From contig OY763407.1 of NCBI GenBank assembly GCA_963667425.1, positions 1,930,281 through 1,994,280 of the forward strand: a DNA stretch of 64,000 bases, given 5' to 3'. The notes below the pieces were generated by a model. The model saw only the letters and a list, made by a program, of their open reading frames with translations, searched no databases and was not told the origin of the DNA. The position numbers and the translations under genes were made by a program. This DNA is from a bacterium. Lineage in GTDB: Bacteria > UBP6 > UBA1177 > G963667425. Below, in pieces: positions 1-64,000 of this stretch (positions within the stretch are counted from its first letter, which is position 1; the number at the start of each line of letters is the position of its first letter).

Positions 1-1365
1 TTTATCCCAGCCTTCTATATTAATGTTAAAAAATCAGAAAAAAAAGAAGAAGAACTTTTCACAATACTTTCATTTTTCTTCATATTCCTCTTTTTTACAC
101 TCTCGGCAACTAAATTTCCTCACTATATTTTTCCAGCCATTCCATTTTTTGCAATAATTGTTGCATCAATATTTTCTGAGCACATAAAAGGAAAAGGCTC
201 AGAGCTCATACTCTTCACATCAATGATGGGAGCAATGACACTTGGACTTATAACAAAAGATATTGGAACCGGTATGAACTATCGTGACTTCCTCTACATC
301 ATAACTACACACAAAGTTCAAAACTGGTTTGGAAGAGTATTTGACATGAGACCATGGCTTTACTATCTTATTCCTCCAATAATACTTTCAGTCCTGCTTC
401 CTTTAGTTGTAAAATCCTTATCTTTTGTGATAAAGCCTCTAAAAACAAAAGTAGAATGTTCTCTCAAAGCATCCGCAATACTTTTCGCACTTTCAGCATT
501 TGCATTTTCAGCCTACATAAACTACAACTGGGTACCGAATATGCTTGAAGTGTTCTCTTCCCAGAAAATGGCAGAGAAATTCTTAAGCGAGAAAAAACCA
601 GGCGACATAATTATTGATTTTGACAACTGGAAAAACAGAGGTCTTATCTATTACATTGGAACAGAAAACAATCTTCTTCGTCTCACAAGACCTGAACAAG
701 TTGCAAAAACAATTGAAACACATCCTGAAAACACAGTTTATATAACAACAAAAATAAATAAAATACCTGAACTCAGAGCAATAATATCTTCAAAACCAGG
801 CATACCTCTCGAAAGAATAATGGATGATGAAGTTGATACGTATAAAGAAATAGAACTTCTGAAAGCATCAATGAAAGATAAAGATAAAATGGATGATTCA
901 TGGAAAAAAGGACTCATTCAGGAAAGCGATATCCCTAAAAACATAAACAAACTTGGTGGAACCCTTGGAAACGGTTCAGTTGAATTCATAGGATACACAA
1001 TAAACAAAACATACTTTAAACAAAGCGAACCTATCGAAATCACGCTTTATTACAAAACAATGAAAAAACTTGACAGCAACTACCATTTCTTTTTCCATCT
1101 TGATGTTGCAGACGGAGCACTACCATACAGCATCAAACTTGACGAATATCCTCTCAAAGGATTCTACCCTGCAACAAAATGGGAAGAAGGAACAATCGTA
1201 AAACAGACATTTGAAACAGATGTTCCATCAAAACACCCTGGAGGCGGAATAAAAATATATGGTGGACTTTACGAAGGAGGCAACAGGCTCCCCGTTGATC
1301 AGGACAACTTTAATGATGGTGAAAACCGATTTATATTAGGACAATTCAGAATAAGGATAAAATAA
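1..1365 (+). CDS. 5'-truncated polytopic membrane protein, possibly C-terminal part of a GT-C fold (ArnT/PMT-like) glycosyltransferase
   Basis: Frame 1 is open from window position 1 to the stop at 1363-1365 (first in-frame Met at 223, so the gene starts upstream of the window). Hydrophobic helices (FAIIVASIFS, LIPPIILSVLLPLVV, ILFALSAFAFSAYI) precede a ~270-aa hydrophilic domain. Family call is weak inference. Confidence 0.4.
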   Translation, partial: FIPAFYINVKKSEKKEEELFTILSFFFIFLFFTLSATKFPHYIFPAIPFFAIIVASIFSEHIKGKGSELILFTSMMGAMTLGLITKDIGTGMNYRDFLYIITTHKVQNWFGRVFDMRPWLYYLIPPIILSVLLPLVVKSLSFVIKPLKTKVECSLKASAILFALSAFAFSAYINYNWVPNMLEVFSSQKMAEKFLSEKKPGDIIIDFDNWKNRGLIYYIGTENNLLRLTRPEQVAKTIETHPENTVYITTKINKIPELRAIISSKPGIPLERIMDDEVDTYKEIELLKASMKDKDKMDDSWKKGLIQESDIPKNINKLGGTLGNGSVEFIGYTINKTYFKQSEPIEITLYYKTMKKLDSNYHFFFHLDVADGALPYSIKLDEYPLKGFYPATKWEEGTIVKQTFETDVPSKHPGGGIKIYGGLYEGGNRLPVDQDNFNDGENRFILGQFRIRIK

Positions 1366-1368
1366 TTA

Positions 1369-2028
1369 ATGGAAATACTTTTTGAAGACAACCATCTTCT
1401 TGTTACAGTCAAACCACAGGGAATTCCTGTACAGGAAGACAGTTCAAAAGATGAAGATTTTCTCTCTATGCTTAAAAACATGATTAAAGCAAGAGATAAC
1501 AAACCAGGCAACGTCTACCTTGCTCTAGTACATCGTCTTGACAGACCGACTGGAGGCGTAATGGTTTTTGCCAAATCATCCAAAGCGGCATCAAGACTTG
1601 CCGAACAATTTAGAGAAAGAGAAGCTGGAAAACATTATCTTGCCATAGTTCACGGAGTTTTAAAAGAATCAAAAAGACTCGAAAACTGGATACTTAAAGA
1701 CAATGCAACAAACATCTCAAAAATTGTTTCCGAAAAGACAAAAGGGGCAAAACAGGCAGTACTTAATCTGAAAACAAAACAGTATACAGATAAAATGACA
1801 CTGCTTGAAATAGAACTCGAAACAGGAAGAAGCCATCAGATAAGAGCTCAACTTGCAAACATCAAATATCCAATCTACGGTGATCACAAATACGGAACAT
1901 CAAAAGGAAAAGCGGAACTTGCACTCTGGGCATACAAACTTACACTCATTCATCCAGTAAGCAAAGCCAAATATACATTTGAAGCCGAACCACCCAAAGA
2001 ATATCCATGGGATAAATTCAACATCTGA
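1369..2028 (+). CDS. rluA: RluA-family 23S/tRNA pseudouridine synthase
   Basis: Catalytic motif HRLDRPTGGVMVFAKS and downstream HQIRAQL motif typical of the RluA family; 4 nt after the upstream stop. Confidence 0.8.
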   Translation: MEILFEDNHLLVTVKPQGIPVQEDSSKDEDFLSMLKNMIKARDNKPGNVYLALVHRLDRPTGGVMVFAKSSKAASRLAEQFREREAGKHYLAIVHGVLKESKRLENWILKDNATNISKIVSEKTKGAKQAVLNLKTKQYTDKMTLLEIELETGRSHQIRAQLANIKYPIYGDHKYGTSKGKAELALWAYKLTLIHPVSKAKYTFEAEPPKEYPWDKFNI

Positions 2029-2146
2029 AAATATATCACTAAAAACAAATTTCATAATATTTATTTTCATTAATTGCTTTAATACCCTTTTCCAAATATA
2101 ATCCAGATGCTGTTTTTTATTATAAATTTTAAGGAAATAACTGAAA

Positions 2147-3010
2147 ATGAAATTACAAATTTATGTTATTTTTTCACTTCTATGCTTAATAACAATGGTA
2201 TCATGTTCCGATGACTGCAACTGTAAAACATGTCAGTCATGTAATGATTCCGACTGCACTTTGAATGACGCTGACACAGAAAATGACACCGAAACAGAAG
2301 ATGCAGACAGCGATACCGAGTTCGTTGAAGATGAAAATTCAGACAGCGACACCGAAATTGTATGTACTGAAATTACAATTAAAGAACTATTTCTTGATGG
2401 CGAAGAAACATCGACAAATTACTATGGTATCATAAATGAAAGTCTCGGCAGCGCAGACAAATGGGATGGAATACTTCTTCAGTTTTATTTATCTGAAAAT
2501 GAAACTCTCAAGACAGGCACATACGACCTTGGAACTGAACAAAATATAAGTTTTGCACAGTGCACGGAATGTCTTTTTATTGTTGAAGACTATGATGAGG
2601 AAAGCGAACTTCCTGCAAAATTCTATTTTCAGGAAACAGGAACACTAAATGTAACTGAAATAAAAGAAGGAACAGGAGAATCAAAAGGAATTATGAACGC
2701 AAAACTTGTTGAAGTTTTCCTGAATGCAGTAACAATGGATACAGTTAAAGTTGAAGGCGGAGCCTGCCTTGAATTAAAGAATCAGGAATGGAACACCATC
2801 TGCACACCTCAATGTGAAGGAAAAGTCTGCGGTTCTGATGGATGTTATGGAGAATGCGGCGAATGCGGCGAAAACGAAACATGCAGTGAAGACGGCACAA
2901 CATGTGAAACTTCAACAGATACGGATATTGATGAAGATATGGAAACTGACATAGACGAAATTTATACCGATGATGACACATTGGTCATTACAGATGAAGA
3001 TTCTATCTAG
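2147..3010 (+). CDS. Cys-rich acidic secreted lipoprotein (hypothetical)
   Basis: Signal peptide plus lipobox (LITMVSC), then an acidic stretch (DTENDTETEDADSDTEF) and a C-terminal Cys cluster (CTPQCEGKVCGSDGCYGECGECG). No recognisable catalytic motif. Confidence 0.6.
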   Translation: MKLQIYVIFSLLCLITMVSCSDDCNCKTCQSCNDSDCTLNDADTENDTETEDADSDTEFVEDENSDSDTEIVCTEITIKELFLDGEETSTNYYGIINESLGSADKWDGILLQFYLSENETLKTGTYDLGTEQNISFAQCTECLFIVEDYDEESELPAKFYFQETGTLNVTEIKEGTGESKGIMNAKLVEVFLNAVTMDTVKVEGGACLELKNQEWNTICTPQCEGKVCGSDGCYGECGECGENETCSEDGTTCETSTDTDIDEDMETDIDEIYTDDDTLVITDEDSI

Positions 3011-3013
3011 TAT

Positions 3014-4816
3014 TTAGCTTCCCGCAAGCGTAGTCGCAAGAATAATAAAGACACCGGCAAGACTTTCACCAGCAATAATTCCCGAAGCGGCAGGAATGAT
3101 ATATTCAGAAAGAGCTGCTCTCTTTTTCTCGATAATAAGAACAATAAGTGCTCCGATAAACATTGAAAGACAGTTCCAGAACGGAATTACGAAAGCAAGT
3201 CCGATTCCCATTGATGACGGGATAAACTTTGATGCTTTCGGAAAATATTTTTCAAGCAGAGGAATAATAACGCCGACAGCCACACCGGCAATCATTGCTA
3301 TTTTAGCAGTATAATGAAGTGAACCGATCCCCTGACCCAGAAGTTTTGCAACACCTGCCCAAACCTGAGCAGCCGGCGCAGGAAAGTAATCGCTCCCAAG
3401 CACATCAGGAGTCGGAACAATAAGATAAAAAGCAGGAACGATAACAGCTGTTCCGGCAAAAATACCTATAAACTGTGCAATAAACATTTTTCTTGAATTT
3501 GCGCCTAAAAGATAGCCTGTTTTAAGGTCAGTTAGAAGATCAGCTGAAGAACCGGCAATACCGGAAGTAACTGAAGCAGTCATAAGGGTTGTAACCATGC
3601 TTCCCGGTCTTATCATTCCGTAAAAAGCCTGCGTAACCTGACCAAGTGCGCCAACCGGCGTTGTATCCGTCTCACCAGTTGCACGACATGCAACGATGGC
3701 AAGAAAAAATGAAAGAACAATCGCAAGAGCCGATACCCATACTGCAATATCAAAAACGTAGTACATAATAAAAGCAATACCAGCGCCGCCAATTAAAATT
3801 CCCCAGAAAAACCAGCTCATAGGAACTTCAACTTTTTCAATTGCAGTAAGCTCTCTTTTTTCTCTTGAGAAAATATCTTTTACACCTGAAAACGCTTTAA
3901 GAGCAACCTTCCACTGCATAAAAAATGAAGTGAAACCTGCCGCAACCATTACAGAAGCACCAAACCATAAACTCCAGCGGCTGATTCCCTTGTAACCGAG
4001 TTCTGTTATGACTCCTGCATCAAAAAGCTGAGGCGCAAGAATGATATAGTTGAGAATTCCGCCAAAAAGTATACTCCATGCTGTTCTCCAGCCCATAAGA
4101 GCACCCGCAGCAACCATAATAAGACTTGTTTCCATCGAAACAGTGTAAGCTCCAAGCTTTTCGCCAAAAATAGAGTAAGTATACTTTATCCATTCAAAAA
4201 AATCTCTCACAACTGTCAGAAGAGCTCCCAGAAGAGCAAAGATAAGGAGTGAATTAGTCTGCTTTCTGCTCTCTTCGCCGGCATAAAGGCTTTTTAAAGT
4301 CTCAGCCGTTGCAGTTCCTGAAGGAAACGGAAGCTTTTCAATATTAATCATCTGCTTTTTCATTGGAATTGCCATAACAACGCCGGCAATACCTAAAAAA
4401 ACAGTCCATCCGATAAGCACCCAGAATCCGAGATGATGACCTGTAATAATAATGTAGGCGGCAATTGCGCTAACCATCGTTCCGCCAGTCGTGTAACCTG
4501 CGGAAGATGCAGTTGACTTCATCGAATTATTTTCAAGCAGCGTCATATCGGTTCTTATAAACCACGGGAAAAGTTTTCTAAGAAGTTTCCATATACTGAA
4601 GGAAAGAACACATGCGGTAATTGTAACACCAAGACCCCAGCCGGTTTTAAGTCCGATATAAAGATTTGTGAGACTCATAAAACCGCCGATTATCATTCCC
4701 ATGACAATCGCTCTGAAAGTCAGCTGTTTTACATCACCTTTGTAGACATTTTCAAGCCATAGTCTATCCGACTCCTCATGCGGATCGAGTATAGCTTCCT
4801 TTTTCTGCTCATCCAT
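3014..4816 (-). CDS. OPT-family oligopeptide transporter
   Basis: 600 aa, polytopic; N-terminal region (LTFRAIVMGMIIGGFMSLTNLYIGLKTGWGLGVTITACVLS) resembles the conserved start of bacterial OPT transporters. Confidence 0.65.
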   Translation of the reverse strand: MDEQKKEAILDPHEESDRLWLENVYKGDVKQLTFRAIVMGMIIGGFMSLTNLYIGLKTGWGLGVTITACVLSFSIWKLLRKLFPWFIRTDMTLLENNSMKSTASSAGYTTGGTMVSAIAAYIIITGHHLGFWVLIGWTVFLGIAGVVMAIPMKKQMINIEKLPFPSGTATAETLKSLYAGEESRKQTNSLLIFALLGALLTVVRDFFEWIKYTYSIFGEKLGAYTVSMETSLIMVAAGALMGWRTAWSILFGGILNYIILAPQLFDAGVITELGYKGISRWSLWFGASVMVAAGFTSFFMQWKVALKAFSGVKDIFSREKRELTAIEKVEVPMSWFFWGILIGGAGIAFIMYYVFDIAVWVSALAIVLSFFLAIVACRATGETDTTPVGALGQVTQAFYGMIRPGSMVTTLMTASVTSGIAGSSADLLTDLKTGYLLGANSRKMFIAQFIGIFAGTAVIVPAFYLIVPTPDVLGSDYFPAPAAQVWAGVAKLLGQGIGSLHYTAKIAMIAGVAVGVIIPLLEKYFPKASKFIPSSMGIGLAFVIPFWNCLSMFIGALIVLIIEKKRAALSEYIIPAASGIIAGESLAGVFIILATTLAGS

Positions 4817-4883
4817 ATTTAAATTCTCCTCAAGATTTTACACACAAGAGTATCTTGAGAAGAAATCAAGTCAATAAAAAAGA

Positions 4884-7433
4884 TTATGGAAGTTCGTAGT
4901 AAATTTCTTTAGGAACATCAACTTTTTCAGCTAAACTTCCTGTTCCAAGTTTGCCGTACCCTCCATCTCCCCAGCAGTAAACTTTACCTTCCGTATCATA
5001 AGCACATGTGTGCTGAACTCCTGTAGTTATTCCTTCAAGTTTTTTTCCATTTAAAGCACCATTCATATTAACTGAAACAGGAACTGTACTGAAGTAATCA
5101 ATATCACCTTCTTTATGATTACCATTACCAAGCTCACCAGAATTTCCTGAGCCCCAGCAGTATGCCTTGCCATCATCATCAAGAGCACATGTGTAATAAT
5201 AACCTGTTGAAATTTTTATCAGTTTTTTTCCATTTAAAACACCGGAAGAATCCACTTCTATTGGCTCAAAAACATTATAATTACCCTCTTCTTCATTATA
5301 TCTCCCATCTCCTAAAGCACCATCTAGTCCACCGCCCCAACAATATGCTTTTCCTTCATCTGAAACTGCACAGGCATGCCCTCCGACGTGTGAATTTATT
5401 GCACTTATATCAACAATCTTTTTGTCTTTAAGAACTCCTGAATAGTTAATAGGTGCAGGCAGAAAATTACAATTGGATGTCGTTCCCATAACACCATAAC
5501 CAGCGCTTCCCCAACAATAGACTTTTCCATTAACATCAATAGCACAAGTATATCCTTGTCCAGCCGTTATCTTCACAAATCTTAATTCACCTGATTTAAC
5601 AGAAAGAGGTACTGCACTAATTCTATAAGACCCTGTTCCGAGCTGTCCTTTTCCCCAGCAGTAAGCTTCACCTCTGTCATCAAGAGCACATGCATGCCCC
5701 AGAGCGACAGCTAATTTAACAAGTTTCTTCCCTTTAAGAATGTCTGACGTATCAACAGCAACCGGTACAAGACTTGTTTCTTTTAAACCATTACCAAGCT
5801 CTCCATTTTCACCGTATCCCCAGCAATATGCTTTACCCTCATCATCCAGAGCACATGTATATCCATATGCGCCGCTTGTACCTCCTGCTGATTTTATCTC
5901 TACAATCTTTTTACAGTTTAAAACACCATAAGTATTAACCCTTTTGGGCAGCATTTCATAAGAAATTCCGTTTAAGACATCGAATCCTTCAACTCCATCA
6001 CCCAATTCTCCATATTCCTGACTTCCCCAGCAGTAAGCAGTTCCTTTATCATCCACAGCACATGTATGTTCTGAACCGGCAGAAAGAGAAATAACCTTTT
6101 TCCCATATAATTCACTTCTTCTATTTAAAAAAAGAGAATGTGGAGCTATTGCATCATTCACAGAGAAATCACCAATCTCACCTGAAATACCTTTTCCCCA
6201 GCAGTAAGCCCCGCCTTCACTGTCAAGAGCACATGTGTGATAGTTACCAGTTGTTATAAAGACAATATGTTTTTCTTTAAGAACGCCTTCAGAATAAACT
6301 GCTATGGGAGCATTACACAAATTACCATCACACTCCTCTTCCTTATCTTCACCATTCCCAAGTTCTCCATAAGAATCATCTCCCCAGCAGTAAATTTCCC
6401 CTTCATTATCAAGAATACATGAATGCCAGTATCCTGGAGCAAGAGAAACCCATTTCTTTTTCATATACGCAAGTTCATCAATCATATCAGAGTTGCCATA
6501 AGCTCGATAGTACCCATAAGCCCACCTATGAAGAACACCCTCAGTATCTATAGCACCGCGACTGGTTATGGAAACAAACTTTACATCACTCAAATTGTTA
6601 TTGACCTTTTCTGGAACAAGAGCATATTCATCACTTCTGTTACCATTTTCATCACACGAAGCATGACCCCAGCAATAACCTTTCCCGTCAGAATCAAGAG
6701 CACATGTGTTTGACTTATGGGCACTTATAAATGTAAAAGAAGTATTTTCAGGAAGCATTGACAAATCTACAGCCACAGGAACAGAACTGTCCTCTATCGT
6801 ACCGTTTCCAAGCTGACCTTCATCATTTTTTCCCCAGCAGTAGATGCCGCCACTATCATCAAGTGCACATGAATGATATTCTCCCGAAGTAAGTCCAACT
6901 ATTTTTTTATCTTTCATAATACCGTTCATATCAACATCAACAGGTACCATATTTTTTTCATTAGACCCATTACCGAGCTGTCCATATTCTCCCGAGCCCC
7001 AGCAATAAATTCTTCCAGCATCATCAAGAACACACGAGTGACTGTAACCAACAGTTAATATTTTTATTTCTCCCGCATTTCTTATATCAATTTTCTGAGG
7101 CGAAGCAGAATCGTAAAGTCCACCGAAACAGTAAACAGTATTTAATTCAGTAACCGCACAGGTTGCTCCATATGCACCAATCATTTTTATCTTTATTTTA
7201 TCTTCCTGAAAATCATCATCCGGCAGACATAATTCTGAAATATCAGGATTAGGGAAATTAAAATCTTCATCGGAAAAATCTTCATCAATCAGGTCAGCAT
7301 CAGCACTCTCAGCATTATCAGCATCAGATAAAATATCAGCATCATTGTTTTCAGAATAAACCGGATTGTTTTCCTTCGTACATGAAAGAAGATTTGAAAT
7401 TAAAAGTAATAAAACAATAAACATACTTTTCAT
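4884..7433 (-). CDS. RCC1-repeat (beta-propeller) lipoprotein
   Basis: Signal peptide plus lipobox (LLSC), acidic linker (DADILSDADNAESADADLIDEDFSDEDF), then about 13 repeats of the pattern G-x-x-H-[ST]-C-A-[LV]-D-x-x-G-x-x-Y-C-W-G-x-x-x-x-G-[EQ]-L-G-[ND]-G typical of RCC1 blades. Confidence 0.8.
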   Translation of the reverse strand: MKSMFIVLLLLISNLLSCTKENNPVYSENNDADILSDADNAESADADLIDEDFSDEDFNFPNPDISELCLPDDDFQEDKIKIKMIGAYGATCAVTELNTVYCFGGLYDSASPQKIDIRNAGEIKILTVGYSHSCVLDDAGRIYCWGSGEYGQLGNGSNEKNMVPVDVDMNGIMKDKKIVGLTSGEYHSCALDDSGGIYCWGKNDEGQLGNGTIEDSSVPVAVDLSMLPENTSFTFISAHKSNTCALDSDGKGYCWGHASCDENGNRSDEYALVPEKVNNNLSDVKFVSITSRGAIDTEGVLHRWAYGYYRAYGNSDMIDELAYMKKKWVSLAPGYWHSCILDNEGEIYCWGDDSYGELGNGEDKEEECDGNLCNAPIAVYSEGVLKEKHIVFITTGNYHTCALDSEGGAYCWGKGISGEIGDFSVNDAIAPHSLFLNRRSELYGKKVISLSAGSEHTCAVDDKGTAYCWGSQEYGELGDGVEGFDVLNGISYEMLPKRVNTYGVLNCKKIVEIKSAGGTSGAYGYTCALDDEGKAYCWGYGENGELGNGLKETSLVPVAVDTSDILKGKKLVKLAVALGHACALDDRGEAYCWGKGQLGTGSYRISAVPLSVKSGELRFVKITAGQGYTCAIDVNGKVYCWGSAGYGVMGTTSNCNFLPAPINYSGVLKDKKIVDISAINSHVGGHACAVSDEGKAYCWGGGLDGALGDGRYNEEEGNYNVFEPIEVDSSGVLNGKKLIKISTGYYYTCALDDDGKAYCWGSGNSGELGNGNHKEGDIDYFSTVPVSVNMNGALNGKKLEGITTGVQHTCAYDTEGKVYCWGDGGYGKLGTGSLAEKVDVPKEIYYELP

Positions 7434-7725
7434 TACTGACTCCTCAATAATTTTTTAACAAAAAGATATTATTTATCAAATACTTTAACATTTCATATTA
7501 CAACAACAAAGATTATCACTGAAATATTTTAAATCAAGAAACATTACAACATAATTTATAAATAAGATGCTCCAGACACTGTCAAAACTGTTTTTTCCTG
7601 CTGTTAATAACCTTGGGAGGAACAATTGCTCCTTATTGAGTGCCCATTCTCTCTTTGCGGATAGTGATTGATCCTTATTATGTAATGATTCTCACTTTTC
7701 TTGTTCTGTTTTTGTTACTGCGTGT

Positions 7726-8038
7726 AGTGATTGCAGTCAATTTTGGTCTGAACGCTCTCAATCATGGACTGAACGGACCAAATATTGGTCTCATCGTCTC
7801 CAATTTTGGTCTGATTGCCTCCAATTGACGAGTGATTACTCTCCATCGTGGTCTGAACGTTCACAATCATGGACTGAACGCACCAAATATTGGTCTAATC
7901 CTCTCCGATTTTGGTCTGATTGCACCCAATTGACGAGTGATTACTCTCCATCGTGGTCTGAACGCTCTCAATCATGGACTGAACGCGCCAAATATTGGTC
8001 TAATCTTCTCCAATTTTGGTCTGAGTGTTCTAAATTTT
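7726..8038. repeat. Tandem direct repeat, ~105-bp unit in ~3 copies, with an internal GGTCTGA-type core motif recurring about every 21-31 bp
   Basis: Near-identical units beginning GTGATT(GCAGTCAA/ACTCTCCATCGT)TTTTGGTCTGAACG...CAATCATGGACTGAACG...CCAAATATTGGTCT..ATC...TTTTGGTCTGATTGC..CCAATTGACGA at about 7726, 7832 and 7937. The array is intergenic, between the 3' end of the DUF3332 gene and the start of the RCC1 gene. Confidence 0.7.
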
Positions 8039-8068
8039 CAGGTAATTGCTAAATTATTCTGACTTTGT

Positions 8069-8491
8069 TTAATGATTTTCCTGGGCAAGTTCAACGATTG
8101 TCCATGAGCCTGCTGATGTTGAATATGCAACAACTTTCTGTTCGTCCGTTTCTTTGTCTTTTACTGTAAAGCCTTTGTTTGTAGCGGTCACTTCATAGAT
8201 TTTTCCGGCGTATTCTATCTCTTCGGTCTCACTTTCTCCGTCATTCATTGCCATAGGATTTTTCCCACCCCAGAATTCGATTACGTTCAAGACTAGAATG
8301 TCACCTGCTAAAGAAACTATATAGACCGGTATTATCCAGAATGCAAAGTGAACTGCCGAACGGGCATATTTGTTGTTTATTGTACCGTTCCACTTGTTCA
8401 TTCTGTTGAACATCTGATTTGAACCGAAGCATCCGCTTAGCATTACTGCTGCCATAAACATAAGAATTATGTTTCTTATTTGTTTTTTCAT
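8069..8491 (-). CDS. DUF3332-family lipoprotein
   Basis: Start placed at the internal Met (MKKQIRNIILMFMAAVMLSGCFGSN...) whose ATG overlaps the MATE stop in an ATGA arrangement. Lipobox LSGC followed by the motif WIIPVYIVSLAGDILVLNVIEFWGGKNP characteristic of DUF3332. The longer 232-aa ORF would overlap the MATE gene. Confidence 0.6.
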   Translation of the reverse strand: MKKQIRNIILMFMAAVMLSGCFGSNQMFNRMNKWNGTINNKYARSAVHFAFWIIPVYIVSLAGDILVLNVIEFWGGKNPMAMNDGESETEEIEYAGKIYEVTATNKGFTVKDKETDEQKVVAYSTSAGSWTIVELAQENH

Positions 8492-9867
8492 ATTACTCTC
8501 CTTTTCCATTTGCCGCTTTTTAAAAAAGCGAGGGCTATTATAACTGTAAAGAAGTTTCCAAGTGTCATTCCGATCCATGCTCCGCCGGATCCGTATCCTA
8601 AAAATATGCCGAGAAGATAAACTAACGGCAGTCTGAATATCCATAGTCTGAAGATTCCGAGTATTAATACCGGCATGTTTACGCCTGCGGCACTGAATGT
8701 GGCGTTTACAGATCTGAGTATTCCGAATAATGGTATTGCCGAGCCGAAATATAGAAGGAATCTGCATCCTTCTTCTATTATGTCAGGTTCATCAGGGATA
8801 AATACCGAAACTAGTTCTCTTCTGAAAAAAACCATCAGCGCTGTTTCGGCCAGCAGGACTACAAACATTGTGAGCATCCCTTCTTTTACCGATTTTGCTG
8901 CCGATTTTATCATGTCTGCGCCAAGTTTCTGTCCTATGATTGTGGTCAGTGACTGCGCGAATCCCATCATTGCAATTGATGCAAGGCTTATAAGTCTGCT
9001 TCCTATTCCGTAAGCCGCCAGGGCTGTTCTTGAATTGTCGAGCTGTCCTATTATAAAAGATAGAATTACAAATCCTAATGCTTCGGCTGAGTGTCCGACT
9101 GCTGCCGGGAAACCTACTTTTACAACTTTTTTTATCCACAAAAGGTCAGGTACCATGTTTTTCAGGTTTATGCTGATTCCTTTTTTTCCTTCAAAGAGAT
9201 AGTAAACTGCAACGAGCGCCGAAAATACGCCTGAGATTACTGTTGCTATTGCGGCTCCTTTAACGCCCATTGCCGGTATAGGTCCGATTCCTGTTATAAA
9301 GAAGGGATCGAGTATTACATTTATGATGTTGCTTATAATTGTGATTACCATTGGGGTAAAACTGTTCCCTGTTGATGTGAGCAGCGAACGGAAAACTCCG
9401 TTGATGAACATAAACGGCAGCCCAACAGCCAGAACTGTTATGTATTCGGACGAAGCTTTAAGTATGGCGGCATCTGAGGTAACAAAGCTTAAAACTTTTC
9501 CTCCTGCAATAAAAAGAAGTGCCGATGAAACGACTCCACTTATTAATGCAAGCGATAAAACTTGTGCGCCTGCTTTATCTGCTTCATCAATTCTCCCTGC
9601 TCCGTTAAACTGGCTTACAAATGCTACACCAGCCATCGAGAATCCCATTATAAATGCAACAAGAAACCATATTATCGGAAAACTTATCTGAAGTGCGGCA
9701 ACGGAATTGCCTCCTTCTCCTCCTGAAAGCCTGCCAAGCCAGAAAGTATCAACAAGCTGATAAACTGTGTCGAGAAGGCTTGCCAGCATTATCGGCCAGC
9801 CTAGTTTCAAGAGCAGTTTGGGCGTGCTTAAAGAGAGTATTTCTTCTGTGGATATTTTTTTTTTCAT
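8488..9867 (-). CDS. MATE-family multidrug/efflux transporter
   Basis: 459 aa, about 12 TM helices; N-terminus (LLKLGWPIMLASLLDTVYQLVDTFWLGRL) is typical of NorM/DinF-type MATE proteins. Confidence 0.8.
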   Translation of the reverse strand: MKKKISTEEILSLSTPKLLLKLGWPIMLASLLDTVYQLVDTFWLGRLSGGEGGNSVAALQISFPIIWFLVAFIMGFSMAGVAFVSQFNGAGRIDEADKAGAQVLSLALISGVVSSALLFIAGGKVLSFVTSDAAILKASSEYITVLAVGLPFMFINGVFRSLLTSTGNSFTPMVITIISNIINVILDPFFITGIGPIPAMGVKGAAIATVISGVFSALVAVYYLFEGKKGISINLKNMVPDLLWIKKVVKVGFPAAVGHSAEALGFVILSFIIGQLDNSRTALAAYGIGSRLISLASIAMMGFAQSLTTIIGQKLGADMIKSAAKSVKEGMLTMFVVLLAETALMVFFRRELVSVFIPDEPDIIEEGCRFLLYFGSAIPLFGILRSVNATFSAAGVNMPVLILGIFRLWIFRLPLVYLLGIFLGYGSGGAWIGMTLGNFFTVIIALAFLKSGKWKRRVI

Positions 9868-9868
9868 T

Positions 9869-10348
9869 TTAATAGTACCTTAAAAAAGCCTGATCGCCTA
9901 CTTTAAGGTTTAAAGAGTCATAAGAATTTACTTCGAGAACAAAAACTGTACTTACTTTGCTGTAAACAGGAATCATTGAGAATGGTTTTCCATATTCTAT
10001 CGAATTTATTTTCATGTTCATGTCAAAATAAATTATAGAAAGGGGAATTTGTGTATCTTTCATCCAGAATGCACGCCTTTCAGGTACATCAAACAGAAAG
10101 AAAAGTCCTCTTTCCTTTGACAGTAACTGACAATTCATCAGCCCCTGTTTATGTTCCTGAGGTGTTTCAGCTATCCCTGACTGAAAAGTTTTTATCAGCT
10201 TTCCTTCTCTTTTTATTTCTATTTCAACTTCATTTTTGTATCCGCATATAGTTTCAGCAGAAACTACGAAAGAAAAAAATATAAGAAAAAGAGTTAAAAT
10301 AATAAGAAAAAATTTTCTGTATAAAAGCATTGATTTTAAGTAATTCAA
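9869..10348 (-). CDS. DUF192 (COG1430) family exported protein
   Basis: Signal peptide, then conserved DUF192 blocks (QGLMN, FWMKDTQIPLSIIYFD, VFVLEV). Its stop is 1 nt from the MATE start. Confidence 0.6.
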   Translation of the reverse strand: MNYLKSMLLYRKFFLIILTLFLIFFSFVVSAETICGYKNEVEIEIKREGKLIKTFQSGIAETPQEHKQGLMNCQLLSKERGLFFLFDVPERRAFWMKDTQIPLSIIYFDMNMKINSIEYGKPFSMIPVYSKVSTVFVLEVNSYDSLNLKVGDQAFLRYY

Positions 10349-10538
10349 ATGAAAAAACCTTAAAAATTAACCGGAAGAATAATATTCATAGAGGTAAAAA
10401 TTACAATTTTTTATAGTTATATAGGGCATTTTCAGAATTTTGTCCTTAAATAGAATCAATCTATTTTAAAATAATTGAGATTTTTTTTAAAACTTTGTAC
10501 AATCGACAAGGTTTTTGCTTTATGGAGGTACTTTTAAA

Positions 10539-11420
10539 ATGAAAAAATCAACTATTATTGCATTACTGCTTATTATTCTTGCTATTCCGGTTTTGTTTTT
10601 TTCAAGAAAGGTCATGATAGAATCTCCAAGAGAAGAGATAGAAACTATTGATTCTCTGCCTGAACCTGAATTTGCAAAAATAATGTTTCTTGGCTTTGAT
10701 GCTCTTGCTGCAGATTTTCTTTACACAAGACTTCAGTATTATTTTGGCGGTCATTATATAACAGATCACTCTTTTCCTCTTATGGAAAGATGGGTCGGAG
10801 TTGTTATGGCTCTTAATCCGACACTTAAGTTCATTATAAGGTTTGGAGACTCGGTTTTATCGTCAATCAGCAGCGATGGAGAAGAAGCAGTACTTGCCGC
10901 AAACAGAATACTTGATTTGGGTCACAAACTTTATCCTGATGATTACGAATTTGTATTTAGAAAAGGCTACAATTATTTCTATGCGCTTAAAGATATGAAA
11001 AAAGCTTATCCCCTTATGTATGAAGGGTCAAGAATGAAGGGCGCTCCCGAAAATCTTTTCTGGCTTGTAACACAGGTGACATTTAAAGGGGGCGATTATA
11101 AATTGGGTCTTACTTTTGCCAAACAGCGTTACGATAATGAAAAAGATCCTAAAATGAAAGAGGCTTTTTTAACAAGAATTAAATTTTTCTCAAATCTGAT
11201 TGCTCTTACCGATGCAGTTCAGGAATATGAGAACAAAACCGGCAAAACTCCCGATAAGGATCTTAAATCACTTATAACTTCAGGCATAATCAAGGAAATA
11301 CCGGAGCATCCTTACGGTGGTTCATACTTTTATGACGAGAAGGACGGCAAAGTTAAATCAACTGAAGATTTTTATATAAGAAAAAATAAAAAAACAGCAT
11401 CGGAAGGTAAAAATGGCTGA
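10539..11420 (+). CDS. Hypothetical exported protein
   Basis: ATG at 10539 preceded by GGAGG (track start is an upstream TTG). N-terminal signal/TM segment (MKKSTIIALLLIILAIPVLFF). No recognisable motif. Overlaps the Hsp20 start by 8 nt. Confidence 0.5.
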   Translation: MKKSTIIALLLIILAIPVLFFSRKVMIESPREEIETIDSLPEPEFAKIMFLGFDALAADFLYTRLQYYFGGHYITDHSFPLMERWVGVVMALNPTLKFIIRFGDSVLSSISSDGEEAVLAANRILDLGHKLYPDDYEFVFRKGYNYFYALKDMKKAYPLMYEGSRMKGAPENLFWLVTQVTFKGGDYKLGLTFAKQRYDNEKDPKMKEAFLTRIKFFSNLIALTDAVQEYENKTGKTPDKDLKSLITSGIIKEIPEHPYGGSYFYDEKDGKVKSTEDFYIRKNKKTASEGKNG

Positions 11421-11850
11421 TAAATATGATAATTTAAGACTTTTCCGAAGATTTGCCGAAGTTAGAGATGAACTTGAAAATCTTGTAAATGCTTTTCTTG
11501 CACCTCTTCAGGTTCAATCGGGCAAGAATATTCATTTTCCTATGGATATTTATGTAGAAAATGGCAGTCTGATAATAGAAATAGAAATGCCTGGAGTCGA
11601 AAGGGAATCTTTTACTCTGGAAGCAGCATCTTCTTTTCTCCAGATCAGCGGCAGAAAAGATACTTTAAAAAGAAAATATCAGACATGTCTTTCACTGGAA
11701 AGGGAAAGCGGAGCTTTTCATAAAATAGTTTATCTTGAAAAATCTGTAAATTTTGCAAAAGCCCAGACGGTTCTCGATAATGGAATCCTCACTATAACTA
11801 TTCCATTAATTGAAGAAAGAAGAAAAAGAAAAACCATAGATATAGTATGA
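11413..11850 (+). CDS. Hsp20/alpha-crystallin family small heat-shock protein
   Basis: Alpha-crystallin domain signature (PMDIYVENGSLIIEIEMPGVERESF ... ILTITIP). Confidence 0.75.
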   Translation: MADKYDNLRLFRRFAEVRDELENLVNAFLAPLQVQSGKNIHFPMDIYVENGSLIIEIEMPGVERESFTLEAASSFLQISGRKDTLKRKYQTCLSLERESGAFHKIVYLEKSVNFAKAQTVLDNGILTITIPLIEERRKRKTIDIV

Positions 11851-11869
11851 TAAAACAGAGGTAGAAAAA

Positions 11870-14191
11870 ATGGAAACAACAAGAATTCCGTTACTGGTAT
11901 TAAAAGACTCCATTCTTTTTCCCGGAATGATAATGCCGGTATTTGTGAGTCGTAATTTTTCTATTGCGAGCGTCAATATGGCGGTTTCAAATGACAGAAG
12001 AATTATGGTGCTGGCTCAGAAAAATTCCGATAGTAAAGAAATAGCTACCGATACAGTATATAAAATAGGTACTGTCGCAAGTGTTCTTAAAATGCAGACA
12101 CTTTATGACGGACATATCAAGCTTCTTATTCAGGGCGGAGAAAAAATGTATGTCGAGTCGGTTGAATATGATGATGAAGCCGGCTGTTATTTTGCGAACA
12201 TAAGAGAGCTTGAAGAGATAAAGGAAACCGAAAACACAGTTGCTATTGAGGCAATGATAAAAAACATCAGAGATAATCTTGAAAAGCTTGCCAATATGGG
12301 CAGTAAAGTTTTTACCCGTGATATAATTAATATCCTTAAAAACATAACTGAACCGGCAAGACTTGCCGAGCTTATAATAAGTAACGTTTCTGCGCCTATT
12401 GAAACTTCTCAGGCAATTCTTGAAGAAACTAATTCATTAAAAAAGCTTGAATATGTCAACGATTATATCTTCAGAGAACTCTCTTTAATGGAAGTTCAGA
12501 CAGATATTCAGACAAAGGCAAAGGAAAAACTGGGACAGGCTCAAAAGGAATACTTCTTAAGAGCTCAGATGAAACAGATTCAGCAGGAACTTGGTAATGA
12601 CGACCCTTATGCTGCTGAAATTGAAGAATACGAAAACAAATTAAGGGAAAAAGAACTCCCTGAAAATGTAAGAGAAGAAGCGGAAAAGCAGATAACAAGG
12701 CTTAGAGGTATGAGTCCTTCTCAATCTGAAGCGCCTGTAATAAAAAATTATCTTGATATACTTCTTGAACTCCCATGGAGCGAAAAAAGCATAGACAATA
12801 AAGATATTAACAGAGCCAAAGAGATTCTCGAAGAAGATCATTACGGTCTTGAAGATATAAAGGAGAGAATACTTGAATTTCTTGCAGTGCGTCAGGTAAA
12901 AAACAACAGCAAAACGCCTATCCTTTGTTTTATCGGGCCTCCCGGAGTAGGAAAAACATCTCTTGGACGTTCAATATCAAGAGCACTTGACAGAAAATTC
13001 TTCCGTCAGTCCTTCGGAGGTCTTCACGATGAAGCTGAAATAAGGGGACACAGAAGAACATACGTAGGTGCAATGCCTGGAAAAATAATTGAAGGGATTA
13101 AATCTGTCGGTGTAAAGAATCCGGTATTTATGCTGGATGAAATAGATAAAGTAGGAAATGATTTCAAAGGAGATCCAAGTTCAGCATTACTGGAAGTGCT
13201 TGATCCTGAACAGAATTATGCTTTTAAAGATAACTACCTTGGAATACCTTTTGATTTAAGTGAAGTTTTCTTTATTGCAACAGCAAACTGGGAAGAAACT
13301 ATTCCTGCTCCGCTTAAAGACAGAATGGAAATAATAAGACTTTCAGGTTATACAGATCTTGAAAAAATAGAAATCTCAAAAACATATCTAATTCCGAGAC
13401 AGCTTGATAACAACGGGCTTGAATCAGATGAAATACATTTTACAGATGAAGCAATACTCTTTCTCATAAGAAGATACACTAAAGAATCAGGAGTAAGAAA
13501 CCTTGAAAGAACAATAGGCTCAATTTGCAGAAAAACAGTTGTAAAAAAAGTAAGTGATAAACCATATTCAAAGAAAATAACTCCTGAAGTTGCAAAAGAA
13601 CTTCTAAAAGAACCTCCATTTAGTGATAAACAATTGGATAAAACCCCTCAGGTTGGCGTAGTGAACGGCCTGGCATGGACAATGTTTGGTGGAGATACAC
13701 TTAAAATTGAAGTCAACAGTATGCCTGGAAAAGGAAGTCTCATTCTTACAGGTCAGCTTGGCGATGTTATGAAAGAATCTGCAAGAATTGCTCTTTCATA
13801 CATCAAAAGCAATACTGAAAAATTCTCTCTTCCTGAAGGATTTGACACCGATTTAATTGATATTCACATTCACGTTCCGGCTGGAGCAGTTCCAAAAGAC
13901 GGCCCTTCAGCAGGTGTAACAATAACAACGGCTCTTCTTTCTCTGTTCTTAAAAAAAGCTGTAGATCCTTACACAGCAATGACTGGTGAAATAAGTTTGA
14001 CCGGCAAAGTTCTCCCCATCGGAGGGCTTAGAGAAAAACTTCTTGCAGCTAAAAGAAATGGAATAAAAAGAGTTATAATTCCTGAAGATAATAAATCACT
14101 GTATGAAAGTGTTCCTGAGGAAATCAAGGAATCTATAGAGATAGTATTTGTTGAAGAGTACAGTGAAATATTTAAAGTCCTTTTTATCTAA
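11870..14191 (+). CDS. lon: ATP-dependent Lon protease
   Basis: N-terminal LON domain, AAA+ Walker A (GPPGVGKTS), Walker B (MLDEIDK), and protease Ser-Lys dyad region (PKDGPSAG ... TGEISLTGKVLPIGG). Confidence 0.95.
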   Translation: METTRIPLLVLKDSILFPGMIMPVFVSRNFSIASVNMAVSNDRRIMVLAQKNSDSKEIATDTVYKIGTVASVLKMQTLYDGHIKLLIQGGEKMYVESVEYDDEAGCYFANIRELEEIKETENTVAIEAMIKNIRDNLEKLANMGSKVFTRDIINILKNITEPARLAELIISNVSAPIETSQAILEETNSLKKLEYVNDYIFRELSLMEVQTDIQTKAKEKLGQAQKEYFLRAQMKQIQQELGNDDPYAAEIEEYENKLREKELPENVREEAEKQITRLRGMSPSQSEAPVIKNYLDILLELPWSEKSIDNKDINRAKEILEEDHYGLEDIKERILEFLAVRQVKNNSKTPILCFIGPPGVGKTSLGRSISRALDRKFFRQSFGGLHDEAEIRGHRRTYVGAMPGKIIEGIKSVGVKNPVFMLDEIDKVGNDFKGDPSSALLEVLDPEQNYAFKDNYLGIPFDLSEVFFIATANWEETIPAPLKDRMEIIRLSGYTDLEKIEISKTYLIPRQLDNNGLESDEIHFTDEAILFLIRRYTKESGVRNLERTIGSICRKTVVKKVSDKPYSKKITPEVAKELLKEPPFSDKQLDKTPQVGVVNGLAWTMFGGDTLKIEVNSMPGKGSLILTGQLGDVMKESARIALSYIKSNTEKFSLPEGFDTDLIDIHIHVPAGAVPKDGPSAGVTITTALLSLFLKKAVDPYTAMTGEISLTGKVLPIGGLREKLLAAKRNGIKRVIIPEDNKSLYESVPEEIKESIEIVFVEEYSEIFKVLFI

Positions 14192-14196
14192 AAAAC

Positions 14197-15102
14197 ATGT
14201 CTGATAAAACTGAATGGTCTTTCATACAGCTTTCTGCAGGAAAGAATAATCCTTATATTGGCGATGACTGTGTTTATCTGAAAGATGAAAACCTTTTAAT
14301 CACGACCGATCATATGGTTGAAAATGTCCATTTTGATTTTTCATTCATGACTCCCGAAGAAGTTGGAAAAAGACTTATGGCGGCAAATACAAGCGATATA
14401 ATTTCAATGGGAGGAACAGCAGAAAAATACCTTCTTAACATAGCAATACCTAAAGAAAGATCTGAAGAAGGAAAAAAAATCATAGAAGGAATAAACAAAT
14501 ATGCAGAAAAACACAGTCTGATGCCGATTGGAGGAGATACAACTGGTGGAGCACTCTTTTTTATCGGTATAACAATGTTTGGAAAACCTAACGGAAAGAT
14601 TTTAACAAGAAATGGATGCAGAGCTGGAGATAAAATTGCCATTCCAAATGCTTATCCCGGACTTTCAAAAGCAGGTCTTATAAACCTTCAGAAAAAACGG
14701 GAAGGATTTGAAGAAAGCAAAAAAAGATTTCTTACTCCTGAACCTTACGATTTCATTTTTGCAAATAAAGACATCAATGGAGCAATAGATATCAGCGATG
14801 GACTCTACTCGGAGCTTAAGCTGCTATCTGAAATGAGTAAAGTTGAAATAGAAGTAGATATTGACAAAATACCTGTTCATGAAGAAATCAGAAAAACTGC
14901 CGAACTTGAAAATTTAAATATTACTGCATTTTTACTCGGAAGCGGTGAAGAATTTTTCACAATGGTATCAGCCGAGAAAATTCCTGAAGGGTGGATAGAA
15001 ATAGGATACGTGAAACAGAAATCAGAGAAAGGAAAATTAACCATAAAGAATGGAAACGAAACTATTTTGTTTGATGAAAAGCACCTTTATTCACATTTCT
15101 GA
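14197..15102 (+). CDS. thiL: Thiamine-monophosphate kinase (AIR synthase-related family)
   Basis: Blocks matching ThiL: GDDCVYL, TTDHMVENVHF, AANTSDIISMGG, IGGDTT, DISDGL, GSGEEF. Confidence 0.75.
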   Translation: MSDKTEWSFIQLSAGKNNPYIGDDCVYLKDENLLITTDHMVENVHFDFSFMTPEEVGKRLMAANTSDIISMGGTAEKYLLNIAIPKERSEEGKKIIEGINKYAEKHSLMPIGGDTTGGALFFIGITMFGKPNGKILTRNGCRAGDKIAIPNAYPGLSKAGLINLQKKREGFEESKKRFLTPEPYDFIFANKDINGAIDISDGLYSELKLLSEMSKVEIEVDIDKIPVHEEIRKTAELENLNITAFLLGSGEEFFTMVSAEKIPEGWIEIGYVKQKSEKGKLTIKNGNETILFDEKHLYSHF

Positions 15103-15112
15103 TGAGGTTAAG

Positions 15113-15598
15113 ATGAAATCGTTCTACATTTTTCTTTTCATGATTTTAACTTGTTTTACAACTTCCTGCGATGACTCTGAAGATGAGACATGGAGAGATC
15201 CTGAGACAGGATATACATGGTCATCAAAAGTTAGAGATAAAACATGGAACGAAGCAGTGGAATACTGCAACAATCTTTCAGAAGGGGGCCACAAAGACTG
15301 GTTACTTCCAACAATATCCAAATTAAGAACACTTATAACTTCATGCAGCGCAACAGTAACTGGAGGCACATGTAAAGTCTCGGATACCTGCCTTCTTTCA
15401 TCATGTAAAGATGAAAACTGCAATGGATGCACAGATCTTCCTGATGGATATTCTAAACTTGGAGACACAGAAGGATTCTGGTCATCATCAACCAACAGTG
15501 ATCTTGATGAAAGCGTTTGGGTAATTTATATAGGTTTTGCAAAAATAGATTACATTCAGCAGGAAGGGTTTAGAAAAACTGTCAGATGCGTAAGATAA
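15113..15598 (+). CDS. DUF1566 (Lcl C-terminal domain)-like Cys-rich lipoprotein
   Basis: Start at internal ATG 15113 (MKSFYIFLFMILTCFTTSCDDSEDE); lipobox followed by acidic residues; WNEAVEYCNNLSEGGHKDWLLPTISKL resembles the DUF1566 core. Confidence 0.5.
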   Translation: MKSFYIFLFMILTCFTTSCDDSEDETWRDPETGYTWSSKVRDKTWNEAVEYCNNLSEGGHKDWLLPTISKLRTLITSCSATVTGGTCKVSDTCLLSSCKDENCNGCTDLPDGYSKLGDTEGFWSSSTNSDLDESVWVIYIGFAKIDYIQQEGFRKTVRCVR

Positions 15599-15609
15599 AG
15601 GCTACAGAT

Positions 15610-16611
15610 TTACTTTCCAAAAGGTTCATTGACTATCCACTTTCCATCTTCATTTTTCAGAGCTGCTTTTGTTACTTCCGGTTTTTGTCTATTTATAAGT
15701 AATCTAAGTTTTGTTGCATCTATCAGAAAATGATAATCTGTATCACTGTCTCCTGCTGCAAAAACTGTTCTGTTATTTATATTTTCTGAAGGATAAACAG
15801 CTTCTTTTCCTGTTATTTTAAAAATCACTTCATTTATCCAGCATCTTTTACCAAGTCTGTAAGTTATAAGAGTGTTTTCTTTAAAAGGACCAGCTCCTTG
15901 TAAAGAATTTTGAATAATCCCATTTTTTATTTCAGTACGCACACCTATAACTTTATTGTTTTCTATACCGGCAAGTTTGGCAAATGTTTCAACTAAAAGC
16001 TGTGGAGAAGCGCTAATTACCCATACTTCAAAACCATTTTCTTTAAGATTGTTTATCAGCCACTGCATTTCAGGATAAATATAGAGAGTTTTTTCTCTAA
16101 TTGCATCAGTTACAGCTTTTTCACATAAATTTTTCATTTCTTCAACAGAATAGCCAGCCATCATTTCAGCAAGTAATGCATAAGATGGTTCAAAAATATC
16201 AGGATCATAACCTGAAAAAACTTTGATGCCATCCGGTAAAACTGCTTTATAATAAACTTCGGAAAGGAATTTATTGCATTTCTGATTTCTGCTATTAATA
16301 AAACCATCTTTATTTTTACACTTTTTTTCAAATTCCATTACTGCCTTTTCAGTAATATAAGGAGAAATTTCTTTGAAATTCTGATATTTAAAATAACCTC
16401 TATCGAGCATCCACTGAAAGAAATAATCTCCAATATCGTTGTGAATCACTGTGTTATCCCAATCAAATGCGACAACAGCTCTTCCTGATTTCAGAGGTTT
16501 TTCTCTTTGGATAAAGTTATTTATAATTTCATAATTATTTTTATCCCAACCTGAGGCCATTAAATTATTTCCTATGAGTATTAATGTTACAAATAAAAAT
16601 ATTTTTTTCAT
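15610..16611 (-). CDS. Secreted HAD-superfamily hydrolase
   Basis: Signal peptide; HAD motif I (AFDWDNTV) and motif IV (AAGDSDTD). Confidence 0.65.
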   Translation of the reverse strand: MKKIFLFVTLILIGNNLMASGWDKNNYEIINNFIQREKPLKSGRAVVAFDWDNTVIHNDIGDYFFQWMLDRGYFKYQNFKEISPYITEKAVMEFEKKCKNKDGFINSRNQKCNKFLSEVYYKAVLPDGIKVFSGYDPDIFEPSYALLAEMMAGYSVEEMKNLCEKAVTDAIREKTLYIYPEMQWLINNLKENGFEVWVISASPQLLVETFAKLAGIENNKVIGVRTEIKNGIIQNSLQGAGPFKENTLITYRLGKRCWINEVIFKITGKEAVYPSENINNRTVFAAGDSDTDYHFLIDATKLRLLINRQKPEVTKAALKNEDGKWIVNEPFGK

Positions 16612-16818
16612 AAAGGCTTATTCTCTTTACCATAAATAATATTAAAATTATAGAGACCAATATTGTCAATTTTTTAGCAGCAAGTTAATTTTATATGTAT
16701 TTTAATGATAATTTTACCTTAAACTTGTTTTTTTAGAAGATGAAATATAATCTCATGGAATAAATCGGGACTTGTTGTTGTTTAAAATGAGTCTTGTAAA
16801 CTTTTATTGGAGCTTGAG

Positions 16819-17796
16819 ATGGACGCAACTTTCATTAATGAAAGAATTAAAGAAGAATATATCAATCTACGCACTTTAAAAAGTGAAATGCATAAGATAG
16901 TCGTGGGTCAGGAAGAGATGATAGACGCTCTGATTATGGCAGTAATTGGTGAAGGGCATATATTACTTGAAGGTGTTCCTGGCTTGGCAAAGACAACTGC
17001 TGTAAAAGCTTTTTCAAATGCTGTTGATCTCTCATTCAAAAGAATTCAGTTTACTCCTGATCTTCTTCCTGCTGATATTATAGGAAGCAGAATTTTTAAT
17101 ATGGAAAAACATGATTTTGATATAAAAAAGGGTGTTGTTTTTGCAAATGTTATTCTCGCTGACGAAATTAACCGTTCTCCAGCTAAAGTTCAAAGTGCAC
17201 TTCTTGAAGCAATGCAGGAAAGACATGTTACTATTGGAGACACCACTTTTAAACTCCCTGATCCTTTTATTGTTCTTGCAACTCAAAACCCTCTGGAGCA
17301 GGAAGGCACATATCCTCTTCCTGAAGCACAGGTTGACAGGTTTATGTTTAAAGTTCTAATTGATTATCCTACAAAAGAAGAGGAACTTTCAATTATAGAG
17401 AAGTTTGAGCACAATGAATTTGCGACAGTATTAAACAAAGTTGCTGATGTTTCCAGAATAAAACAGTGGAAAGATATCGTTTCATCAATTTATACTGATG
17501 AGAGAATAAAAAAATATGTTATTTCTCTGGTTTTTGAGACAAGAAACTCTGCCACCAAAGAGACAGCGGCGCTCATTGATGTCGGTTGCAGTCCAAGGGC
17601 GAGTATGAATCTTATTCTTGCTGGAAGAATAAAGGCTTTTATGGATGGAAGAAGTTTTGTAACACCTGAAGATATTAAAGAAGTCGCTTTCCCGGTAATG
17701 AGACACAGAATTATTCCAAGTTTTGAGGCTGAGGCTGAAAAAATCACTACAGATGAAATAATAAGAAAAATCCTTAATCAGGTTGAGGTTCCATAA
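16819..17796 (+). CDS. MoxR-family AAA+ ATPase
   Basis: Walker A GVPGLAKT, Walker B ILADEINR, sensor region, about 325 aa; ATG at 16819 with an upstream GGAG. Confidence 0.85.
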   Translation: MDATFINERIKEEYINLRTLKSEMHKIVVGQEEMIDALIMAVIGEGHILLEGVPGLAKTTAVKAFSNAVDLSFKRIQFTPDLLPADIIGSRIFNMEKHDFDIKKGVVFANVILADEINRSPAKVQSALLEAMQERHVTIGDTTFKLPDPFIVLATQNPLEQEGTYPLPEAQVDRFMFKVLIDYPTKEEELSIIEKFEHNEFATVLNKVADVSRIKQWKDIVSSIYTDERIKKYVISLVFETRNSATKETAALIDVGCSPRASMNLILAGRIKAFMDGRSFVTPEDIKEVAFPVMRHRIIPSFEAEAEKITTDEIIRKILNQVEVP

Positions 17797-17799
17797 AAT

Positions 17800-18615
17800 T
17801 TGAAAAAAATTAAAGCTATTCTCTCTCTCTACAGAAAAGATGTTTTTTCTGTAATCTTTGTTGTTTCGGTTATCGGTTTTTATGTTTCATATAAAGCTGT
17901 AAACTTGCAGTTTATATTAAAAGCTCTTTTCATAGCTGGTGTTTTATATAATTTTGTATATAGTGCAAATTCTATTTCAGATATAAGGGAAGATACGCTT
18001 AATAATAAGAAAAAGCCTTTAGTTACGGGTGCTCTTTCAGTTAAAACAGCGTATGTTTATTCATTTATTTTGATCATGGCATCCACACTGTTTTCTCCAT
18101 TTCTGTTTAACGGCTGGAATCTGCTTGCAGCTTATCTTGTTATTTTGATGGGGATTTTATATTCTTTTGGTAAAAATCCTCTTAAAAACAGACCTTTTTT
18201 GGCACCAATAGTTACTGGATGGGGAATTGTAAATCCACTTTTTATAACAGGAACTTCAGAAATCTTACCAATTGTTCCGGGGGCACTCCTCTTTACGATA
18301 GGAACAACGCTTTTAAAAGATTTGGCAGATAAAGAAGGCGACACTATTGCAGGAAGAAAAACAATAGCCACACTCTTTACAGCAAGAGATGTTACTAAAA
18401 TTACTTTTATACTTACGACAATAGCAACCATACTGATACTTTTTCAGAAATACTGGCAGGTAATGGTCATTCCTCTTTTTATAGCAGTAACTACTCTTAT
18501 TCATTTAATAAGGCATAACGACAGATACATTTCAAAAAATGTGTATAGGGATTCGAGACATATAACAATGCTATCTACTGTGATAACGTTACTGCTTATT
18601 ATCTTTTTTAATTAA
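17800..18615 (+). CDS. UbiA-family membrane prenyltransferase
   Basis: TTG start 3 nt after the MoxR stop. First Asp-rich motif (NSISDIREDTLNNKKKPLVTGALS) and second (KDLADKEGDTIAGRKT) typical of UbiA prenyltransferases; about 8 TM helices. Confidence 0.6.
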   Translation: MKKIKAILSLYRKDVFSVIFVVSVIGFYVSYKAVNLQFILKALFIAGVLYNFVYSANSISDIREDTLNNKKKPLVTGALSVKTAYVYSFILIMASTLFSPFLFNGWNLLAAYLVILMGILYSFGKNPLKNRPFLAPIVTGWGIVNPLFITGTSEILPIVPGALLFTIGTTLLKDLADKEGDTIAGRKTIATLFTARDVTKITFILTTIATILILFQKYWQVMVIPLFIAVTTLIHLIRHNDRYISKNVYRDSRHITMLSTVITLLLIIFFN

Positions 18616-19560
18616 TATATCATATATTTTTACAGAAACGCTATTTTCTTCATCATTGATAGAGAGAGCTTTAACTTCTTTTTCTCCTAAAAACGAAATA
18701 TTCATTCCAGTCATTGAGTCTATTTCTACAGGAAATCCAAGATCTTTTTGAACGTAAGTATGGGAATTCTGAGAAAAATATGTAAAGAAAGCATCTTCTT
18801 TTTTCACATAGAATATTGAGAAAGGAGCTTTTTCTGCATTAATGTAACTGGAAATGAAGTGCTGCTGATTCTTTTTACTATTAAGAGCATAAAGATTTAT
18901 CTGAATTCTGTTACCTCTGGGCATGATTGTGGAGAAAAGAATGCTGTCATCAACACACTGAATATTAAAGGGTGTCTCATCTGCGAGCATATCAAGTTTT
19001 AAAAGATATTCAGGATCTTTTGTTCTTTCTGCAATAGATCTGAGTTTTGCCATATATTCCACTTCGGCATCACTGTAATTTTTTGATGTTCCAATGAAAT
19101 AATTATCCCAGAAACTAAAATTAAGATCTGTTTTTGAAATGAAATATTTATTATTATCTTTCTCTTCCGATTTAAAAAGAAACCAGAGATTTTTATCTGA
19201 AAAAGATGAATCGAGAACAGAAACATTAGAAGGAAGTGTATAAGTGTTTTTTAAGGAATCTTTTTCAAAAATAAAAAGTTTAATTCCGGTATAACCCATA
19301 TTTTTGGAAACGACAATATCTCCATCAGTACTGACATAAAGGGGCGTTTGTCCTAAATGATTAAAAGGAAGGTCTTTTATTTCATTATCAGCAAAATAAG
19401 CCCACTTTTCAGATGAATACTGAACAATTTTAAAAATATTGTCAGAAAAAAGAGAAACACTGCAATCTTCGCCATTACATAAAATATCAGAAGAATATTC
19501 CTTGTTGCAGGAAAAGAAAAGAAATGTTATGAAAAGTATTAAGGTAATATATCGGAACAA
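18589..19560 (-). CDS. Hypothetical lipoprotein
   Basis: TTG start; signal peptide plus lipobox (FLFFSCNKEY). Begins 2 nt after the stop of the upstream ER/K-rich gene. Confidence 0.5.
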   Translation of the reverse strand: MFRYITLILFITFLFFSCNKEYSSDILCNGEDCSVSLFSDNIFKIVQYSSEKWAYFADNEIKDLPFNHLGQTPLYVSTDGDIVVSKNMGYTGIKLFIFEKDSLKNTYTLPSNVSVLDSSFSDKNLWFLFKSEEKDNNKYFISKTDLNFSFWDNYFIGTSKNYSDAEVEYMAKLRSIAERTKDPEYLLKLDMLADETPFNIQCVDDSILFSTIMPRGNRIQINLYALNSKKNQQHFISSYINAEKAPFSIFYVKKEDAFFTYFSQNSHTYVQKDLGFPVEIDSMTGMNISFLGEKEVKALSINDEENSVSVKIYDILIKKDNKQ

Positions 19561-19564
19561 AAGG

Positions 19565-21043
19565 CTATTCCAGTTCTTTCAAGGTTTTTTCTGCTTTTTT
19601 GTAAGTATCATTATCTGCATTTACAAGCTTAAGAATAGATCTTAAAAGCTCTTTTGCTTTTGTAGGATTAAAATTCTTAGTTACATTAGCCTTTGAGTAA
19701 AGCTTTTTAACCAATTCATCCTTACTGTCAAGCCATTCCTGACATTCTGATTTATCCGGATCTTTATCTATACATTTTTCATAATTTTCATTTGCTGCAA
19801 CATAGTCATCCTTCTTTTCCATAGCAAGAGCTTTTGCATAGTAACCTATCGCATAAACTTTATCTACACTTTGAGAGAAGTTTGTACCGCCATCAACAAT
19901 TTCCTTATCAAGAGAAACAGCTGCTTCAAGATTGTCCAGGATAAGGTTATGATTTAAAAGTTTTATACCTTCAACAATTTTTGAACGAACTTTGTTAAAA
20001 GCCATAAGCTGTGTTTTAAGCGCAAGAACTTTTGCATCTTCTTCACATTCACATTTATATTTCTCAACTTTAAGAATCATTCTGATAGCATCATTGTATT
20101 TTCCTTCAGAACACATATCTATAACTTTATTTCTTGCAGATTCGAGCTTGGAAGCATTCGTCTTAAGCTGTCCTTCTTTATTTTTTGCTTTCTGTGAACG
20201 TTCCATTTCTCTCTGACGTCTTTCATTCTCAAGACGTTCCATCTCATCCTGTCTTCTTTTACGTTCAACATTTGCTTTTCTTTTTACTTCTTCTCTTTCT
20301 CTTCTTTTCTTTTCTTCTTCTATTCTACGCTGTTGTTCAAGCTCTCTTCTACGAGTTTCTTTTTCTTCAGCGATTTTTCTTTCTCTTTCTTCTTCTTTTC
20401 TTCTCTCAATTTCTTCACGTTTTTGTCTTTCTGCTTCTCTTTTCTGTTTAAGCTCGTCTTCTCTTTTCTGTCTGTCACGTTCTTCCTGAAGTCTTTTTTC
20501 TTCACGTTCTCTTCTTTCTCTTTCCATTGAAGAATTTCTTGAACTTGAACGATCATTACTTCTAGCTCCAGCTTTTACTTCATCATAAACACTTGAAAGT
20601 GCACTTTTAGAGAGTTTCCACAAAGCTGCGGCTGAAATATCTTTTGCTCGACCAAAAGAGTTACTCGAAGAACCAATAATTTCTTCATCAAGAAGACTTA
20701 TTGCTATCATTTTCACAAGCATTTCATCGTTATCGTCAATTTTTACTGACGTAAGAACAGCATAGTCAAATCCTGCCCTTTCCGCTGCATCAGCATTCTC
20801 ACCCCAACAGAATTCATCACTGCCACAAGAAGCAACCTTTTGAGCAAGAGACCTGTTTGATGAAAGAAGATCATCATACGAGATGAAATTAAACTTCTTC
20901 TTAAAAACAGTATAGAGATTTTTGTCAATTTTCTTTGCATCACTTCTGTTAATATCTTTCGTAACTGGAGACATTAAAAGAACCTTTCCTGCAAAAAGTG
21001 GCAACGTAACCAATAAAACTATAAGGACTAAATACCTTTTCAC
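19565..21043 (-). CDS. Exported protein with ~125-aa E/R/K-rich predicted single alpha-helix and a C-terminal helical (TPR-like) domain
   Basis: GTG start with AGGAGG 5 nt upstream; signal peptide (MKRYLVLIVLLVTLPLFAG); central low-complexity ERREREEKRLQEERDRQKRE... region; C-terminal helical region. Hypothetical. Confidence 0.55.
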   Translation of the reverse strand: MKRYLVLIVLLVTLPLFAGKVLLMSPVTKDINRSDAKKIDKNLYTVFKKKFNFISYDDLLSSNRSLAQKVASCGSDEFCWGENADAAERAGFDYAVLTSVKIDDNDEMLVKMIAISLLDEEIIGSSSNSFGRAKDISAAALWKLSKSALSSVYDEVKAGARSNDRSSSRNSSMERERREREEKRLQEERDRQKREDELKQKREAERQKREEIERRKEEERERKIAEEKETRRRELEQQRRIEEEKKRREREEVKRKANVERKRRQDEMERLENERRQREMERSQKAKNKEGQLKTNASKLESARNKVIDMCSEGKYNDAIRMILKVEKYKCECEEDAKVLALKTQLMAFNKVRSKIVEGIKLLNHNLILDNLEAAVSLDKEIVDGGTNFSQSVDKVYAIGYYAKALAMEKKDDYVAANENYEKCIDKDPDKSECQEWLDSKDELVKKLYSKANVTKNFNPTKAKELLRSILKLVNADNDTYKKAEKTLKELE

Positions 21044-21157
21044 GTTTTCCTCCTAAGAGATACAAACTTCAATATATACTAAATTCCCTATTATTTAATT
21101 CATATTTTTCTTTTTATCAAGTTTTTAGATGTTTTTTTAAATAAATAAAACAATTTA

Positions 21158-22525
21158 TTAAATACCTAATATCAATTTGACGACATTAAAATATACTGTA
21201 ATCCCCATCAAATCTGCAATTGTAGTTACAGCAGGCATAGCAACAACAGATGGATCCAGTTTAAATTTTCCTGCTATAAGAGGCAATGTCGATCCAACAG
21301 CTGTCGCTGAAACTATTTGAGCAACAAGGGCAATAGAAATTGCAGCAGCAATTTTGACAGATTCAGGATCAGCTCCCAGATTTACTACAAATACTCTGGT
21401 AAAAAGAATTGAAGCCAGAATAGAGCCCATTAAAAGAGCAACTCTGAATTCTTTAAATATGACTTTAAAAAAATCTTTAAAACTGATTTCTTTTAAAGTT
21501 AATGCTCTCAAAACAACAGAGGCTGCCTGAGAACCGGTATTTCCTCCAGTTGCAGTAATAAGAGATATAAAAGATGCAAGTAAAACATATTTATTAAGTA
21601 CTGAATCAAAATGATCTATAATGCTTGCAGAAAAATTACCTACAAGGAATAAGGAAAGAAGCCATGGAATTCTTTTTTTAAAGTGAACAAGAAGAGGAAT
21701 GTCAAGATAATCTCTTTCCTCAACTTCACCGCTGATAGCCATAAGTCTTTCAACATCTTCAGTCTGCTCTTCCTGCAAAATATCAATAACATCATCGTGT
21801 GTAACAATACCCAAAAGTTTTCCATAAGAATCCACAACAGGAATTGCAAGAAGGTCATATTCTTCTATTTTTCTGGCTATATCTTCCTGATCTTCTGAAA
21901 TATGACACGTTACAGGATCTTCCTGCATTATGTCTTTAATTATTTCATACGGTTCAGCAAGAAAAAGATCTTTAAGACTTAAAACACCTGTTAGAACATC
22001 ATCTTTATTAACAACATAAATATAATATATTGTTTCTTTACCTTGAGCAACTTCTTTAACATGTTTGAATACTTCAGAAACCCTATGATCCGATCTACAC
22101 GTAACGTAATCGGTACTCATTACAGAACCAGCTTCACCTTCTTCATATGAAAGCAGTTTTTCTACATCTGCTCTCTCATCTTCAGGAAGAACAGAAATAA
22201 GACTTTTATAACTGTTTTCATCAAGAACTTTAAAAAGATCAGCTCTGTCATCTGAAGAAAGATTTTCAAGAAGAGGGCGAACTTTGTCAGTAGACGCGGT
22301 TTTTACCAGTTCAACCTGAAATTCCAGTTCAAAATAACTGAAAACAGTACTAGCATCTTCTATTTCCATAAGTGAAAGAATATACCATATATCACCGGAA
22401 CCAAGTTCTTCCAGAAATTCAGCTGACTGTCTTGGATGGTGATCTTCAAAAAATTCTTTTAATGTCTCGTTATCACCTTCAACAATAAGTCTCTTTATTT
22501 CAGGCATAAGAATGATATGTGACAT
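21158..22525 (-). CDS. mgtE: Magnesium transporter MgtE
   Basis: MgtE N-domain, tandem CBS domains, C-terminal TM domain. Start set at ATG 22525 (MSHIILMPEIK) with GGAGG 7 nt upstream, rather than the GTG at 22537. Confidence 0.85.
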   Translation of the reverse strand: MSHIILMPEIKRLIVEGDNETLKEFFEDHHPRQSAEFLEELGSGDIWYILSLMEIEDASTVFSYFELEFQVELVKTASTDKVRPLLENLSSDDRADLFKVLDENSYKSLISVLPEDERADVEKLLSYEEGEAGSVMSTDYVTCRSDHRVSEVFKHVKEVAQGKETIYYIYVVNKDDVLTGVLSLKDLFLAEPYEIIKDIMQEDPVTCHISEDQEDIARKIEEYDLLAIPVVDSYGKLLGIVTHDDVIDILQEEQTEDVERLMAISGEVEERDYLDIPLLVHFKKRIPWLLSLFLVGNFSASIIDHFDSVLNKYVLLASFISLITATGGNTGSQAASVVLRALTLKEISFKDFFKVIFKEFRVALLMGSILASILFTRVFVVNLGADPESVKIAAAISIALVAQIVSATAVGSTLPLIAGKFKLDPSVVAMPAVTTIADLMGITVYFNVVKLILGI

Positions 22526-22676
22526 TAAAGCCTCCACGAAACAAGCTGCATTGAAGCAAAAAACCGTGGAAGCATATATGAAAGCGAATTAATTGTCAAA
22601 TTGTGGTAAAACTCTATTTAAAAGCAATTAAAGAATTATAAGAAAGATTAAAAAAATCTGTAGATAATCACATTTT

Positions 22677-23399
22677 TTATTTTGAAATAGGCTGAAAAGA
22701 AAGCTTAAATGAATTCACACTGTCAATATCATCACAATCAATATCAATATAACCTTCCCGAAAAAACCATGTTGGAATAGGTGGATCAAGATAAAACTCA
22801 ATAGCTGTATCATCACCTAACAGATCATGATCAACAATATCAAAAGAAAGTTTATCATTTTTAGTTAAGGATAAAAGTGTGTTACTTACAAAATCAGCAC
22901 AGTATGAATCAGCCTCTTCCTCTGTCTGGAAAACGAAGTTATCATTTAACAAGACTTTTACGTAAAGATCGGGTGCATGACAATATGCTGCAATGCATTC
23001 AGGGCTTGGATCCCATTCCACATCCTCAGAAACACATGTCGAAATTTTGGAAACAAGCCAGTTAACCTCAAAAGGACTCACACATTCCGATTCGTAACAT
23101 ATTTCATCATCAGCACACTCAGTATGTTCACGGCAACCTTCAAAAGTATCAATATCCGGTTCATTTTCAACAAGATCTTCATCTGGTTCATCAGGAATAA
23201 TCTCTTCAGGAGTTTCAATGGCAACACATTTAGTATCTTTGCATTCATAGCCTGTTTCACAATCCTGAGAAATAAGACATTCAGGTTCACCAATTGAATC
23301 ATCAACTGATTCGCCAGCATTATCATCTCCATCACTTCCACAGGAAACAAAAACAATTAAAAAAGAAAATATAGAAAGAAACCATAGGAAAAATTTCAT
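22677..23399 (-). CDS. Cys-rich acidic lipoprotein (paralog of 23420..24118)
   Basis: Lipobox (VFVSCGSDGDD); two C-x-x-x-x-D-C-x-x-G-Y-x-C-type modules (CLISQDCETGYECKDTKCV; CREHTECADDEICYESECV) and a ~120-aa C-terminal domain. Confidence 0.6.
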   Translation of the reverse strand: MKFFLWFLSIFSFLIVFVSCGSDGDDNAGESVDDSIGEPECLISQDCETGYECKDTKCVAIETPEEIIPDEPDEDLVENEPDIDTFEGCREHTECADDEICYESECVSPFEVNWLVSKISTCVSEDVEWDPSPECIAAYCHAPDLYVKVLLNDNFVFQTEEEADSYCADFVSNTLLSLTKNDKLSFDIVDHDLLGDDTAIEFYLDPPIPTWFFREGYIDIDCDDIDSVNSFKLSFQPISK

Positions 23400-23419
23400 A
23401 TATAATACCTCGAAAAATA

Positions 23420-24118
23420 TTAATTAGCAGGCTCAAATTTAGCAGAAAAGCTAATTACATTGCTAAAATCAGTTTCATTTATAGCCTGATTTCTGAAAAC
23501 AGATATTGGAACAGGAGAATATGTAATAGTTCCGGCTTTAGTGTAATCAAAAGTATCAGCATCTCTTATTTCTATCACAAAAGAATCATTTTCATCAAGA
23601 ACCAGTTCCACAGATTCTATAAAAGTTGCAGTAAAAGTATCTGAAGCGACATCAGTTTCAAGCACTTTTGCACCATTAAGATAAACAATAATCATAGGAT
23701 CAGGCTGAACAGCTTCGCCTCCGAGACCTATTTCATCCCAGATTTTATCAGTACTCAATGAAACTTTCATATCAGAAAGTCTCCATATTTTATCAAAAGG
23801 ATTAAGACATTGTTTGTACTGACATATTTTATCAGCATCACAATCTGAAGAGGTTTTACAAGAGCCATCATTTGAATCTGTTATAATTTCTGTAACATCA
23901 TCATCAATATCTTCTTCATAAAGAGGATTCCCTTCTGTTTCATCTCCAGGAACACAATAAAAATTATCACCGCATATATAACCTCTGGGGCAATCAGACA
24001 GTGTTTTACAGTTCAAAACTGAAGACTCATTATCAGTTTCATTTCCTTCAGAAGAATCACATCCGAAGGAAAAAAAGAATGAAAAGAAAATAGCTAAAAT
24101 CAAAACACATATCTTCAT
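23420..24118 (-). CDS. Cys-rich acidic lipoprotein (paralog of 22677..23399)
   Basis: Lipobox (SFGCDSSEGNE); same two Cys modules (CKTLSDCPRGYICGDNFYCV; CKTSSDCDADKICQYKQCL) with matching spacing and the motif NPFD/SPFE-x-W after the second module. Confidence 0.6.
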   Translation of the reverse strand: MKICVLILAIFFSFFFSFGCDSSEGNETDNESSVLNCKTLSDCPRGYICGDNFYCVPGDETEGNPLYEEDIDDDVTEIITDSNDGSCKTSSDCDADKICQYKQCLNPFDKIWRLSDMKVSLSTDKIWDEIGLGGEAVQPDPMIIVYLNGAKVLETDVASDTFTATFIESVELVLDENDSFVIEIRDADTFDYTKAGTITYSPVPISVFRNQAINETDFSNVISFSAKFEPAN

Positions 24119-24323
24119 TTAATTTTTCTCCTAATTCAAAATCTTATCATCAATTATCTGAAATAATTTTTTTTTGTCAAGTGAAGTGAATAAGAACTCA
24201 TATATTTAAAATGTTTTTTAAACAAATTAACTTATTCTTTTAATTTAGACTATAATTTGACTTTATTTTACTTTTCGGTAATGATTTTACTGTTCTGTTG
24301 TTTTACTATAAAGGAGTTTTATC

Positions 24324-24737
24324 ATGAAAAAGGTTTTTATCTTTTTTGCATTTATCTTTTTCTATACATCAGTCTGGTCTTGTGCTGCTATTGCCGAAGC
24401 CAGAAACAAAGCCGGTAATTCAGTTTCATGGACTATTTACAATCAGGAAAAAATACCAGTAGCAAAATGTGTAACTCTTGCTAAATCAAAACTTCAGGCA
24501 GGAAATGGAATGAGCGTTATAGCACCTGCAAGCACATCTCTAAATCATGGATTCTTTGTTATGATTTCTGCTGCTTATGATCCAGGCAATGGAAAGGCAA
24601 GAGAAAGAAATGGTTATGGCTTCAGTAGCAAATCTGCAAAAGATGCAGAACTTGAAGCTGTAAAAAATTTAAAGAAAAATGACAACCTGTGGAAAAAAGA
24701 AGAAGGTTATCAGGTTGATAAATCTGTTAGTTTTTAA
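24324..24737 (+). CDS. Small secreted protein (hypothetical)
   Basis: AAGGAG Shine-Dalgarno 6 nt upstream of ATG; signal peptide (MKKVFIFFAFIFFYTSVWSCAA); 137 aa; no recognisable motif. Confidence 0.5.
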   Translation: MKKVFIFFAFIFFYTSVWSCAAIAEARNKAGNSVSWTIYNQEKIPVAKCVTLAKSKLQAGNGMSVIAPASTSLNHGFFVMISAAYDPGNGKARERNGYGFSSKSAKDAELEAVKNLKKNDNLWKKEEGYQVDKSVSF

Positions 24738-24752
24738 ATAAAAAGCTTTAAT

Positions 24753-24786
24753 AAAAAAAGGGGAGCAATAAGCTCCCCTTTTTTTA
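24753..24786. terminator. Bidirectional Rho-independent terminator between convergent genes
   Basis: A-run, GGGGAGC-aataa-GCTCCCC stem-loop, T-run; lies between the stop of 24324..24737 (+) and the stop of rplQ (-). Confidence 0.8.
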
Positions 24787-24805
24787 TAATATTTTCAAGC
24801 AAAAT

Positions 24806-25219
24806 CTATTCAGAAGCTGTTTCTTCCTCTTTGATTTCCTTTGGCACTATATTAGCATCGGCACCAACATATTCAACGATAGCAGTTTCAGCACCATCAC
24901 CACGTCTGAAGCCAAGCTTTATAACTCTTGTGTAACCACCCTGTCTATCCTGTAAACGGGGAGCTATTTCTTTTACAAGCTTTGTAATAACAAGAGTTCT
25001 TTCGTATTTTAAATGTCTTGCGAGCTGAATCATAGAAGCATCAGTTCCTTTCTTAGCAAGAGTAATAACTTTGTCTGCTATTTTTGAAAGTTCTTTTGCT
25101 CTAACAAGTGTAGTTACAATTCTTTCATGCTTAACAAGCGAGGCAAGAAGATTCGTCATCATAGCTTTGCGATGAGCTGACGGTCTACCAAGCCTTTTTC
25201 CAGCTTTCCTGTGTCTCAT
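24806..25219 (-). CDS. rplQ: 50S ribosomal protein L17
   Basis: MRHRKAGKRLGRPSAHRKAM... L17 signature; last gene of the alpha operon. Confidence 0.95.
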   Translation of the reverse strand: MRHRKAGKRLGRPSAHRKAMMTNLLASLVKHERIVTTLVRAKELSKIADKVITLAKKGTDASMIQLARHLKYERTLVITKLVKEIAPRLQDRQGGYTRVIKLGFRRGDGAETAIVEYVGADANIVPKEIKEEETASE

Positions 25220-25224
25220 TTTAT

Positions 25225-26247
25225 TTACTCCTTATCCTGATCTTTTTTTCTTTCAAGCTCTTCTATTATCTTTTCATCAGGGAAACTGTTAATATCCATT
25301 CCGAAATGCAATCCCATGTTCAAAAGAATAAGCTTAATCTCATTAAGAGATTTTCTTCCAAAGTTTTTTGTCTTAAGCATTTCTGATTCGCTTCTTTTAA
25401 CAAGCTCTCCAAGATACTTAATATTTGCATTCTTAAGACAGTTATAGGAACGAACAGAAAGATCAAGATCTTCTATTCTCTTGTAAAGATTCCAGTTAAC
25501 CTCCTCTGAATGTTCGGAAGAATCAAGACCTCTTTCCTGCTCCATTGAGAAATTAATAAAGAAACGTGTATGTTCATTAAGAATCATTGCCGCATAGGCA
25601 AGAGCATCTCTTGGAGCAATTGAACCATCTGTTTCTATGTCAAATGTAAGCTTATCATAATTAAAGCTATTCTTAACTCTTGCACTTGTTATCTTATAGT
25701 TAACATGTGTAACTGGGGAGAAGAATGAATCAACAGCTATATATCCCTCAGGGATGAAAGAAGGATCATGCTCTTCGGCAGGCACATAACCTCTACCTGA
25801 ACTTACAAGCAGCTCCATCTCAAAATCTATATTCTCATCCATTTCAAATAGAACAAGATCTTTATTAAGCACTTTCAATTCAGCTGTTTCTGTAATCTCT
25901 CCAGCTGTAACGACACCTTTTTCGCTCTTTTTCAGAACTATATGATGAAGTTTGTCCTGATACGCTACGAAACGGATCTGTTTTATGTTGAGAATTATAT
26001 CAACAACATCCTCTCTTACGCCTGGAATAGAGGTAAATTCATGTTCAACACCTTTGATTTTTATGGCAACTATAGCTGCACCTCTAAGTGTTGAAAGAAG
26101 TATTCTTCTTAACGAATTACCAAGAGTTATTCCGTAACCCTTCATAAGGGGTTCACATGTAAATCTGGCATAATGACCATCATCACTCTGCTTTATTACC
26201 CTTACATCCTTCGGCATTATAAGTGTATTCCAGTTGGAATGAAACAT
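25225..26247 (-). CDS. rpoA: DNA-directed RNA polymerase alpha subunit
   Basis: N-terminal domain (EPLMKGYGITLGNSLRRILLS) and C-terminal domain (LSVRSYNCLKNANIKYLGEL). Confidence 0.95.
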   Translation of the reverse strand: MFHSNWNTLIMPKDVRVIKQSDDGHYARFTCEPLMKGYGITLGNSLRRILLSTLRGAAIVAIKIKGVEHEFTSIPGVREDVVDIILNIKQIRFVAYQDKLHHIVLKKSEKGVVTAGEITETAELKVLNKDLVLFEMDENIDFEMELLVSSGRGYVPAEEHDPSFIPEGYIAVDSFFSPVTHVNYKITSARVKNSFNYDKLTFDIETDGSIAPRDALAYAAMILNEHTRFFINFSMEQERGLDSSEHSEEVNWNLYKRIEDLDLSVRSYNCLKNANIKYLGELVKRSESEMLKTKNFGRKSLNEIKLILLNMGLHFGMDINSFPDEKIIEELERKKDQDKE

Positions 26248-26264
26248 CTGCCTATCCCCCTCTA

Positions 26265-26894
26265 TTATTTAGAATAAAGCTCTACTATAAGGTTCTCTTT
26301 TATATCATCTGTAATGTCTTCTCTTTCAGGCATTCTGACAACCTTACCTTTAAATTCATCTTTGCTGAGCTCAAGCCATGCAGGAATCGGAGTTCTTTCG
26401 CCTGCAGACTCAAGAGAAGTTTTAAAAGCAGAGCTTTTTCTGCTCTTTTCTTTTATTTCAACAACATCACCTTCTTTAACTACAAATGAAGGAATATTGG
26501 TTATTTTCCCATTTACAAGAAAGTGCCTATGGTTAACAAGCTGTCTTGCCTGATTTCTGCTCATTGCCATACCAAGTCTGAAAACAACATTGTCAAGTCT
26601 TCTCTCAAGAAGAGCAAGAAGATTTTCACCAGTAACACCTTTTTTCAGAACAGCTCTTGAATAGAAAATTCTGAACTGTTTTTCAAGCATACCATATATT
26701 GATCTTACTTTCTGTTTTTCTCTTAACTGAATTTTATAGTCTGTAACTCTTTTACGACCTTTTCCATGCATACCAGGGCTATAAGGTCTTTTATCAAATG
26801 AACATTTTTCTGAGTGGCATCTCTCGCCTTTAAGAAAGAGTTTTACCCCCTCTCTTCTACAGAATCTGCATACTGAACCTGTATACTTTGCCAA
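26265..26894 (-). CDS. rpsD: 30S ribosomal protein S4
   Basis: MAKYTGSVCRFCRREG... S4 signature with zinc-ribbon cysteines. Confidence 0.95.
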   Translation of the reverse strand: MAKYTGSVCRFCRREGVKLFLKGERCHSEKCSFDKRPYSPGMHGKGRKRVTDYKIQLREKQKVRSIYGMLEKQFRIFYSRAVLKKGVTGENLLALLERRLDNVVFRLGMAMSRNQARQLVNHRHFLVNGKITNIPSFVVKEGDVVEIKEKSRKSSAFKTSLESAGERTPIPAWLELSKDEFKGKVVRMPEREDITDDIKENLIVELYSK

Positions 26895-26944
26895 AGCTTC
26901 CTCCTTTTAACAAAATAAAAGTTTACGCCAAATATAAACTTTTT

Positions 26945-27325
26945 TTACACTCTTCTTCTTTTTTTCTGTCTACAGCCATTGTGAGGGATAGGAGTAACAT
27001 CTCTAAGTAAAGTGAGATTGTAACCCATATTTGCCAATCCTCTAATTGCTGCTTCTCTACCACTTCCAGGACCTTTAACATAAACACTAAGTGTTCTTAA
27101 GCCGTAATCCTGTGCTTTCTTTCCAGCATCTTCTGCCGCCATCTGAGCAGCATAAGGCGTGCTTTTTTTAGAACCTCTAAAACCCATGAGACCAGCACTT
27201 GACCATGAAAGCGCGTTTCCACTTACATCAGTAATTGTTACAATTGTATTGTTGAAACTACACTGAATATAAGCAAGTCCCGTCTGGATACTCTTTTTTA
27301 CTTTTTTCTTTCTATCTACAGCCAT
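26945..27325 (-). CDS. rpsK: 30S ribosomal protein S11
   Basis: S11 signature ([10 protein letters not shown] ... KKSTPYAAQ). Confidence 0.95.
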
Positions 27326-27343
27326 TTCTTCTTATCCTCCAGC

Positions 27344-27709
27344 CTACTTCTTTTTTCTGGCCATTGTGCGTTTAGGTCCTTTTCTGGTTCTTGCATTGGT
27401 AGAAGTTCTCTGACCTCTCACAGGAAGTCCCTTCCTATGTCTGAGACCTCTATAACTACCAAGATCCATAAGCCTTTTAACATTCATAATAACTTCCTGA
27501 CGAAGATCTCCCTCGACTCTGTAACCTTCATCGATAACAGATCTAAGGGCTGCAACATCCTGATCTGTAAGCATGCCAGCTCTCATATTCTTGTCAAGAC
27601 CAGCCTTCTCAATAATAACGTTAGAAGTAGTTCTACCTATACCATAGATATAAGTAAGAGCTATTTCAAGACGTTTATTCGGCAGGTCAACACCAGCAAT
27701 ACGTGCCAA
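27344..27709 (-). CDS. rpsM: 30S ribosomal protein S13
   Basis: (M)ARIAGVDLP... S13 signature; TTG start preceded by AGGAGGTGA. Confidence 0.95.
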
Positions 27710-27726
27710 ACTTCACCTCCTAAATA

Positions 27727-27840
27727 CTATCCTTGTTTTTGTTTATGTTTAGGGTTTTCACAGATAACCCTTAATACACCGCTTCTCTTAACAATTTTGC
27801 ACTTTGGGCAAATTTTCTTAACAGATGCTCTGACTTTCAT
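27727..27840 (-). CDS. rpmJ: 50S ribosomal protein L36
   Basis: Not in the ORF track (below length cutoff). Manual translation of the minus strand gives [37 protein letters not shown] (37 aa) with the C-x-x-C...C zinc-ribbon pattern of L36; sits between infA and rpsM. Confidence 0.9.
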
Positions 27841-27867
27841 AAAACCCTCCATATATACAAATATATA

Positions 27868-28104
27868 TTAATCATTATTCCTGGGATTTTTCATTCTATG
27901 AACTATCCTGCCTCTAGTAAGGTCGTAAGGAGAAAGTTCAACTTCAACCTTATCTCCAGGAAGTATCCTTATAAAAAACTTCCTCATCTTCCCAGATATA
28001 TGAGCAAGTACTTTATGTCCGTTTTCAAGCTCCACTTTAAACATTGCATTAGGTAAGGTGTCAACAATAACACCCTGCACAGTAATTCCTTCTTCTTTAC
28101 CCAT
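27868..28104 (-). CDS. infA: Translation initiation factor IF-1
   Basis: S1-like OB fold signature ([31 protein letters not shown]). Confidence 0.95.
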
Positions 28105-28424
28105 GAATCTCCCTCAAACACAAAATCACAGAGAATTTACAGAAAATGCAGAGTTTTGCAAGTTATTTTCAAGATTTAGCAACAACCTCCGAAGTTTACT
28201 GTATATTTGCACGCCATAAAAAGAAACGTAAAATTCTGTAATCTTATTTTTCTTACAATTTTCTATAAAACCCAACATTGAAGCAATTATACCAAAAAAA
28301 CACTTTTTAGTTTTTTCGGTTGCAAAGTATAAAAATAGACAAAGAACACCTGACATCAGTTTAAACAGATTGACAAGTGTTCTTTTATTTTTATTGAAAA
28401 AGAAAGAACAAGAAAGCATTATTG

Positions 28425-29744
28425 TTAACCTCTTCTTCCCTTTACAAGAGCTTGCTTACTTCCTATTGTAAAACCATCGTAATTGTTACTGATAAGATAA
28501 GACTCTATCTGATTAGCCATATCCATTGCAACACCAACAACGATTAGAATTGATGTTCCACCAAGATAAACAGGAATATTAAGCGTATTTCTTAATATAT
28601 CAGGAAGAATACATACTGCTGTAAGGTAAATAGCTCCACCGAAAGTAACTCTTCCTACAACAGAATTGAGATAACTTACTGTCTCTTTGCCAGGTCTTAT
28701 ACCAGGAACATAACCACCCTGTTTGTTAAGATTTTCTGCCACATCTTCAGTTTTAAACTGTATAAAAGTGTAAAAATAGGCAAAAAATACAATAAGAGCA
28801 ATGTATGAAAGATTATATAGCCAACCTCCATGAGAGAAAGCAGCTTCAATTGGACCCATCCATGCAAGATCAAAAAATTTAGCCATTGTTGCAGGGAAAA
28901 TAAGAAGAGAGCTTGCAAATATAGGAGGAATAACTCCTGATATATTTATTTTTATTGGAAGATGGCTGTTCTGAACAGTTTTTCCTCCTGCAATTCTTCT
29001 TGCATACTGAACCGGTATTCTTCTCTGTCCGCTTTCAACAAAAACAATTACAGCAAATGTTATAACGAATATAAAAAGGAAAAGAGCAACATCAAAAGGT
29101 TTTATAGCATTCTGCTTAACCATGTTGAAGACCTGGAAAAACATATCAGGAAATCTCGTTACAATGGAAGCAAATATAATGAGAGAGATGCCGTTTCCAA
29201 TACCTCTGTCAGTTATTCTTTCTCCAATCCACATAATAAACATTGTACCTGTAGTAAGAGTTACGACTGTCATTATACGGAAAAACCAACCAGGATTAGA
29301 TACTACCATTTCTCCAGCCGGTCCTGTAAGATTTTCAAGAAATCTTGACATCATAAAACCCTGAAAGATACAGAGCAGAACTGTACCGTATCTTGTATAT
29401 TGCGTAATCTTTTTCTGACCTGCTTCACCTTCTTTTTGAAGTTCAGCAATACTTGGAACAGCAACAGCAAGAAGTGAAAGAATAATACTTGCTGAAATAT
29501 AAGGCATAATTCCAAGGGCAAAAATCGAAAGTTTAGATAACGCACCACCGGAAAACATATTGAACATACCTAATAGAGTACCTGATCCTTCAGTTGTCAT
29601 TATCTTTTCCATAACTGTACGGTCAACACCGGGAGTCGTTATAAAGACTCCCAGTCTGTAAACCGCAAGCATAAAAAGTGTATAGAGCAACTTTTCTCTA
29701 AGATCGGGTATTCTAAAAATATTTTTAAGTACTCGACTAATCAA
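28425..29744 (-). CDS. secY: Preprotein translocase subunit SecY
   Basis: 439 aa, 10 TM helices, conserved SecY blocks (GIMPYISASIIL, GTSILIVVGVAMD). Confidence 0.95.
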   Translation of the reverse strand: MISRVLKNIFRIPDLREKLLYTLFMLAVYRLGVFITTPGVDRTVMEKIMTTEGSGTLLGMFNMFSGGALSKLSIFALGIMPYISASIILSLLAVAVPSIAELQKEGEAGQKKITQYTRYGTVLLCIFQGFMMSRFLENLTGPAGEMVVSNPGWFFRIMTVVTLTTGTMFIMWIGERITDRGIGNGISLIIFASIVTRFPDMFFQVFNMVKQNAIKPFDVALFLFIFVITFAVIVFVESGQRRIPVQYARRIAGGKTVQNSHLPIKINISGVIPPIFASSLLIFPATMAKFFDLAWMGPIEAAFSHGGWLYNLSYIALIVFFAYFYTFIQFKTEDVAENLNKQGGYVPGIRPGKETVSYLNSVVGRVTFGGAIYLTAVCILPDILRNTLNIPVYLGGTSILIVVGVAMDMANQIESYLISNNYDGFTIGSKQALVKGRRG

Positions 29745-30180
29745 GAGTAATCTCCTCTACTTTACCGCCAGCTTTTTCTATAGATTCCTTTGCACCTGCT
29801 GAAAATTTATGAGCCTTTACTGTAAGTGCATTTTTTAGTTCTGAGTTTCCAATTACTTTTATGTAATCTTCTCTACCTGAACAAAGACCAAGCTCAATCA
29901 TTCTGTCAGGGTCAATAACACATGATTCCATATCAGCAAAATACTGAATATTGATTTCAGCAACTTTTTTGCTCCATTTGTTATGAAATCCTCTTTTAGG
30001 AAGAATTCTGTTAAGCGGCATCTGACCACCTTCAAAACCTCTTCTTACTCCGCCACCAGATCTTGATTTCTGACCTTTGTGACCCTTGCCGGAAGTACTA
30101 CCTGTACCTGAAGCATCACCTCTTCCGATTCTTTTTCTATTTTTAGAGCCTTCAGGCTTCTTCAGATTGTGAAGTTCCAT
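29737..30180 (-). CDS. rplO: 50S ribosomal protein L15
   Basis: L15 signature (GRGDASGTGSTSGKGHKGQKSRSGG); directly follows rpsE with no rpmD between. Confidence 0.95.
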   Translation of the reverse strand: MELHNLKKPEGSKNRKRIGRGDASGTGSTSGKGHKGQKSRSGGGVRRGFEGGQMPLNRILPKRGFHNKWSKKVAEINIQYFADMESCVIDPDRMIELGLCSGREDYIKVIGNSELKNALTVKAHKFSAGAKESIEKAGGKVEEITLD

Positions 30181-30183
30181 TTT

Positions 30184-30714
30184 TTACTCCTTATCTTCTC
30201 TTAACTGATAATCTCTTATTTCAACGCCTCTCTTAGCCTGGCAGGACTCAAGATTTTCTACACCTGTAAGAGCTTCAAGAGTAGCTTTTGCCATATTATG
30301 AGGATTGTTGGAACCAATACTCTTTGAAAGAATATCTGTAACTCCAGCAGCCTCAAGAACAGCTCTAACTGCTGAACCTGCAATAACACCAGTACCGGAA
30401 GATGCCGGTCTCAGGAAAACTTTTCCAGCTCCATAAATACCAAGTATTTCATGAGGAACCGTTCCATTTTCAAGAATAACTCTTTTTAAATTTCTTTTTG
30501 CCTTTGCGACACCCTTTCTTATAGCTTCTGGAACTTCTCTTGCTTTTCCAAGACCTATTCCTACAACACCATTACCGTCACCAACAACCATTAGTGCTGC
30601 GAAACTGAAATTCTTACCACCTTTTACAACCTTTGCAACTCTGTTAACGTAGATAAGCTTCTCACTAAGTTCCAGAGCTTCAGGATTTATAGGTTTATCT
30701 TTTATATTTTTCAT
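30184..30714 (-). CDS. rpsE: 30S ribosomal protein S5
   Basis: S5 signature ([26 protein letters not shown]). Confidence 0.95.
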
Positions 30715-30730
30715 CTATCTTCTCCAAAAA

Positions 30731-31084
30731 TTAAAAGTTAAGACCACCTTCTCTGGCACCATCAGCAAGAGCTTTTACTCTGCCGTGATAAATATATCCA
30801 TTCCTATCAAATATAACGGCTGTTATATTTGCTTCCTTACAGAGAGCAGCAACAAAAAGTCCGACATGCTTTGCAATAGTTTTTTTGTCACCTTCAGGAG
30901 CCTCAAATCTTTTGTCTTTTGTAGAAGCAGAAAGAAGTGTTTTTCCATCAACGTCATCAATCATCTGAACATAAATATGATTATGACTTCTAAAAACACT
31001 CATTCTTGGTCTTTCTGCTGTCCCGAATACTTTTTTTCTTATCCTTTTTTTACGGGTAAGTCTTTTTTCTATTTTACCTTTCAT
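30731..31084 (-). CDS. rplR: 50S ribosomal protein L18
   Basis: L18 signature ([20 protein letters not shown]). Confidence 0.95.
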
Positions 31085-31101
31085 CTTATCAACCTCTCAG
31101 A

Positions 31102-31638
31102 TTACTTGCCTGCGGCTTTTCCAGCCTTTCTTAAAATCTTCTGACCTTGATAGAAAATGCCTTTACCTTTGTAAGGCTCTACTGGTCTAAGCTTCTTTAT
31201 AACAGCTGCAAAATTACCAAGAAGCTCTTTATCAAAAGAAACCAAAGTAAGCTGATCCGGTTTAACGTCAGCGGAAATCCCTTTAGGTATTTCCATCTCT
31301 ACAGGATGTGAAAAACCTAAAGAAAATCCAATCTTTGTACCTTTGCTTTCAAACTTGTAGCCGGTACCTTTAAGTTGTAAAACTTTTGTAAAACCTTCGC
31401 TGACACCTACGACCATGTTATTGATGAGTGCTCTAAAAAGACCATGAAGAGCTCTTGTTTCTCTTTCATCATCAACTCTTACAACGGCAATGACATTGTT
31501 TTCCACATTTACAGATATTTTCGGGTGAAGCTCTCTTTCAAGTGTTCCCTTAGGACCCTTTACGGTTAACTTGTTATCTGAAACTGTCACCTGAACATTG
31601 GCACCAAAATGAATTGGAGCATTTCCTATTCTAGACAC
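31102..31638 (-). CDS. rplF: 50S ribosomal protein L6
   Basis: MSRIGNAPI... L6 signature. Confidence 0.95.
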   Translation of the reverse strand: MSRIGNAPIHFGANVQVTVSDNKLTVKGPKGTLERELHPKISVNVENNVIAVVRVDDERETRALHGLFRALINNMVVGVSEGFTKVLQLKGTGYKFESKGTKIGFSLGFSHPVEMEIPKGISADVKPDQLTLVSFDKELLGNFAAVIKKLRPVEPYKGKGIFYQGQKILRKAGKAAGK

Positions 31639-31656
31639 CTTAATCCTCCTCTTTCA

Positions 31657-32055
31657 CTACCAGACTCTACAGATAACTTCTCCACCCACATTAAGTTCTC
31701 TTGCCTTTGCATCTGAAAGAACTCCTTTGGATGTAGAAATAACAGCAAGACCCAATCCTTTTCTTACGTAAGGAACTGTATCAGCAGCTGCGTATATTCT
31801 TCTGCCTGGTTTACTTATTCTTTCTATTTTGGAAATTACATTTTTCCCTTTGTAGAACTTAAGATCTACAGAAATTGTTCTTCTTGCACCAACCTGTGTT
31901 ACATGATAATCCTTTATATAGCCCTCTTCTTTAAGAACTCTGGATATTTCAACGATAACGTTGGAACAAGGTATCGCATCAACATTTTCATGGTGTGCAA
32001 TTATAGCATTTCTTACTCTTGTAAGATAGTTTGCTACAAGATCATTCATTGTCAT
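31657..32055 (-). CDS. rpsH: 30S ribosomal protein S8
   Basis: S8 signature (DLVANYLTRVRNA). Confidence 0.95.
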   Translation of the reverse strand: MTMNDLVANYLTRVRNAIIAHHENVDAIPCSNVIVEISRVLKEEGYIKDYHVTQVGARRTISVDLKFYKGKNVISKIERISKPGRRIYAAADTVPYVRKGLGLAVISTSKGVLSDAKARELNVGGEVICRVW

Positions 32056-32072
32056 GACTTTATACCTCTTTA

Positions 32073-32258
32073 TTACCAGCTGGACTTTGTTACGCCAGGG
32101 ATCTCTCCCTTATTTGCCATAGTTCTGAAACATATTCTGCACATGTCGAACTTTCTTATATATCCTCTAGGTCTTCCACACAGAGGACAGCGATTACCTT
32201 TTCTTACACTGAACTTTGGCTTTCTCTGAGCTTTAAGCCTCATACTAAGTTTTGCCAA
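32073..32258 (-). CDS. rpsZ: 30S ribosomal protein S14 type Z (zinc-binding)
   Basis: 61 aa with C-x-x-C...C-x-x-C ([20 protein letters not shown]), the short zinc-ribbon S14 form. Confidence 0.9.
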
Positions 32259-32273
32259 TTTTCCCTCCAGATA

Positions 32274-32831
32274 TTAACTGTTAAAAGGCATACCAAAATG
32301 TCTAAGAAGAGCTTTCGCATCCTTATCATTTGTTGCCGTTGTTACTATTGTAATATTCATTCCCTTTGTCTTTTCAACTTTATTGAAATCTATTTCAGGG
32401 AAAATCATGAAATCCTTGATACCAAGAGAATAGTTTCCTCTTCCATCAAAACCCTTTCCGGAAATTCCTCTAAAGTCCTTTACACGAGGAAGAGCTACAT
32501 TAACAAGTCTGTCAAGAAAATCATACATCATATCTTTTCTAAGAGAAACTGAAACACCTATTGGCATTCCCTCTCTAACTTTAAAGCTGGCTATAGATTT
32601 TTTTGCCTTACGAACAACAGGTTTCTGTCCTGCAATCGCTGTAAGCTCTTTTACAGCATCTTCAAGTATTTTCTTATTCTGAATAGCTTCACCAACACCC
32701 ATATTGATAGATATCTTTTCTATTTTAGGAATAGCATTGATATTCTCTATGGCAAGCTCGCTTTTCAGATCAGACTTTATCTCTTCTTCATAAAGCTTTC
32801 TAAGTCTGCTTACATATTTCTCGCTCATCAA
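32274..32831 (-). CDS. rplE: 50S ribosomal protein L5
   Basis: L5 signature and spc-operon position. Confidence 0.95.
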
Positions 32832-32840
32832 ATATCTCCG

Positions 32841-33164
32841 TTAATCAACAGTTTCACCAGTTTTCTTAAAAAACCTAACTCTAGATCCATCTTCCAGAGT
32901 CTTTACCCTTATTCTGTCTGTCTTGTCAGTTTTAGGGTCAACCGGCATAACATTGGAAATATGTATCGGCATTGGCTTTTCTATTTTTCCGCCTTCCTGA
33001 TTTGTCATAGTCGGCTTCTGATGTTTAATAGCGATATTAACACCTTCGACAACAACTTTTTCAGATTTGCGAAGAACTTCTAAAACCTTACCTCTTTTTC
33101 CTTTGTCCTTTCCGGCAATAATCTCAACAAGGTCGTTCTTCTTAATATTCGACATTTTAGACAT
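32841..33164 (-). CDS. rplX: 50S ribosomal protein L24
   Basis: KOW motif (KKNDLVEIIAGKDKGKRGKV). Confidence 0.95.
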   Translation of the reverse strand: MSKMSNIKKNDLVEIIAGKDKGKRGKVLEVLRKSEKVVVEGVNIAIKHQKPTMTNQEGGKIEKPMPIHISNVMPVDPKTDKTDRIRVKTLEDGSRVRFFKKTGETVD

Positions 33165-33174
33165 CGTATTCTCC

Positions 33175-33543
33175 TTAAAGCACTTCCGGGGCGAGAGAAA
33201 TAATCTTCATAAAACCTTTAGCACGAAGCTCTCTGGCAACAGGTCCGAAAACACGTGTTCCTATTGGTTCATATGAATCATCTACCATAACAACTGCATT
33301 CTGGTCAAATCTTATATAAGAACCGTCCTCTCTACGTATTTCCTTACATACTCTGACTATTACAGCGTTTTTTACATCGCCCTTTTTTATTTTTCCTTTA
33401 GGTTCTGCATCCTTTACAGCAACCTTTATTACATCACCAATGCCGGCATATCTTTTCTTGGAACCTCCAAGAACTTTGATACATGCAACTTTTTTTGCTC
33501 CGGAATTGTCTGCAACTTCGAGTTTCGTCATTTCCTGTATCAT
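33175..33543 (-). CDS. rplN: 50S ribosomal protein L14
   Basis: [19 protein letters not shown]... L14 signature. Confidence 0.95.
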
Positions 33544-33545
33544 GA

Positions 33546-33803
33546 TTATTTCCCCTCAGAAACAACTTCTTTTACGAACCATTTCTTTCTTTTGCTTATA
33601 GGTGCGCATTCCTGGATACGAACAACATCACCAACATTACACTGATTATTTTCGTCATGAGCCAAATATTTTTTTCTGGCTGTAACCATTTTTTTGTAAA
33701 GTGCATGCTGGTATCTTCTGAGAACTAAAACAGAAACTGTCTTTTCAGCTCCATTTGTGACTACAGTACCCGTAAGCACTCTCCTTCTCTTCACATCAGC
33801 CAT
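33546..33803 (-). CDS. rpsQ: 30S ribosomal protein S17
   Basis: Start set at internal ATG 33803 ([15 protein letters not shown]), giving the usual 8-nt overlap with rpmC; the longer track ORF would overlap rpmC by 29 nt. Confidence 0.9.
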
Positions 33804-33999
33804 TTCTTTCCTCTCGTTCAACATTTGATAAGATGGTCTTGATTCTAGCTATATCTTTACGAACCTGACCTATTCTTGAACTATTTTCCAATTGTCCGAG
33901 ACTATGCTGAACCCTAAGATTGAACTGTTCTTCTTTTCTTGCAAGAAGAAGTTCTTTAAGTTCTGCAACACTCTTTTCTTTAAGTTCAGATGCTTTCAT
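33796..33999 (-). CDS. rpmC: 50S ribosomal protein L29
   Basis: 67 aa, L29 signature ([19 protein letters not shown]). Confidence 0.9.
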
Positions 34000-34415
34000 C
34001 TCAGTTCATCTCCCTTTTTAATAAATTTCGTCCTAAGAGGAAGTTTATAAGCAGCAAGCCTAAGAGCATCTTTTGCAACTTCTGGATCTACATCGCCAAC
34101 TTCGAAAAGCATTCTGCCTGGCTTTATAACACAAACCCACTCTTCCGGATTTCCTTTTCCCTTACCCATACGAACTTCAAGAGGTTTCTTTGTTATAGGT
34201 TTGTCAGGAAAAATTCTAATCCAAAGTCTTCCACCTCTTTTCATTCTTCTCATAATAGCAACACGAGCCGCCTCGATTTGTCTGCTATTTATCCAGCCAC
34301 ACTCTGTAGCTTTAAGACCGCAATCACCAAAATCAACTGAATTACATGATGTTGCAACGCCTTTCATTCGGCCCTTCTGAACCTTTCTATGTTTCACTCT
34401 ATTCGGCATCAACAT
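33996..34415 (-). CDS. rplP: 50S ribosomal protein L16
   Basis: [19 protein letters not shown]... L16 signature. Confidence 0.95.
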
Positions 34416-34427
34416 GGTATAAGCCCT

Positions 34428-35111
34428 CTAAGATTTTTTTCTTCTTTTTTTCTGATTCTTATCTTTGCCAAAAAGCTGTGCCTGTGTAATTTCCCCTCTG
34501 GAAACCCACACCTTCACACCTATTTTTCCATAGGTTGTATCAGCTTCAGCAAAACCGTAATCAATATATGTCCTAAGAGTATGAAGAGGCGTTCTACCTT
34601 CCTGATATCTTTCTGTTCTGGACATTTCTGCTCCACCGAGTCTTCCTGAAAGAGCAACCTTCACACCCTCAGCACCACTCTTCATAGCGGAAGTAATAGA
34701 TTTTTTCATAACTCTTCTAAAATGAGCTCTTTTCTCAAGCTGTTCTGCGATACCCTCAGCAACAAGCTGTGCATCAACTTCAGGCTTTTTTACTTCTTCA
34801 GGCTGAACATAAACTTCATCAGCACTCTTAGCTATTTTTTTAACCATAGCTTTGATTTTTTCTATGCCAGCACCTTTTCTGCCAACAATAACACCAGGTT
34901 TTGCTGCATGAATTATAAGCTTCAGCTTCTGACCTGATCTCTCAATAGACATACTGGATACGCCTGCAACATAAAACTCTTTTTTAAGTACCTTTTTTAT
35001 CTTAAGATCCTCATGCAGCCACATTCCATAATCTTTATGTGTGTACCACACGGAATCCCAGGTACGATTAATTCCGAGTCTTAGTCCGACGGGATTAACC
35101 TTCTGTCCCAA
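34428..35111 (-). CDS. rpsC: 30S ribosomal protein S3
   Basis: MGQKVNPVGLRLG... with KH domain; S3 signature. Confidence 0.95.
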   Translation of the reverse strand: MGQKVNPVGLRLGINRTWDSVWYTHKDYGMWLHEDLKIKKVLKKEFYVAGVSSMSIERSGQKLKLIIHAAKPGVIVGRKGAGIEKIKAMVKKIAKSADEVYVQPEEVKKPEVDAQLVAEGIAEQLEKRAHFRRVMKKSITSAMKSGAEGVKVALSGRLGGAEMSRTERYQEGRTPLHTLRTYIDYGFAEADTTYGKIGVKVWVSRGEITQAQLFGKDKNQKKRRKKS

Positions 35112-35140
35112 AATTTCACCTCCTGGTATATATCTTACAA

Positions 35141-35491
35141 CTATTTACTTTCAGCCAGTTCAACTGTAACATGCGCAGTTCTTTTCTTTATAAGACTTGC
35201 ACGACCCTGAGCTCTTGGCATAAATCTCTTATATGCAGGACCTTCGTCAACAGTGATAGTCTTAACATAAAGAGTATCAACATCCATGCCGAAATTATTC
35301 TCAGCATTTGCAACAGCTGAATCAAGAAGTTTTTTTATCGCAACAGCTGCTTTTCTGTTTGTAAACTCAAGTATATTACGTGCATCTTCAGCGCCTTTTC
35401 CTCTTACAAGGTCGGCAACTTCCCTCATTCTTCTCGGGGAAGACCTGAAATACTTCAACTTGGCTTTAACAATTTTGTCGGAACTCATCAT
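35141..35491 (-). CDS. rplV: 50S ribosomal protein L22
   Basis: L22 signature (KLKYFRSSPRRMREVADLVRGK). Confidence 0.95.
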   Translation of the reverse strand: MMSSDKIVKAKLKYFRSSPRRMREVADLVRGKGAEDARNILEFTNRKAAVAIKKLLDSAVANAENNFGMDVDTLYVKTITVDEGPAYKRFMPRAQGRASLIKKRTAHVTVELAESK

Positions 35492-35553
35492 ATTCTCCTA
35501 ACATAAATTTTTAGCGGGAGCATCTTACATACGTTTTATTAAAAGTCAAGTAT

Positions 35554-35820
35554 TTACTTTTTGCTACCCGAATGTCCTCTAAAAGTTCTGGTCGGAGAAA
35601 ACTCACCAAGTTTAAAACCAACCATATCTTCTGTTACAAAAACAGGGATAAATTTTTGACCATTATAAACAGCAAATGTGAGACCAAGCATCTCAGGAAG
35701 AATAGTTGATCTTCTTGACCATGTTTTAATAGGTTTTTTTACACCACTATCCAATGCTTTTTCTACTTTGTCCCAAAGATGTTTGTCTATAAAAGGACCT
35801 TTCTTAACTGAACGAGGCAA
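35554..35820 (-). CDS. rpsS: 30S ribosomal protein S19
   Basis: [12 protein letters not shown]... S19 signature. Confidence 0.95.
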
Positions 35821-35850
35821 AGCTACCCTCCACTTCTACAAAAGTTATTA

Positions 35851-36684
35851 TTAATTGCTTTTTCTTCTTCTTACTATGAACTTGTCAGTTCTGCGGTTGT
35901 TTCTGGTTCTGTAACCTTTTGTCGGTTTTCCCCATGGAGTTACAGGATGTCTACCGCCTGAAGTTTTACCTTCACCACCACCGTGTGGATGGTCAACAGG
36001 GTTCATAACAACACCTCTAACTTTTGGTCTCTTACCAAGCCATCTTGATTTTCCGGCTTTTCCAACTCTTATATTGGATATTTCGGAATTTCCTACAGTA
36101 CCAACTGATGCTCTGCAATCAAGATGAATAAGTCTGATTTCTGAAGAAGGCATTCTTACTGTTGCATAGTCCTTTTCCTTACCAAGGATCTGAACTCCAG
36201 AAGCAGCTGATCTAGCTATCTGACCACCTTTGCCAACTTTAAGCTCAACGTTGTGAATAAATGTACCAACAGGGATGAAACGAAGCTTCATTGAATTTCC
36301 TGGCTTTACATCTGCTTCACTTTCTTTAGCAGAAACTACCATATCTCCAACTTTAATTTTATCTGGAGCTATAATGTATCTCTTTTCACCATCAAGATAG
36401 TGAATAAGAGCGATCCTTGCATTTCTATTTGGATCGTATTCTATTGCGGCAACTTTTCCCGGAACATCATATTTATTTCTTTTAAAATCGATGATTCTGT
36501 AGAGTCTTTTATGTCCACCACCTCTTCTTCTCATGGTTATACGACCATAAGAGTTACGTCCACCTGTTTTTTTAAGTGGAGTTGTCAATGATTTTTCCGG
36601 AGAAGTTTTTGTTATTTCAGAAAAATCAACATTCGAAGCGTTTCTACGTCCGGGGGATGTTGGATTATAAACCTTAATTCCCAT
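35851..36684 (-). CDS. rplB: 50S ribosomal protein L2
   Basis: L2 signature ([21 protein letters not shown]). Confidence 0.95.
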
Positions 36685-36704
36685 TTTTATCAGCTCCTAT
36701 AATA

Positions 36705-37106
36705 CTAGTTTGTACCATCAATATAGTTGATAGTGTGTCCTTCCTTTAATGTTACATAAGCTTTCTTCCAGTTAGATCTCTTTCCGAAAACTTTACCAAC
36801 TCTCTTAAGCTTTCCTCTTACGAGAACTGTATTTACACTTTCAACTTCAACATTAAAAATTTTCTCTACAGCCTGCTTAATCTCTAACTTAGTTGCCTTA
36901 ATGTCAACCTGATAAACAAAATTTCTATTGTCTTCTCCTGTTGAAGCCATTGCAGCTTTTTCAGTCATAAGAGGCTTTCTGATTATGTCATAGCAACGTT
37001 CTTTGCTGATAGCTACATCAGTTCTTTTAGAAACGTTATAACCAGATTCTTTACCTGCAGCACGACGAATCTTTTTATTCATGCTGTAAACATCTACTTT
37101 TTTCAT
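36705..37106 (-). CDS. rplW: 50S ribosomal protein L23 (N-terminally extended)
   Basis: L23 core (IIRKPLMTEKAAMAS ... FNVEVESVNTVLVRGK) preceded by a ~35-aa basic extension; the ATG overlaps the rplD stop (ATGA). Exact start uncertain. Confidence 0.85.
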   Translation of the reverse strand: MKKVDVYSMNKKIRRAAGKESGYNVSKRTDVAISKERCYDIIRKPLMTEKAAMASTGEDNRNFVYQVDIKATKLEIKQAVEKIFNVEVESVNTVLVRGKLKRVGKVFGKRSNWKKAYVTLKEGHTINYIDGTN

Positions 37107-37735
37107 CCAAGCACCTCATTCAAGTGTTTTGCTGCCTCTTCGGTAAGAATTATGTTCTTATAGTTCATAATATCATAAAGATTTACCTCTGAGCAATCAA
37201 TCCAGTTGTAATCTCTGAGATTTTCCACTGAACGAATAAAGTTTTCCTCTTTCTGCATTCCACAAATAACAATAGCGCTTTCAAGATTCCAAACATTCTT
37301 GAACATGTTGAACGCATCTTTTGTTTTGGGTGCATCAAAAAGAAACTTATCAACAACAAAAAGTCTTTCTGTTGCAAATCTTTCAGAAAGGACTGCCTTT
37401 ACAGCAGCCTTTCTTTTCTTTGCATTAACTTTTATAGTATAATCTCTTGGCTGAGGAGAAAATGCTTTTGCTCCACCTCTAAGTGTAGAAGCTCTCATTG
37501 TTCCTCTTCTGGCTCTTCCTGTTCCTTTCTGTTTAAAAGGCTTGGAATTTCCGCCTGAAATTGTATTATATGTTTTTGTTGCGTGTGTACCAGCTCTCCA
37601 GGCAGCCATTCTTGCCTTGATTACTTCATGAACAAGAACGTCCTTGCCTTCGTAGTCAGTCTTAAAAACAGAATCGTTAAGCTCTATCTCGCCGATTTTA
37701 GTTTTTTCTCTGTTATATAAATCACAAACAGCCAT
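37103..37735 (-). CDS. rplD: 50S ribosomal protein L4
   Basis: L4 signature and S10-operon position. Confidence 0.95.
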   Translation of the reverse strand: MAVCDLYNREKTKIGEIELNDSVFKTDYEGKDVLVHEVIKARMAAWRAGTHATKTYNTISGGNSKPFKQKGTGRARRGTMRASTLRGGAKAFSPQPRDYTIKVNAKKRKAAVKAVLSERFATERLFVVDKFLFDAPKTKDAFNMFKNVWNLESAIVICGMQKEENFIRSVENLRDYNWIDCSEVNLYDIMNYKNIILTEEAAKHLNEVLG

Positions 37736-37748
37736 CTTTTTACCTCAA

Positions 37749-38369
37749 TTATTTCTTAATATAAACCAGATTGCCGTTCGGACCAGGGATGGCACCTTTT
37801 ACTGCAATTGTGTTCTGTTTGGAATCTACCTTTACTACAAGAAGGTTCTTTACAGTTACCTGCTCATTACCGTATCTTCCCGCCATTTTTTTATTCTTCC
37901 ATACTTTAGATGGAAAAACGCACTGTCCGATTGAACCGGTATGTCTATGAAATTTAGATCCGTGTGTTTTTCTTCCACCACCGAAATTCCATCTTTTTAC
38001 AACACCACTAAAACCACGTCCTTTTGTAAAGCCGATAACTTTTACTTTATCGCCTGCGTTAAAAAGTTCAGCATTTATCTCATCGCCAAGAGCATATGCA
38101 TCAAGCTCTTCAGGAGAAACTCTAAATTCTTTAAGTTTCTTATAAACACCCTTTCCCGCATTCTTAAAGTGCCCTGCTTCAGGTTTGGAAACATTTTTCT
38201 CCTTCTTGGCAAAACCAAGCTGAAGAGCTGTGTAACCATCTTTTTCAGCGTTCTTTTTCTGAACGACTGTACAAGGACCTGCCTCTATAACAGTTACAGG
38301 AACCACCTTACCGTCTTCTGTGAAGATCTGTGTCATTCCTATTTTTTTTCCTATTAGTCCAGCAGTCAT
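37749..38369 (-). CDS. rplC: 50S ribosomal protein L3
   Basis: [29 protein letters not shown]... L3 signature. Confidence 0.95.
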
Positions 38370-38438
38370 TTTTTCCCTCTCTGCTTTTCAATAATTCTCA
38401 AAACATTCTCTCTCAAACTACTCTAACCAAGCCCTAAA

Positions 38439-38747
38439 TTAATAGGTCTTGATTTCAATCTCAACACCTGCGCTGAGATCGGTTTTCATCAGTTCGTCCA
38501 TAGTCTGATTGGTCGGGCTAAGAATATCAATTATTCTTCTATGAATTCGCATTTCAAACTGTTCTCTGGACTTCTTATTAACATGCGGGGAGCGAAGCAC
38601 AGTGTACTTGTGTATTTTAGTAGGAAGTGGAATAGGTCCAGCAACCTTTGCACCGGTACGTATAACAGTGTCAATAATTTCTCCAACCGACTGGTCAAGA
38701 ATCTTATGGTCAAAAGCTTTCAGCTTTATTCTAATCTTCTCGTTCAC
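38439..38747 (-). CDS. rpsJ: 30S ribosomal protein S10
   Basis: [16 protein letters not shown] ... GPIPLPT S10 signature. Confidence 0.95.
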
Positions 38748-38772
38748 TTTGACACCTCAAATATATATCAAT

Positions 38773-39966
38773 TTATCCAACAATTTTAGAAACAACACCT
38801 GAACCTACTGTTCTGCCACCTTCTCTGATAGCAAATCTAAGTCCTTCTTCCATAGCGATAGGAGATATAAGCTCAACTGTTATTGTTACGTTATCGCCCG
38901 GCATTACCATCTTTACATCTTCAGGAAGATTAAGAACTCCTGTAACGTCTGTTGTTCTGAAGAAGAACTGTGGTCTGTATCCTGTAAAGAACGGTGTATG
39001 TCTTCCACCTTCATCTTTAGTAAGTACGTAAACCTCTCCCTCAAACTTCGTATGAGGAGTAATCGATCCCGGTTTAGCAAGTACCTGACCTCTTTCAACT
39101 TCTTCCTTCTTGATTCCTCTTAACAGACATCCTACGTTGTCGCCTGCCTGGCCTTCATCAAGAAGCTTTCTGAACATTTCAACGCCTGTACATGTAGTTT
39201 CTTTGGTTTCGGTAATTCCTACTATCTGTACTTTTTCGCCTACTCTAACTATTCCTCTTTCTATTCTTCCTGTAACAACTGTTCCTCTTCCTGATATTGT
39301 GAAAACATCTTCTATCGGCATAAGGAATGGTTTGTCAACACTTCTTTCCGGCTCCGGAATATAGCTGTCTACTGCATCCATGAGATCATATATACACTGT
39401 ACTTCAGGTGATTCAGGATCATCTGAATTAAGTGCATTAAGCGCTGATCCTCTTACTATTGGTGTATCGTCGCCAGGAAATTCATACTGATCAAGAAGCT
39501 CTCTGATTTCCATCTCAACAAGGTCAAGAAGTTCTTCGTCATCAACCTGATCAACTTTATTAAGAAATACTACTATATAAGGAACACCAACCTGTCTTGA
39601 AAGAAGGATGTGCTCTCTTGTCTGTGGCATAGGACCGTCTGCTGCTGATACAACAAGGATTGCTCCGTCCATCTGGGCAGCTCCGGTGATCATGTTCTTT
39701 ACGTAGTCAGCGTGACCAGGACAGTCAACGTGTGCATAATGTCTGGTTGCTGTCTGATATTCAACGTGTGCCGTTGCTATTGTGATTCCTCTTTCTCTTT
39801 CTTCCGGTGCTTTGTCTATATTGTCAAAGCTTACGTACTCTGAAAGACCTTTTGATGCAAGAGTCTTGGTTATAGCTGCTGTAAGTGTTGTCTTACCGTG
39901 ATCTACGTGTCCTATCGTTCCAATGTTAACATGTGGTTTGGACCTGTCAAACTTTGCCTTAGCCAT
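38773..39966 (-). CDS. tuf: Elongation factor Tu
   Basis: [16 protein letters not shown]-loop, [13 protein letters not shown]-motifs; 397 aa. Confidence 0.98.
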
Positions 39967-39987
39967 TTTTTTCTCCTTTTATATAAG

Positions 39988-42057
39988 TTAACCGTAAATA
40001 CGTTCTCTAATTTTCGCAGGAACTTCACCATATTTTGCAAACTGCATGGTAAAGACACCTCTTCCCTGAGTTTTAGATCTTAGATCCGTGGAATACCCAA
40101 ACATCTCAGAAAGAGGAACCAGGGATTTAACAGTTCTAGCACCTGAATTTTCATCATCTTCCATACCAAGTACAGTTCCTCTTCTACTCTGAATATCAGA
40201 AAGAACATCTCCGGTATAGTCTTCAGGGATAGTAACATCAACACCCATAAGAGGTTCAAGAAGTATTACACCTGCTTTTTCTTCGGCCTTTTTAAAACAC
40301 TGAATAGCAGCAATTTTAAATGCTGTATCAGAAGAGTCAACTTCATGGGCCGAACCATCAACCAGTGTAGCTTTTACATCAACAACAGGATATCCATGCA
40401 CGCCGCTTGCAGCAGCAGCTTTTATTCCATATTCAACAGAAGAAATAAATTCTCCAGGAATAGCACCACCCTTGATTTTGTTTTCAAAAACAACACCACC
40501 GTTTTCATTAGGTTCGAATTCAATAACGACATTAGCAAACTGACCTTTACCACCAGTCTGTTTCTGATGTTTGTATGCAAAAGAAATTGGCCCGGCAAAT
40601 TTTTCTCTGTAACTTACCTGGGGACGTCCAACATTTGCGTCAACTTTAAATTCTCTCCTAAGTCTTTCAACCAATATTTCAAGATGAAGCTCTCCCATGC
40701 CAGAAATTATAGTCTGACCAGTTTCTTCATCAGTCTTTACTTTAAAACTAGGATCCTCCTTTGCCAGTTTTCCCAAAGACATTGACAGTCTATCACTATC
40801 AACCTTAGTCTTGGGTTCTATAGCAACATGAATAACAGGTTCAGGAAACTGCATTGACTCAAGAACGAACTGGTCGTTCTTTGTACACAGTGTCGAACCA
40901 GTAATAGCATACTTAAGGCCCACAACAGCACCAATATTACCCGAACTGATGACATCAGTCTCTTCTCTTTTATTAGCATGCATTCTTAAGAGACGGCCAA
41001 TTCTTTCAGCCTTACCGGCAGACGAATTGTAAACCATATCTCCAGATTTAAGTTCGCCTGAGTAAACTCTTACAAACGCCAGCTCACCAACAAAAGGATC
41101 TGTCATAATTTTAAAAACAAGAGCACTAAGTCTTGGATCTTCAGAAGAAATCTCAACTTCACGCTCTCTGTCATCATGGGCAATTACAGGAGGTATATCC
41201 ATAGGAGAAGGCATATAATCAACTATCGCATCAAGCAAAAGCTGTACACCTTTATTTTTAAAAGCCGTACCACAACAAACAGGAAAGAATCCTGTTGTAA
41301 GAACAGCCTTTCTTATAACTTTTTTTATTTCAGAAACAGAGATATCTTCACCTGAAAGATATTTCTCCATAAATTCTTCATCATAATCTGATAAAGACTC
41401 TAAAAGAGTTTCTCTTTTTTCAGAAGCATAATCTTCCATATCTGCAGGAACACCTTCTTCAACTCTATAAGTAGAACCGAGAGCATCTTCATCATAGTAA
41501 CATGTTCTCCACTCAACGAGATCTATTATAGCTCTAAAAGTATCTTCCGCACCAATAGGCAACTGAATTGCAACAGCATTTGCTCCCAAACGAGTCTTCA
41601 TCTGTTTAAGAACGTTTTCAAAATTAGCTCCAATTCTGTCCATTTTATTAACAAACGCAAGCCTTGGAACTTTATATTTATTTGCCTGACGCCAAACAGT
41701 TTCAGACTGAGGCTGAACACCTCCAACGGCACAGAAAACAGCAACCGCGCTATCAAGAACTCTAAGAGAACGTTCCACTTCCGCTGTAAAATCAACGTGT
41801 CCAGGAGTATCAATAATATTAATTCTCTTTTCTCTCCAATAGCACGTAGTAGCAGCAGAAGTTATTGTAATACCTCTCTCCTGCTCCTGCTCCATCCAAT
41901 CCATAACCGCAGTACCTTCATGAACCTCACCCAACTTATGAGAAACACCAGTATAGAACAGTATTCTTTCAGTAGTAGTAGTCTTGCCGGCATCGATGTG
42001 CGCCATAATTCCAATATTTCTAATCTCACTTAGAGGCAGTGTTTTTACTGCAGCCAT
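39988..42057 (-). CDS. fusA: Elongation factor G
   Basis: [26 protein letters not shown]-motifs; 689 aa with the EF-G domain order. Confidence 0.98.
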
Positions 42058-42074
42058 AACAATCCGCTCCCGAT

Positions 42075-42545
42075 CTATCTTTTGTAATGAGCAAAAGCCT
42101 TATTAGCTTCCGCCATTTTATGTGTATCTTCTCTTTTCTTGAAAGCAGTTCCTCTCTTATGATAAGCATCATCAAGCTCTGCATGAAGCTTTGCCATCAT
42201 AGTTTTTTCAGACCTTGCTCTTGAAACAGTAATAATCCATCTCATAGCGATAGCTATTGATTTTTCAAGAGAAATTTCTGTAGGAACCTGATAAGTAGCT
42301 CCACCAATTCTTGTTGACTTAACCATAACAAGTGGACGTGCAGATTCCAATGCTTTCTTAAACGCGCCAACTGGTCCTTCCTCTTTTCCTTCAGCAAGTC
42401 TTTCCATAGCACTATAGACTATACCTTCTGCTGTAGATTTTTTACCAGCCTTCATAATCTTATTTATAAACTGCTGAACAATCAGATCTCCATATTTAGG
42501 ATCTGGCATTATTTCTCTTTTCGATGAAAAGCTTTTCCTAGGCAT
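42075..42545 (-). CDS. rpsG: 30S ribosomal protein S7
   Basis: S7 signature ([26 protein letters not shown]). Confidence 0.95.
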
Positions 42546-42563
42546 CTTACAAATTCCTCCTGA

Positions 42564-42938
42564 TTAAGACCTTGGTCTCTTTGCTCCATATTTTGAACGG
42601 CTCTGTTTTCTTCCATCAACGCCAGAAGAGTCAAGAGTACCTCTCACAATATGGTACCTAACACCCGGAAGGTCTTTAACCCTGCCGCCTCTAACAAGAA
42701 CAACACTGTGCTCCTGAAGATTGTGGCCTTCACCGGGGATATAACTTGTAACTTCAAAACCACTAGTAAGTCTAACTCTTGCAACTTTTCTAAGAGCAGA
42801 ATTAGGTTTCTTAGGTGTGGTAGTGTAAACTCTAACACAAACACCCTTTCTCTGAGGACAAGCCTTAAGTGCAGGACATTTGCTCTTTTTTACCGCTGAG
42901 TCTCTTCCTTTTCTTATCAGCTGGTTAATAGTAGGCAT
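42564..42938 (-). CDS. rpsL: 30S ribosomal protein S12
   Basis: Start set at ATG 42938 ([12 protein letters not shown]) with AGGAG 7 nt upstream; the track ORF carries a 20-codon upstream extension. Confidence 0.95.
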
Positions 42939-43521
42939 TCTCATACTCCTAATATCAGATACTAACACAAAAAAATCAACGGGATTATATACCCCCATCC
43001 CAAGCTGTCAAACTATTTTTGTACAACACAAGCAAGTAGTTGTAATCACTGGATTTAATAGCCAAGAGACTCAATGGACGTTTTTAATTTTTACCCTCTT
43101 AAAGATATTTTTTCAACATTTTTCATAAAAAAATTTGACATTTTTTTAACTAATTGCTCTTTCTAAAGAATTCAAACACTTACATTTAATTGCAGTCACT
43201 TATACATAAAAAATGTAGCACAAAACAACAAATAGCCTAAAAATAAAAAAATGTTTACTTATAAAAAAACTCAACATTTTTTCTACACTGGAAATACAAA
43301 GACTTTTTATTGTTTTTTTTAAAATTAATGTTTTACTAAAAATAAAGGAATTTAAAAATAAAAAAAACTTTAAATATCATTATAAGCAATAACTTTATCA
43401 CTATAAACCACAGTGTTTTAAATTTTAAGTGCAAAACGTCATAACTATATAAGTATCTTGAAAAAAAAGTTAATTATATTATGATTAAGAGTCTTTATGT
43501 AATATTGCAGTGAGATGTGCA

Positions 43522-45960
43522 ATGAAAAGTATTTACCGCAAAAATAATAAGATTATTTTTATATTGTTTATTCTAATTGCGGTCATTACATTTATCTTTA
43601 TTGTATTTATGCATGAAAGCAAACTAAAAGAAGAAGTATCTGATACTATCAAAAAACATGCCAATGTTATAAAAACATCTTTATGGACTTATGAAAAAAA
43701 TGCTCATGTATCATATCTTGAACTTGCAATGAAGTCCAACAATTATGACGAACTGACGGTTTTTGATGATATGGGAAAAGTCTTTATTCAGTTGAAATCT
43801 GAAAAGCCATCTTTTTTAAAAGAATTTTTAATGTCTATTGGAATTATAAGTATAGAAAAAATAAAAACAGATATTATTTATGAGTCAAAAAAAGTAGGTG
43901 AACTTCAAATATTATGGAGAAATGAATCAGTTTTTTTCTATGCCTATATAGTTTTGTTTATCTCTCTTATTTTTCTGGCATTCTGGCTTTTTATGAGACT
44001 TTCTATAATTAACAGCTCCCTGTTAGTCCAATCGGAATTATTAAAAAAAGCTAAGAATACTGCGGAAGAAGCAAGTAAATCAAAAAGCTCATTTCTTGCC
44101 AATATGAGTCATGAAATACGAACACCTATGAATGCAATCATTGGTCTTAATCATCTTATTTCAAAGACAGAATTAACCAAAAAACAGCGGGATTATTTTT
44201 CAAAACTTGAAAGTTCAAGTCAACATCTATTACAAATAATCAACAACATACTTGATTTTTCCAAAATAGAAGCTGATAAAATGGAACTTGAAAATTCAAA
44301 TTTCTCTCTTAGCGAAATTATGGAAAACATCAAAAGTGTTCTTATATACAGGATTGAACAAAAAGGACTGAATTTTAATATAAAAATAGATAAAAATGTT
44401 CATGATATTTTTAAAGGCGACTCGCTAAGGCTTACTCAGATTCTTACCAACCTACTCAATAATGCCATAAAATTCACTGAGACTGGTAGTATTACAATTG
44501 AAATTAAAGAAAAAATCCTTGATTCCAACCATGCAGAACTGAAATTTTCTATAAAAGATTCAGGAATTGGAATTGATGCTGAAGGGCAGAAACACCTTTT
44601 TACCCCATTTGAACAGACAGATTCTTCAACAACACGAAAATATGGAGGAACAGGATTAGGACTAAGCATATGTAAAAGGCTTGTGGAAATGATGGGGGGA
44701 AATATCTCGGTTGACAGTTTTCCTGGAGTAGGATCTACATTTCATTTTATCATAATTTGCGAACAGATTTCTTTAGGCGTACTTCCCCCTGACATTTCTG
44801 ATAGCTTTGCACTTATTGTCGAAGATAACTATGCAGCACAAAACACACTTGGATCAATGCTTAAAGAGTTGACAATAAATTATGACGTGGCAATAAGCGG
44901 AGAAAGTGCATTGGAAATTCTTCTTGAAAATCCTGAAAAATACAAATTTTTGTTTCTGGACTGGCAGCTACCCGGCATGGATGGATTCAGCATGATAAGA
45001 GAACTGCGTAATAATAGTAAAATCTCAGAACCAATTACTTTTATAACAACAGCATATGGTACTTCAGAAGTTATACAACAGGCTAAAAATTTGAACACTG
45101 CGGGATTGCTCATAAAGCCTTTTTCGAAAGAAATAGTTATAGAATCAATAATATCAGCATTAGCGGCTTTTAAAAATGAAACATCAAAAAGTAATAAAAA
45201 ACCATCTGAACAGAAATCTTTAAATATAGACATTCTGCTTGCTGAAGATAATGCTATAAATCAACAGGTTCTTACAGAAATCTTAAAAGATTATGGATGT
45301 AATTCAACTGTAGCGGAAAATGGAAAAATTGCTGTAGAAAAAGCAACAAGTTACAAATATGATTTAATCATCATGGATCTTCAGATGCCTGTAATGGACG
45401 GTTTCGAAGCCACAGAACGGATAAGAAAACATGAAACAAGTCTTGGATATAGAACACATATAATTGCAATGAGTGCAAGTATTCTCAAAGATGATATGGA
45501 AAAAGCAAAACTTGCCGGAGTTGATGAGTACATAACAAAACCAGTAGACCCTAACAACTTATTTAATGTTTTAAATAAAATTTCACAAAACATTAAAAAG
45601 GAACTTTTTTCATCAAGTCAGGCAAAGTCTGTAAATATAGAAAAAGGTCTTGAAATAGTTATGGGAAATAAAAAACTGTACTACAAACTTCTCAATCAGT
45701 TTCATGAGCAACATAGAGATTCCGGCATTAGGTTAAATGCTGCCTTGAGAACAAAAGATTATGATGCTGCCAGAAAAATAGCTCATACAATTGCGGGAGT
45801 ATCATCAAATCTTGGTGCTGTAGATCTTTTTCAGACAGCTGTAAATCTGGAAATGGCTTTATATAAAAAACAGAGCGATGTGGAATTGATTGCCAGAAAA
45901 TTTCATCATGAACTTAACAAAACCATGGCTGAGATATTGATTTTAAATCAGACATTATAA
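43522..45960 (+). CDS. Hybrid sensor histidine kinase with two receiver domains and a C-terminal Hpt domain
   Basis: N-terminal TM helices flanking a ~120-aa extracytoplasmic segment; HisKA H-box (SHEIRTPMNAIIGL); HATPase_c (GTGLGLSICKRLVEMMGG); two REC domains with conserved Asp (FLDWQLPGMDG; IIMDLQMPVMDG); Hpt helix (AHTIAGVSSNLGA). Confidence 0.85.
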   Translation: MKSIYRKNNKIIFILFILIAVITFIFIVFMHESKLKEEVSDTIKKHANVIKTSLWTYEKNAHVSYLELAMKSNNYDELTVFDDMGKVFIQLKSEKPSFLKEFLMSIGIISIEKIKTDIIYESKKVGELQILWRNESVFFYAYIVLFISLIFLAFWLFMRLSIINSSLLVQSELLKKAKNTAEEASKSKSSFLANMSHEIRTPMNAIIGLNHLISKTELTKKQRDYFSKLESSSQHLLQIINNILDFSKIEADKMELENSNFSLSEIMENIKSVLIYRIEQKGLNFNIKIDKNVHDIFKGDSLRLTQILTNLLNNAIKFTETGSITIEIKEKILDSNHAELKFSIKDSGIGIDAEGQKHLFTPFEQTDSSTTRKYGGTGLGLSICKRLVEMMGGNISVDSFPGVGSTFHFIIICEQISLGVLPPDISDSFALIVEDNYAAQNTLGSMLKELTINYDVAISGESALEILLENPEKYKFLFLDWQLPGMDGFSMIRELRNNSKISEPITFITTAYGTSEVIQQAKNLNTAGLLIKPFSKEIVIESIISALAAFKNETSKSNKKPSEQKSLNIDILLAEDNAINQQVLTEILKDYGCNSTVAENGKIAVEKATSYKYDLIIMDLQMPVMDGFEATERIRKHETSLGYRTHIIAMSASILKDDMEKAKLAGVDEYITKPVDPNNLFNVLNKISQNIKKELFSSSQAKSVNIEKGLEIVMGNKKLYYKLLNQFHEQHRDSGIRLNAALRTKDYDAARKIAHTIAGVSSNLGAVDLFQTAVNLEMALYKKQSDVELIARKFHHELNKTMAEILILNQTL

Positions 45961-46470
45961 TCCTGAAACAATAAGCCACTTTCCATTTTCCTTAACAAAC
46001 TGAATTTGATTAACATCATCCACACTGTACCATTTTGGTTTTTCTTCTTCAAGAATTGTTTTTCCATCAGGTCCGAGTCTGCTATCAGACTGAAATCTTA
46101 AATCATAATAGTAGTAAACCAGAGCAAAACCTTTATCAGCGTCAACAGTCATATCCTTTATGATTATTGAAATATTTATCTTAAGAATTTCAGCATATTT
46201 TTCAGATTTCATAAAAGCTACTATTCCATCATAATCTACATCATCTGCTGCAATATCGGTACCGTTTTTATCATAGTATGAATCAGAAATAAGAGTTATT
46301 ATTTTTGCCGAATCTTTAGTCTTAACTGCATTGACATATTCATCAAAAACCTTTAAAACCTCTTTGTTATCAGGAGTATCTTCAATATCTGTTCCTTTAA
46401 TTTTTGATGGAGAACATGAAGCAAAACTGATAATAAGCGTCAACAGAAGGAGCATAAGAATTTTTCTCAT
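45955..46470 (-). CDS. Lipoprotein, last gene of the gsp operon (possible accessory or pilotin-like factor)
   Basis: Signal peptide plus lipobox (ISFASCSPS); 171 aa; 4-nt overlap with the upstream gspN-like gene. Function unknown. Confidence 0.5.
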   Translation of the reverse strand: MRKILMLLLLTLIISFASCSPSKIKGTDIEDTPDNKEVLKVFDEYVNAVKTKDSAKIITLISDSYYDKNGTDIAADDVDYDGIVAFMKSEKYAEILKINISIIIKDMTVDADKGFALVYYYYDLRFQSDSRLGPDGKTILEEEKPKWYSVDDVNQIQFVKENGKWLIVSGL

Positions 46471-47375
46471 TTAGACCTCTCTTTTTTTATAGTAGGATTT
46501 GTAAACATACCTTTTACACTAAATCTATATGTTAGATTCTGTTTCTCTTTTTCATCTTTAAATTGTTCAAGTGCAAGATCTATCGGAGAAAGTGAAGCAA
46601 TTGTTCCCTTTTCCTTTTCTATGACAGTAACTACTATTTCAGGTCTTGAAAAGTTAAGCCTTGTAGGATTTAGAACAACTTTGCCTGTTATATTTATTTT
46701 AAGAGCTCCAGATATATCAGCTTTTTTTATAGTAAGTTTGTTATCTTTTATTGATGCATGTAAGGATAAAGTTCCAAGTTTTAAAGGCTTAACAGTAAGA
46801 CCTTTAATTTTACCTCCAAAAACAAGATTATTTCCGGTAATATCTATCTCGCCATTCATTTTCTTTGATCTGCAAAAAGAAACAGTACCGTTTAAAGTAC
46901 CTTTACCCGCCATATCAGGAAGCAGCGTTTTAAGTAGCAGAAAAGAAACATCTTCAGCATCAACATCAAAACATACGGAAGCTTTTTCAACATCAACATT
47001 GCCGGCAAGTTCTCCGCCACTACTATTGAAATCGTTCAAAACAAAATCAACAGATTTAGACAAACCAAGCATAGTTCCTAATGAAGGAGAAATTTGTGCA
47101 CCTTGAACGCCAATAATCTTCTTACCGCTTTCCAGCAGAGAAAAATCATCAAAAGAAACAGTTTTTAAAGGAGAATAATAAGAATCTACAGCCTTAACTG
47201 AATAATCTGTTTTAAGCATTGCTTCATTTATTTTTGAAATAACAAAATCTCCAGGAAAAAACAATTTTAAAGCAATAATTATCCCGATCAGGGCAGCAAT
47301 CTCATAAAATATAATTTTTTTAATAACATTTATAATATTGGCAGGTGCTAAAAATTTTTTTAATCTCTTTTTCAT
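46467..47375 (-). CDS. T2SS GspN-like bitopic membrane protein (positional assignment)
   Basis: N-terminal TM helix (IIFYEIAALIGIIIALKLFF) followed by a periplasmic domain; position after the L/M-like genes. Confidence 0.4.
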   Translation of the reverse strand: MKKRLKKFLAPANIINVIKKIIFYEIAALIGIIIALKLFFPGDFVISKINEAMLKTDYSVKAVDSYYSPLKTVSFDDFSLLESGKKIIGVQGAQISPSLGTMLGLSKSVDFVLNDFNSSGGELAGNVDVEKASVCFDVDAEDVSFLLLKTLLPDMAGKGTLNGTVSFCRSKKMNGEIDITGNNLVFGGKIKGLTVKPLKLGTLSLHASIKDNKLTIKKADISGALKINITGKVVLNPTRLNFSRPEIVVTVIEKEKGTIASLSPIDLALEQFKDEKEKQNLTYRFSVKGMFTNPTIKKERSK

Positions 47376-47911
47376 TCTACAGCATCTCCTTTAAGGGTCG
47401 CAACAACAATTGCCGTATCATAATTTCGCTTATCATATCTCTTTTTTATGGAAACAGACTCAACAAAAACAAAACGATTATCATTTTCTATTGAATATAG
47501 AAACGTCATCAGCTCAGGAAGAGGAACCGCTCTCAAGGAAAGTTCTATTCTTTCTATTTTTGTTTTCCCCTTTATTACCGGTTTTAATTCTTTTATTGTA
47601 CTTATTTCAATATTGACCGACTCTTTTATGCCGCTAATATATGAATTAAGATTAGTATGATTGTCAGCAAGCTTTTTATAGACTCTTTCTTCCGCTTCTT
47701 TTGAACGATTGTAAAGATTTTTATAACCTGCAATTTTCTGAAGCATTTTTGTTTTGCTCCTTGCATCTGAAGTTGCAGTTTCCAGAGTTGAATCCATAAT
47801 ATACCAAACGAACATGGTCATTATAAGAAACATTACAAGGACAAAAGCTCCGAGCAGACCTTTTTCACGTTGACTTAAAGATGAAATATAGTTAGTTATT
47901 TTATCTTTCAT
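47372..47911 (-). CDS. T2SS GspM-like bitopic membrane protein
   Basis: 179 aa, single N-terminal TM helix (LLGAFVLVMFLIMTMFVWYI); size and topology match GspM; overlaps neighbouring genes. Confidence 0.45.
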   Translation of the reverse strand: MKDKITNYISSLSQREKGLLGAFVLVMFLIMTMFVWYIMDSTLETATSDARSKTKMLQKIAGYKNLYNRSKEAEERVYKKLADNHTNLNSYISGIKESVNIEISTIKELKPVIKGKTKIERIELSLRAVPLPELMTFLYSIENDNRFVFVESVSIKKRYDKRNYDTAIVVATLKGDAVE

Positions 47912-49329
47912 TAGTTTGCTCCCTTGGTTTTCTTGGATTTGTCTTCTTTTGCCTTTTTTTCAGATTCCGTAACAAAATCAAATCCTATAGAAAAATCATT
48001 TTTCCCTTTTATATTTCTGATTTGCCCCTTATTGAGGTTTTTAACATTTTTGTGTGCTTCAAGATTTTCAACCATCTTATTGAAATCTTCAAGTTTGTCA
48101 CAGTTTCCTACGAACCTTACCTTTCCATCTTTAAAAGAAAACTCTCTTATTTCAATTGAACTTTCTTCAAAAGTCAGAAGCGGAAAAAGTTCTTCCATAA
48201 CGTAAAGAGATGAATAAGGATAAACTTTTTTCTTTTCGTTAATTTCATCACCTTTAATTGTTTTCTCCATCACAGACACAGCCTGCCTCAGACTGGGATA
48301 TTCTTTTCCAAGAATTTCTTTGGTCAGAGTTTTTGTTCTACTGTCAAGTTTTTCTATTTCACTATTCACGTTGGATATTTTTATCTGCATAGAAATTATA
48401 AAAATGATAAAAGCGGAAAAAAGCATTATGGAAACAGCTATCATTTTCCTCTTGTAAAATTCAAAACCGCCTTTATACGCAAATTCATCTTTTGCAAAAT
48501 TTGCTATTGCACCTTTTTCTATTGCTGACGGCATTTCTGCAAGAACATCAGAAAGGAAAATGGTCTTTGCTTCTTTTAAAGATGTTTTTAAATAACTTTC
48601 AATGGCTGATGGAATCAATGCTGTAATAAAAAAGAGCGCTGGTTTGCCTGAGAAAAAATCTGAATATGTTGAAACAGTGTTTTCAATAACGCTATCTATA
48701 CTTTTTTTGATCAGAATTTCTTCTTCCGAACTGCTTTCAGCATCTATTTTTCCCAAAGAACCAAGCCAATCCTTATATTCCGCATCATCTGAAATCCTTG
48801 ATATGCTTCTAAGTTCAATTTCCTTTACACCATCTCCTGCAACTATCTGGGATTTGTCATCAAGCATTGCGGAATAATCATCTCCAATAATTACAGATTT
48901 TTCTCTTTCACCTGAAGAGATAAATTCATGTTCAGGAATAATACTTCTTATTTTAGAACTGTGGTTTATGAAGCGGTCAACAATTTCAGCAACATCGCTT
49001 TTTTTGACAATATACACTGTAACCTGTCCGTTTTCCTGCTGTTTTATATCAAAAATTATTTCCGCAGTTTTAAAATGCGTTATAGTTTCTATATCCTGCT
49101 CTATTATCATTTCAAGCTGATTTTTTTTAACAACAGGATACTGCTTTATAAAATATAAAACTTTTGATGCCGGAAAAAGTATGTCAATAAAATCGAACTC
49201 TTTTAAAAAATCTTCAAGACCGGCAAAATCAATTTCTTTTGAACCTAGAAAAGAGACTTTATTATAATCTTTTTCAAACTTATAAAAAACAGCCGAACTT
49301 TCACCCATCCTGCATGAAGCGTATTTCAT
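47911..49329 (-). CDS. T2SS GspL-like protein (cytoplasmic domain, TM helix, periplasmic domain)
   Basis: 472 aa; ~290-aa N-terminal cytoplasmic region, one TM helix (MIAVSIMLFSAFIIFIISM), ~160-aa periplasmic region; position between the K and M homologs. Confidence 0.45.
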   Translation of the reverse strand: MKYASCRMGESSAVFYKFEKDYNKVSFLGSKEIDFAGLEDFLKEFDFIDILFPASKVLYFIKQYPVVKKNQLEMIIEQDIETITHFKTAEIIFDIKQQENGQVTVYIVKKSDVAEIVDRFINHSSKIRSIIPEHEFISSGEREKSVIIGDDYSAMLDDKSQIVAGDGVKEIELRSISRISDDAEYKDWLGSLGKIDAESSSEEEILIKKSIDSVIENTVSTYSDFFSGKPALFFITALIPSAIESYLKTSLKEAKTIFLSDVLAEMPSAIEKGAIANFAKDEFAYKGGFEFYKRKMIAVSIMLFSAFIIFIISMQIKISNVNSEIEKLDSRTKTLTKEILGKEYPSLRQAVSVMEKTIKGDEINEKKKVYPYSSLYVMEELFPLLTFEESSIEIREFSFKDGKVRFVGNCDKLEDFNKMVENLEAHKNVKNLNKGQIRNIKGKNDFSIGFDFVTESEKKAKEDKSKKTKGAN

Positions 49330-49338
49330 CTAAACCTC

Positions 49339-50508
49339 TTACTGTTCACGGTAATAATATAGGTTACCTTCTCTATCAACAACCATTTCAATGGTACTTA
49401 CGACACCATCTTTTTCTCCTGTAGAGACAATTTTGTAAATTGAACCCTTAACCTCAAGTATATTTTTAACATTACTGTTTAATGTAATTCCTTCTTTAGA
49501 TACAACGGAAATAAAATTATCAACATTTGTAAAACCAGTTTTGGCTCTTTCTGCAAGAACTTTTCCCATAAGTTCTCTCATAGCATCTTCATTTGAGAAA
49601 ATAGACAGACTTTTATCTTCAGCATAAGCTCTGATAATAGCTTCAAGCATTTGATAATCTGCTTTGACAATGTTTATCTTACCAGTGGAATAAATAGTTA
49701 TATAAGGATAAAGTATCTTATATATAACATTGTTTACACCATAAACCATATAAAGCTCATCCAGCGTATCCAATCTTGCATTTTTTAATTTATATGAAGG
49801 AATAAAATCATCATAAAGAGGAGAATCTCCGCCAGCCATATCGATCCAGTCCTTTATATTAGCAATAAGTTCTTCTCTTGATACAAATTCTTTTCTATCT
49901 GTTCCTTCAACAAACACAAAATCATAAATATCATCACTAATCATGCTTTGAAGAATAGAAACAATTGAATCAGACATACTTGAATCGAGCATATTGAGAT
50001 TTATTTTCCCATCTTCATTTGCAAATGCCAAACTGAAATCGCCGGGAAATTCAAAGAAAGGATCACCTTCATCTTCCTTCTTAACAGCAGCAGAACCTTC
50101 ACCGCCTTTTTCTCCAGAGCTTTTCTCTTCAGCCTCTTCTTTTTTATAAATATCTGTAATATCCGCAAAAGGTCCGGCTGCTGTAAATTCTCTAAGTATT
50201 GCTGTATCAAAAGGAACTATATCCCAAATTTCAAAAGAGGCTGCACTATCACCCAAAAACTGTTTAAGAGAAGTTTCAAGCTGCTTCTGAAGGTCAAACA
50301 CGACAACTGCAAAGTTAGCTCCTGACTGAGCGAGAGCTCTGGCTTCAGCTTTTTTCTTGTACTGCATAGCAAGTTCATATTCGACTTTGGCATTGCTGTT
50401 CATATCAAAAGCTATTGGGAGCATTATAGCTATCATAACTATGACAATAAGCATTGCAATTCCTCTGTTCGAATTGATATTTTTAAACCATAAAAGCAGT
50501 TTCTTCAT
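49339..50508 (-). CDS. gspK: T2SS minor pseudopilin GspK-like
   Basis: N-terminus NRGIAMLIVIVMIAIMLPIAF lacks the Glu+5 of other pseudopilins, as in GspK; large periplasmic domain. Confidence 0.55.
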   Translation of the reverse strand: MKKLLLWFKNINSNRGIAMLIVIVMIAIMLPIAFDMNSNAKVEYELAMQYKKKAEARALAQSGANFAVVVFDLQKQLETSLKQFLGDSAASFEIWDIVPFDTAILREFTAAGPFADITDIYKKEEAEEKSSGEKGGEGSAAVKKEDEGDPFFEFPGDFSLAFANEDGKINLNMLDSSMSDSIVSILQSMISDDIYDFVFVEGTDRKEFVSREELIANIKDWIDMAGGDSPLYDDFIPSYKLKNARLDTLDELYMVYGVNNVIYKILYPYITIYSTGKINIVKADYQMLEAIIRAYAEDKSLSIFSNEDAMRELMGKVLAERAKTGFTNVDNFISVVSKEGITLNSNVKNILEVKGSIYKIVSTGEKDGVVSTIEMVVDREGNLYYYREQ

Positions 50509-51161
50509 TAAAAAGTCAAAGGCCTCTTCATTTTTATATTAAAAACAGTCTCAATTTTAAGCGGCTTTGTATCGCCATCTGTCTCAGGCATTTCCAAAGT
50601 AAGTTTTATTTTTGGAGGAAGCGAGTTTGAGTAATCCATAGATTCACTATTCCATAAAGGTCGCCAATCTTTATCTGTTTCATTCCAGTATTCAAAAACA
50701 ATTTTTTCAAAACCTTTAAGTAGGGGAAAAGTCTGTCCGCCTTTCTCAGGGTCACCGTCAACCCACGAACTTTCACGCCTGTAAAGAACGTTTACTCCAT
50801 CTTCCTCTTCTCCATAGTATTCAATTTCTGTCTGACTGCATTCCTTAACATTTTCCTGCATCTTTATGTGATTAAAAGAAGTAAATGTAACATGTGTCAC
50901 CGGTTCGTCTTCTTCAGATTTAAAGATTGTTTTATGCGTAATTTCAGGAACACCCTGATGGGTTGTTAAAAACGCATTTTCCATATCTTTTCTGATAAGT
51001 TCAACCGTGAAAAATATCTTTCTTATCCCGTTTAAGCGCTCTTTTGTTCTCGATTTTCCAGTAAGAATATTTGAAAATGAAAAATATACAGAAGAAATTA
51101 TTACAGCAGTAACTGTCATTGCGATAAGGACTTCAAGTACTGTAAAACCTTTGTTTTTCAT
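50508..51161 (-). CDS. Prepilin-type pseudopilin (GspJ-like by position)
   Basis: MKNK-G-FTVLEVLIAMTV prepilin peptidase site with Glu+5. Confidence 0.6.
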   Translation of the reverse strand: MKNKGFTVLEVLIAMTVTAVIISSVYFSFSNILTGKSRTKERLNGIRKIFFTVELIRKDMENAFLTTHQGVPEITHKTIFKSEEDEPVTHVTFTSFNHIKMQENVKECSQTEIEYYGEEEDGVNVLYRRESSWVDGDPEKGGQTFPLLKGFEKIVFEYWNETDKDWRPLWNSESMDYSNSLPPKIKLTLEMPETDGDTKPLKIETVFNIKMKRPLTF

Positions 51162-51168
51162 AATTCTT

Positions 51169-51792
51169 TTATTTTCCCATTTTTAAAGGAGTGTTTTTTA
51201 ACATAGGAGAAGGACCTCTTGTTTTTGATGCAGAGTTTGAAGAAGATGTACCAGTTGTTGAAGTTGAAATAGATCTTGAACTTTGAGAGAAATCTGTAAC
51301 TGTTCCTGGAACATTTATGAATTTTGTAAGCTCAACTTTTTCAGATTCTTTAACCCCTTCTCCCCACATTATTTTTACAGTAAGCTTTCTGACTCTTACC
51401 TTAAAAAAATCTTCAATCATAGGCTGCACCATAGAAAGAGTGCTTGCAGCCTCAGTCATTTCATCATTAACATCATCAGCTTCAGAACCGACATTAAGAT
51501 CCGGCATAGGCATATAAACTTTCTTTATGCTGTAATACCATCTGAAACCTTCATAAAGATTATCTTCAAAATCACCTTCTTCTTCCTTATCCATAGTAGG
51601 AATACCATTTTTATCTATTTCAACATCAACATCATGCATTTTAAGCCATGCGAGCTCTGTTCCCTGATAAATTTTCTCAACTTTTTCAGAGTAACGATAG
51701 CTGTACATCACTATTCTACTTATAGAAACTAACGTTCCTGCAAGAATAACTATTGCAATAACAGCTTCGAGAAGAGTAAAACCTTTTCTCAT
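51169..51792 (-). CDS. Prepilin-type pseudopilin (GspI-like by position)
   Basis: MRK-G-FTLLEAVIAIVILAG prepilin motif. Confidence 0.6.
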   Translation of the reverse strand: MRKGFTLLEAVIAIVILAGTLVSISRIVMYSYRYSEKVEKIYQGTELAWLKMHDVDVEIDKNGIPTMDKEEEGDFEDNLYEGFRWYYSIKKVYMPMPDLNVGSEADDVNDEMTEAASTLSMVQPMIEDFFKVRVRKLTVKIMWGEGVKESEKVELTKFINVPGTVTDFSQSSRSISTSTTGTSSSNSASKTRGPSPMLKNTPLKMGK

Positions 51793-52640
51793 TTTCCCTC
51801 CACATCTTCCGAGTATTCAAACATTTTCTTGAAATCTCCAAGATCTTCGGGAATATCGCCTCTTGTTATTTTTGTATCTGCAAAAAAATCACTTTCTATA
51901 TAAAACAGCGGATCACCATCTTCTTCAGCAATTGAAAGATAGAAAGGGGTTACTCTGCCTGTTGGAAAGATATAAATTACTGATTGAGCAAGTGTTTTTC
52001 TTTTAAGTTTTGCAAGCTCTTCTTCAGAAAGTTCTTCTTCATTTACATCTTCCTGAGATTCCAATAGCTCTTCTCTTATAAGAGGAACCGGCGTACTGTA
52101 AGTAAAAAATTTATCCCAGACAAGACCGGAAGGAAGTGTCATCTTTTTTGATTCAGGATTATATTCCGGTAGTAAAACCTCTTTTATACTTTTTTGCGGA
52201 GGAACAAAATTTTCCCAATTATAATAGTCATTCATCTCATCAGATTCAGATGCTTTTGTTTTCATGATATCATAAAAAGTGTTTGCACCAAGATGCGAAC
52301 CATCACCTTCAAAAGTGTCACTTTTATCTTCTATATCTTCAAGAAGTTTTTCATTACGCTTTAAAACTTTTTCAATATCATCACCGGGAATTAATGAAAA
52401 AGGAGTTTCAGTACTTTCGGCATAATATTCGCCATTTTTTATATCTACTATAATTCTGATATATTTCTGTTCTCTTATAGACTTAAGGAACATTTTTTTC
52501 AGCAAAATATTGAAGTTACCAAGTTCAGCACTGGCTCTTGATTTAGTAATGTTCATGACGCTAGGCACAGCAACACCAAGCAATAGTGCCACCAAGGCCA
52601 TAGCCACAAGCATTTCTATCATCGTAAACCCCTTTTTCAC
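51789..52640 (-). CDS. Prepilin-type pseudopilin (GspH-like by position; unusually long, 283 aa)
   Basis: MKK-G-FTMIEMLVAMALVA prepilin motif. Confidence 0.6.
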   Translation of the reverse strand: MKKGFTMIEMLVAMALVALLLGVAVPSVMNITKSRASAELGNFNILLKKMFLKSIREQKYIRIIVDIKNGEYYAESTETPFSLIPGDDIEKVLKRNEKLLEDIEDKSDTFEGDGSHLGANTFYDIMKTKASESDEMNDYYNWENFVPPQKSIKEVLLPEYNPESKKMTLPSGLVWDKFFTYSTPVPLIREELLESQEDVNEEELSEEELAKLKRKTLAQSVIYIFPTGRVTPFYLSIAEEDGDPLFYIESDFFADTKITRGDIPEDLGDFKKMFEYSEDVEGK

Positions 52641-52656
52641 AAAGAACTCCCTTTAA

Positions 52657-53097
52657 TTACTCTTCTTCTTCGTTTTCCCAGTTTGCAATATCATCACCGC
52701 CACCTTCTTTTCCATCCGGTCCAAAAGAATAGAGATCGTAACCATCTTCACCGTTTGAACCTGGAAAAATATAGATATAGCTGTTTTTCCATGGATCTAA
52801 AGGGACTTTTTTCCCATCAAGAATCTTTTCTTTTACAAGAGAATCAAGTCCTTCTTCTCCGGCAGGATATTTACCTTTTTCGCTCTTATAAAGATCAAGA
52901 GCATTCCCAAGAGTTTTTATATCCATATTAGCCTGTTTGATCTTAGATTTTTCAAGCTGTTTCATAAGACCAATACCGACACCGCCCATAACAACAGCAA
53001 GAATTGTTATGGCAATCATAATTTCCATAAGAGAAAAACCTTTTTCATTTCTTTTTTCCGAAAAAAGTTCTTTTAAGAAATTCTTAATAAAATTCAT
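52657..53097 (-). CDS. gspG: T2SS major pseudopilin GspG
   Basis: G-FSLMEIMIAITILAVVMG prepilin site plus the GspG-specific C-terminal signature (DPWKNSYIYIFPGSNGEDGYDLYSFGPDGKEGGGDDIANW); GGAGG Shine-Dalgarno upstream. Confidence 0.85.
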   Translation of the reverse strand: MNFIKNFLKELFSEKRNEKGFSLMEIMIAITILAVVMGGVGIGLMKQLEKSKIKQANMDIKTLGNALDLYKSEKGKYPAGEEGLDSLVKEKILDGKKVPLDPWKNSYIYIFPGSNGEDGYDLYSFGPDGKEGGGDDIANWENEEEE

Positions 53098-53110
53098 TGT
53101 TTCCTCCGTT

Positions 53111-54340
53111 TTATCCTATAGATTCATTAATTTTAAAAATAGGCACAATAATTGAGAAAATTATAAAACCAATAACCAGTCCAAGTGTCGCAAGCATTAT
53201 AGGCTCTATCATTGAAGTGAGTCTTTCAAGAGTATAGCGAACCTCTTTCTCATAAGAATCTGCTAATGTCTCAAGCATTGATTCAAGTTCACCGCTCTGC
53301 TCTCCAATACTTATCATACTTATAACTATCGGAGGGAATTCTCCAGACCTTTTAAGAGGAACCGAAATGGATTCACCCTCTTTTATATTTTCTTTTGCAA
53401 CAGCAATAGCAGTTTCAAGAACTTTGTTTCCAACAACTTTTTTAACTATGTCAAGTGCTTTAAGAATAGGAACACCGGCATTTAAAAGAGTTGCAAGTGT
53501 TTTTGCAAAACGGGAAATAGCTATCATTCTATTAATTCTGCCGAAAATCTTTACATTTATAAGAAACTTATCCCATCTGAAAAGACCTTTTTCCGTTTTT
53601 ATGTAACGTTTAAAAGAAATAAAGCCTCCGACAGCAACTATAATAACAAGCCACCAGTAATTAGAAAAGAATGAACTTAAACCTATCATAAATTTTGTCT
53701 GTATAGGCAGTTCCATATCCATGGAATCAAACATTTCGGAAAGTTTCGGAACAACGACAATAAACATTATAGAAATAACAATTATTGACATGACAAGCAG
53801 AATAATAGGATAAGTCATGGCAGAACGAACTCTGTTTTTAAGGTCCAGCTGCGATTCAAGAAAATCGGCAAGTCTCAAAAGAACTTTGTCTAATGCACCA
53901 CTTTCTTCACCTGCTGCTATCATATTGCAGTAAAGATCAGAAAATGTATCAGGAAAATCCTTGGCACTTCTTGAAAAGCTGTAACCTTCCTGAATTTTGT
54001 TTTTAACAAGCATCATCGTTTCTTTAAGATATGCATTCTGCTGTTGTTCTGCAACTGCTCCAAGCGCTTCAACAAGCGGAATACTTGCCTTCTGAAGTGT
54101 TGCGAGAAGTCTTGTCATGGAAGCGACTTCATCTAAAGAAGCTTTTTTTGAACGGAGAGAAAGAAGCATTTTAAGATTTGTAAGATCAAAAGCATCTTTT
54201 GATGATTTTTCCTTTATATCCGAAACAAAAAGTCCTTCTGACTGAAGTTTCATTTTCAAAGTATTTCTACTCTCACTTTCAGTAATACCTTTTATCTCTT
54301 TTCCGCTTTTATCAACTACTTTATATGAAAAAAGAGGCAT
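53111..54340 (-). CDS. gspF: T2SS inner-membrane platform protein GspF
   Basis: 409 aa, two repeated GspF/PilC-type cytoplasmic domains and three TM helices. Confidence 0.85.
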   Translation of the reverse strand: MPLFSYKVVDKSGKEIKGITESESRNTLKMKLQSEGLFVSDIKEKSSKDAFDLTNLKMLLSLRSKKASLDEVASMTRLLATLQKASIPLVEALGAVAEQQQNAYLKETMMLVKNKIQEGYSFSRSAKDFPDTFSDLYCNMIAAGEESGALDKVLLRLADFLESQLDLKNRVRSAMTYPIILLVMSIIVISIMFIVVVPKLSEMFDSMDMELPIQTKFMIGLSSFFSNYWWLVIIVAVGGFISFKRYIKTEKGLFRWDKFLINVKIFGRINRMIAISRFAKTLATLLNAGVPILKALDIVKKVVGNKVLETAIAVAKENIKEGESISVPLKRSGEFPPIVISMISIGEQSGELESMLETLADSYEKEVRYTLERLTSMIEPIMLATLGLVIGFIIFSIIVPIFKINESIG

Positions 54341-56031
54341 TATGAATCCTCCTGAGTAACACGAAGAATTTCATCAGGTGATGTTATTCCTTTTACCGCT
54401 TTTAAAGCACCATCTTCTCTTAAAGTCAGCATTCCATTTGAAGAAGCTATTTTCTTTATTTCAGAAGAACTGCTTCTGTTTACAACAGCACGTCTCATTT
54501 CATCATCTATTTTTATAAGCTCAAAAATACCTGTTCGTCCCTGATAACCTATACCTCGACACAAATCACACCCTTCGGCACGATAAAAAATATGAGATTC
54601 ATATTCTTGCGGATCCAGACCCAAATCCTCAAGTATAGCAGGTTCAGGATGATATGGTTTTTTACAGTGGGGACACAGTATTCTTACAAGTCGTTGCGCA
54701 AGAACACCAACAATAGTTGATGTCAGAAGAAATGGCTCAACACCCATATCAGTAAGCCTTGTAAAAACAGAAGGAGCATCATTTGTGTGTATAGTGCTCA
54801 AAACAAGGTGACCTGTAAGTGCAGCCTGTATTGCTATGTCAGCTGTATCTTTATCTCTGATTTCTCCAACCATTATAATATCAGGATCCTGACGAAGAAT
54901 AGATCTTAAACCATGAGCAAAAGTAAGCCCTATTTTACTGTTTATATGAATCTGATTTATACCTTTAAGCTGAATTTCAACAGGATCTTCTTCTGTTATG
55001 ATTTTTACATCAGGAGAATTTATTTCTGTTAAAGCGGAATAAAGAGTTGTCGTTTTTCCACTTCCGGTAGGACCGCAGACAAGAAATATTCCATGCTTTT
55101 TATTTATCAGCTCTCTCATTGTTTTAAGATCTCTGGATGTAAAGCCTGAAGCATCAAGAGAAAGTTTCTGTGATTTTTTATCCAGAATTCTGAGTACTAC
55201 AGACTCGCCATGAGTAGAAGGAAGAGTTGAAAGTCTTAAATCTATATCATTTCCGGCAATCCTTACTTTGATATTACCATCCTGAGGAAGTCTTTTTTCA
55301 GAAATATTAAGTTTACCCATAATTTTAAGCCTTGTAATAAGACCCGCCTGAGCAGCTTTAGGAACTCTCTGAAAAACATTAAGTTTGCCATCTTTTCTGA
55401 ATCTGACCAGAACTTCATCTTCAAAACTTTCAAAATGAATATCACTTACTCTGTCTTTTGCAGCTCTGGCAATAGTATTATTGACAAAACGGATAATTGG
55501 AGCTTCATCATTACTGTCAATAAGATCAGGAATTGATGTATCATCTTCGGCAGACATTTCCTTAAATTCTTCTGCATTAAGACCTTTGTCTGCAGTTTCG
55601 ACACGACTATAGAGATTGTTAATGATATCCATTATCTTAATATCATTTACAAGAAAAGGAACCGCTGTTTTTCCATAAATAAGATAAAGCTGATTAAAAA
55701 GAAGAGAAATCTCATTGCTGGAAGTAACCACAATCAGTTTGTTGTTCTCTTCACATAAAGGAATTGCCATATACCGTTTTGCAAGAAAAATAGGAAACTG
55801 CTCTAGCATAACAAGATCTGCCTTTTCAAGATCCTTTTCATCAAAAAACTTAAAACCGGATTGTTCCTGAAGAGAATTAAAGAGATTTTCAATAGTCAGA
55901 GATGTTTCTTCCCTAAGTATCGAACCTATTTTCTGGTTCTGATTCTTAGACTGAGAAACAAGAGCATCACCAAGCTCTTTTTCTGTTATAAAACCTTTTT
56001 CCAGAAGTATTTCGCCTATTTTCTTTTTCAT
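54340..56031 (-). CDS. gspE: T2SS ATPase GspE with N-terminal MshEN-like domain
   Basis: Walker A (GPTGSGKTT), Asp/His boxes, tetracysteine zinc motif (CPHCKK ... CDLCRGIGYQGR); N-terminus KIGEILLEKGFITEKELGDALVSQ. Start set at ATG 56031, which overlaps the gspD stop. Confidence 0.9.
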   Translation of the reverse strand: MKKKIGEILLEKGFITEKELGDALVSQSKNQNQKIGSILREETSLTIENLFNSLQEQSGFKFFDEKDLEKADLVMLEQFPIFLAKRYMAIPLCEENNKLIVVTSSNEISLLFNQLYLIYGKTAVPFLVNDIKIMDIINNLYSRVETADKGLNAEEFKEMSAEDDTSIPDLIDSNDEAPIIRFVNNTIARAAKDRVSDIHFESFEDEVLVRFRKDGKLNVFQRVPKAAQAGLITRLKIMGKLNISEKRLPQDGNIKVRIAGNDIDLRLSTLPSTHGESVVLRILDKKSQKLSLDASGFTSRDLKTMRELINKKHGIFLVCGPTGSGKTTTLYSALTEINSPDVKIITEEDPVEIQLKGINQIHINSKIGLTFAHGLRSILRQDPDIIMVGEIRDKDTADIAIQAALTGHLVLSTIHTNDAPSVFTRLTDMGVEPFLLTSTIVGVLAQRLVRILCPHCKKPYHPEPAILEDLGLDPQEYESHIFYRAEGCDLCRGIGYQGRTGIFELIKIDDEMRRAVVNRSSSSEIKKIASSNGMLTLREDGALKAVKGITSPDEILRVTQEDS

Positions 56032-58553
56032 CAATACTCCTCATCATCGATAGCAGGAACTTTTTCCTTTGCAGAATCAAATATTTCATCCTTAATCTGG
56101 GTATCCTGCATACTTCCATCAGGAGTTATTATTTTTGCATCTATTTTACTGTTTATATGCTGTTCAATAAGTTCATCTTCTCTTTTCGATTCAGAGTTTA
56201 TTTTCTGGAAAAGAGAAAGCAGCATTCCTCTTTTCTTTTCCATAAATATGTTATTCTGGACATCTTTTATTTTACCGTAAAACTTCTTTGCGAATTCTTC
56301 TCTCTCTTTTGTCTTTTTCTGATAAATTCTGTCAAAATCTATTTTACTTTCAATAATATGAGGAGTGAGAATAAGAAGAAGATTCGATTTCTTATTTGTT
56401 TTTGTAGTGTATTTAAAAAGATTTCCAAGAACAGGAATATCGCCAAGTAAAGGAATTTTGTTTTCATATTCAGAAACGTAATCCTTCATAAGACCGCCGA
56501 TAACTATCGTCTGCTCATTTTCAGCATTTACAATAGTTTTAGCAGATCTTTTAGTAGTAATATAACCGTAGCTAGTCTGGGCACCAAGTTCTGTAACCTC
56601 CTGCTGAACATCAAGTGTCATATAACCACCGTCATTGATTTGAGGTTTTATTTTAAGTTTAAGCGCAACATCTTCTCTTGTATAAGTTACAGTACTTCCT
56701 GCCGTGCTGTTAATAATCGTACCTGAAGGGAAAGGAACTGTTTCACCTACTGTGATTTCAGCTTCTTCGTTATCTGTGGTAAGAATATGAGGAGTCGACA
56801 TAACATTAACGTTAGTATCACTTTTAGCTGCATTAAGAAGCATACCAACAGAAGGAACTCCACCAAAAACACCAATACCAGGAATATCTTCTGTACTGCT
56901 TACCGTTGAAGAACTAAGCATACCTGAAACAAAACCAGGAGTTGGAGTTGTAAGAGCCTTTCCAAAGAATATAGGCACTTTTTCTCCATTAATGTTTGCA
57001 TTATAACCACCGGCAGCATAAGCAAGACCATATTCTGAGTCTTCCTGCACATTTACTTCCATAATTATTGCTTCAACAAAAACCTGTTTTCTTCTCTGAT
57101 CCAGCTCCTTTATAACATTTTTCAGACTTTTATAATCCCTAAGAGAAGCAACAACAACCAGAGAATTTGTAGATTCATCAGCAGAAAGGCTGACCTCACC
57201 TTCAAAAATGGAAGAACCTTTTGAATTTTTCTGATTTCCTTTATATTGAGCAACCTTTGAAAGAGTTGTTACAAGATCTTTTGCTTTGGCATTCTGAAGA
57301 GGAACAACATGAACTTCTCCCTCACCCTCAACTTGAGTATCAAGTTTAGAAAGAATTGTTATTGCAAGTTTATAGTTTGCCTTTGTTGTAAGAAAGACAA
57401 GCTGTTCACTTCTGTCATCAGCAACAATATGAATAAAGTTTGCAACATCATCATCAGAAGATGCAGTAATATCTTTTTTATTTCTAGCTTTATTGTTATT
57501 GTTTGCATTAACCCCTGCTTTATTTGATATTTCAGCAAGAGAAGGGACTTCAGCACTGTTTTTGTTTCTCTTGTTCATCTGGGAAGCAAGCGGCTTAAAA
57601 ATTTCTTCCAGTGTTTTCTTGGCATCTGTGGGGGAAACATGTTTAAGCTTTACAAAGAAAAATTCAGGAATTTCTGTTTCCGGCCTTGGTTTATCAAGAT
57701 CTGCAACAACTTTAAGCATTTTTCTAATATTTGCGGCATAATCAACAATAAGAATAGTCTTGTCATCAAAAACCAGAAGACTTCCACCCTTGCCTCTGAA
57801 AATATTAAGAACTTTCTGCATCTCCTTAGCATCTGTATTTGCGACTCTTATTATTGTTGCAACCATTGTAAAAGTGTAAGGTATAGCATTTTCTTTACCA
57901 TAATATGGAATATTAGTTGAAACCGCATCTTTCTCGGACATAACGATAGTATATTTCCCATCTGGAACCACGGTTACATTGTTTACAGAAAGAACAGTAA
58001 GAAATGTTTTATATGCATCTTTTATAGTAACGGAAGAAGGAGACATTATTGTGACTTTTGATTTAGCAAGACGTTCCTGAAGAATAAAATTCTTTTTCAT
58101 TTTTTCGCTAAACCATTTTATAACATCAAGAAGAGGTGTTTCCTGAAAATCAAGCCAGACTTTAGCATCATCAGGAAGAGGTTTGTCAGTGTGAACAGAT
58201 TCAATTTTTATTGTATCTGAAGCTGTAGTTTTTCTTGAAGAATCATATTCCGGAACAGAAGGAACTGCAGGAGTTGTTGTAGCTCTGTTAACAACTTTTG
58301 CCTGCGGAGCTTTTACTTCTTGTTTTACAGAATCATCCTTTTTTTCCTCTTTATTGGAATCTTCCTCTTTCTTTTCACTATCTTCATCCTTTTTTTTATC
58401 TTTTTCAGGCATTTTCTTTAATTTTGTATCACCCAGTCTTGCCTTTGTAAGAGGAAATTTTATCTTACTCGGATCTAGTTTCATCTGAGCATCCAGGACC
58501 AGAGGTAAAACAAAAATAATTAAAAACAAAATCGAGAGCAATCTGCTTTTCAT
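56031..58553 (-). CDS. gspD: T2SS outer-membrane secretin GspD
   Basis: Signal peptide; N0/N1-type domains; C-terminal secretin domain (IPLLGDIPVLGNLFKYTTKTNKKSNLLLILTPHII); ~100-aa charged low-complexity insertion after the signal peptide. Confidence 0.9.
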   Translation of the reverse strand: MKSRLLSILFLIIFVLPLVLDAQMKLDPSKIKFPLTKARLGDTKLKKMPEKDKKKDEDSEKKEEDSNKEEKKDDSVKQEVKAPQAKVVNRATTTPAVPSVPEYDSSRKTTASDTIKIESVHTDKPLPDDAKVWLDFQETPLLDVIKWFSEKMKKNFILQERLAKSKVTIMSPSSVTIKDAYKTFLTVLSVNNVTVVPDGKYTIVMSEKDAVSTNIPYYGKENAIPYTFTMVATIIRVANTDAKEMQKVLNIFRGKGGSLLVFDDKTILIVDYAANIRKMLKVVADLDKPRPETEIPEFFFVKLKHVSPTDAKKTLEEIFKPLASQMNKRNKNSAEVPSLAEISNKAGVNANNNNKARNKKDITASSDDDVANFIHIVADDRSEQLVFLTTKANYKLAITILSKLDTQVEGEGEVHVVPLQNAKAKDLVTTLSKVAQYKGNQKNSKGSSIFEGEVSLSADESTNSLVVVASLRDYKSLKNVIKELDQRRKQVFVEAIIMEVNVQEDSEYGLAYAAGGYNANINGEKVPIFFGKALTTPTPGFVSGMLSSSTVSSTEDIPGIGVFGGVPSVGMLLNAAKSDTNVNVMSTPHILTTDNEEAEITVGETVPFPSGTIINSTAGSTVTYTREDVALKLKIKPQINDGGYMTLDVQQEVTELGAQTSYGYITTKRSAKTIVNAENEQTIVIGGLMKDYVSEYENKIPLLGDIPVLGNLFKYTTKTNKKSNLLLILTPHIIESKIDFDRIYQKKTKEREEFAKKFYGKIKDVQNNIFMEKKRGMLLSLFQKINSESKREDELIEQHINSKIDAKIITPDGSMQDTQIKDEIFDSAKEKVPAIDDEEY

Positions 58554-58593
58554 CTTTTCAAACTCCGTTTATATAAAATTTAAATTCTTCAAA

Positions 58594-59565
58594 TTATTCT
58601 ATGGTATACTCCATAGATTCAGGTTTTCCGCCTCTTACAATATTAAGAGAAATCTTATCGGCATTTCTAAGCCTCTGATAAGCTTCAAGAGCTTTATCAG
58701 GACTCGAAATATCAATTCCATTTATGTTTTTTATGACATCTCCATTCTGAAGTCCTATTTGACTGTAAAGGCTGTTCGGCCTTATCGAAAAAATCTTAAA
58801 ACCAGCTTCGCCTCTGGCAGGAACAATTCTGGCCTGTCTTGCAAGAACGTTAAGATTTGTTGTCGCTTTCATTATTTCGCTTCTTGAAACGACATAACTA
58901 TGATCATCTATTTTTCTAATATTTACATCCTGTTGAGTCGGCATAGCATTATTTATTGGTGCTTTTACAGCGACATCTTTATTTTTCGGCCTATTGGTTA
59001 TTGCATCACCAAGACACCTTACACCTGAAGGTGTTTCAAAAACAACTATATTTCTATCAACATAAAGAAGTTTGGTTCCTTTATCAACCTCTTCCCCAAC
59101 AGAAATTACAGTGGGAGGAATCTCATCTTTTGTTGCTTTTTGTTCAACAGAAATGGAAGAATACTCCACAGGAATTGCAGGAACAATAGCCGTAAGCTTA
59201 ACACCATCCAAAGCCTGACATTTATCAGGATTGTTAAGATAATAGTTGATATCAGTAGGCTCGTTCTTAGATTCTTTTACAAGAGCTCCGTCAGTATTTA
59301 TTCCAGGTACAACAACAGAAAGATCTATCTGGCGCTGTTCCAGATCAAAAATATTATGCTCTGAAACAGATGTTTTATCTTCTCCAAAGAAAACTATTTT
59401 TTTATTATTAATATTACCTTCTGTTTTTTCGTAATAATCTTTTCCAAGCGGAACATAAATAATGTTTTTACCAACAGCAACTGAAATTGCAAAACCTGTC
59501 AATGCAAAGAAAAGAAAGGCAAGTGAAACAAAAACAGCGATATCAAAAAGAGTTCTATTTCTCAT
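58594..59565 (-). CDS. gspC: T2SS GspC-like protein with C-terminal PDZ domain
   Basis: Start at ATG 59565 with GGAAGGAG upstream; N-terminal TM helix (IAVFVSLAFLFFALTGFAI); C-terminal PDZ-like segment (GFKIFSIRPNSLYSQIGLQNGDVIKNINGIDI); first gene of the operon, immediately upstream of gspD. Confidence 0.6.
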   Translation of the reverse strand: MRNRTLFDIAVFVSLAFLFFALTGFAISVAVGKNIIYVPLGKDYYEKTEGNINNKKIVFFGEDKTSVSEHNIFDLEQRQIDLSVVVPGINTDGALVKESKNEPTDINYYLNNPDKCQALDGVKLTAIVPAIPVEYSSISVEQKATKDEIPPTVISVGEEVDKGTKLLYVDRNIVVFETPSGVRCLGDAITNRPKNKDVAVKAPINNAMPTQQDVNIRKIDDHSYVVSRSEIMKATTNLNVLARQARIVPARGEAGFKIFSIRPNSLYSQIGLQNGDVIKNINGIDISSPDKALEAYQRLRNADKISLNIVRGGKPESMEYTIE

Positions 59566-59674
59566 CGGCTCCTTCCAGAAAAATTTCAACGATGCCGATA
59601 TAAGCAAAAAAAATGCCAAAACCCTTTTCTTTAAATATCAACGGGTTACAAAACCGTTTTTGTATGCCAAAAAA

Positions 59675-59704
59675 TCATTTTGTCATATTGACATGACAAA
59701 ATGA
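59675..59704. promoter_or_regulatory. Perfect 12-bp inverted repeat (TCATTTTGTCAT-N6-ATGACAAAATGA), candidate operator in the divergent gspC / radical-SAM intergenic region
   Basis: Read directly from the sequence; it contains a TTGACA hexamer at 59688..59693 and lies between two divergently transcribed operons. Confidence 0.4.
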
Positions 59705-59755
59705 CTGTCAGATAAACTTGTTTCAAGTTATATAAAAGCAAAGCATAATTCTCCA

Positions 59756-59783
59756 TTGCCCAAAAATTTTTATTGTATATAAT
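59756..59783 (+). promoter_or_regulatory. Putative sigma70-type promoter for the radical-SAM/DUF4130 operon
   Basis: TTGCCC-N16-TATAAT about 45 nt upstream of ATG 59828, which has a GAGGGA Shine-Dalgarno. Prediction by eye only. Confidence 0.3.
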
Positions 59784-59827
59784 CACGAATCTTGTGAGAA
59801 TATATTTCTCATAAAACTGAGGGAATT

Positions 59828-61075
59828 ATGGAAACTGGCGATAAGCTCATAATTCTTGGTGAAGCAGCAAAATATGATGCCAGCTGCTCATCAAGCGGAA
59901 GTGAAAGAAAAGGAAAAACAGGAGAAACCGGAAGCGGACACAAAGCCGGAATATGTCACAGCTGGGCAAGCGACGGCAGATGTATAAGTTTACTCAAAAT
60001 TCTCCTTACCAACTATTGCATTTATGACTGTGCATACTGCATAAACAGAAGAAGCAACGATGTAAAAAGAGCAGCATTTACAGTTGATGAAGTGGTTTCA
60101 CTTACAATGAATTTTTATAAAAGAAACTACATCGAAGGCTTGTTTTTAAGTTCAGGTATAGTGAAAAATCCAGATTACACAATGGAACGAATGATGCTCG
60201 TTGCAAAAAAGCTAAGAAATGAAGAACATTTCAATGGATATATTCATTTAAAAGCTATTCCAGGAGCAAGCGAGACACTTATAAAAGAAGCAGGACTGTA
60301 TGCTGACAGAATGTCCGTTAACATCGAACTACCTTCAGAAAGAAGTCTGCTTTTACTTACAAACAAAGATAGGGGCTCCATTCTCTCTCCGATGAAACAG
60401 ATAACAACAACTATCCATGAAAACACTGAAGAGAGGAAATTTTCAAAAAAACTTCCTATTTTTGCACCGGCAGGTCAGACAACCCAGCTGATAGTTGGAG
60501 CAACACCGGAAAACGACCTCAAAATCATAAAACTCACAGAAGCAATGTATAAGAAATACAATCTAAAAAGAGTCTATTATTCAGCATTTGTTCCTGGAAG
60601 TAATGATAAACGTCTTCCTGTTGTTTCAACGCCGCCTCTTGCACGTGAACACAGACTTTATCAGGCAGACTGGCTGTTAAGATTTTATAATTTTGAGGCC
60701 GATGAAATAATTTCTCCTGAATCACCATTTCTTTCAGAAGAAGTAGATCCTAAAGCATCATGGGCAATGAGAAATCTTAACCTTTTTCCAGTTGAAATAA
60801 ATAAAGCGTCACTTGAGACACTTTTAAGAGTACCTGGTATCGGAAAAACTTCCGCTCTTAAAATTGTCAGTGCAAGAAAAAATGGAAAACTCGACTTTGA
60901 ACATCTTAAAAGAATGAATGTTGTCCTTAAAAGAGCCCGTTTTTTTATAACATGCAAAGGAAAAATGATGGAAGGAACACTTCTTAAAGAAAATATAATT
61001 TACGAAGCAATGAAAAAGACATCAACAAAAGCCGGAAGTACAGACCACATTTATGAACAGCTATCTTTATTTTAA
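59828..61075 (+). CDS. Radical SAM protein of the putative DNA modification/repair family (TIGR03916-like) with C-terminal helix-hairpin-helix
   Basis: C-x3-C-x2-C radical SAM cluster motif (CIYDCAYC); ~415 aa; C-terminal HhH motif (LLRVPGIGKTSALKIV). Confidence 0.75.
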   Translation: METGDKLIILGEAAKYDASCSSSGSERKGKTGETGSGHKAGICHSWASDGRCISLLKILLTNYCIYDCAYCINRRSNDVKRAAFTVDEVVSLTMNFYKRNYIEGLFLSSGIVKNPDYTMERMMLVAKKLRNEEHFNGYIHLKAIPGASETLIKEAGLYADRMSVNIELPSERSLLLLTNKDRGSILSPMKQITTTIHENTEERKFSKKLPIFAPAGQTTQLIVGATPENDLKIIKLTEAMYKKYNLKRVYYSAFVPGSNDKRLPVVSTPPLAREHRLYQADWLLRFYNFEADEIISPESPFLSEEVDPKASWAMRNLNLFPVEINKASLETLLRVPGIGKTSALKIVSARKNGKLDFEHLKRMNVVLKRARFFITCKGKMMEGTLLKENIIYEAMKKTSTKAGSTDHIYEQLSLF

Positions 61076-61077
61076 AA

Positions 61078-61833
61078 ATGATATTTATATATGATGGCAC
61101 GTTTGAAGGAATGCTTTCAGCTGTATTTGATGCAATTCTTGTAAATGAAGAAATATTTATTGAGACAGAAGAAAATCATACTCCAAGACTTTTTCACGAA
61201 ATAACTAAAATTCAAACATCGACTGACAAAGCAAAAAGAGTTTCCAGAAAAATTATAGAAAACATGGGAACATTTACATTTTCAGTTGTTGCATATCTTT
61301 TTCTTTCCGAAGATAAAGAAAGAGGAACATTAGCATTTCATCTCATAAAGGAAGGGCTAAAACATGGCAGAAACGTTACATCATTTCTGCAAAATAAAGA
61401 AGTAGCAAAAGCAATGGGAATAAGAAAAAAAGTTGCAAACGAAAAACACCGTCTTCTTGGATTAATAAGATTTTCAGAGCTTTCAAATAACATTCTATAT
61501 GCTCCATTTGAACCTGACCACAACATTATAACACTATTGATTTCTCACTTTAAAGAGCGGCTTTCAGCCGACAGATGGATGATTCACGATATAAAAAGAG
61601 GACTCGCCATTTTTCATGAAAACGGAACCATTCAAAATATTGAATTTAAAGATGAAGAAATATCAAAAACCAATCTGGAAACACTTTACGGCATTTCAGA
61701 AAATGAAAAAAAGCTGTCATCAATGTGGAAAGAATTCTTTAAAGCCGTTGCAATAGAAGAGAGAATAAATCCGAAACTGCAAAAGCAGTATATGCCTAAA
61801 AGATACTGGAAATATCTTAAAGAGACACATTAA
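61078..61833 (+). CDS. DUF4130 / TIGR03915-like probable DNA metabolism protein, partner of the radical SAM gene
   Basis: Characteristic N-terminus (IFIYDGTFEGMLSAVFDAIL); ~250 aa; 2 nt downstream of the radical SAM gene. Confidence 0.65.
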   Translation: MIFIYDGTFEGMLSAVFDAILVNEEIFIETEENHTPRLFHEITKIQTSTDKAKRVSRKIIENMGTFTFSVVAYLFLSEDKERGTLAFHLIKEGLKHGRNVTSFLQNKEVAKAMGIRKKVANEKHRLLGLIRFSELSNNILYAPFEPDHNIITLLISHFKERLSADRWMIHDIKRGLAIFHENGTIQNIEFKDEEISKTNLETLYGISENEKKLSSMWKEFFKAVAIEERINPKLQKQYMPKRYWKYLKETH

Positions 61834-61836
61834 GAC

Positions 61837-63147
61837 CTATTTCAGAACAACGCCCCATTCAAGAAGTGAAAACCCTTTTCTTTCAAAACTTTTTATCTCT
61901 GGCTTAGCAAGAAAATCCCTGCAGGTATCATCTTTTTTTATGACATAAAAAAGACGCTGAACAGAATCAGGAGTTTTGGAAATATTTATTTTTATCAGCT
62001 TATCTATCTCATCTGCTGTCTGAGGATAAATATCATAACAGCTTTCATTAAGTCTTGGAATCCACCATTCAATAAAATCTTCCACTTCCTTACCTTTAAA
62101 ACCGTAACGAGCAAGATTTTCTCTGAAAAATTTCTCCAGATTATCCTTTTTCACTGTCCAGCCAGTTTTATACTGATAAAAATCAGGATGCTGAGCTTCA
62201 TAAAAAAGATATCCATATTCACCATTAATCGTTCCATCAGGTTCAACCGTAACATTCCATCCATCACCATATTCAGGAATAGATTTTGTTACAAAACCGC
62301 CCTGAGGAAATTCAAGTGAAAGAGAAATATCCATTTTTTCTTCAGGATAAAGGTAAATATTTGGCTTATAATCCTGAGCCATCGCAGAAACTCTTATATC
62401 AATATAATTTGAATCTATAGAAACCGGCTCATCATATTGAGAACCATCAGAATCAGTAAAACTAAAAATATAATCGCCGATTGGAATATCAATAACAAAT
62501 TTACCGTTGGTACTAAAACAACCAACTTTTTTTCCATCTTTGTCATAAACTGTAACATCTGCAAATAAAGAAGAAGGACCAAAATAATCCTGAACTATAA
62601 AGATATTTCCATTAACATAGTTTTTCATAATGGGATCAAGATTTACCGATATGTTATCACCATATTCTGCATAAGTATAATTTGTAAAAAAACCTTCTGA
62701 TGTCTCATAAATAAAATATGAAGGAGTCTCGCCGTTGTAAGGATTTTCCTCATCAACTTCAATAACCTTGTTACCTTCACTTTGCATAGTTAAAGTATCA
62801 AGAAGATTCCCCCAGCCATTTGAATATACTGAAAGAATAATATTTTTTGCATCAGTATCAAGATTTTCATTACTGTATTCAACACTTAAATCTTTACATT
62901 CTGAAACAATATCATCATCTGCTGCTTCATCGTTTGTTTCATCAGAAATTTCATCATTTATCTCGTCAGCCACTTCATCTGCAGTTTCGTCGTTTATTTC
63001 ATCTGCAACTTCATCACTGATTTCATCAATATCAGTTTTAGGTTCAGCTTTATCATTGTCACATGAAATAAAAATAAAAATTAGTAAAAATACAAAAATT
63101 AAACTCTTCATAACATACCTCTTTATTATTTCTGCACAACGCCCCAT
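61837..63147 (-). CDS. Lipoprotein with acidic repeat linker (tandem paralog A)
   Basis: Signal peptide plus lipobox (FIFISCDND); repeats of DE[VI][AS]DE[IT]ND; beta-sandwich-like middle region and conserved C-terminal domain (FRENLARYGFKGKEVEDFIEWWIPRL ... LLEWGVVLK). Confidence 0.65.
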   Translation of the reverse strand: MGRCAEIIKRYVMKSLIFVFLLIFIFISCDNDKAEPKTDIDEISDEVADEINDETADEVADEINDEISDETNDEAADDDIVSECKDLSVEYSNENLDTDAKNIILSVYSNGWGNLLDTLTMQSEGNKVIEVDEENPYNGETPSYFIYETSEGFFTNYTYAEYGDNISVNLDPIMKNYVNGNIFIVQDYFGPSSLFADVTVYDKDGKKVGCFSTNGKFVIDIPIGDYIFSFTDSDGSQYDEPVSIDSNYIDIRVSAMAQDYKPNIYLYPEEKMDISLSLEFPQGGFVTKSIPEYGDGWNVTVEPDGTINGEYGYLFYEAQHPDFYQYKTGWTVKKDNLEKFFRENLARYGFKGKEVEDFIEWWIPRLNESCYDIYPQTADEIDKLIKINISKTPDSVQRLFYVIKKDDTCRDFLAKPEIKSFERKGFSLLEWGVVLK

Positions 63148-64000
63148 TCAAGAAGTGAAAAGCCTTTTCTTTCAAAACTTTTTATCTCTGGCTTAGCAAG
63201 AAAATCCCTGCAGGTATCATCTTTTTTTATAACATAAAAAAGACGCTGAATAGAATCAGGCGTTTTAGAAACATTTATTTTTATAACCTTATCTATCTCT
63301 TCTGCTGTCTGAGGATAAATATCATAACAGCTTTCATTAAGTCTTGGAATCCACCATTCAACAAAATCTTCTATTTCCTTACCTTTAAAGCCGTAACGAT
63401 CAAGATTTTCTCTGAAAAATTTCTCCAGATTATCTTTCTTTACCGTCCAACCGGTTTTATACTGATAAAAATCGGGTTGCTTTGCTTCGTAGAAAAGATA
63501 GCCGTATTCACCATCAATTGTTCCATCAGGTTCAACCGTAACATTCCACCCATCACCATATTCAGGAATAGATTTAACAACAGTTCCTCCTTTAGGAAAC
63601 TCAAGTGAAAGAGATATATTTTCTCTCTTTTCAGGGTAAAGATAAATATTTGGCTTGTCTACCTGAACAAGAGCATCTACAATAATTTCAATATAATTAG
63701 AATTTACAGTAACCGATTCATTATATTCAGAGTCATCAGAATCTGTAAAATTGAAAGTATAGTTTCCTGTAGGAAGATCAATTACAAACCTTCCATTTGC
63801 ATCAGCAGTAAAACAGCCAAATTTATTTCCATCACCATCGTAAACAGTCACATTACCTGTAAGCATTGAAGGACCAAAGTAATTCTGTAAAATAAAAATA
63901 TTTCCATTAATATAATTTTTCATAACCGGGTCAAGATCGACAAACACTGTTTCACCATATTTTGCATATTGAACATATGTAAAAAAACCTTCAGCTCTTT
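63126..64000 (-). CDS. Lipoprotein tandem paralog B (5' end beyond the window edge)
   Basis: The C-terminal ~270 aa align with paralog A at high identity (my estimate by eye, not computed). The reading frame stays open past the track start at 63947 to the window end and keeps aligning with paralog A (AEGFFTYVQYAKYGETVFV vs SEGFFTNYTYAEYGDNISV). Confidence 0.65.
   Translation of the reverse strand, partial: RAEGFFTYVQYAKYGETVFVDLDPVMKNYINGNIFILQNYFGPSMLTGNVTVYDGDGNKFGCFTADANGRFVIDLPTGNYTFNFTDSDDSEYNESVTVNSNYIEIIVDALVQVDKPNIYLYPEKRENISLSLEFPKGGTVVKSIPEYGDGWNVTVEPDGTIDGEYGYLFYEAKQPDFYQYKTGWTVKKDNLEKFFRENLDRYGFKGKEIEDFVEWWIPRLNESCYDIYPQTAEEIDKVIKINVSKTPDSIQRLFYVIKKDDTCRDFLAKPEIKSFERKGFSLLEWGVVQK

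Follow-up and report, generated by a model that had tools for sequence, protein, structure and literature searches.

[quoted passage not shown] As every ligand-contact residue is kept in its tandem motifs, it most likely binds a single molecule of c-di-GMP, in the way that MshE and PilF GSPII-B do. With the regulatory output described below included, we consider it probable that GspE residues 1–150 form a genuine MshEN domain able to bind c-di-GMP.

The gsp genes of the window (Table 1) are predicted to form a complete T2SS operon of the delta/Leptospira type, with GspL assigned by position, and their order is identical in 11 of the 11 closest genomes. The nearest named GspE relatives (47–51% identity) belong to Myxococcota/former Deltaproteobacteria and carry the same tandem motif. 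The source lineage is uncultured and low in GC content (35%), its nearest genomes being 65–69% identical and inconsistently labelled. The gspE product matches Pfam T2SSE PF00437 (5e-137, 456.9 bits) over residues 173–557, and its top-scoring NCBIfam model is GspE TIGR02533, with 614.7 bits (cut-off 630.25) and an alignment starting at residue 77; PilB TIGR02538 aligns from residue 4 and yields 575.9 bits (cut-off 675.65). Its translation contains the Walker A motif GPTGSGKT, Walker B DPDIIMVGEIRD, the His box TGHLVLSTIHTN and the tetracysteine zinc motif CPHC...CDLC. A type IV pilus ATPase of the PilB/MshE kind was considered and rejected, because TIGR02538 stays below its cut-off and the neighboring genes are gsp rather than pil or msh. 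Translation probably starts at ATG 56031, because this codon lies 5 nt downstream of a Shine-Dalgarno sequence, which favors it over TTG 56034, because it overlaps the gspD stop codon (TGATG), and because the 99% identical protein P0001 likewise begins MKKKIGEIL. The two motifs therefore comprise residues 4–27 and 34–57; the first-pass annotation had placed motif I at residues 6–29, and the motif is confirmed with its numbering corrected for this start.

Table 1 Features of the gsp locus and of the GspE N-terminus in the window.
Feature	Position	Strand	Basis or match
T2SS operon, gspC-D-E-F-G-H-I-J-K-(L)-M-N	46467..59619	minus	Pfam + NCBIfam
gspC	58594-59619	minus	GspC_delta NF041515, 185 bits (cut-off 150)
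gspD	56031-58553	minus	Secretin
Shine-Dalgarno GAGGAG, 5 nt upstream of gspE ATG	56037..56042	minus	sequence
gspE, type II secretion ATPase, 563 aa	54340..56031	minus	PF00437, TIGR02533
MshEN_N four-helix bundle, residues 1-60, predicted c-di-GMP pocket	55852..56031	minus	AF2, NF053729
Motif I KIGEILLEKGFITEKELGDALVSQ, residues 4-27	55951..56022	minus	11/11 extended consensus, 8/11 strict
Spacer SKNQNQ, residues 28-33	55933..55950	minus	6 residues vs 5 in prototype
Motif II KIGSILREETSLTIENLFNSLQEQ, residues 34-57	55861..55932	minus	8/11 extended consensus
MshEN_C / N1E-like α/β subdomain, residues 61-150	55582..55851	minus	PF05157, AF2, Foldseek
N2 + C-terminal ATPase core, residues 173-557	54361..55515	minus	PF00437
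gspF	53111-54340	minus	T2SSF
gspG	52657-53097	minus	T2SSG
gspH/I/J/K	49339-52640	minus	T2SSJ, T2SSK among matches
gspL candidate, 472 aa	47911-49329	minus	position only; no family match
gspM	47372-47911	minus	T2SSM
gspN	46467-47375	minus	GspN_Lepto TIGR04411, 80 bits (cut-off 50)

Both peptides quoted by the first-pass annotation are found in place on the minus strand, separated by a 6-residue spacer. Motifs were scored against an extended MshEN consensus, (R/K/L)LGxx[LVI][LVI]xxG[LVI][LVI]xxxxLxxxLxxQ, with 11 constrained positions. The proposed fit of motif I to the MshEN consensus is thereby upheld at 11/11, except that the Ala it had included is not a constrained position, the published consensus ending in LxxxLxxQ. 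Motif I is the sole 11/11 match among the six-frame open stretches of the window; its hydrophobic core and turn conform at L9, L10, G13, F14, and I15, and Phe at position 11 is accepted by the V. cholerae version of the motif. Lys does replace Arg at position 1, as had been noted, but both motifs additionally carry Ile for Leu at position 2. The second copy is indeed the weaker one; its degeneracy is confined to scaffold or turn positions, namely R40 at position 7, T43 in place of the turn Gly at position 10, and S44 at position 11, and leaves the ligand contacts intact. Positions 1, 2, 3, 17, 21, and 24, which contact the ligand, are kept in both motifs (K/I/G/L/L/Q) as K4/I5/G6/L20/L24/Q27 and K34/I35/G36/L50/L54/Q57, so that all 12 lie in allowed classes, with no exchange other than the conservative Ile for Leu at position 2.

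NCBIfam model NF053729 ‘c-di-GMP_motif’ matches this region over the whole model length (residues 4–57 with model positions 1–53 of 53, E = 6.8e-9). Its score is 35.4 bits for the full protein, against a cut-off of 38, and rises to 40.2 bits for the isolated N-terminal fragment, which places it among the weakest of the calibration set. In that set, the non-binder PilF GSPII-A reaches 54.7 bits, above the 36.3 bits of the validated binder Bd2402; the score thus fails to discriminate binders from non-binders, and we therefore relied on the identity of the contact residues instead. A phmmer search against the PDB retrieved PilF GSPII-B (E about 1e-7) and MshE (5htl, 2.4e-4). HMMER alignment sets motif I against PilF K167–Q190, matching K4/G6/L20/L24/Q27 with K167/G169/L183/L187/Q190, and pairs K34/G36/L50/L54/Q57 of motif II with L196/G198/L211/L215/Q218. 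In a further alignment, the MshEN_C Asp through which MshE (D108) and likewise PilF contact guanine is apparently Ser/Asn in the window GspE.

An AF2 model of the protein alone, without ligand (pLDDT 93.9), displays a four-helix bundle followed by an α/β subdomain. Its helices span residues 5–12, 17–29, 35–42, and 47–58 (block pLDDT 90–97), with the spacer in the α2–α3 loop, and strands of the MshEN_C part lie at 89–95, 98–103, and 122–127. The motif II residues R40, T43, and S44 could distort the α3–α4 hairpin, which is still predicted with a block-mean pLDDT of 90–92. The best Foldseek matches among solved structures are the c-di-GMP-bound PilF GSPII-B (8pdk, 9gl5, 8pfa) and MshE (5htl), with TM scores of 0.76–0.84 and, for 8pdk, 9gl5, and 5htl, a probability of 1.00, whereas relatives that experimentally do not bind or that lack the motif score lower (PilF GSPII-A 0.58, XpsE 0.52–0.62, X. 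citri PilB-N 0.69). AF2 and Foldseek hence both give the MshEN four-helix fold, on which the first-pass annotation had staked its reading beforehand, and the comparison with MshE N-domain structures that it had proposed leads to 5htl by sequence as well as by fold. Weak partial matches connect the region to the N1 domain of GspE/EpsE in complex with GspL (4pht, 2bh1); in canonical GspE the N1E-like subdomain is the part docking to GspL. Pfam MshEN PF05157 (26.7 bits, cut-off 23.1) covers residues 68–145 only, which is the C-subdomain. Pfam alone would therefore miss the motif region, as Wang et al. remarked likewise on an older model.

We further analyzed conservation in 114 GspE relatives, 36 close and 78 distant ones. 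The position-3 Gly is present in both motifs of all 36 close relatives and in 77/78 and 76/78 of the distant ones, and the position-24 Gln is conserved to at least 92%. Ile occupies position 2 in 34/36 and 31/36 close relatives for the two motifs, respectively. The deviating positions of motif II vary naturally in this set, with Lys in place of the turn Gly in 52 of the 78 distant sequences, and spacer lengths range from 5 to 10 residues, a length of 6 being found in 10/36 close relatives. Variability of the deviating positions combined with near-invariant contacts argues for selection on the pocket. Four orthologues (P0037–P0040) have no motif, and the one checked, P0037, is encoded directly downstream of gspD; the sensor is thus dispensable for the secretion machine.

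GspE proteins with an MshEN-type N-terminus in gsp operons have been described before (PMC5013675, PMC12943098), in P. aeruginosa (PA14_29490), M. xanthus, and L. interrogans. M. xanthus GspE (MXAN_2515-2502 gspCDEF?GG'HIJKLMN; PMC5013675 Supplementary Fig. 3a) and L. interrogans LIC_11571 (PMC12943098) combine an N-terminal MshEN with the gsp operon order of the window, whose GspC and GspN in turn match the ‘delta’ and ‘Leptospira’ NCBIfam equivalogs. Unlike these two, the window GspE has Lys instead of Arg at the first position of each motif, a 6-residue spacer, and a motif II turn without Gly; a literature search found no c-di-GMP binding tests for M. xanthus or Leptospira GspE. PA14_29490 belongs to the GspE branch and lies in a putative T2SS operon, and its N-domain binds c-di-GMP specifically with a KD of 0.48 µM; binding has been shown, control of secretion has not (PMC4624772). 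Its motif I departs from the consensus at position 1 too, with a Pro, but the protein has canonical turn glycines, a 5-residue spacer, and an NF053729 score of 66 bits compared with 35–40 bits for the window GspE.

Among solved structures, Thermus thermophilus PilF GSPII-B (8pdk, 8pkz) is the best match in both sequence and fold. Like the window GspE, it begins motif I with Lys and has no Arg stacker, and the contacts pair one to one. It differs in belonging to a type IV pilus/DNA-uptake ATPase with three tandem GSPII domains, and in a motif II that is one residue shorter, begins with Leu, and has its turn glycines. Furthermore, an Asp-Arg pair in its C-subdomain raises the affinity to 6 nM, and the Asp is the residue apparently absent from the window GspE. 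Mutation of PilF Q190 and Q218 lowers or abolishes c-di-GMP binding (PMC11731258). The prototype, V. cholerae MshE (5htl), has the same two-subdomain fold (TM 0.79–0.84) and likewise bears tandem 24-residue motifs at the N-terminus of a GspE/PilB-family ATPase, but serves the MSHA type IV pilus, has Arg at both stackers, a 5-residue spacer and canonical turn glycines, and is only ~20% identical. XpsE (2d27, 2d28), also a T2SS ATPase with an extra four-helix subdomain, and PilF GSPII-A (9g1w) belong to the same fold family with their contacts lost (TM 0.52–0.62), whereas gammaproteobacterial GspE/EpsE (4pht, 2bh1) share the ATPase core, the N1E-like subdomain and the operon role but are wholly devoid of a four-helix MshEN_N.

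Solved homologues suggest how the ligand would be held. K4 and K34 would provide the stacking partners for the two guanines, and the phosphates and Hoogsteen edges would be hydrogen-bonded by main-chain amides of I5/G6/E7 and I35/G36/S37. The L20/L24/I35 and I5/L50/L54 clusters would cover the other guanine faces, and Q27 and Q57 would bond the ribose-phosphate. The Lys-for-Arg exchange at motif position 1 is harmless, because the native Lys of Thermus PilF GSPII-B binds 25-fold tighter than Arg (PMC11731258); further precedents for this Lys, besides PilF GSPII-B with its KD of 6 nM, are D. geothermalis PilB2 and C. thermophilum PilB. Ligand binding may unwind the first turn of helix α1 and re-orient the N1E-like subdomain, so that the ATPase hexamer would contact the GspL/GspF inner-membrane platform differently. 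From the analogous extension of pili by MshE, we infer that T2SS secretion may be gated by c-di-GMP, such that high cellular levels would favor pseudopilus assembly and secretion. In vitro, c-di-GMP alters MshE ATPase activity by only about 10%.

The reading to be weighed most carefully against this one is that of a degenerate MshEN which has lost c-di-GMP binding and whose bundle persists only in a structural or adaptor role, such as the docking of GspL or a partner. Such a non-binding state is exemplified by Xanthomonas XpsE, PilF GSPII-A, and X. citri PilB ND0, and GSPII-A, with one good and one degenerate motif, illustrates that this combination can mean non-binding. The features of motif II point in the same direction, as it misses 3 of 11 positions, one of them the turn Gly; a spacer of 6 instead of 5 residues, one longer than in all solved binders, also counts against binding. 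NF053729 stays under its curated cut-off on the full protein, its score being undecisive given the inverted order of GSPII-A and Bd2402, and the motif is entirely missing from the sister orthologues P0037–P0040. Yet the actual non-binders have lost the contacts themselves: XpsE carries G11V, G40L, L54H, L58C, and Q61V, and in GSPII-A position 3 has changed from Gly to Ala and position 24 from Gln to His/Arg, whereas the window GspE keeps every one of these residues. Its deviations fall where the GspE clade varies, its contacts where the clade is near-invariant, and the predicted fold lies nearer to the ligand-bound binders than to the non-binders. The validated binder Bd2402 deviates in like ways, with a 3-residue spacer and a motif II that has no turn Gly and a polar position 11 (PMC5013675 supplement). 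Loss of binding is also compatible with the neighborhood, in which c-di-GMP genes are not seen. A six-frame regular-expression search for GG[DE]EF and HD...GYP gave no hit in the 64-kb window and one spurious hit in related loci, Pfam found no GGDEF, EAL, HD-GYP, or PilZ domain in 30 window ORFs, and Rfam found no c-di-GMP riboswitch in the window or 6 related loci. In total, the 64-kb window and ~126 kb of related loci contain no diguanylate cyclase, phosphodiesterase, PilZ gene, or riboswitch; we regard this as uninformative rather than negative, because the search covered ~64 kb plus flanks. Taken together, loss of binding appears rather unlikely.

The nucleotide might instead be a tight, constitutive structural cofactor and not a switch, or the ligand might be another cyclic dinucleotide such as 3'3'-cGAMP; we judge this highly improbable. 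The Lys at both stacking positions would suit a cofactor, as affinities in the nanomolar range go with Lys or Leu at position 1, and for PilF GSPII-B (6 nM, weakened 25-fold by K167R) a possible structural role of the ligand is raised by its authors. Against this, the affinity-boosting MshEN_C Asp of PilF is seemingly absent. Similarly, cGAMP is bound by MshEN, albeit weakly (KD 0.33 mM), but recognition of guanine O6/N7 by backbone amides is kept in both half-sites, and two guanines are therefore favored. That an amphipathic N-terminus rich in leucine should fit a loose consensus by chance has a negligible probability. The consensus consists mostly of Leu, Ile, and Val, and ~2% of shuffled GspE sequences contain a match as good as motif II (8/11). 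However, none of 5000 shuffles reached 10/11, 11/11 never occurred, and the two motifs stand in register at the extreme N-terminus. With profile and PDB homology at E values of 1e-7 to 1e-10, a confident fold match, and the motif conserved in more than 100 relatives, this explanation was rejected.

Returning to a c-di-GMP-binding MshEN domain, the finding is not new in kind, as T2SS ATPases that bind c-di-GMP have been known since 2015–2016. There is a slim chance that the GspE sensor is a distinct MshEN variant with shifted affinity or specificity, in which a cyclic dinucleotide would switch a bona fide T2SS instead of a pilus. The features that would set it apart are Lys at both stacking positions, a spacer of 6–8 residues, and, in the window GspE, an α3–α4 turn without Gly. 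Such switching of a T2SS has so far been inferred from binding and never functionally shown, and for the coupling of ligand to machine P. aeruginosa, M. xanthus, or Leptospira are the better systems. As a natural variant in which both stackers are Lys, the spacer is longer, and the second hairpin has no turn Gly, the domain would widen the range of tolerated MshEN pockets. If binding is real, it would tie T2SS protein secretion to c-di-GMP levels and provide a useful annotation for an uncultured lineage.

The gspE ATPase gene is the third gene of a complete minus-strand type II secretion (T2SS) operon, whose gene order is identical in all 11 closest genomes. Its open reading frame, with the motifs at the 5' end, spans 54340-56034 on the minus strand, and translation was taken to start at the ATG at 56031, which shares bases with the upstream secretin gene's stop codon (TGATG) and follows a GAGGAG Shine-Dalgarno sequence at 5-nt spacing. 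The TTG at 56034, proposed as start by the ORF lister, was rejected for lying too near this Shine-Dalgarno sequence, and the start of P0001, a database protein 99 % identical to the window GspE, likewise reads MKKKIGEIL. The resulting protein comprises 563 aa, and its translation contains an intact ATPase core with Walker A, Walker B, His box and zinc cysteines. Both peptides that the first-pass annotation had quoted as MshEN-type c-di-GMP-binding motifs are present exactly as given; its residue numbers for the first one, 6-29, are two too high when counted from the ATG.

Positions of the GspE motifs, T2SS genes and neighbouring features
Feature	Position	Strand	Description
Motif I	55951-56022	minus	GspE residues 4-27
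Spacer SKNQNQ			6 residues, between motifs I and II
Motif II	55861-55932	minus	GspE residues 34-57
gspC		minus	PDZ domain; NCBIfam GspC_delta 185 bits (cut-off 150)
gspD	56031-58553	minus	secretin with N0 domain
gspF, gspG		minus	after gspE
gspH/I/J/K		minus	four minor pseudopilins
GspL candidate	47911-49329	minus	472-aa ORF between gspK and gspM; by position only
gspM		minus	after GspL candidate
gspN		minus	GspN_Lepto 80 bits (cut-off 50)
Hybrid histidine kinase	43510-45960	plus	HisKA, HATPase_c, two receiver-domain matches, Hpt; no output domain
Radical-SAM-like protein	59828-61075	plus	CxxxCxxC motif (CIYDCAYC)
Partner of the preceding	61078-61833	plus	251 aa
Paralogue 1	61837-63147	minus	signal/lipoprotein-like N-terminus, then acidic D/E-rich repeat (DEISDEVADEINDETADE…)
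Paralogue 2	63126-63947	minus	adjacent to paralogue 1
RCC1-repeat protein	4884-7433	minus	849 aa, largely RCC1 repeats (RCC1-like domain PF25390, 1.6e-128)

The ORF preceding gspM has no family match in Pfam or NCBIfam, and its position and sequence (33-38 % identity) are kept in 11/11 related operons; it presumably encodes a GspL of divergent sequence, GspL being the protein on which the GspE N-domain would be expected to dock. GspD carries a Lys/Glu/Asp-rich low-complexity stretch of ~100 residues (about 25-130) after the signal peptide and before the N0 domain (Pfam: from residue 134), which is unusual compared with textbook GspD. Directly past the operon end lies the convergent hybrid histidine kinase gene. 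Divergent from gspC is a gene pair that may correspond to the one annotated as "putative DNA modification/repair radical SAM", and the two paralogues share a near-identical C-terminal region of ~270 aa (…PNIYLYPE…EYGDGWNVTVEPDGTI…LEWGVV). Elsewhere in the window, a protein consists largely of RCC1 repeats, probably an uncommon make-up in bacteria.

For motif scoring, each 24-residue stretch was compared with the 11 constrained positions of the MshEN motif, using either the consensus first published by Wang et al. (PMC5013675) or its extension by Neissner et al. (PMC11731258), which admits R/K/L at position 1; here, Ile was additionally allowed at position 2, as was Phe at positions 11-12, after the V. 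cholerae form. Motifs I and II score 8/11 and 6/11 with the original consensus, and 11/11 and 8/11 with the extended one. Across the open stretches of the window in all six frames, motif I is the sole 11/11 score, and none of 5000 shuffled versions of GspE reaches 10 with the extended consensus. The match is thus more than chance. The NCBIfam model NF053729 ("c-di-GMP_motif, MshE-related") is covered over its full length by GspE residues 4-57 (E = 6.8e-9). A phmmer search of residues 1-144 against PDB sequences retrieved the "c-di-GMP binding domain" GSPII-B of Thermus thermophilus PilF (E about 1e-7), Geobacter and Myxococcus PilB, and V. cholerae MshE (5htl, 2.4e-4). Pfam MshEN PF05157 matches residues 68-145 only, corresponding to the C-subdomain, and therefore Pfam annotation alone misses the motif region. 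Compared with Vibrio-type GspE, the four-helix bundle is an additional element, as illustrated by the canonical GspE equivalog TIGR02533, whose alignment starts only at residue 77, compared with residue 4 for the PilB model; in Vibrio-type GspE, the N1 domain binds GspL (PMC8389850).

Residues 1-150 were modelled with AlphaFold2 from a 48-sequence alignment (A1). The model reached a mean pLDDT of 93.9 and places helices at 5-12, 17-29, 35-42 and 47-58 ahead of an α/β subdomain, so that the segment does adopt the four-helix fold in the model. Foldseek comparison with the PDB yielded TM scores of 0.75-0.84 for c-di-GMP-bound PilF GSPII-B (9gl5, 8pfa, 8pdk, 8pkz) and 0.79-0.84 for c-di-GMP-bound MshE (5htl), 0.69 for the X. 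citri PilB N-domain, which is devoid of binding motifs (PMC8389850), and 0.58 and 0.52-0.62 for the non-binders PilF GSPII-A and XpsE, respectively. Motif scores, homology and predicted fold together bear out the MshEN identity of the GspE N-terminus; fold alone is no proof of c-di-GMP binding.

Calibration of NF053729 on validated binders, non-binders and relatives leads to a similar restriction. The binders V. cholerae MshE, P. aeruginosa PA14_29490, PilF GSPII-B and PilF GSPII-C score 85.2, 66.4, 62.8 and 61.9 bits, the non-binder GSPII-A 54.7 bits and the Bdellovibrio binder Bd2402 36.3 bits, under the curated cut-off of 38, such that the score does not separate binders from non-binders and reflects overall consensus resemblance, not binding competence. 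The window GspE, a predicted binder, yields 35.4 bits as full protein, likewise under the cut-off, and 40.2 bits for the isolated N-terminal 78 residues, and hence ranks among the more diverged members; its close relative P0002 reaches 62.4 bits, and P0037, a relative that has lost the motif, 10.9 bits.

According to crystal and NMR work, six positions per motif contact the ligand: position 1 stacks, position 2 provides a phosphate hydrogen bond and joins the Leu cluster, N7 and O6 are contacted by the backbone amides of the Gly at position 3 and of the residue following it, the Leu cluster also includes positions 17 and 21, and the position 24 Gln reaches ribose and phosphate. Positions 6, 7, 11 and 12 form the bundle core and the position 10 Gly the turn. 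The 12 contact positions of the window GspE are occupied by K4/I5/G6/L20/L24/Q27 and K34/I35/G36/L50/L54/Q57, all of them residues of allowed classes. The Lys noted in the first-pass annotation in place of Arg is indeed present in motif I (K4). In PilF GSPII-B, the best solved match, with the native sequence KLGELLLQKGWISREALEEALVEQ, K167 stacks on guanine and a K167R exchange weakens binding 25-fold, from 6 nM to 150 nM, leading Neissner et al. to conclude that the consensus should read (R/K/L)LG... (PMC11731258). PA14_29490 binds with a KD of 0.48 µM, yet has Pro at position 1 of motif I. By analogy with these proteins, Lys at position 1 is no defect. The description of motif II as a weaker copy behind a 6-residue spacer holds for spacing and score, and does not extend to the ligand contacts, which are retained; its misses, R40 (position 7), T43 (position 10) and S44 (position 11), affect scaffold or turn only.

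The main alternative, a degenerate MshEN domain that does not bind, draws on two precedents: PilF GSPII-A combines one good and one degenerate motif without binding, and XpsE is a T2SS ATPase of the same fold that has lost binding. Both have lost contact residues, however, whereas the window GspE keeps all of them and deviates just at scaffold and turn positions. GSPII-A shows the opposite pattern, keeping the scaffold with Ala in place of Gly at position 3, Ile at positions 17/21 and His/Arg instead of Gln at position 24; XpsE carries G11V, G40L, L54H, L58C and Q61V. The validated binder Bd2402 has a motif II (RIGDYLIQNNQLSPHAFDLLLMEQ) without turn Gly, with a polar position 11 and a spacer of just 3 residues; together with the position-1 Lys and Pro binders, it provides experimental precedent for each deviation. 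We therefore consider loss of binding unlikely, and a binding-competent MshEN sensor on this T2SS ATPase the probable, predicted state. The C-subdomain Asp that contacts guanine in MshE and PilF is apparently replaced (alignment A1), so very high affinity is not assured.

Thousands of relatives were retrieved with the whole protein as query, the nearest (64-69 % identity) from uncultured MAGs; the next tier (46-51 %) includes proteins that their sources call GspE, from Myxococcota/"Deltaproteobacteria" and from Geoalkalibacter. In almost all of them, the tandem motif stands at the very N-terminus. When 36 close and 78 distant relatives were aligned, the Gly at position 3 proved all but invariant in both motifs (36/36 close; 77/78 and 76/78 distant), the position 6 Leu near-invariant and the position 24 Gln conserved to at least 92 %. 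The GspE clade shows little conservation of the turn Gly, with Lys at this position of motif II in 52/78 distant relatives, and spacers measure 5-10 residues (in the close set, 5 residues in 7 proteins, 6 in 10, 7 in 3, 8 in 16). The window GspE thus departs from the textbook motif where the family sets no constraint. Four GspE orthologues of 64-66 % overall identity (P0037-P0040) have completely lost the motif; P0037 (8001-9674 of its locus L081; N-terminus MSLRETLVQYGIVAEEELDRLL...) is nevertheless encoded directly downstream of a gspD secretin, and the sensor is therefore an add-on, dispensable for the machine.

For the window GspE, the identity of the domain is established and its pocket residues are intact; by analogy, secretion by its T2SS may be gated by c-di-GMP. 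The two helical hairpins are predicted to hold one c-di-GMP molecule between them, the arrangement seen in 5htl and 8pdk; binding would unwind the first turn of α1 and re-orient the N1E-like subdomain, which may alter engagement of the ATPase with the GspL/GspF platform, so that high c-di-GMP would favour pseudopilus assembly and secretion, like MshE-driven pilus extension in V. cholerae. The ATPase activity of MshE rises only about 10 % with c-di-GMP, and that of C. perfringens PilB2 does not change. We know of no T2SS with demonstrated c-di-GMP-gated secretion, PA14_29490 being a case of binding only. No c-di-GMP-metabolising genes, PilZ proteins or riboswitches were found in the window or related loci, too little sequence for a claim of absence.

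The idea of a c-di-GMP-gated T2SS is not novel. Wang et al. (2016) reported MshEN ATPases encoded in typical gsp operons and drew the M. xanthus operon gspCDEF?GG'HIJKLMN (PMC5013675), and a 2026 survey gives the same description of L. interrogans GspE LIC_11571 (PMC12943098); the locus therefore adds a further member to a known class. Its host lineage is uncultured and low in GC (35 %), and the 11 closest genomes (65-69 % GspE identity) bear the conflicting NCBI labels "bacterium", "Candidatus Sumerlaeota" and "uncultured Spirochaetales", the lineage probably being mis-labelled or unclassified in public records. A Lys in each stacking position, a spacer of 6 residues and the missing turn Gly in the second hairpin render the window GspE a mildly interesting natural variant for defining motif tolerance, no more, and the P0037-P0040 sub-clade represents a natural loss-of-sensor comparison set.

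Follow-up and report, generated by a model that had tools for sequence, protein, structure and literature searches.

The locus raises a simple question: which reaction, and on which substrate, is carried out by a radical SAM protein and a DUF4130 protein encoded side by side? In the window, i.e. the whole 64-kb stretch of DNA that was analysed, the radical SAM gene spans 59828..61075 of the forward strand (415 aa from an ATG start, with CIYDCAYC at residues 64-71 in the list of open reading frames) and its partner spans 61078..61833 of the same strand, on which all features of the pair located below also lie. The partner product is a stand-alone DUF4130 protein of 251 aa that begins with MIFIYDGTFEGMLSAVF and carries no UDG or UdgX domain. 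Between the TAA stop of the first gene (61073-61075) and the ATG of the second stand only the letters AA, and this gap of two nucleotides makes translational coupling likely. These limits are identical to those on which the preliminary description had based its proposal of a radical SAM frame of about 415 aa containing CIYDCAYC, followed 2 nt later by a frame of about 250 aa.

HMM comparisons placed both products in known families. The radical SAM protein scored 644.4 bits against TIGR03916 (cut-off 343.5, E=8e-194), its residues 5-415 being aligned with positions 3-415 of the 415 of the model, and displayed the Pfam matches Radical_SAM and HHH_3 (residues 322-361). Its partner scored 245.4 bits against TIGR03915 (cut-off 112.25, E=7e-73) and 171.9 bits against Pfam DUF4130 (PF13566, cut-off 27, E=1e-50). 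On these scores the two frames are not chance ORFs. The TIGR03916/TIGR03915 pairing claimed for them was thus confirmed above curated cut-offs, and so were all three family matches that had been put forward as a check; far from lacking a significant family match, both proteins have one. The pair is clearly a copy of the widespread bacterial radical SAM and DUF4130 gene pair, which has been reported from roughly one in five sequenced bacterial genomes (PMC4951493). It had been described as a pair of known kind with no established activity, and indeed the literature searched yielded neither a biochemical nor a genetic test for any member of these two families. Sequence and profile searches of the PDB likewise returned no solved relative of either protein, and look-ups of the two exact protein sequences matched no record. 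The window copy is one further instance, from a lineage for which the GTDB species collection searched offered nothing close (highest protein identity 67%).

The radical SAM protein combines a partial TIM-barrel core with the CX3CX2C motif of its superfamily (C64, C68 and C71, 60017..60040), the radical SAM [4Fe-4S] site, which was present in 39 of 40 diverse sequences. A second group of cysteines, C20, C43 and C52 (59885..59983; motifs DASCSSSG, GICHSW and GRCISLLK), was invariant among 60 aligned homologues and was also found in the Leisingera and Acinetobacter members. Among 40 more divergent sequences, a cysteine occurred at position 19 or 20 in 38, C43 in 26 and C52 in 26. This conservation suggests that the triad provides candidate ligands of an auxiliary, second Fe-S cluster, in a region modelled with low confidence (pLDDT 53-65). 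The helix-hairpin-helix (HhH) DNA-binding module announced at the C-terminus is present (residues 322-361, 60791..60910; HHH_3 E=2.3e-7), with matches to ComEA and RuvA chains of the PDB by sequence and profile, but it lies in the C-terminal third, the very end being a separate conserved EQLSLF. The predicted structure is nearest in fold to HydE, LipA and BioB. Neither a sequence match nor a close structural match to spore photoproduct lyase or SplB-like proteins (COG1533) was obtained, and the possibility that the radical SAM core belonged to that well-characterised enzyme was consequently dropped.

The QLSLF end itself (61058..61072) matches the consensus for binding to the beta sliding clamp, QL[S/D]LF or QxxLF, a type of tail typical of replication and repair proteins, including translesion polymerases (PMC12309361). 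Residues 399-415 are disordered in the model (pLDDT below 50), so that EQLSLF forms a candidate exposed motif of the kind expected from clamp clients. A relaxed form of the motif was found in 173 of 200 homologue tails (8.8 in shuffles) and in 18 of 34 divergent sequences (1.0 in shuffles). About 14% of close homologues and about half of the divergent ones lack the motif or have it in degenerate form. The enzyme is thus possibly clamp-tethered through this tail.

The DUF4130 protein is predicted to adopt a RecJ/DHH-like fold. Its basic C-terminal segment (residues 229-249, RINPKLQKQYMPKRYWKYLKE, 61762..61824) is highly conserved and dense in invariant or near-invariant columns; the model gives it low confidence (pLDDT 57-78), and it may become ordered upon binding of the partner or of nucleic acid. 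The DUF4130 gene immediately followed the radical SAM gene in 78 of 80 genome loci; of the 68 metagenome loci whose downstream sequence was long enough, 62 showed the same order. Two close relatives (L084 and L087, 75% identity) have no adjacent DUF4130 gene, and three natural single-chain fusions of the two proteins were found (P0243, P0248 and P0250). No third gene recurred around the pair in 80 neighbourhoods. In a published AlphaFold 3 model (2026 preprint), a homologous pair is confidently predicted to form a heterodimer, with a narrow channel that would suit a single strand. Since the metagenome scan gave nothing above 65% identity to the window copy, it added no footprinting within the clade and its loci served only as a replicate set.

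A link with DNA damage is suggested by promoters. LexA control has been predicted for the pair in Verrucomicrobia, Bacteroidetes and C. acetobutylicum (CAC3343-3344), its expression in Acinetobacter is DdaA-dependent, and it is induced on desiccation. In our data, the 80 closest genome loci included 57 with a clade-appropriate LexA box upstream. Canonical Cheo boxes, CGAACATATGTTTG for example, occurred 23-147 nt upstream in 43 loci (background window rate 7.6%), and 15 loci of Bacteroidota had CTAA-N5-TTAG upstream (background window rate 1.1%). In five Bacteroidota loci a divergent XRE-HTH/S24-like gene adjoins the pair, and its putative product was judged LexA-like by its sequence. Upstream of the window pair (59620-59827), no box of the Cheo or Bacteroidota type was found, these motifs being from other lineages and possibly not those of the host, nor did its promoter display a box of the E. 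coli or TTTG-N5-CAAA type. Damage-inducibility of the window pair itself is therefore only a possibility.

What the window pair does have is a putative sigma-70-type promoter (59756..59783; -35 TTGCCC, 16-nt spacer, -10 TATAAT; 10 of 12 matches in the promoter scan). Footprinting in the clade of the window covered five relatives, and ATTGCC and the TAT.AT hexamer were the only blocks kept across them. A Shine-Dalgarno-like GAGGGA (59819..59824) was read from the sequence 3 nt upstream of the ATG. Two palindromes were rejected as operators: TGAGAA-N5-TTCTCA (59794-59810), the only one downstream of the -10, because its left arm is lost in the 88%-identical relative L081, and AACTTG-N3-CAAGTT (59706-59720) because it falls in a gap in the same relative. 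A conserved block of 50 nt (59661-59712) was not retained as an element of the pair either, a divergent sigma-54 gsp promoter being its more plausible owner. The divergent transcription from a gsp operon that had been noted was recovered: type II secretion genes (GspC-like PDZ protein, secretin, GspE, F, G, pseudopilins, J, K and M) lie on the opposite strand, an arrangement seen otherwise only in L081, the closest relative. The locus is surrounded by housekeeping genes and lies about 17 kb from a ribosomal protein cluster. No Rfam RNA family was detected in the window.

Taken together, the two genes probably form one operon and encode a DNA-directed radical SAM enzyme of two subunits, which would serve as a module of the bacterial DNA-damage response, a reading in which we have reasonable though far from complete confidence. 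Its observed basis is family membership, near-obligate pairing and LexA operators before most relatives. The 415-aa subunit would carry a [4Fe-4S] cluster on C64/C68/C71 and cleave SAM to yield the 5'-deoxyadenosyl radical, would probably hold a second Fe-S cluster on C20/C43/C52, and would contact DNA via its HhH, its QLSLF tail probably recruiting the enzyme to clamps where replication has stalled or left gaps. The DUF4130 subunit, a catalytically decayed RecJ/DHH-like fold, would dock on the enzyme and present a nucleic-acid strand, probably single-stranded. Abstraction of a hydrogen from a damaged nucleotide by the radical would then lead to reversal or processing of the lesion. The window copy would represent a form without UdgX, under a conserved sigma-70 promoter lacking a recognisable LexA box.

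DNA as the substrate is indicated by the HhH module and by fusions to UdgX, which acts on DNA specifically. The preliminary description had mentioned that the pair is sometimes fused to UDG-like domains, which holds for other lineages; there, the domain fused to DUF4130 is of the UdgX family (TIGR03914, now so named), whose prototype is M. smegmatis UdgX. The fused domain has the motifs GEQPG, RRRLH and HPAHILR and keeps the crosslinking histidine loop (RRRLH, compare KRRIH). UdgX-type domains excise uracil and crosslink to AP sites, and about 40% of the family members are said, in the TIGRFAMs description, to have DUF4130 fused to such a domain. A search for a UDG-like gene, which had also been advised, yielded none in the 64-kb window: a UdgX domain query (phmmer) against the six-frame translated window and 80 loci gave no match at E up to 10, and neither the window nor any of the 160 related loci contained UdgX. 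One may speculate that the lesion acted upon is pyrimidine- or uracil-related, the UdgX fusions being the only hint, and owing to this absence the hint may not transfer to the window copy. No paper linking UdgX with radical SAM was found in the literature searched, so that such a partnership appears unexplored.

A more ambitious version of this reading is tentative and, in our opinion, rather doubtful. The family, with the window copy in it, would be a second radical SAM DNA repair class after spore photoproduct lyase, a clamp-tethered heterodimer directly reversing or processing a lesion of single-stranded template DNA at stalled forks, where excision repair fails. It would also be the partner that UdgX-type proteins, which bind AP sites covalently, have so far lacked in physiology.

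Among the alternatives, DNA modification rather than repair has to be weighed first. The pair would place a covalent mark on base or backbone (methylation, thiolation or hypermodification) for epigenetic purposes or for protection against phages or nucleases. This is permitted by the family name, and the 2026 preprint prefers the term 'SAM-dependent modification' and likens the complex to MiaB and RlmN. The nearest folds are moreover those of sulfur-inserting or cofactor-building enzymes and not that of the known DNA-repair radical SAM enzyme, an observation that counts against the damage-response reading, and the N-terminal three-cysteine site resembles the auxiliary clusters of insertion enzymes; with such folds and a possible auxiliary cluster, modification chemistry fits as well as repair. 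The pair was also found on 164 plasmid or chromid records. However, neither protein matched any family of PADLOC-DB 2.0 at E up to 0.1, the 80 neighbourhoods show no recurring partner gene, be it for restriction, defence or anything else, and the window locus sits among housekeeping genes. Matches on 'phage' records are few and weak (10, most of them faecal fragments without annotation), LexA operators precede most relatives, and the clamp-type tail is a trait of replication and repair proteins. We consider DNA modification unlikely on this balance.

Programmed mutagenesis, in which bases (e.g. thymines) would be altered in times of stress and glycosylases and translesion polymerases would turn these alterations into mutations, appears quite unlikely. 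Aravind and colleagues called DUF4130 'a predicted mutagenesis-related enzyme', possibly modifying thymines, and their gene-neighbourhood networks group it with SOS mutagenic polymerases. SOS control is common to the pair, imuA-imuB-dnaE2 and dinB in several phyla, and the clamp tail is shared with translesion polymerases. Yet the neighbours of the pair in the window include no gene for a translesion polymerase, imuA/B or a glycosylase, nor does one recur across the 80 loci, and DUF4130 lacks DHH catalytic residues according to the preprint.

The pair could also serve specifically to resolve or process adducts in which a protein is covalently bound to DNA at an abasic site: UdgX-DNA crosslinks in the fused forms, other AP-site adducts otherwise. 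The crosslinking histidine loop kept in the fused domain speaks for it; UdgX-DNA adducts need downstream processing, of which only a dependence on RecA is known, and the literature searched holds no paper joining the two activities. This is speculation from domain association, and with UdgX missing from the window and its 160 nearest loci the core function cannot depend on it, which leaves the proposal very unlikely.

It is highly improbable that the pair modifies tRNA or rRNA and that the DNA link is an annotation error. RlmN/Cfr and MiaB do join radical SAM to an HhH or other nucleic-acid-binding module, the narrow predicted channel suits a single strand (preprint), and the ribosomal protein cluster and plain sigma-70 promoter would be in keeping; against these stand the LexA boxes of relatives, the fusions of DUF4130 to DNA-specific UdgX domains, the clamp-binding-type tail and the lack of any match above noise to RNA-modifying radical SAM families. 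An anti-phage defence system was dismissed for want of a PADLOC match and of defence neighbours, and a phage-borne origin is not credible: of the 10 matching records, 8 are unannotated faecal "Bacteriophage sp." fragments, and the other two, "Acinetobacter phage" records of 240 kb, show the same degree of similarity as A. baumannii records do (52.9% to the query).

The damage-response reading would make the pair, LexA-controlled in several phyla, one of the more widespread DNA-damage-response modules without known reaction. The open question of its chemistry is no easier to test from the window copy than from any other genome. The consensus clamp-binding tail, the probable second Fe-S site and the natural two-domain fusions offer cheap leads for the whole family, to which can be added the identity of the partner domain as UdgX, whose own biology is unexplained.

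Comparison with known systems situates the pair. C. acetobutylicum CAC3343-CAC3344, Lachnospiraceae C806_00604/00603 and A. baumannii FDB76_17550/17545 (COG4277 and DUF4130) have the same two full-length families in the same order, with tight spacing and an unfused DUF4130, and share the CX3CX2C motif, the HhH, the N-terminal cysteine triad and a QLxLF tail; the window copy differs from them in having no recognisable LexA box and in diverging from a type II secretion operon. In Leisingera aquaemixtae (R2C4_RS01655/RS01660), the radical SAM protein is 53% identical, and the EQLSLF tail, the cysteine triad and the DUF4130 domain are as in the window, but DUF4130 bears a C-terminal TIGR03914 UdgX domain whereas the window protein ends after DUF4130. 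DHH/DHHA1 phosphoesterases (RecJ, Cdc45, PAP phosphatase and NrnA) have 6-13% identity to DUF4130 and no sequence-level match; their catalytic motifs are not conserved in DUF4130 (2026 preprint), which has an invariant D/R/H/N/Q set of its own. LipA, BioB, HydE, HydG and ThiH are 8-15% identical to the window enzyme, and the HMM matches (E about 1e-3) do not extend beyond the loop that binds the cluster; their substrates are proteins or small molecules and, unlike it, they have no DNA-binding module. Spore photoproduct lyase (SplB, PDB 4FHC), also of the radical SAM class and with damaged DNA as its direct target, sets a mechanistic precedent for direct reversal by radical chemistry.

The radical SAM gene (59828..61075, + strand) encodes 415 amino acids and contains CIYDCAYC, and the DUF4130 gene (61078..61833, + strand) encodes 251 amino acids and contains MIFIYDGTFEGMLSAVF; the ORF list and the sequence bear out the preliminary description in these features, its coordinates and the 2-nt gap. 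The first gene ends in ...GAA CAG CTA TCT TTA TTT TAA and the ATG of the second follows two bases on, a spacing that suggests translational coupling. The family assignment proposed earlier was confirmed with NCBIfam, TIGR03916 covering the full length of the radical SAM protein (644 bits, cut-off 343.5) and TIGR03915 matching its partner (245 bits, cut-off 112), while Pfam returned Radical_SAM, HHH_3 (residues 322-361) and DUF4130 (E=1e-50). A match to a well-characterised radical SAM enzyme was also sought, and ThiH, MqnE, HydE, CofG/H and all remaining radical SAM families in NCBIfam matched the cluster loop alone (E about 1e-3). Neither protein matched a PADLOC defence model, and no solved relative of either was detectable by sequence or profile. 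Aravind and colleagues (2013) predicted DUF4130 to be an enzyme related to mutagenesis, with links to radical SAM enzymes and to uracil-DNA glycosylases. For a pair from Lachnospiraceae, a 2026 preprint predicted a heterodimer with confidence by AlphaFold 3, noted a DHH-like fold for DUF4130 and concluded that experiments are still needed. No description of an activity or mutant phenotype was found in the literature searched, and the earlier view of a known, functionally uncharacterised pair was right.

Distribution was analysed with one genome per species, and the best 80 of 588 relatives were examined as loci. Their identity to the radical SAM protein of the window is only 55-67%, and they come from Clostridia, Bacteroidota, Spirochaetota, Fusobacteriota, Halanaerobiales and Dependentiae. 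Conservation of this protein between phyla is thus very strong, and the collection lacks the lineage of the window. An unfused DUF4130 gene (241-333 aa) lay directly downstream in 78 of the 80 loci, and no third gene family recurred in more than 12 neighbourhoods, so that the pair is a self-contained module. Another 80 loci, taken from metagenomes, agreed: adjacency as called by the distance window of the script was found in 62 of the 68 with enough downstream sequence, and three of the six misses had a + strand DUF4130 match just beyond that distance. Two radical SAM genes 75% identical to that of the window (L084 6001-7248 and L087 6001-7248) had no adjoining DUF4130 gene; the next gene is GalT-like in L084, and in L087 it is a convergent GcpE gene. 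Pairing in this clade is therefore strong, not absolute, and the partner may be encoded elsewhere in these genomes. A search of the whole library, with 845 representatives matching at E ≤ 1e-30, recovered three proteins carrying both domains in one chain of 666-729 aa, from three different 50%-identity clusters: P0243 (729 aa), P0248 (669 aa) and P0250 (666 aa). The motif QLS(L/F)F is kept within the linker of P0243 and P0250. Such fusions lend Rosetta-stone support to a physical complex, with the caveat that they may be gene-calling artefacts.

In the model of the radical SAM protein (pLDDT 83), a partial barrel of six strands precedes helical and HhH modules, and the chain ends in a disordered tail. 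The nearest solved folds were HydE (15.6), LipA (15.4 and 15.3), HydG (15.2), BioB (15.0), NosL (14.8) and ThiH (14.2), with SPL at rank 28 (9.8). Residues C20, C43 and C52, located in a low-confidence N-terminal segment of this model, were invariant in 60 homologues and in proteobacterial members; among 40 divergent sequences, a cysteine occurred at position 19 or 20 in 38, and C43 and C52 were each kept in 26. From this conservation we infer a putative auxiliary Fe-S site. The protein ends in EQLSLF, in agreement with the clamp-binding consensus QL[S/D]LF, and the same pentapeptide ends B. subtilis PolC (PMC12309361). Within the last 70 residues of 200 close homologues, a relaxed clamp motif was present in 173 (shuffled tails: mean 8.8, max 17) and a strict one in 113 (mean 0.31), the strict motif having zero occurrences in the bodies of these proteins; 18 of 34 divergent sequences carried a penta- or hexapeptide motif (mean 1.0). 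Neither the three cysteines nor the clamp-type tail was found in the literature searched, which contained no paper joining "clamp-binding motif" and "radical SAM". Many Firmicutes members (loci L003, L004, L008, L010, L018, L022, L025, L053 and many more) extend ~16-22 residues beyond QLxLF. Their C-terminus is another conserved motif, (L/I)(T/G)GE(L/F/M/I)-COOH, often preceded by LLLxD, which may be a second docking peptide.

Regulatory data from relatives pointed to LexA. AAC-N4-GTT cores, recognisable as textbook Cheo boxes (CGAACATATGTTTG, CGAACAAACGTTCT), preceded the radical SAM gene in 43 loci at 23 to 147 nt, with the exception of one weak match at -202, and CTAA-N5-TTAG was found in 15 Bacteroidota loci; the background per equal-sized window was 7.6% and 1.1%, respectively. 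In five Bacteroidota loci, among them L062 (5085-5897), a divergent 270-aa XRE-HTH/S24-peptidase-like gene lies immediately upstream of the pair and looks, by its sequence, like the non-canonical Bacteroidetes LexA. Erill's group predicted LexA control of the operon in Verrucomicrobia, reporting the models from about 20% of genomes and always as an operon (PMC4951493), and again in Bacteroidetes. CAC3343-CAC3344 of C. acetobutylicum has been assigned to the LexA regulon; the two genes of Acinetobacter require DdaA, an activator of the damage response, and desiccation induces the radical SAM gene. Neither box type was found at 59620-59827 of the window. An intergenic alignment with three clade members and L081, the one syntenic relative (radical SAM 88% and DUF4130 79% identical, also gsp-divergent), retained an ATTGCC...TATAAT promoter as sole conserved element.

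The divergence from a gsp operon described earlier also held. Upstream of the pair, the opposite strand carries a complete type II secretion operon, with genes for a GspC-like PDZ protein, secretin, GspE, GspF, GspG, pseudopilins, GspJ, GspK and a GspM-like protein. A sigma-54-type -24/-12 element, TGGCATTTTTTTTGC (59604-59618, - strand), is the sole match in 64 kb and is conserved in L081, where TGGCATCTCTTTTGC occupies the equivalent position. The TTG start listed for the GspC-like gene (58594-59619, - strand) sits upstream of this predicted promoter; translation probably begins instead at the ATG at 59565 (MRNRTLFD...), which follows GGAAGGAG and has the element just upstream. About 50-100 nt upstream of the element, a conserved block (59661-59712) contains the palindrome TGTCATATTGACA, which differs in L081 (TGCCATATTGGCA) by two symmetric changes and is a candidate enhancer-binding-protein site. 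Together, these elements suggest a sigma-54-dependent operon.

On its other side, the DUF4130 gene converges with the first of two tandem paralogues (61837-63147 and 63126-63947, - strand; 80% identical over 271 residues), the stop codons being 3 nt apart. In this first paralogue, acidic DE-rich repeats (DEISDEVADEINDE...) come after a hydrophobic segment at the N-terminus; Pfam gave no match for one of the two and a sub-threshold match alone for the other. Genes for an 848-aa RCC1-repeat protein (4884-7433, - strand) and an Lcl_C (DUF1566) domain protein (15050-15598, + strand), the latter type also adjoining the radical SAM gene in L087, may help taxonomic placement. The segment 24806-42998 resembles the str-S10-spc-alpha region: scanning identified ribosomal protein S12, EF-Tu, SecY and RpoA, and a 689-aa ORF of EF-G size and numerous small ones lie between their genes. 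This places the pair in the core chromosome rather than in a mobile element.

On a Leisingera plasmid, the radical SAM gene is followed by one for a 494-aa protein, in which residues 10-237 match TIGR03915 and residues 239-470 match TIGR03914. The TIGR03914 domain retains GEQPG, an RRRLH loop (cf. KRRIH) and HPAHILR, the UdgX hallmarks described in PMC10359453. The DUF4130 protein of the window, in contrast, is without TIGR03914, and no UDG-like ORF was found in the 64 kb, within 6 kb of the pair in 80 genome loci or within 3 kb in 80 metagenome loci. UdgX excises uracil and then remains covalently bound at the abasic site, RecA being the sole known requirement for downstream processing of these adducts; no paper on UdgX together with radical SAM was found in the literature searched.

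Several features together point to a two-subunit DNA-directed enzyme: near-obligate pairing, single-chain fusions, an HhH module, a tail of clamp-binding type, control by LexA in most relatives, and UdgX fusions elsewhere. This radical SAM enzyme would take part in the damage response by acting on DNA, probably where clamps remain at stalled or gapped sites, and radical-chemistry repair is the proposed reaction that best fits the regulation. Modification chemistry is a less probable alternative, suggested by the resemblance of the fold to LipA and BioB and by the possible second cluster. Programmed mutagenesis, RNA modification and AP-adduct processing are further rivals to repair. The value of these data resides in family-wide leads and not in anything particular to this locus: the pair is a further member, from an unrepresented lineage, of a known, still uncharacterised family, rather than a new kind of system.

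Follow-up and report, generated by a model that had tools for sequence, protein, structure and literature searches.

Long acidic linkers behind the lipobox cysteine recur in unrelated lipoproteins of one bacterial lineage, probably as disordered tethers

How Gram-negative bacteria choose between the periplasm and the cell surface as the destination of a lipoprotein has been solved in few model phyla, and the rules differ among them. The variable Vlp and Vsa lipoproteins of Mycoplasma carry tandem-repeat spacers of varying copy number behind the lipobox. Haloarchaeal lipobox proteins have acidic linkers rich in Ser, Thr, Asp and Gly after the cysteine. In Escherichia coli, about one in two outer-membrane lipoproteins contains a disordered N-terminal linker of more than 22 residues between the lipidated cysteine and the globular domain (El Rayes et al. 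2021, 10.1101/2021.01.05.425367). These linkers are found mostly in outer-membrane, not inner-membrane, lipoproteins, and their length matters more than their sequence. The Geobacter lipoprotein PgcA has Pro-Thr repeat linkers after the lipobox that project its functional domain from the membrane (PMC10570954). In Bacteroidota, negative charge after the +1 cysteine goes with surface lipoproteins and is known as the lipoprotein export signal, or LES (Lauber et al. 2016, PMC5080379; Valguarnera et al. 2018, PMC6222051), with the consensus SDDDD, SDDFE or C-X-K-(D/E)2 (PMC5080379). Surface lipoproteins that use a type II secretion system (T2SS) with GspN, such as PulA of Klebsiella, have G/S/N/D-rich residues after the lipobox, with enzymes and adhesins as the cargo (Roberts, Gura & Sandkvist 2025, PMC12802150). 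In A. baumannii and K. pneumoniae it is specifically the lipoprotein substrates that require GspN, and these carry GGG or ND(N/D) at P2'-P4' (CNDDNSSV, CGSDNDDT, CGDDSSSD); Burkholderia and Shewanella substrates have Gly/Asp hybrid motifs (PMC12802150).

We analysed a stretch of 64,000 nucleotides, referred to here as the window. A sequence-only reading had flagged positions 62900-63060 of it. They correspond to the minus-strand linker (residues 18-71) of a lipoprotein that we call paralog A, whose Cys17 codon lies at 63061-63063.

61837-63111, minus strand: paralog A lipoprotein, 424 aa, with signal peptide MKSLIFVFLLIFIFISC (ORF, lipobox)
62899-63060, minus strand: acidic linker of paralog A, residues 18-71, DNDKAEPKTDIDEISDEVADEINDETADEVADEINDEISDETNDEAADDDIVSE (composition, tandem repeat, AF2)
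63126-64000, minus strand: second tandem copy of paralog A, only its C-terminal part within the window, its N-terminus and linker outside; in translation it can be aligned to the globular region of 61837-63111

The signal peptide of paralog A is followed by the acidic linker and then by Ig-like beta-sandwiches and an alpha/beta domain. An identical protein (P0001) is encoded on a public contig of 2.95 Mb. Asp and Glu make up 48% of the linker and Lys and Arg 4%. Its DNA is a degenerate in-frame tandem repeat with a period of 24 or 36 nt, for which TRF reports 2.2-2.3 and 2.5 copies, respectively. The protein contains nine four-residue DExx units, equivalent to about 4.5 eight-residue units, slightly short of the five or more repeats originally counted. 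AF2 gives pLDDT values below 50 for residues 1-69 (29-39 in the linker) and above 90 from residue 70, which places more than 22 predicted disordered residues between the cysteine and the globular domain. Disorder was predicted by AF2 for paralog A; the other linkers were judged by composition alone.

We found lipoprotein-type signals in 10 ORFs of the window. Lipoproteins and signal peptides were called with regular-expression heuristics, and the lipobox criterion was an N-terminal K/R, an uncharged hydrophobic core and [LVI..][ASTVI..][GAS]C within about 35 residues. Eight of the 10 pass a PROSITE PS51257-style rule. The RCC1 protein fails it at -4 (Asn) only; ORF 24324-24737 (VWSC) also fails and is a doubtful lipoprotein. 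Neither lgt nor lspA has a gene within the window. Besides paralog A, the lipoproteins are as follows.

2147-3010, plus strand: lipoprotein, 287 aa, lipobox MVSC, no Pfam hit (ORF, lipobox, charge scan)
4884-7433, minus strand: RCC1 beta-propeller lipoprotein, 849 aa, lipobox LLSC (Pfam RCC1/WD40_RLD)
8069-8491, minus strand: contrast case, DUF3332 lipoprotein without an acidic tract, CFGSNQMF... (lipobox, Pfam)
15113-15598, plus strand: small Lcl_C (DUF1566) lipoprotein, lipobox TTSC (Pfam Lcl_C, 58.6 bits)
18589-19560, minus strand: contrast case, lipoprotein whose N-terminus is weakly acidic, CNKEYSSD... (lipobox, sequence)
22677-23399, minus strand: Cys-rich lipoprotein, 240 aa, CGSDGDDNAGESVDD after the lipobox (sequence, charge scan)
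23420-24118, minus strand: paralogue of 22677-23399, 232 aa, lipobox SFGC, CDSSEGNETDNE (sequence, charge scan)
45955-46470, minus strand: small, mildly acidic lipoprotein CSPSKIKGTDIEDTPDNKE, last gene of the T2SS operon (lipobox, composition)

We scored a tract as strong when a 20-residue window had a net charge of -8 or lower. Five proteins of the window have such tracts (2147-3010, 4884-7433, 22677-23399, 23420-24118 and 61837-63111), and together they hold 148 of the 164 20-residue windows with a net acidic charge of at least 8 found in all 68 window proteins. The position of the tract varies. It lies near the N-terminus in the RCC1 lipoprotein (residues 19-78, 7200-7379) and in 2147-3010, whose acidic linker also contains Cys residues (residues 21-72, 2207-2362). 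The latter protein has a second acidic tail at its C-terminus (residues 257-287, 2915-3007), and 22677-23399 and its paralogue 23420-24118 each have, in addition to the sequence behind the lipobox, an internal acidic linker (residues 61-86, 23142-23219, and residues 57-84, 23867-23950). In the Lcl_C protein, merely the hexapeptide DDSEDE (15170-15187) separates the lipobox from the domain. Acidic tracts between domains and at a C-terminus fit a spacer better than a signal that acts only at the N-terminus. Tandem repeats are present at the DNA level in three linkers, since TRF also detects one inside 2147-3010 (2264-2303) and one of period 9 in the RCC1 lipoprotein linker (7299-7324). All six N-termini quoted in the sequence-only reading are present as written, and the architecture it described is real; its estimate of at least eight acidic lipoproteins comes down to six clear cases, because there are five strong tracts plus DDSEDE, while 45955-46470 is mild, 18589-19560 weak and 8069-8491 not acidic.

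The acidic tracts extend beyond the window. Our lineage sample consisted of the window and related contigs, about 300 kb that had been collected around a single gene family. A strong tract is present in 15 of its 25 unrelated lipoprotein families, compared with 2 of 49 from other lineages (Fisher p = 1.7e-7; Mann-Whitney p = 3.8e-6 at family level). This bears out the recurrence in unrelated proteins and the lineage specificity that had been proposed. Window lipoproteins have a D+E fraction of 0.26 over their first 40 mature residues, whereas lipoproteins from other lineages have 0.15-0.16 (Mann-Whitney p = 0.002). Proteins of the lineage itself with a signal peptide or membrane anchor, used as controls, average 0.11. 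The small lipoprotein at 45955-46470 and L168 6233-7021 are intermediate. A literature search found no prior description of acidic post-lipobox linkers in such organisms.

The trait tracks the lineage rather than the protein family. Among lineage orthologues of paralog A, 27 of 28 have an acidic linker of 45-121 residues with a D+E fraction of 0.37. Linker length among orthologues varies between 42 and 154 residues, and K+R stays at or below 3%. Lipidated homologues from other phyla have linkers of 3-22 residues with a D+E fraction of 0.18, or dockerin-like N-termini. The RCC1 comparison covered 30 lipidated homologues. Strong acidity is confined to the window protein and P0220; the others carry Gly-rich or Ala/Pro-rich linkers. 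Taken together, the two families have short neutral, Gly-rich, Ala/Pro-rich or dockerin N-termini in other phyla.

We considered general causes of acidity and rejected three. Base composition or an AT-rich codon bias does not explain the trait, which is kept in relatives of 35-61% GC, including those of 57-61%. The Thr-Asp repeats are not explained by the Bacteroidota O-glycosylation motif D-[ST]-[AILMTV], which turns up 0-1 times in the linkers of the window and is common only in certain relatives of high GC. Halophile-type acidity of the proteome was rejected on a mean D+E of 0.13 and a median pI of 8.9 in the window. Like the haloarchaeal lipobox proteins (listed in PMC2945643), many unrelated proteins of this lineage have an acidic low-complexity linker behind the lipobox cysteine. 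The haloarchaeal proteome is acidic as a whole, whereas here the proteome is ordinary and the linkers alone are acidic.

The residues next to the cysteine bear on two known sorting signals. In the window, at least two D/E occur within +2..+6 in five of nine lipoproteins (CSDDC, CDDSED, CGSDGD, CDSSEG, CDNDKA), a pattern that recalls the short, position-specific acidic motif at +3..+6, with two or more D/E behind a polar residue or Lys, by which the LES flips an outer-membrane lipoprotein to the surface. In some phyla, according to the sequence-only reading, acidic residues after the +1 cysteine act as surface-export signals, and for Bacteroidota this is right (PMC5080379). Several window proteins are indeed acidic directly after the cysteine (CDND, CDDSEDE, CSDD, CGSDGDD), as the sequence-only reading stated, but this does not hold across the lineage. 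D/E frequencies at +2..+9 in the 25 families (0.04-0.24) do not exceed background (0.12-0.35), and the excess begins near +10, behind a G/S/N/D-rich stretch. The LES occupies four or five residues fixed at +2..+6, and its position is critical; the tracts here are 20-150 residues long, tenfold longer, with no enrichment adjoining the cysteine and no set position. The host, an uncultured bacterium, also lies outside Bacteroidota. Its ribosomal proteins and RpoA are nearest to deltaproteobacteria-type lineages: across eight conserved proteins (RpoA, SecY and six ribosomal proteins), mean identity is 69% to the closest relative, an unclassified MAG, and 55-59% to Myxococcota, Desulfobacterota and Bdellovibrionota-type MAGs. 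GspC is of the 'delta' type as well. We consider a Bacteroidota-type LES improbable.

Inner-membrane retention through Asp at +2, the Lol avoidance signal of E. coli, is hardly credible for these proteins. In its favor, Asp at +2 followed by D, N or S at +3 occurs in three of the nine lipoproteins of the window (CDND, CDDS, CDSS). The residue is not conserved, however: among 26 paralog A orthologues, +2 is Gly in 20, Asp in 3, Glu in 2 and Val in 1. Lipoproteins expected at the inner membrane, an RND adaptor (L082 16229-17191) and SppA (L165 6536-7519), lack the tract, and the domain types that carry it are atypical for inner-membrane lipoproteins. Since enrichment starts at about +10 behind the G/S/N/D stretch, it matches neither the Bacteroidota signal nor Asp+2 Lol avoidance. 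The proposal of a sorting code adjoining the cysteine is not supported at the level of the lineage.

The tracts might also reflect neutral low-complexity expansion, in which slippage-prone GAT/GAA-rich repeats are tolerated where sequence is unimportant. Degenerate tandem repeats in the DNA and wide variation in linker length among orthologues are consistent with this idea, and E. coli linker sequence is unimportant if the linker is disordered (10.1101/2021.01.05.425367). We nevertheless judge neutrality unlikely. One charge pattern (30-50% D/E, at most 3% K/R) is common to 15 unrelated families across 35-61% GC, and it stays the same although the repeat units differ (TDEx, VTDD). The pattern is absent from the same families in other phyla and from the lineage's exported proteins that are not lipoproteins. 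These observations argue for selection on composition. The high density of carboxylates could serve to bind or buffer divalent cations (Ca2+/Mg2+/metal) as a layer at the envelope, but no recognisable Ca-binding motif (EF-hand, TSP3, RTX) was seen, and such a role seems improbable.

We favor the interpretation, to which we assign a probability of about 0.6, that the tracts act as intrinsically disordered, polyanionic tethers and represent a version, found throughout the lineage, of the N-terminal linker common in outer-membrane lipoproteins. In the proposed model, signal peptidase II would cleave the precursor so that the mature protein begins with the lipidated cysteine. Behind it would come a short G/S/N/D-rich segment, an acidic tract of 20-150 residues (30-50% Asp/Glu, rich in Thr, Ser, Asn and Val and nearly without Lys or Arg) and then the folded domains. 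On physical grounds, the charge would keep the chain extended, hydrated and repelled by the anionic membrane surface, and the folded domain would therefore be held off its lipid anchor. In-frame repeat slippage would lengthen and shorten the tract. The tract would mark accessory lipoproteins with domains of extracellular or adhesive appearance. The domain types that bear it are the RCC1 propeller, Lcl_C, GON, a GH5 cellulase (in a lipoprotein of a relative), Ig-like sandwiches and Cys-rich modules. Judging by these domains and by homologues in other phyla, the tract-bearing proteins are probably in the outer membrane or exposed at the surface, and the tract may help to route or display them there.

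The tethers resemble the E. coli linkers in having, as predicted for paralog A, more than 22 disordered residues between the lipidated cysteine and the globular domain. No common charge signature has been reported for the E. coli linkers, whereas those of the lineage are uniformly polyanionic and repeat-built, are often longer (up to about 150 residues) and are common to many families. The repeats of Mycoplasma Vlp/Vsa and of PgcA differ in chemistry from the acidic repeats described here. A compositional signature borne by most accessory lipoproteins offers a sequence-only handle on the likely surface proteome of the lineage. If the tract is merely a spacer, it would still cleanly illustrate selection that acts on how a disordered linker behaves physically and not on its sequence.

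The window also contains an operon for a complete T2SS, with GspN among its products.

46467-47375, minus strand: GspN, encoded in the T2SS operon (TIGR04411, 80 bits; curated cutoff 50)
47372-59619, minus strand: rest of the T2SS operon (NCBIfam, Pfam), comprising the next eight entries
47372-47911, minus strand: GspM (NCBIfam/Pfam match)
47911-49329, minus strand: putative GspL (NCBIfam/Pfam)
49339-52640, minus strand: minor pseudopilins (NCBIfam/Pfam)
52657-53097, minus strand: GspG (NCBIfam/Pfam match)
53111-54340, minus strand: GspF (score about at cutoff)
54340-56034, minus strand: GspE (score about at cutoff)
56031-58553, minus strand: GspD secretin (TIGR02517, 454 bits against a cutoff of 351)
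58594-59619, minus strand: GspC, delta type (GspC_delta, 185 bits against a cutoff of 150)

The GspN model has one N-terminal helix followed by a long curved beta-sheet, the single helix and beta-taco of an AsmA-like fold. A word-based search for GspN homologues gave one relative only, and an exhaustive search was used. With this operon in the same genome, the post-cysteine segment could be a sorting signal for surface display through the T2SS and GspN, in which G/S/N/D residues, possibly together with the acidic tract, mark cargo as in PulA and Acinetobacter InvL. Such a route is compatible with the tether and would add to it; we regard it as possible but tentative. Several lineage motifs resemble known substrates (CDNDKAEP, CGNDVTNG, CGSDGDDN, CDSDSTNG, CDGSGSND, CSNGSSDE). 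At the seven positions P2'-P8', the acidic class averages 4.0 G/S/N/D residues, compared with 2.55 in the non-acidic class and 2.4 in the background (p = 0.007). The likeness is partial, as A. baumannii substrates average 5.8. In the lineage, 5 of 25 families have at least five such residues (the published motif requires more than four). Several acidic-class members do not fit the motif (CTKENNPV, CTQPEDGI, CESHKNKR). The described motif spans P2'-P8' and includes uncharged GGG, whereas the lineage is marked by an Asp/Glu tract of far greater length. Both the organism and its type of GspN are very distant from the described systems: TIGR04411 represents a distant 'Leptospira-type' GspN whose equivalence to the gammaproteobacterial protein is assumed. 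Proximity of the T2SS operon to lipoprotein genes does not amount to a functional link. The suggestion that these lipoproteins may be T2SS cargo is strengthened by GspN in the operon and by the moderate G/S/N/D richness.

A bolder version would treat the long polyanionic repeat tether as an address label by which dozens of unrelated lipoproteins reach the surface through the T2SS and a GspN with a lipid groove. We find this doubtful. If true, it would be a third independently evolved charge-based code for surface lipoproteins, beside the Bacteroidota LES and the short Acinetobacter motif, and it would be predictable from sequence alone. The signature lends itself naturally to testing whether sorting by charge, and the GspN route, also exist outside Gammaproteobacteria.

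Homologues of paralog A in other phyla hint at exposure on the surface. Those of the Bacteroidota type start with C-[EK]-K-[DE]-E, a textbook LES (CEKDE) that matches the signal C-X-K-(D/E)2 defined by experiment, and Bacillota homologues carry dockerins. A fold search of the PDB with paralog A returned weak matches to Ig-like, adhesin and SGBP surface proteins (TM 0.10-0.15).

The window has a GC content of about 35% and carries the following features, among them the lipoprotein gene paralog A.

24.8-43 kb, minus strand: ribosomal-protein operon
46-59.6 kb, minus strand: type II secretion (T2SS) operon
56031-58553, minus strand: GspD secretin, matching the GspD model over residues 134-743
61837-63111, minus strand: paralog A, 424 residues, N-terminal start MKSLIFVFLLIFIFISC
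62900-63060, minus-strand coding sequence: acidic linker of paralog A, residues 18-71
from 63126, running off the window edge: second paralog A copy, N-terminus beyond the window

The linker that follows the lipobox Cys of paralog A (DNDKAEPKTDIDEISDEVADEINDETADEVADEINDEISDETNDEAADDDIVSE) is 48% Asp+Glu and 4% Lys+Arg, and its DNA is a degenerate in-frame tandem repeat (period 24/36 nt, 70-80% matches). AlphaFold2, run on a 26-sequence alignment, gave a pLDDT of 29-40 for residues 1-69; values exceed 90 from residue 70 onward, where Ig-like beta-sandwiches are followed by an alpha/beta domain. The best PDB fold matches of this folded part, all weak, were surface glycan-binding lipoproteins, pilins, and adhesins.

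We placed the organism using conserved proteins. An RpoA scan with one genome per species returned a single close relative (L001, a MAG, 70% identity); all other species, which were Myxococcota, Desulfobacterota, and Bdellovibrionota-type MAGs, fell at 45-54%. Mean identity over eight conserved proteins was 69% to L001 and uniformly 55-59% to every other genome compared, and GspC matches the "delta" model; the organism therefore belongs to a deep lineage within the former Deltaproteobacteria that has been sparsely sampled. Since a GspD secretin is encoded, the organism is diderm. This GspD has an unusual N-terminal insert, rich in Lys, Asp, and Glu and of mixed charge (KKMPEKDKKKDEDSEKKEEDSNKEEKKDD), between the signal peptide and the model match.

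A six-frame scan for lipoprotein signals identified 10 candidates in the window, eight of which pass a PROSITE PS51257-style rule. The RCC1 protein misses it solely through Asn at -4, and ORF 24324-24737 is a doubtful candidate. The other nine differ in acidity as follows.

2147-3010: long acidic tract
4884-7433 (RCC1 protein): long acidic tract
22677-23399: long acidic tract
23420-24118: long acidic tract
61837-63111 (paralog A): long acidic tract
15113-15598: acidic part is DDSEDE alone, then an Lcl_C domain
45955-46470: mild acidity
18589-19560: weak acidity
8069-8491 (DUF3332): no acidic tract

The six N-termini quoted in the sequence-only reading all match the window exactly, and the recurrence it described is real; its figure of at least eight acidic lipoproteins was an overcount, six being a fair number (the five long tracts and the DDSEDE case). 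A net acidic charge of at least 8 occurs in 164 of 18,509 twenty-residue windows across 68 window proteins. The signal is far from chance, since 148 of these 164 lie within the five long-tract lipoproteins. The window proteome overall lacks such acidity (mean D+E 0.13, median pI 8.9). Tracts also occur beyond the N-terminus. In both paralogues, 22677-23399 and 23420-24118, a further acidic linker lies internally, between the Cys-rich module and the C-terminal domain (23142-23219 and 23867-23950, minus strand), and 2147-3010 ends in an acidic tail (2915-3007, plus strand).

We compared paralog A with a large protein collection and examined 122 sequences. Among 28 close full-length orthologues, on contigs of 35-61% GC, 27 have a lipobox. 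Linkers in the lineage orthologues span 45-121 residues by motif or 42-154 by alignment and are built of TDEx, VTDD, or similar units (D+E 0.27-0.48, K+R at most 3%); the exceptions are orthologues with an inserted Cys-rich module. In distant homologues from other phyla, the shared folded region is preceded by other kinds of N-terminus: six-residue linkers in Zixibacteria-type proteins (CSNSTGP...), dockerin-like modules in Planctomycetota and Bacillota, and the start MGC-[EK]-K-[DE]-E-T-T-Q-P in a large Bacteroidota-type subgroup (among P0074-P0111). The family thus presents one folded module with a different surface-anchoring device per phylum. Over the first 40 mature residues, mean D+E is 0.37 in the lineage versus 0.18 outside. 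The RCC1 lipoprotein repeats this picture, in which acidity follows the lineage and not the family. Among 30 lipidated RCC1 homologues, strong acidity is limited to the window protein and the full-length P0220, and P0154 and P0157 show a moderate level; linkers in the remaining 26 are Gly-rich, Ala/Pro/Ser-rich, or otherwise low in acidity (D+E 0-0.20).

Generality was assessed by applying an identical heuristic predictor of lipoproteins and signal peptides to the window and all relatives, with homologues collapsed into families. The window, together with a partial lineage sample of about 300 kb centred on paralog A orthologues and on the closest relative's RpoA, yielded 25 lipoprotein families, 15 of them with a strong acidic tract (net charge of -8 or below in 20 residues). 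In a comparison set of about 1.7 Mb taken from other lineages, 2 of 49 families had one, a difference with a Fisher p of 1.7e-7; the Mann-Whitney p at family level was 3.8e-6. The tract-bearing families are mutually unrelated and include RCC1, Lcl_C, GON, MopE/FG-GAP-like, GH5 cellulase, peptidase C39-like, AAT-family, and Cys-rich proteins, and several without a Pfam match. Tract-free lineage lipoproteins include DUF3332, an RND/HlyD-type adaptor (CNGKKDTNEIV), and an SppA-type peptidase (CFSTHVKLFSK), the latter two presumably inner-membrane proteins. Lineage non-lipoproteins with a signal peptide or membrane anchor have a mean D+E of 0.11 in the equivalent region.

Other low-complexity starts were also observed. 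A lineage lipoprotein (L088 4895-6421; L104 2406-3932) continues after the Cys into a long run of (S/T)G(D/N) triplets (SGDTGNSGDSGNSGN...), a different flavour at the tract position. In five Kofleriaceae/Haliangiales MAGs (L029, L030, L033, L042, L054), an orthologous lipoprotein of about 500 residues, 0.5-2.9 kb downstream of the rpoA match, starts C-R-(G/S)n-D4-8 (e.g., CRSSGGGDDDDDDDD; also CRGGGGDDDD). Short post-lipobox Asp runs therefore also exist in neighbouring lineages (Myxococcota).

The position of the acidity separates the tracts from the Bacteroidota lipoprotein export signal (LES) and from an Asp+2 rule for Lol avoidance. When each lineage family is represented by a single sequence, the frequency of D/E at +2 to +9 is 0.04-0.24, indistinguishable from background (0.12-0.35), and rises to about 0.2-0.55 from about +10 to +60 (background about 0.05-0.2). 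Across the lineage, the proposed enrichment after the lipobox thus holds for the tract but not for the residues next to the Cys, where Gly, Ser, Asn, and Asp are abundant instead. The Bacteroidota LES (C-X-K-(D/E)2, SDDDD, SDDFE) is sufficient for surface exposure, and its position is critical (Lauber et al. 2016, PMC5080379). At least two acidic residues fall within +2 to +6 in 5 of 9 window lipoproteins, as an LES-like signal would predict, but there is no lineage-wide positional enrichment and the host lies outside Bacteroidota, so membership in the LES class is not supported by these sequences and an LES-like explanation is less likely. The Bacteroidota paralog A homologues do bear the textbook C-X-K-(D/E)2, which suggests a cell-surface function for that family. 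E. coli-type Lol avoidance is likewise a less likely source of the acidic residues: Asp at +2 is not conserved among paralog A orthologues (Gly in 20 of 26), and inner-membrane-type lineage lipoproteins lack acidic N-termini.

Taken together, the disorder, the D/E profile, the G/S/N/D-rich start, and the internal and C-terminal tracts amount to a spacer that conserves its charge and disorder but neither sequence nor register. In E. coli, about half of the lipoproteins of the outer membrane carry, at the N-terminus, a disordered linker of more than 22 residues, needed for efficient Lol processing, in which length counts and sequence does not (El Rayes et al. 2021, bioRxiv 10.1101/2021.01.05.425367). 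The lineage tracts fit into this class and are, in addition, uniformly polyanionic. The best-supported reading, to which we give a probability of roughly 0.6, is a polyanionic, disordered, repeat-derived tether on accessory lipoproteins, probably at the outer membrane or surface. The lineage would insert it after the lipid anchor and ahead of the folded domains, where the chain would adopt an extended form and be repelled by anionic surfaces of lipid or LPS, with the proteins facing outward. The composition is conserved across families and GC contents, basic residues are depleted, and the tracts are restricted to lipoproteins, which argues for selection on physical properties; purely neutral expansion is less likely. 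Disordered tethers at the N-terminus, surface signals based on charge, and lipoproteins with repeats are each already known. For a diderm lineage that is not halophilic, our literature search turned up no account of a long Asp/Glu-rich tether behind the lipobox that recurs across the lineage.

The finding would matter more if the tract were a sorting label for T2SS-GspN surface display. In Acinetobacter baumannii and Klebsiella pneumoniae, lipoprotein substrates depend for their transfer to the surface on GspN, a beta-taco protein that resembles AsmA and has a single membrane helix; these substrates carry a G/S-rich or N/D-rich motif directly after the Cys (CNDDNSSV, CNDNDDND, CGSDNDDT, CGDDSSSD), and Burkholderia and Shewanella substrates have Gly/Asp hybrid motifs (Roberts et al. 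2025, PMC12802150). Two genes at the T2SS operon bear on this route.

46467-47375, minus strand: GspN at the operon end, 302 residues, full-length TIGR04411 match (80 bits, cutoff 50)
45955-46470: small lipoprotein after GspN, overlapping its stop

A word-based search with this GspN found one relative only (70%). An exhaustive search gave just 24, and the protein is thus a fast-evolving GspN type. The small lipoprotein may be a T2SS accessory protein or pilotin. At P2'-P8', the seven residues after the Cys, G/S/N/D occupy 4.0 of 7 positions in the acidic class, above non-acidic lipoproteins (2.55) and background (2.4) but short of Acinetobacter substrates (5.8); the likeness is real yet partial. 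The suggestion that these lipoproteins are T2SS cargo gains a GspN above cutoff and this partial likeness, and stands as a testable hypothesis. We regard it as possible, though doubtful, that a Cys-proximal G/S/N/D-rich segment, with or without a tract, directs lipoproteins to the T2SS-GspN route, which would be compatible with a tether.

Just beyond the DUF3332 gene stop is an intergenic tandem array (7744-8024), located 300-600 nt upstream of the gene for the RCC1 lipoprotein. It has a period of 105 nt (2.7 copies, 92% identity), contains sub-units of about 21 nt with the common cores TGGTCTNA / TGGACTGAACG, and has no Rfam match. The array could be a regulator binding-site array or a mobile-repeat remnant.
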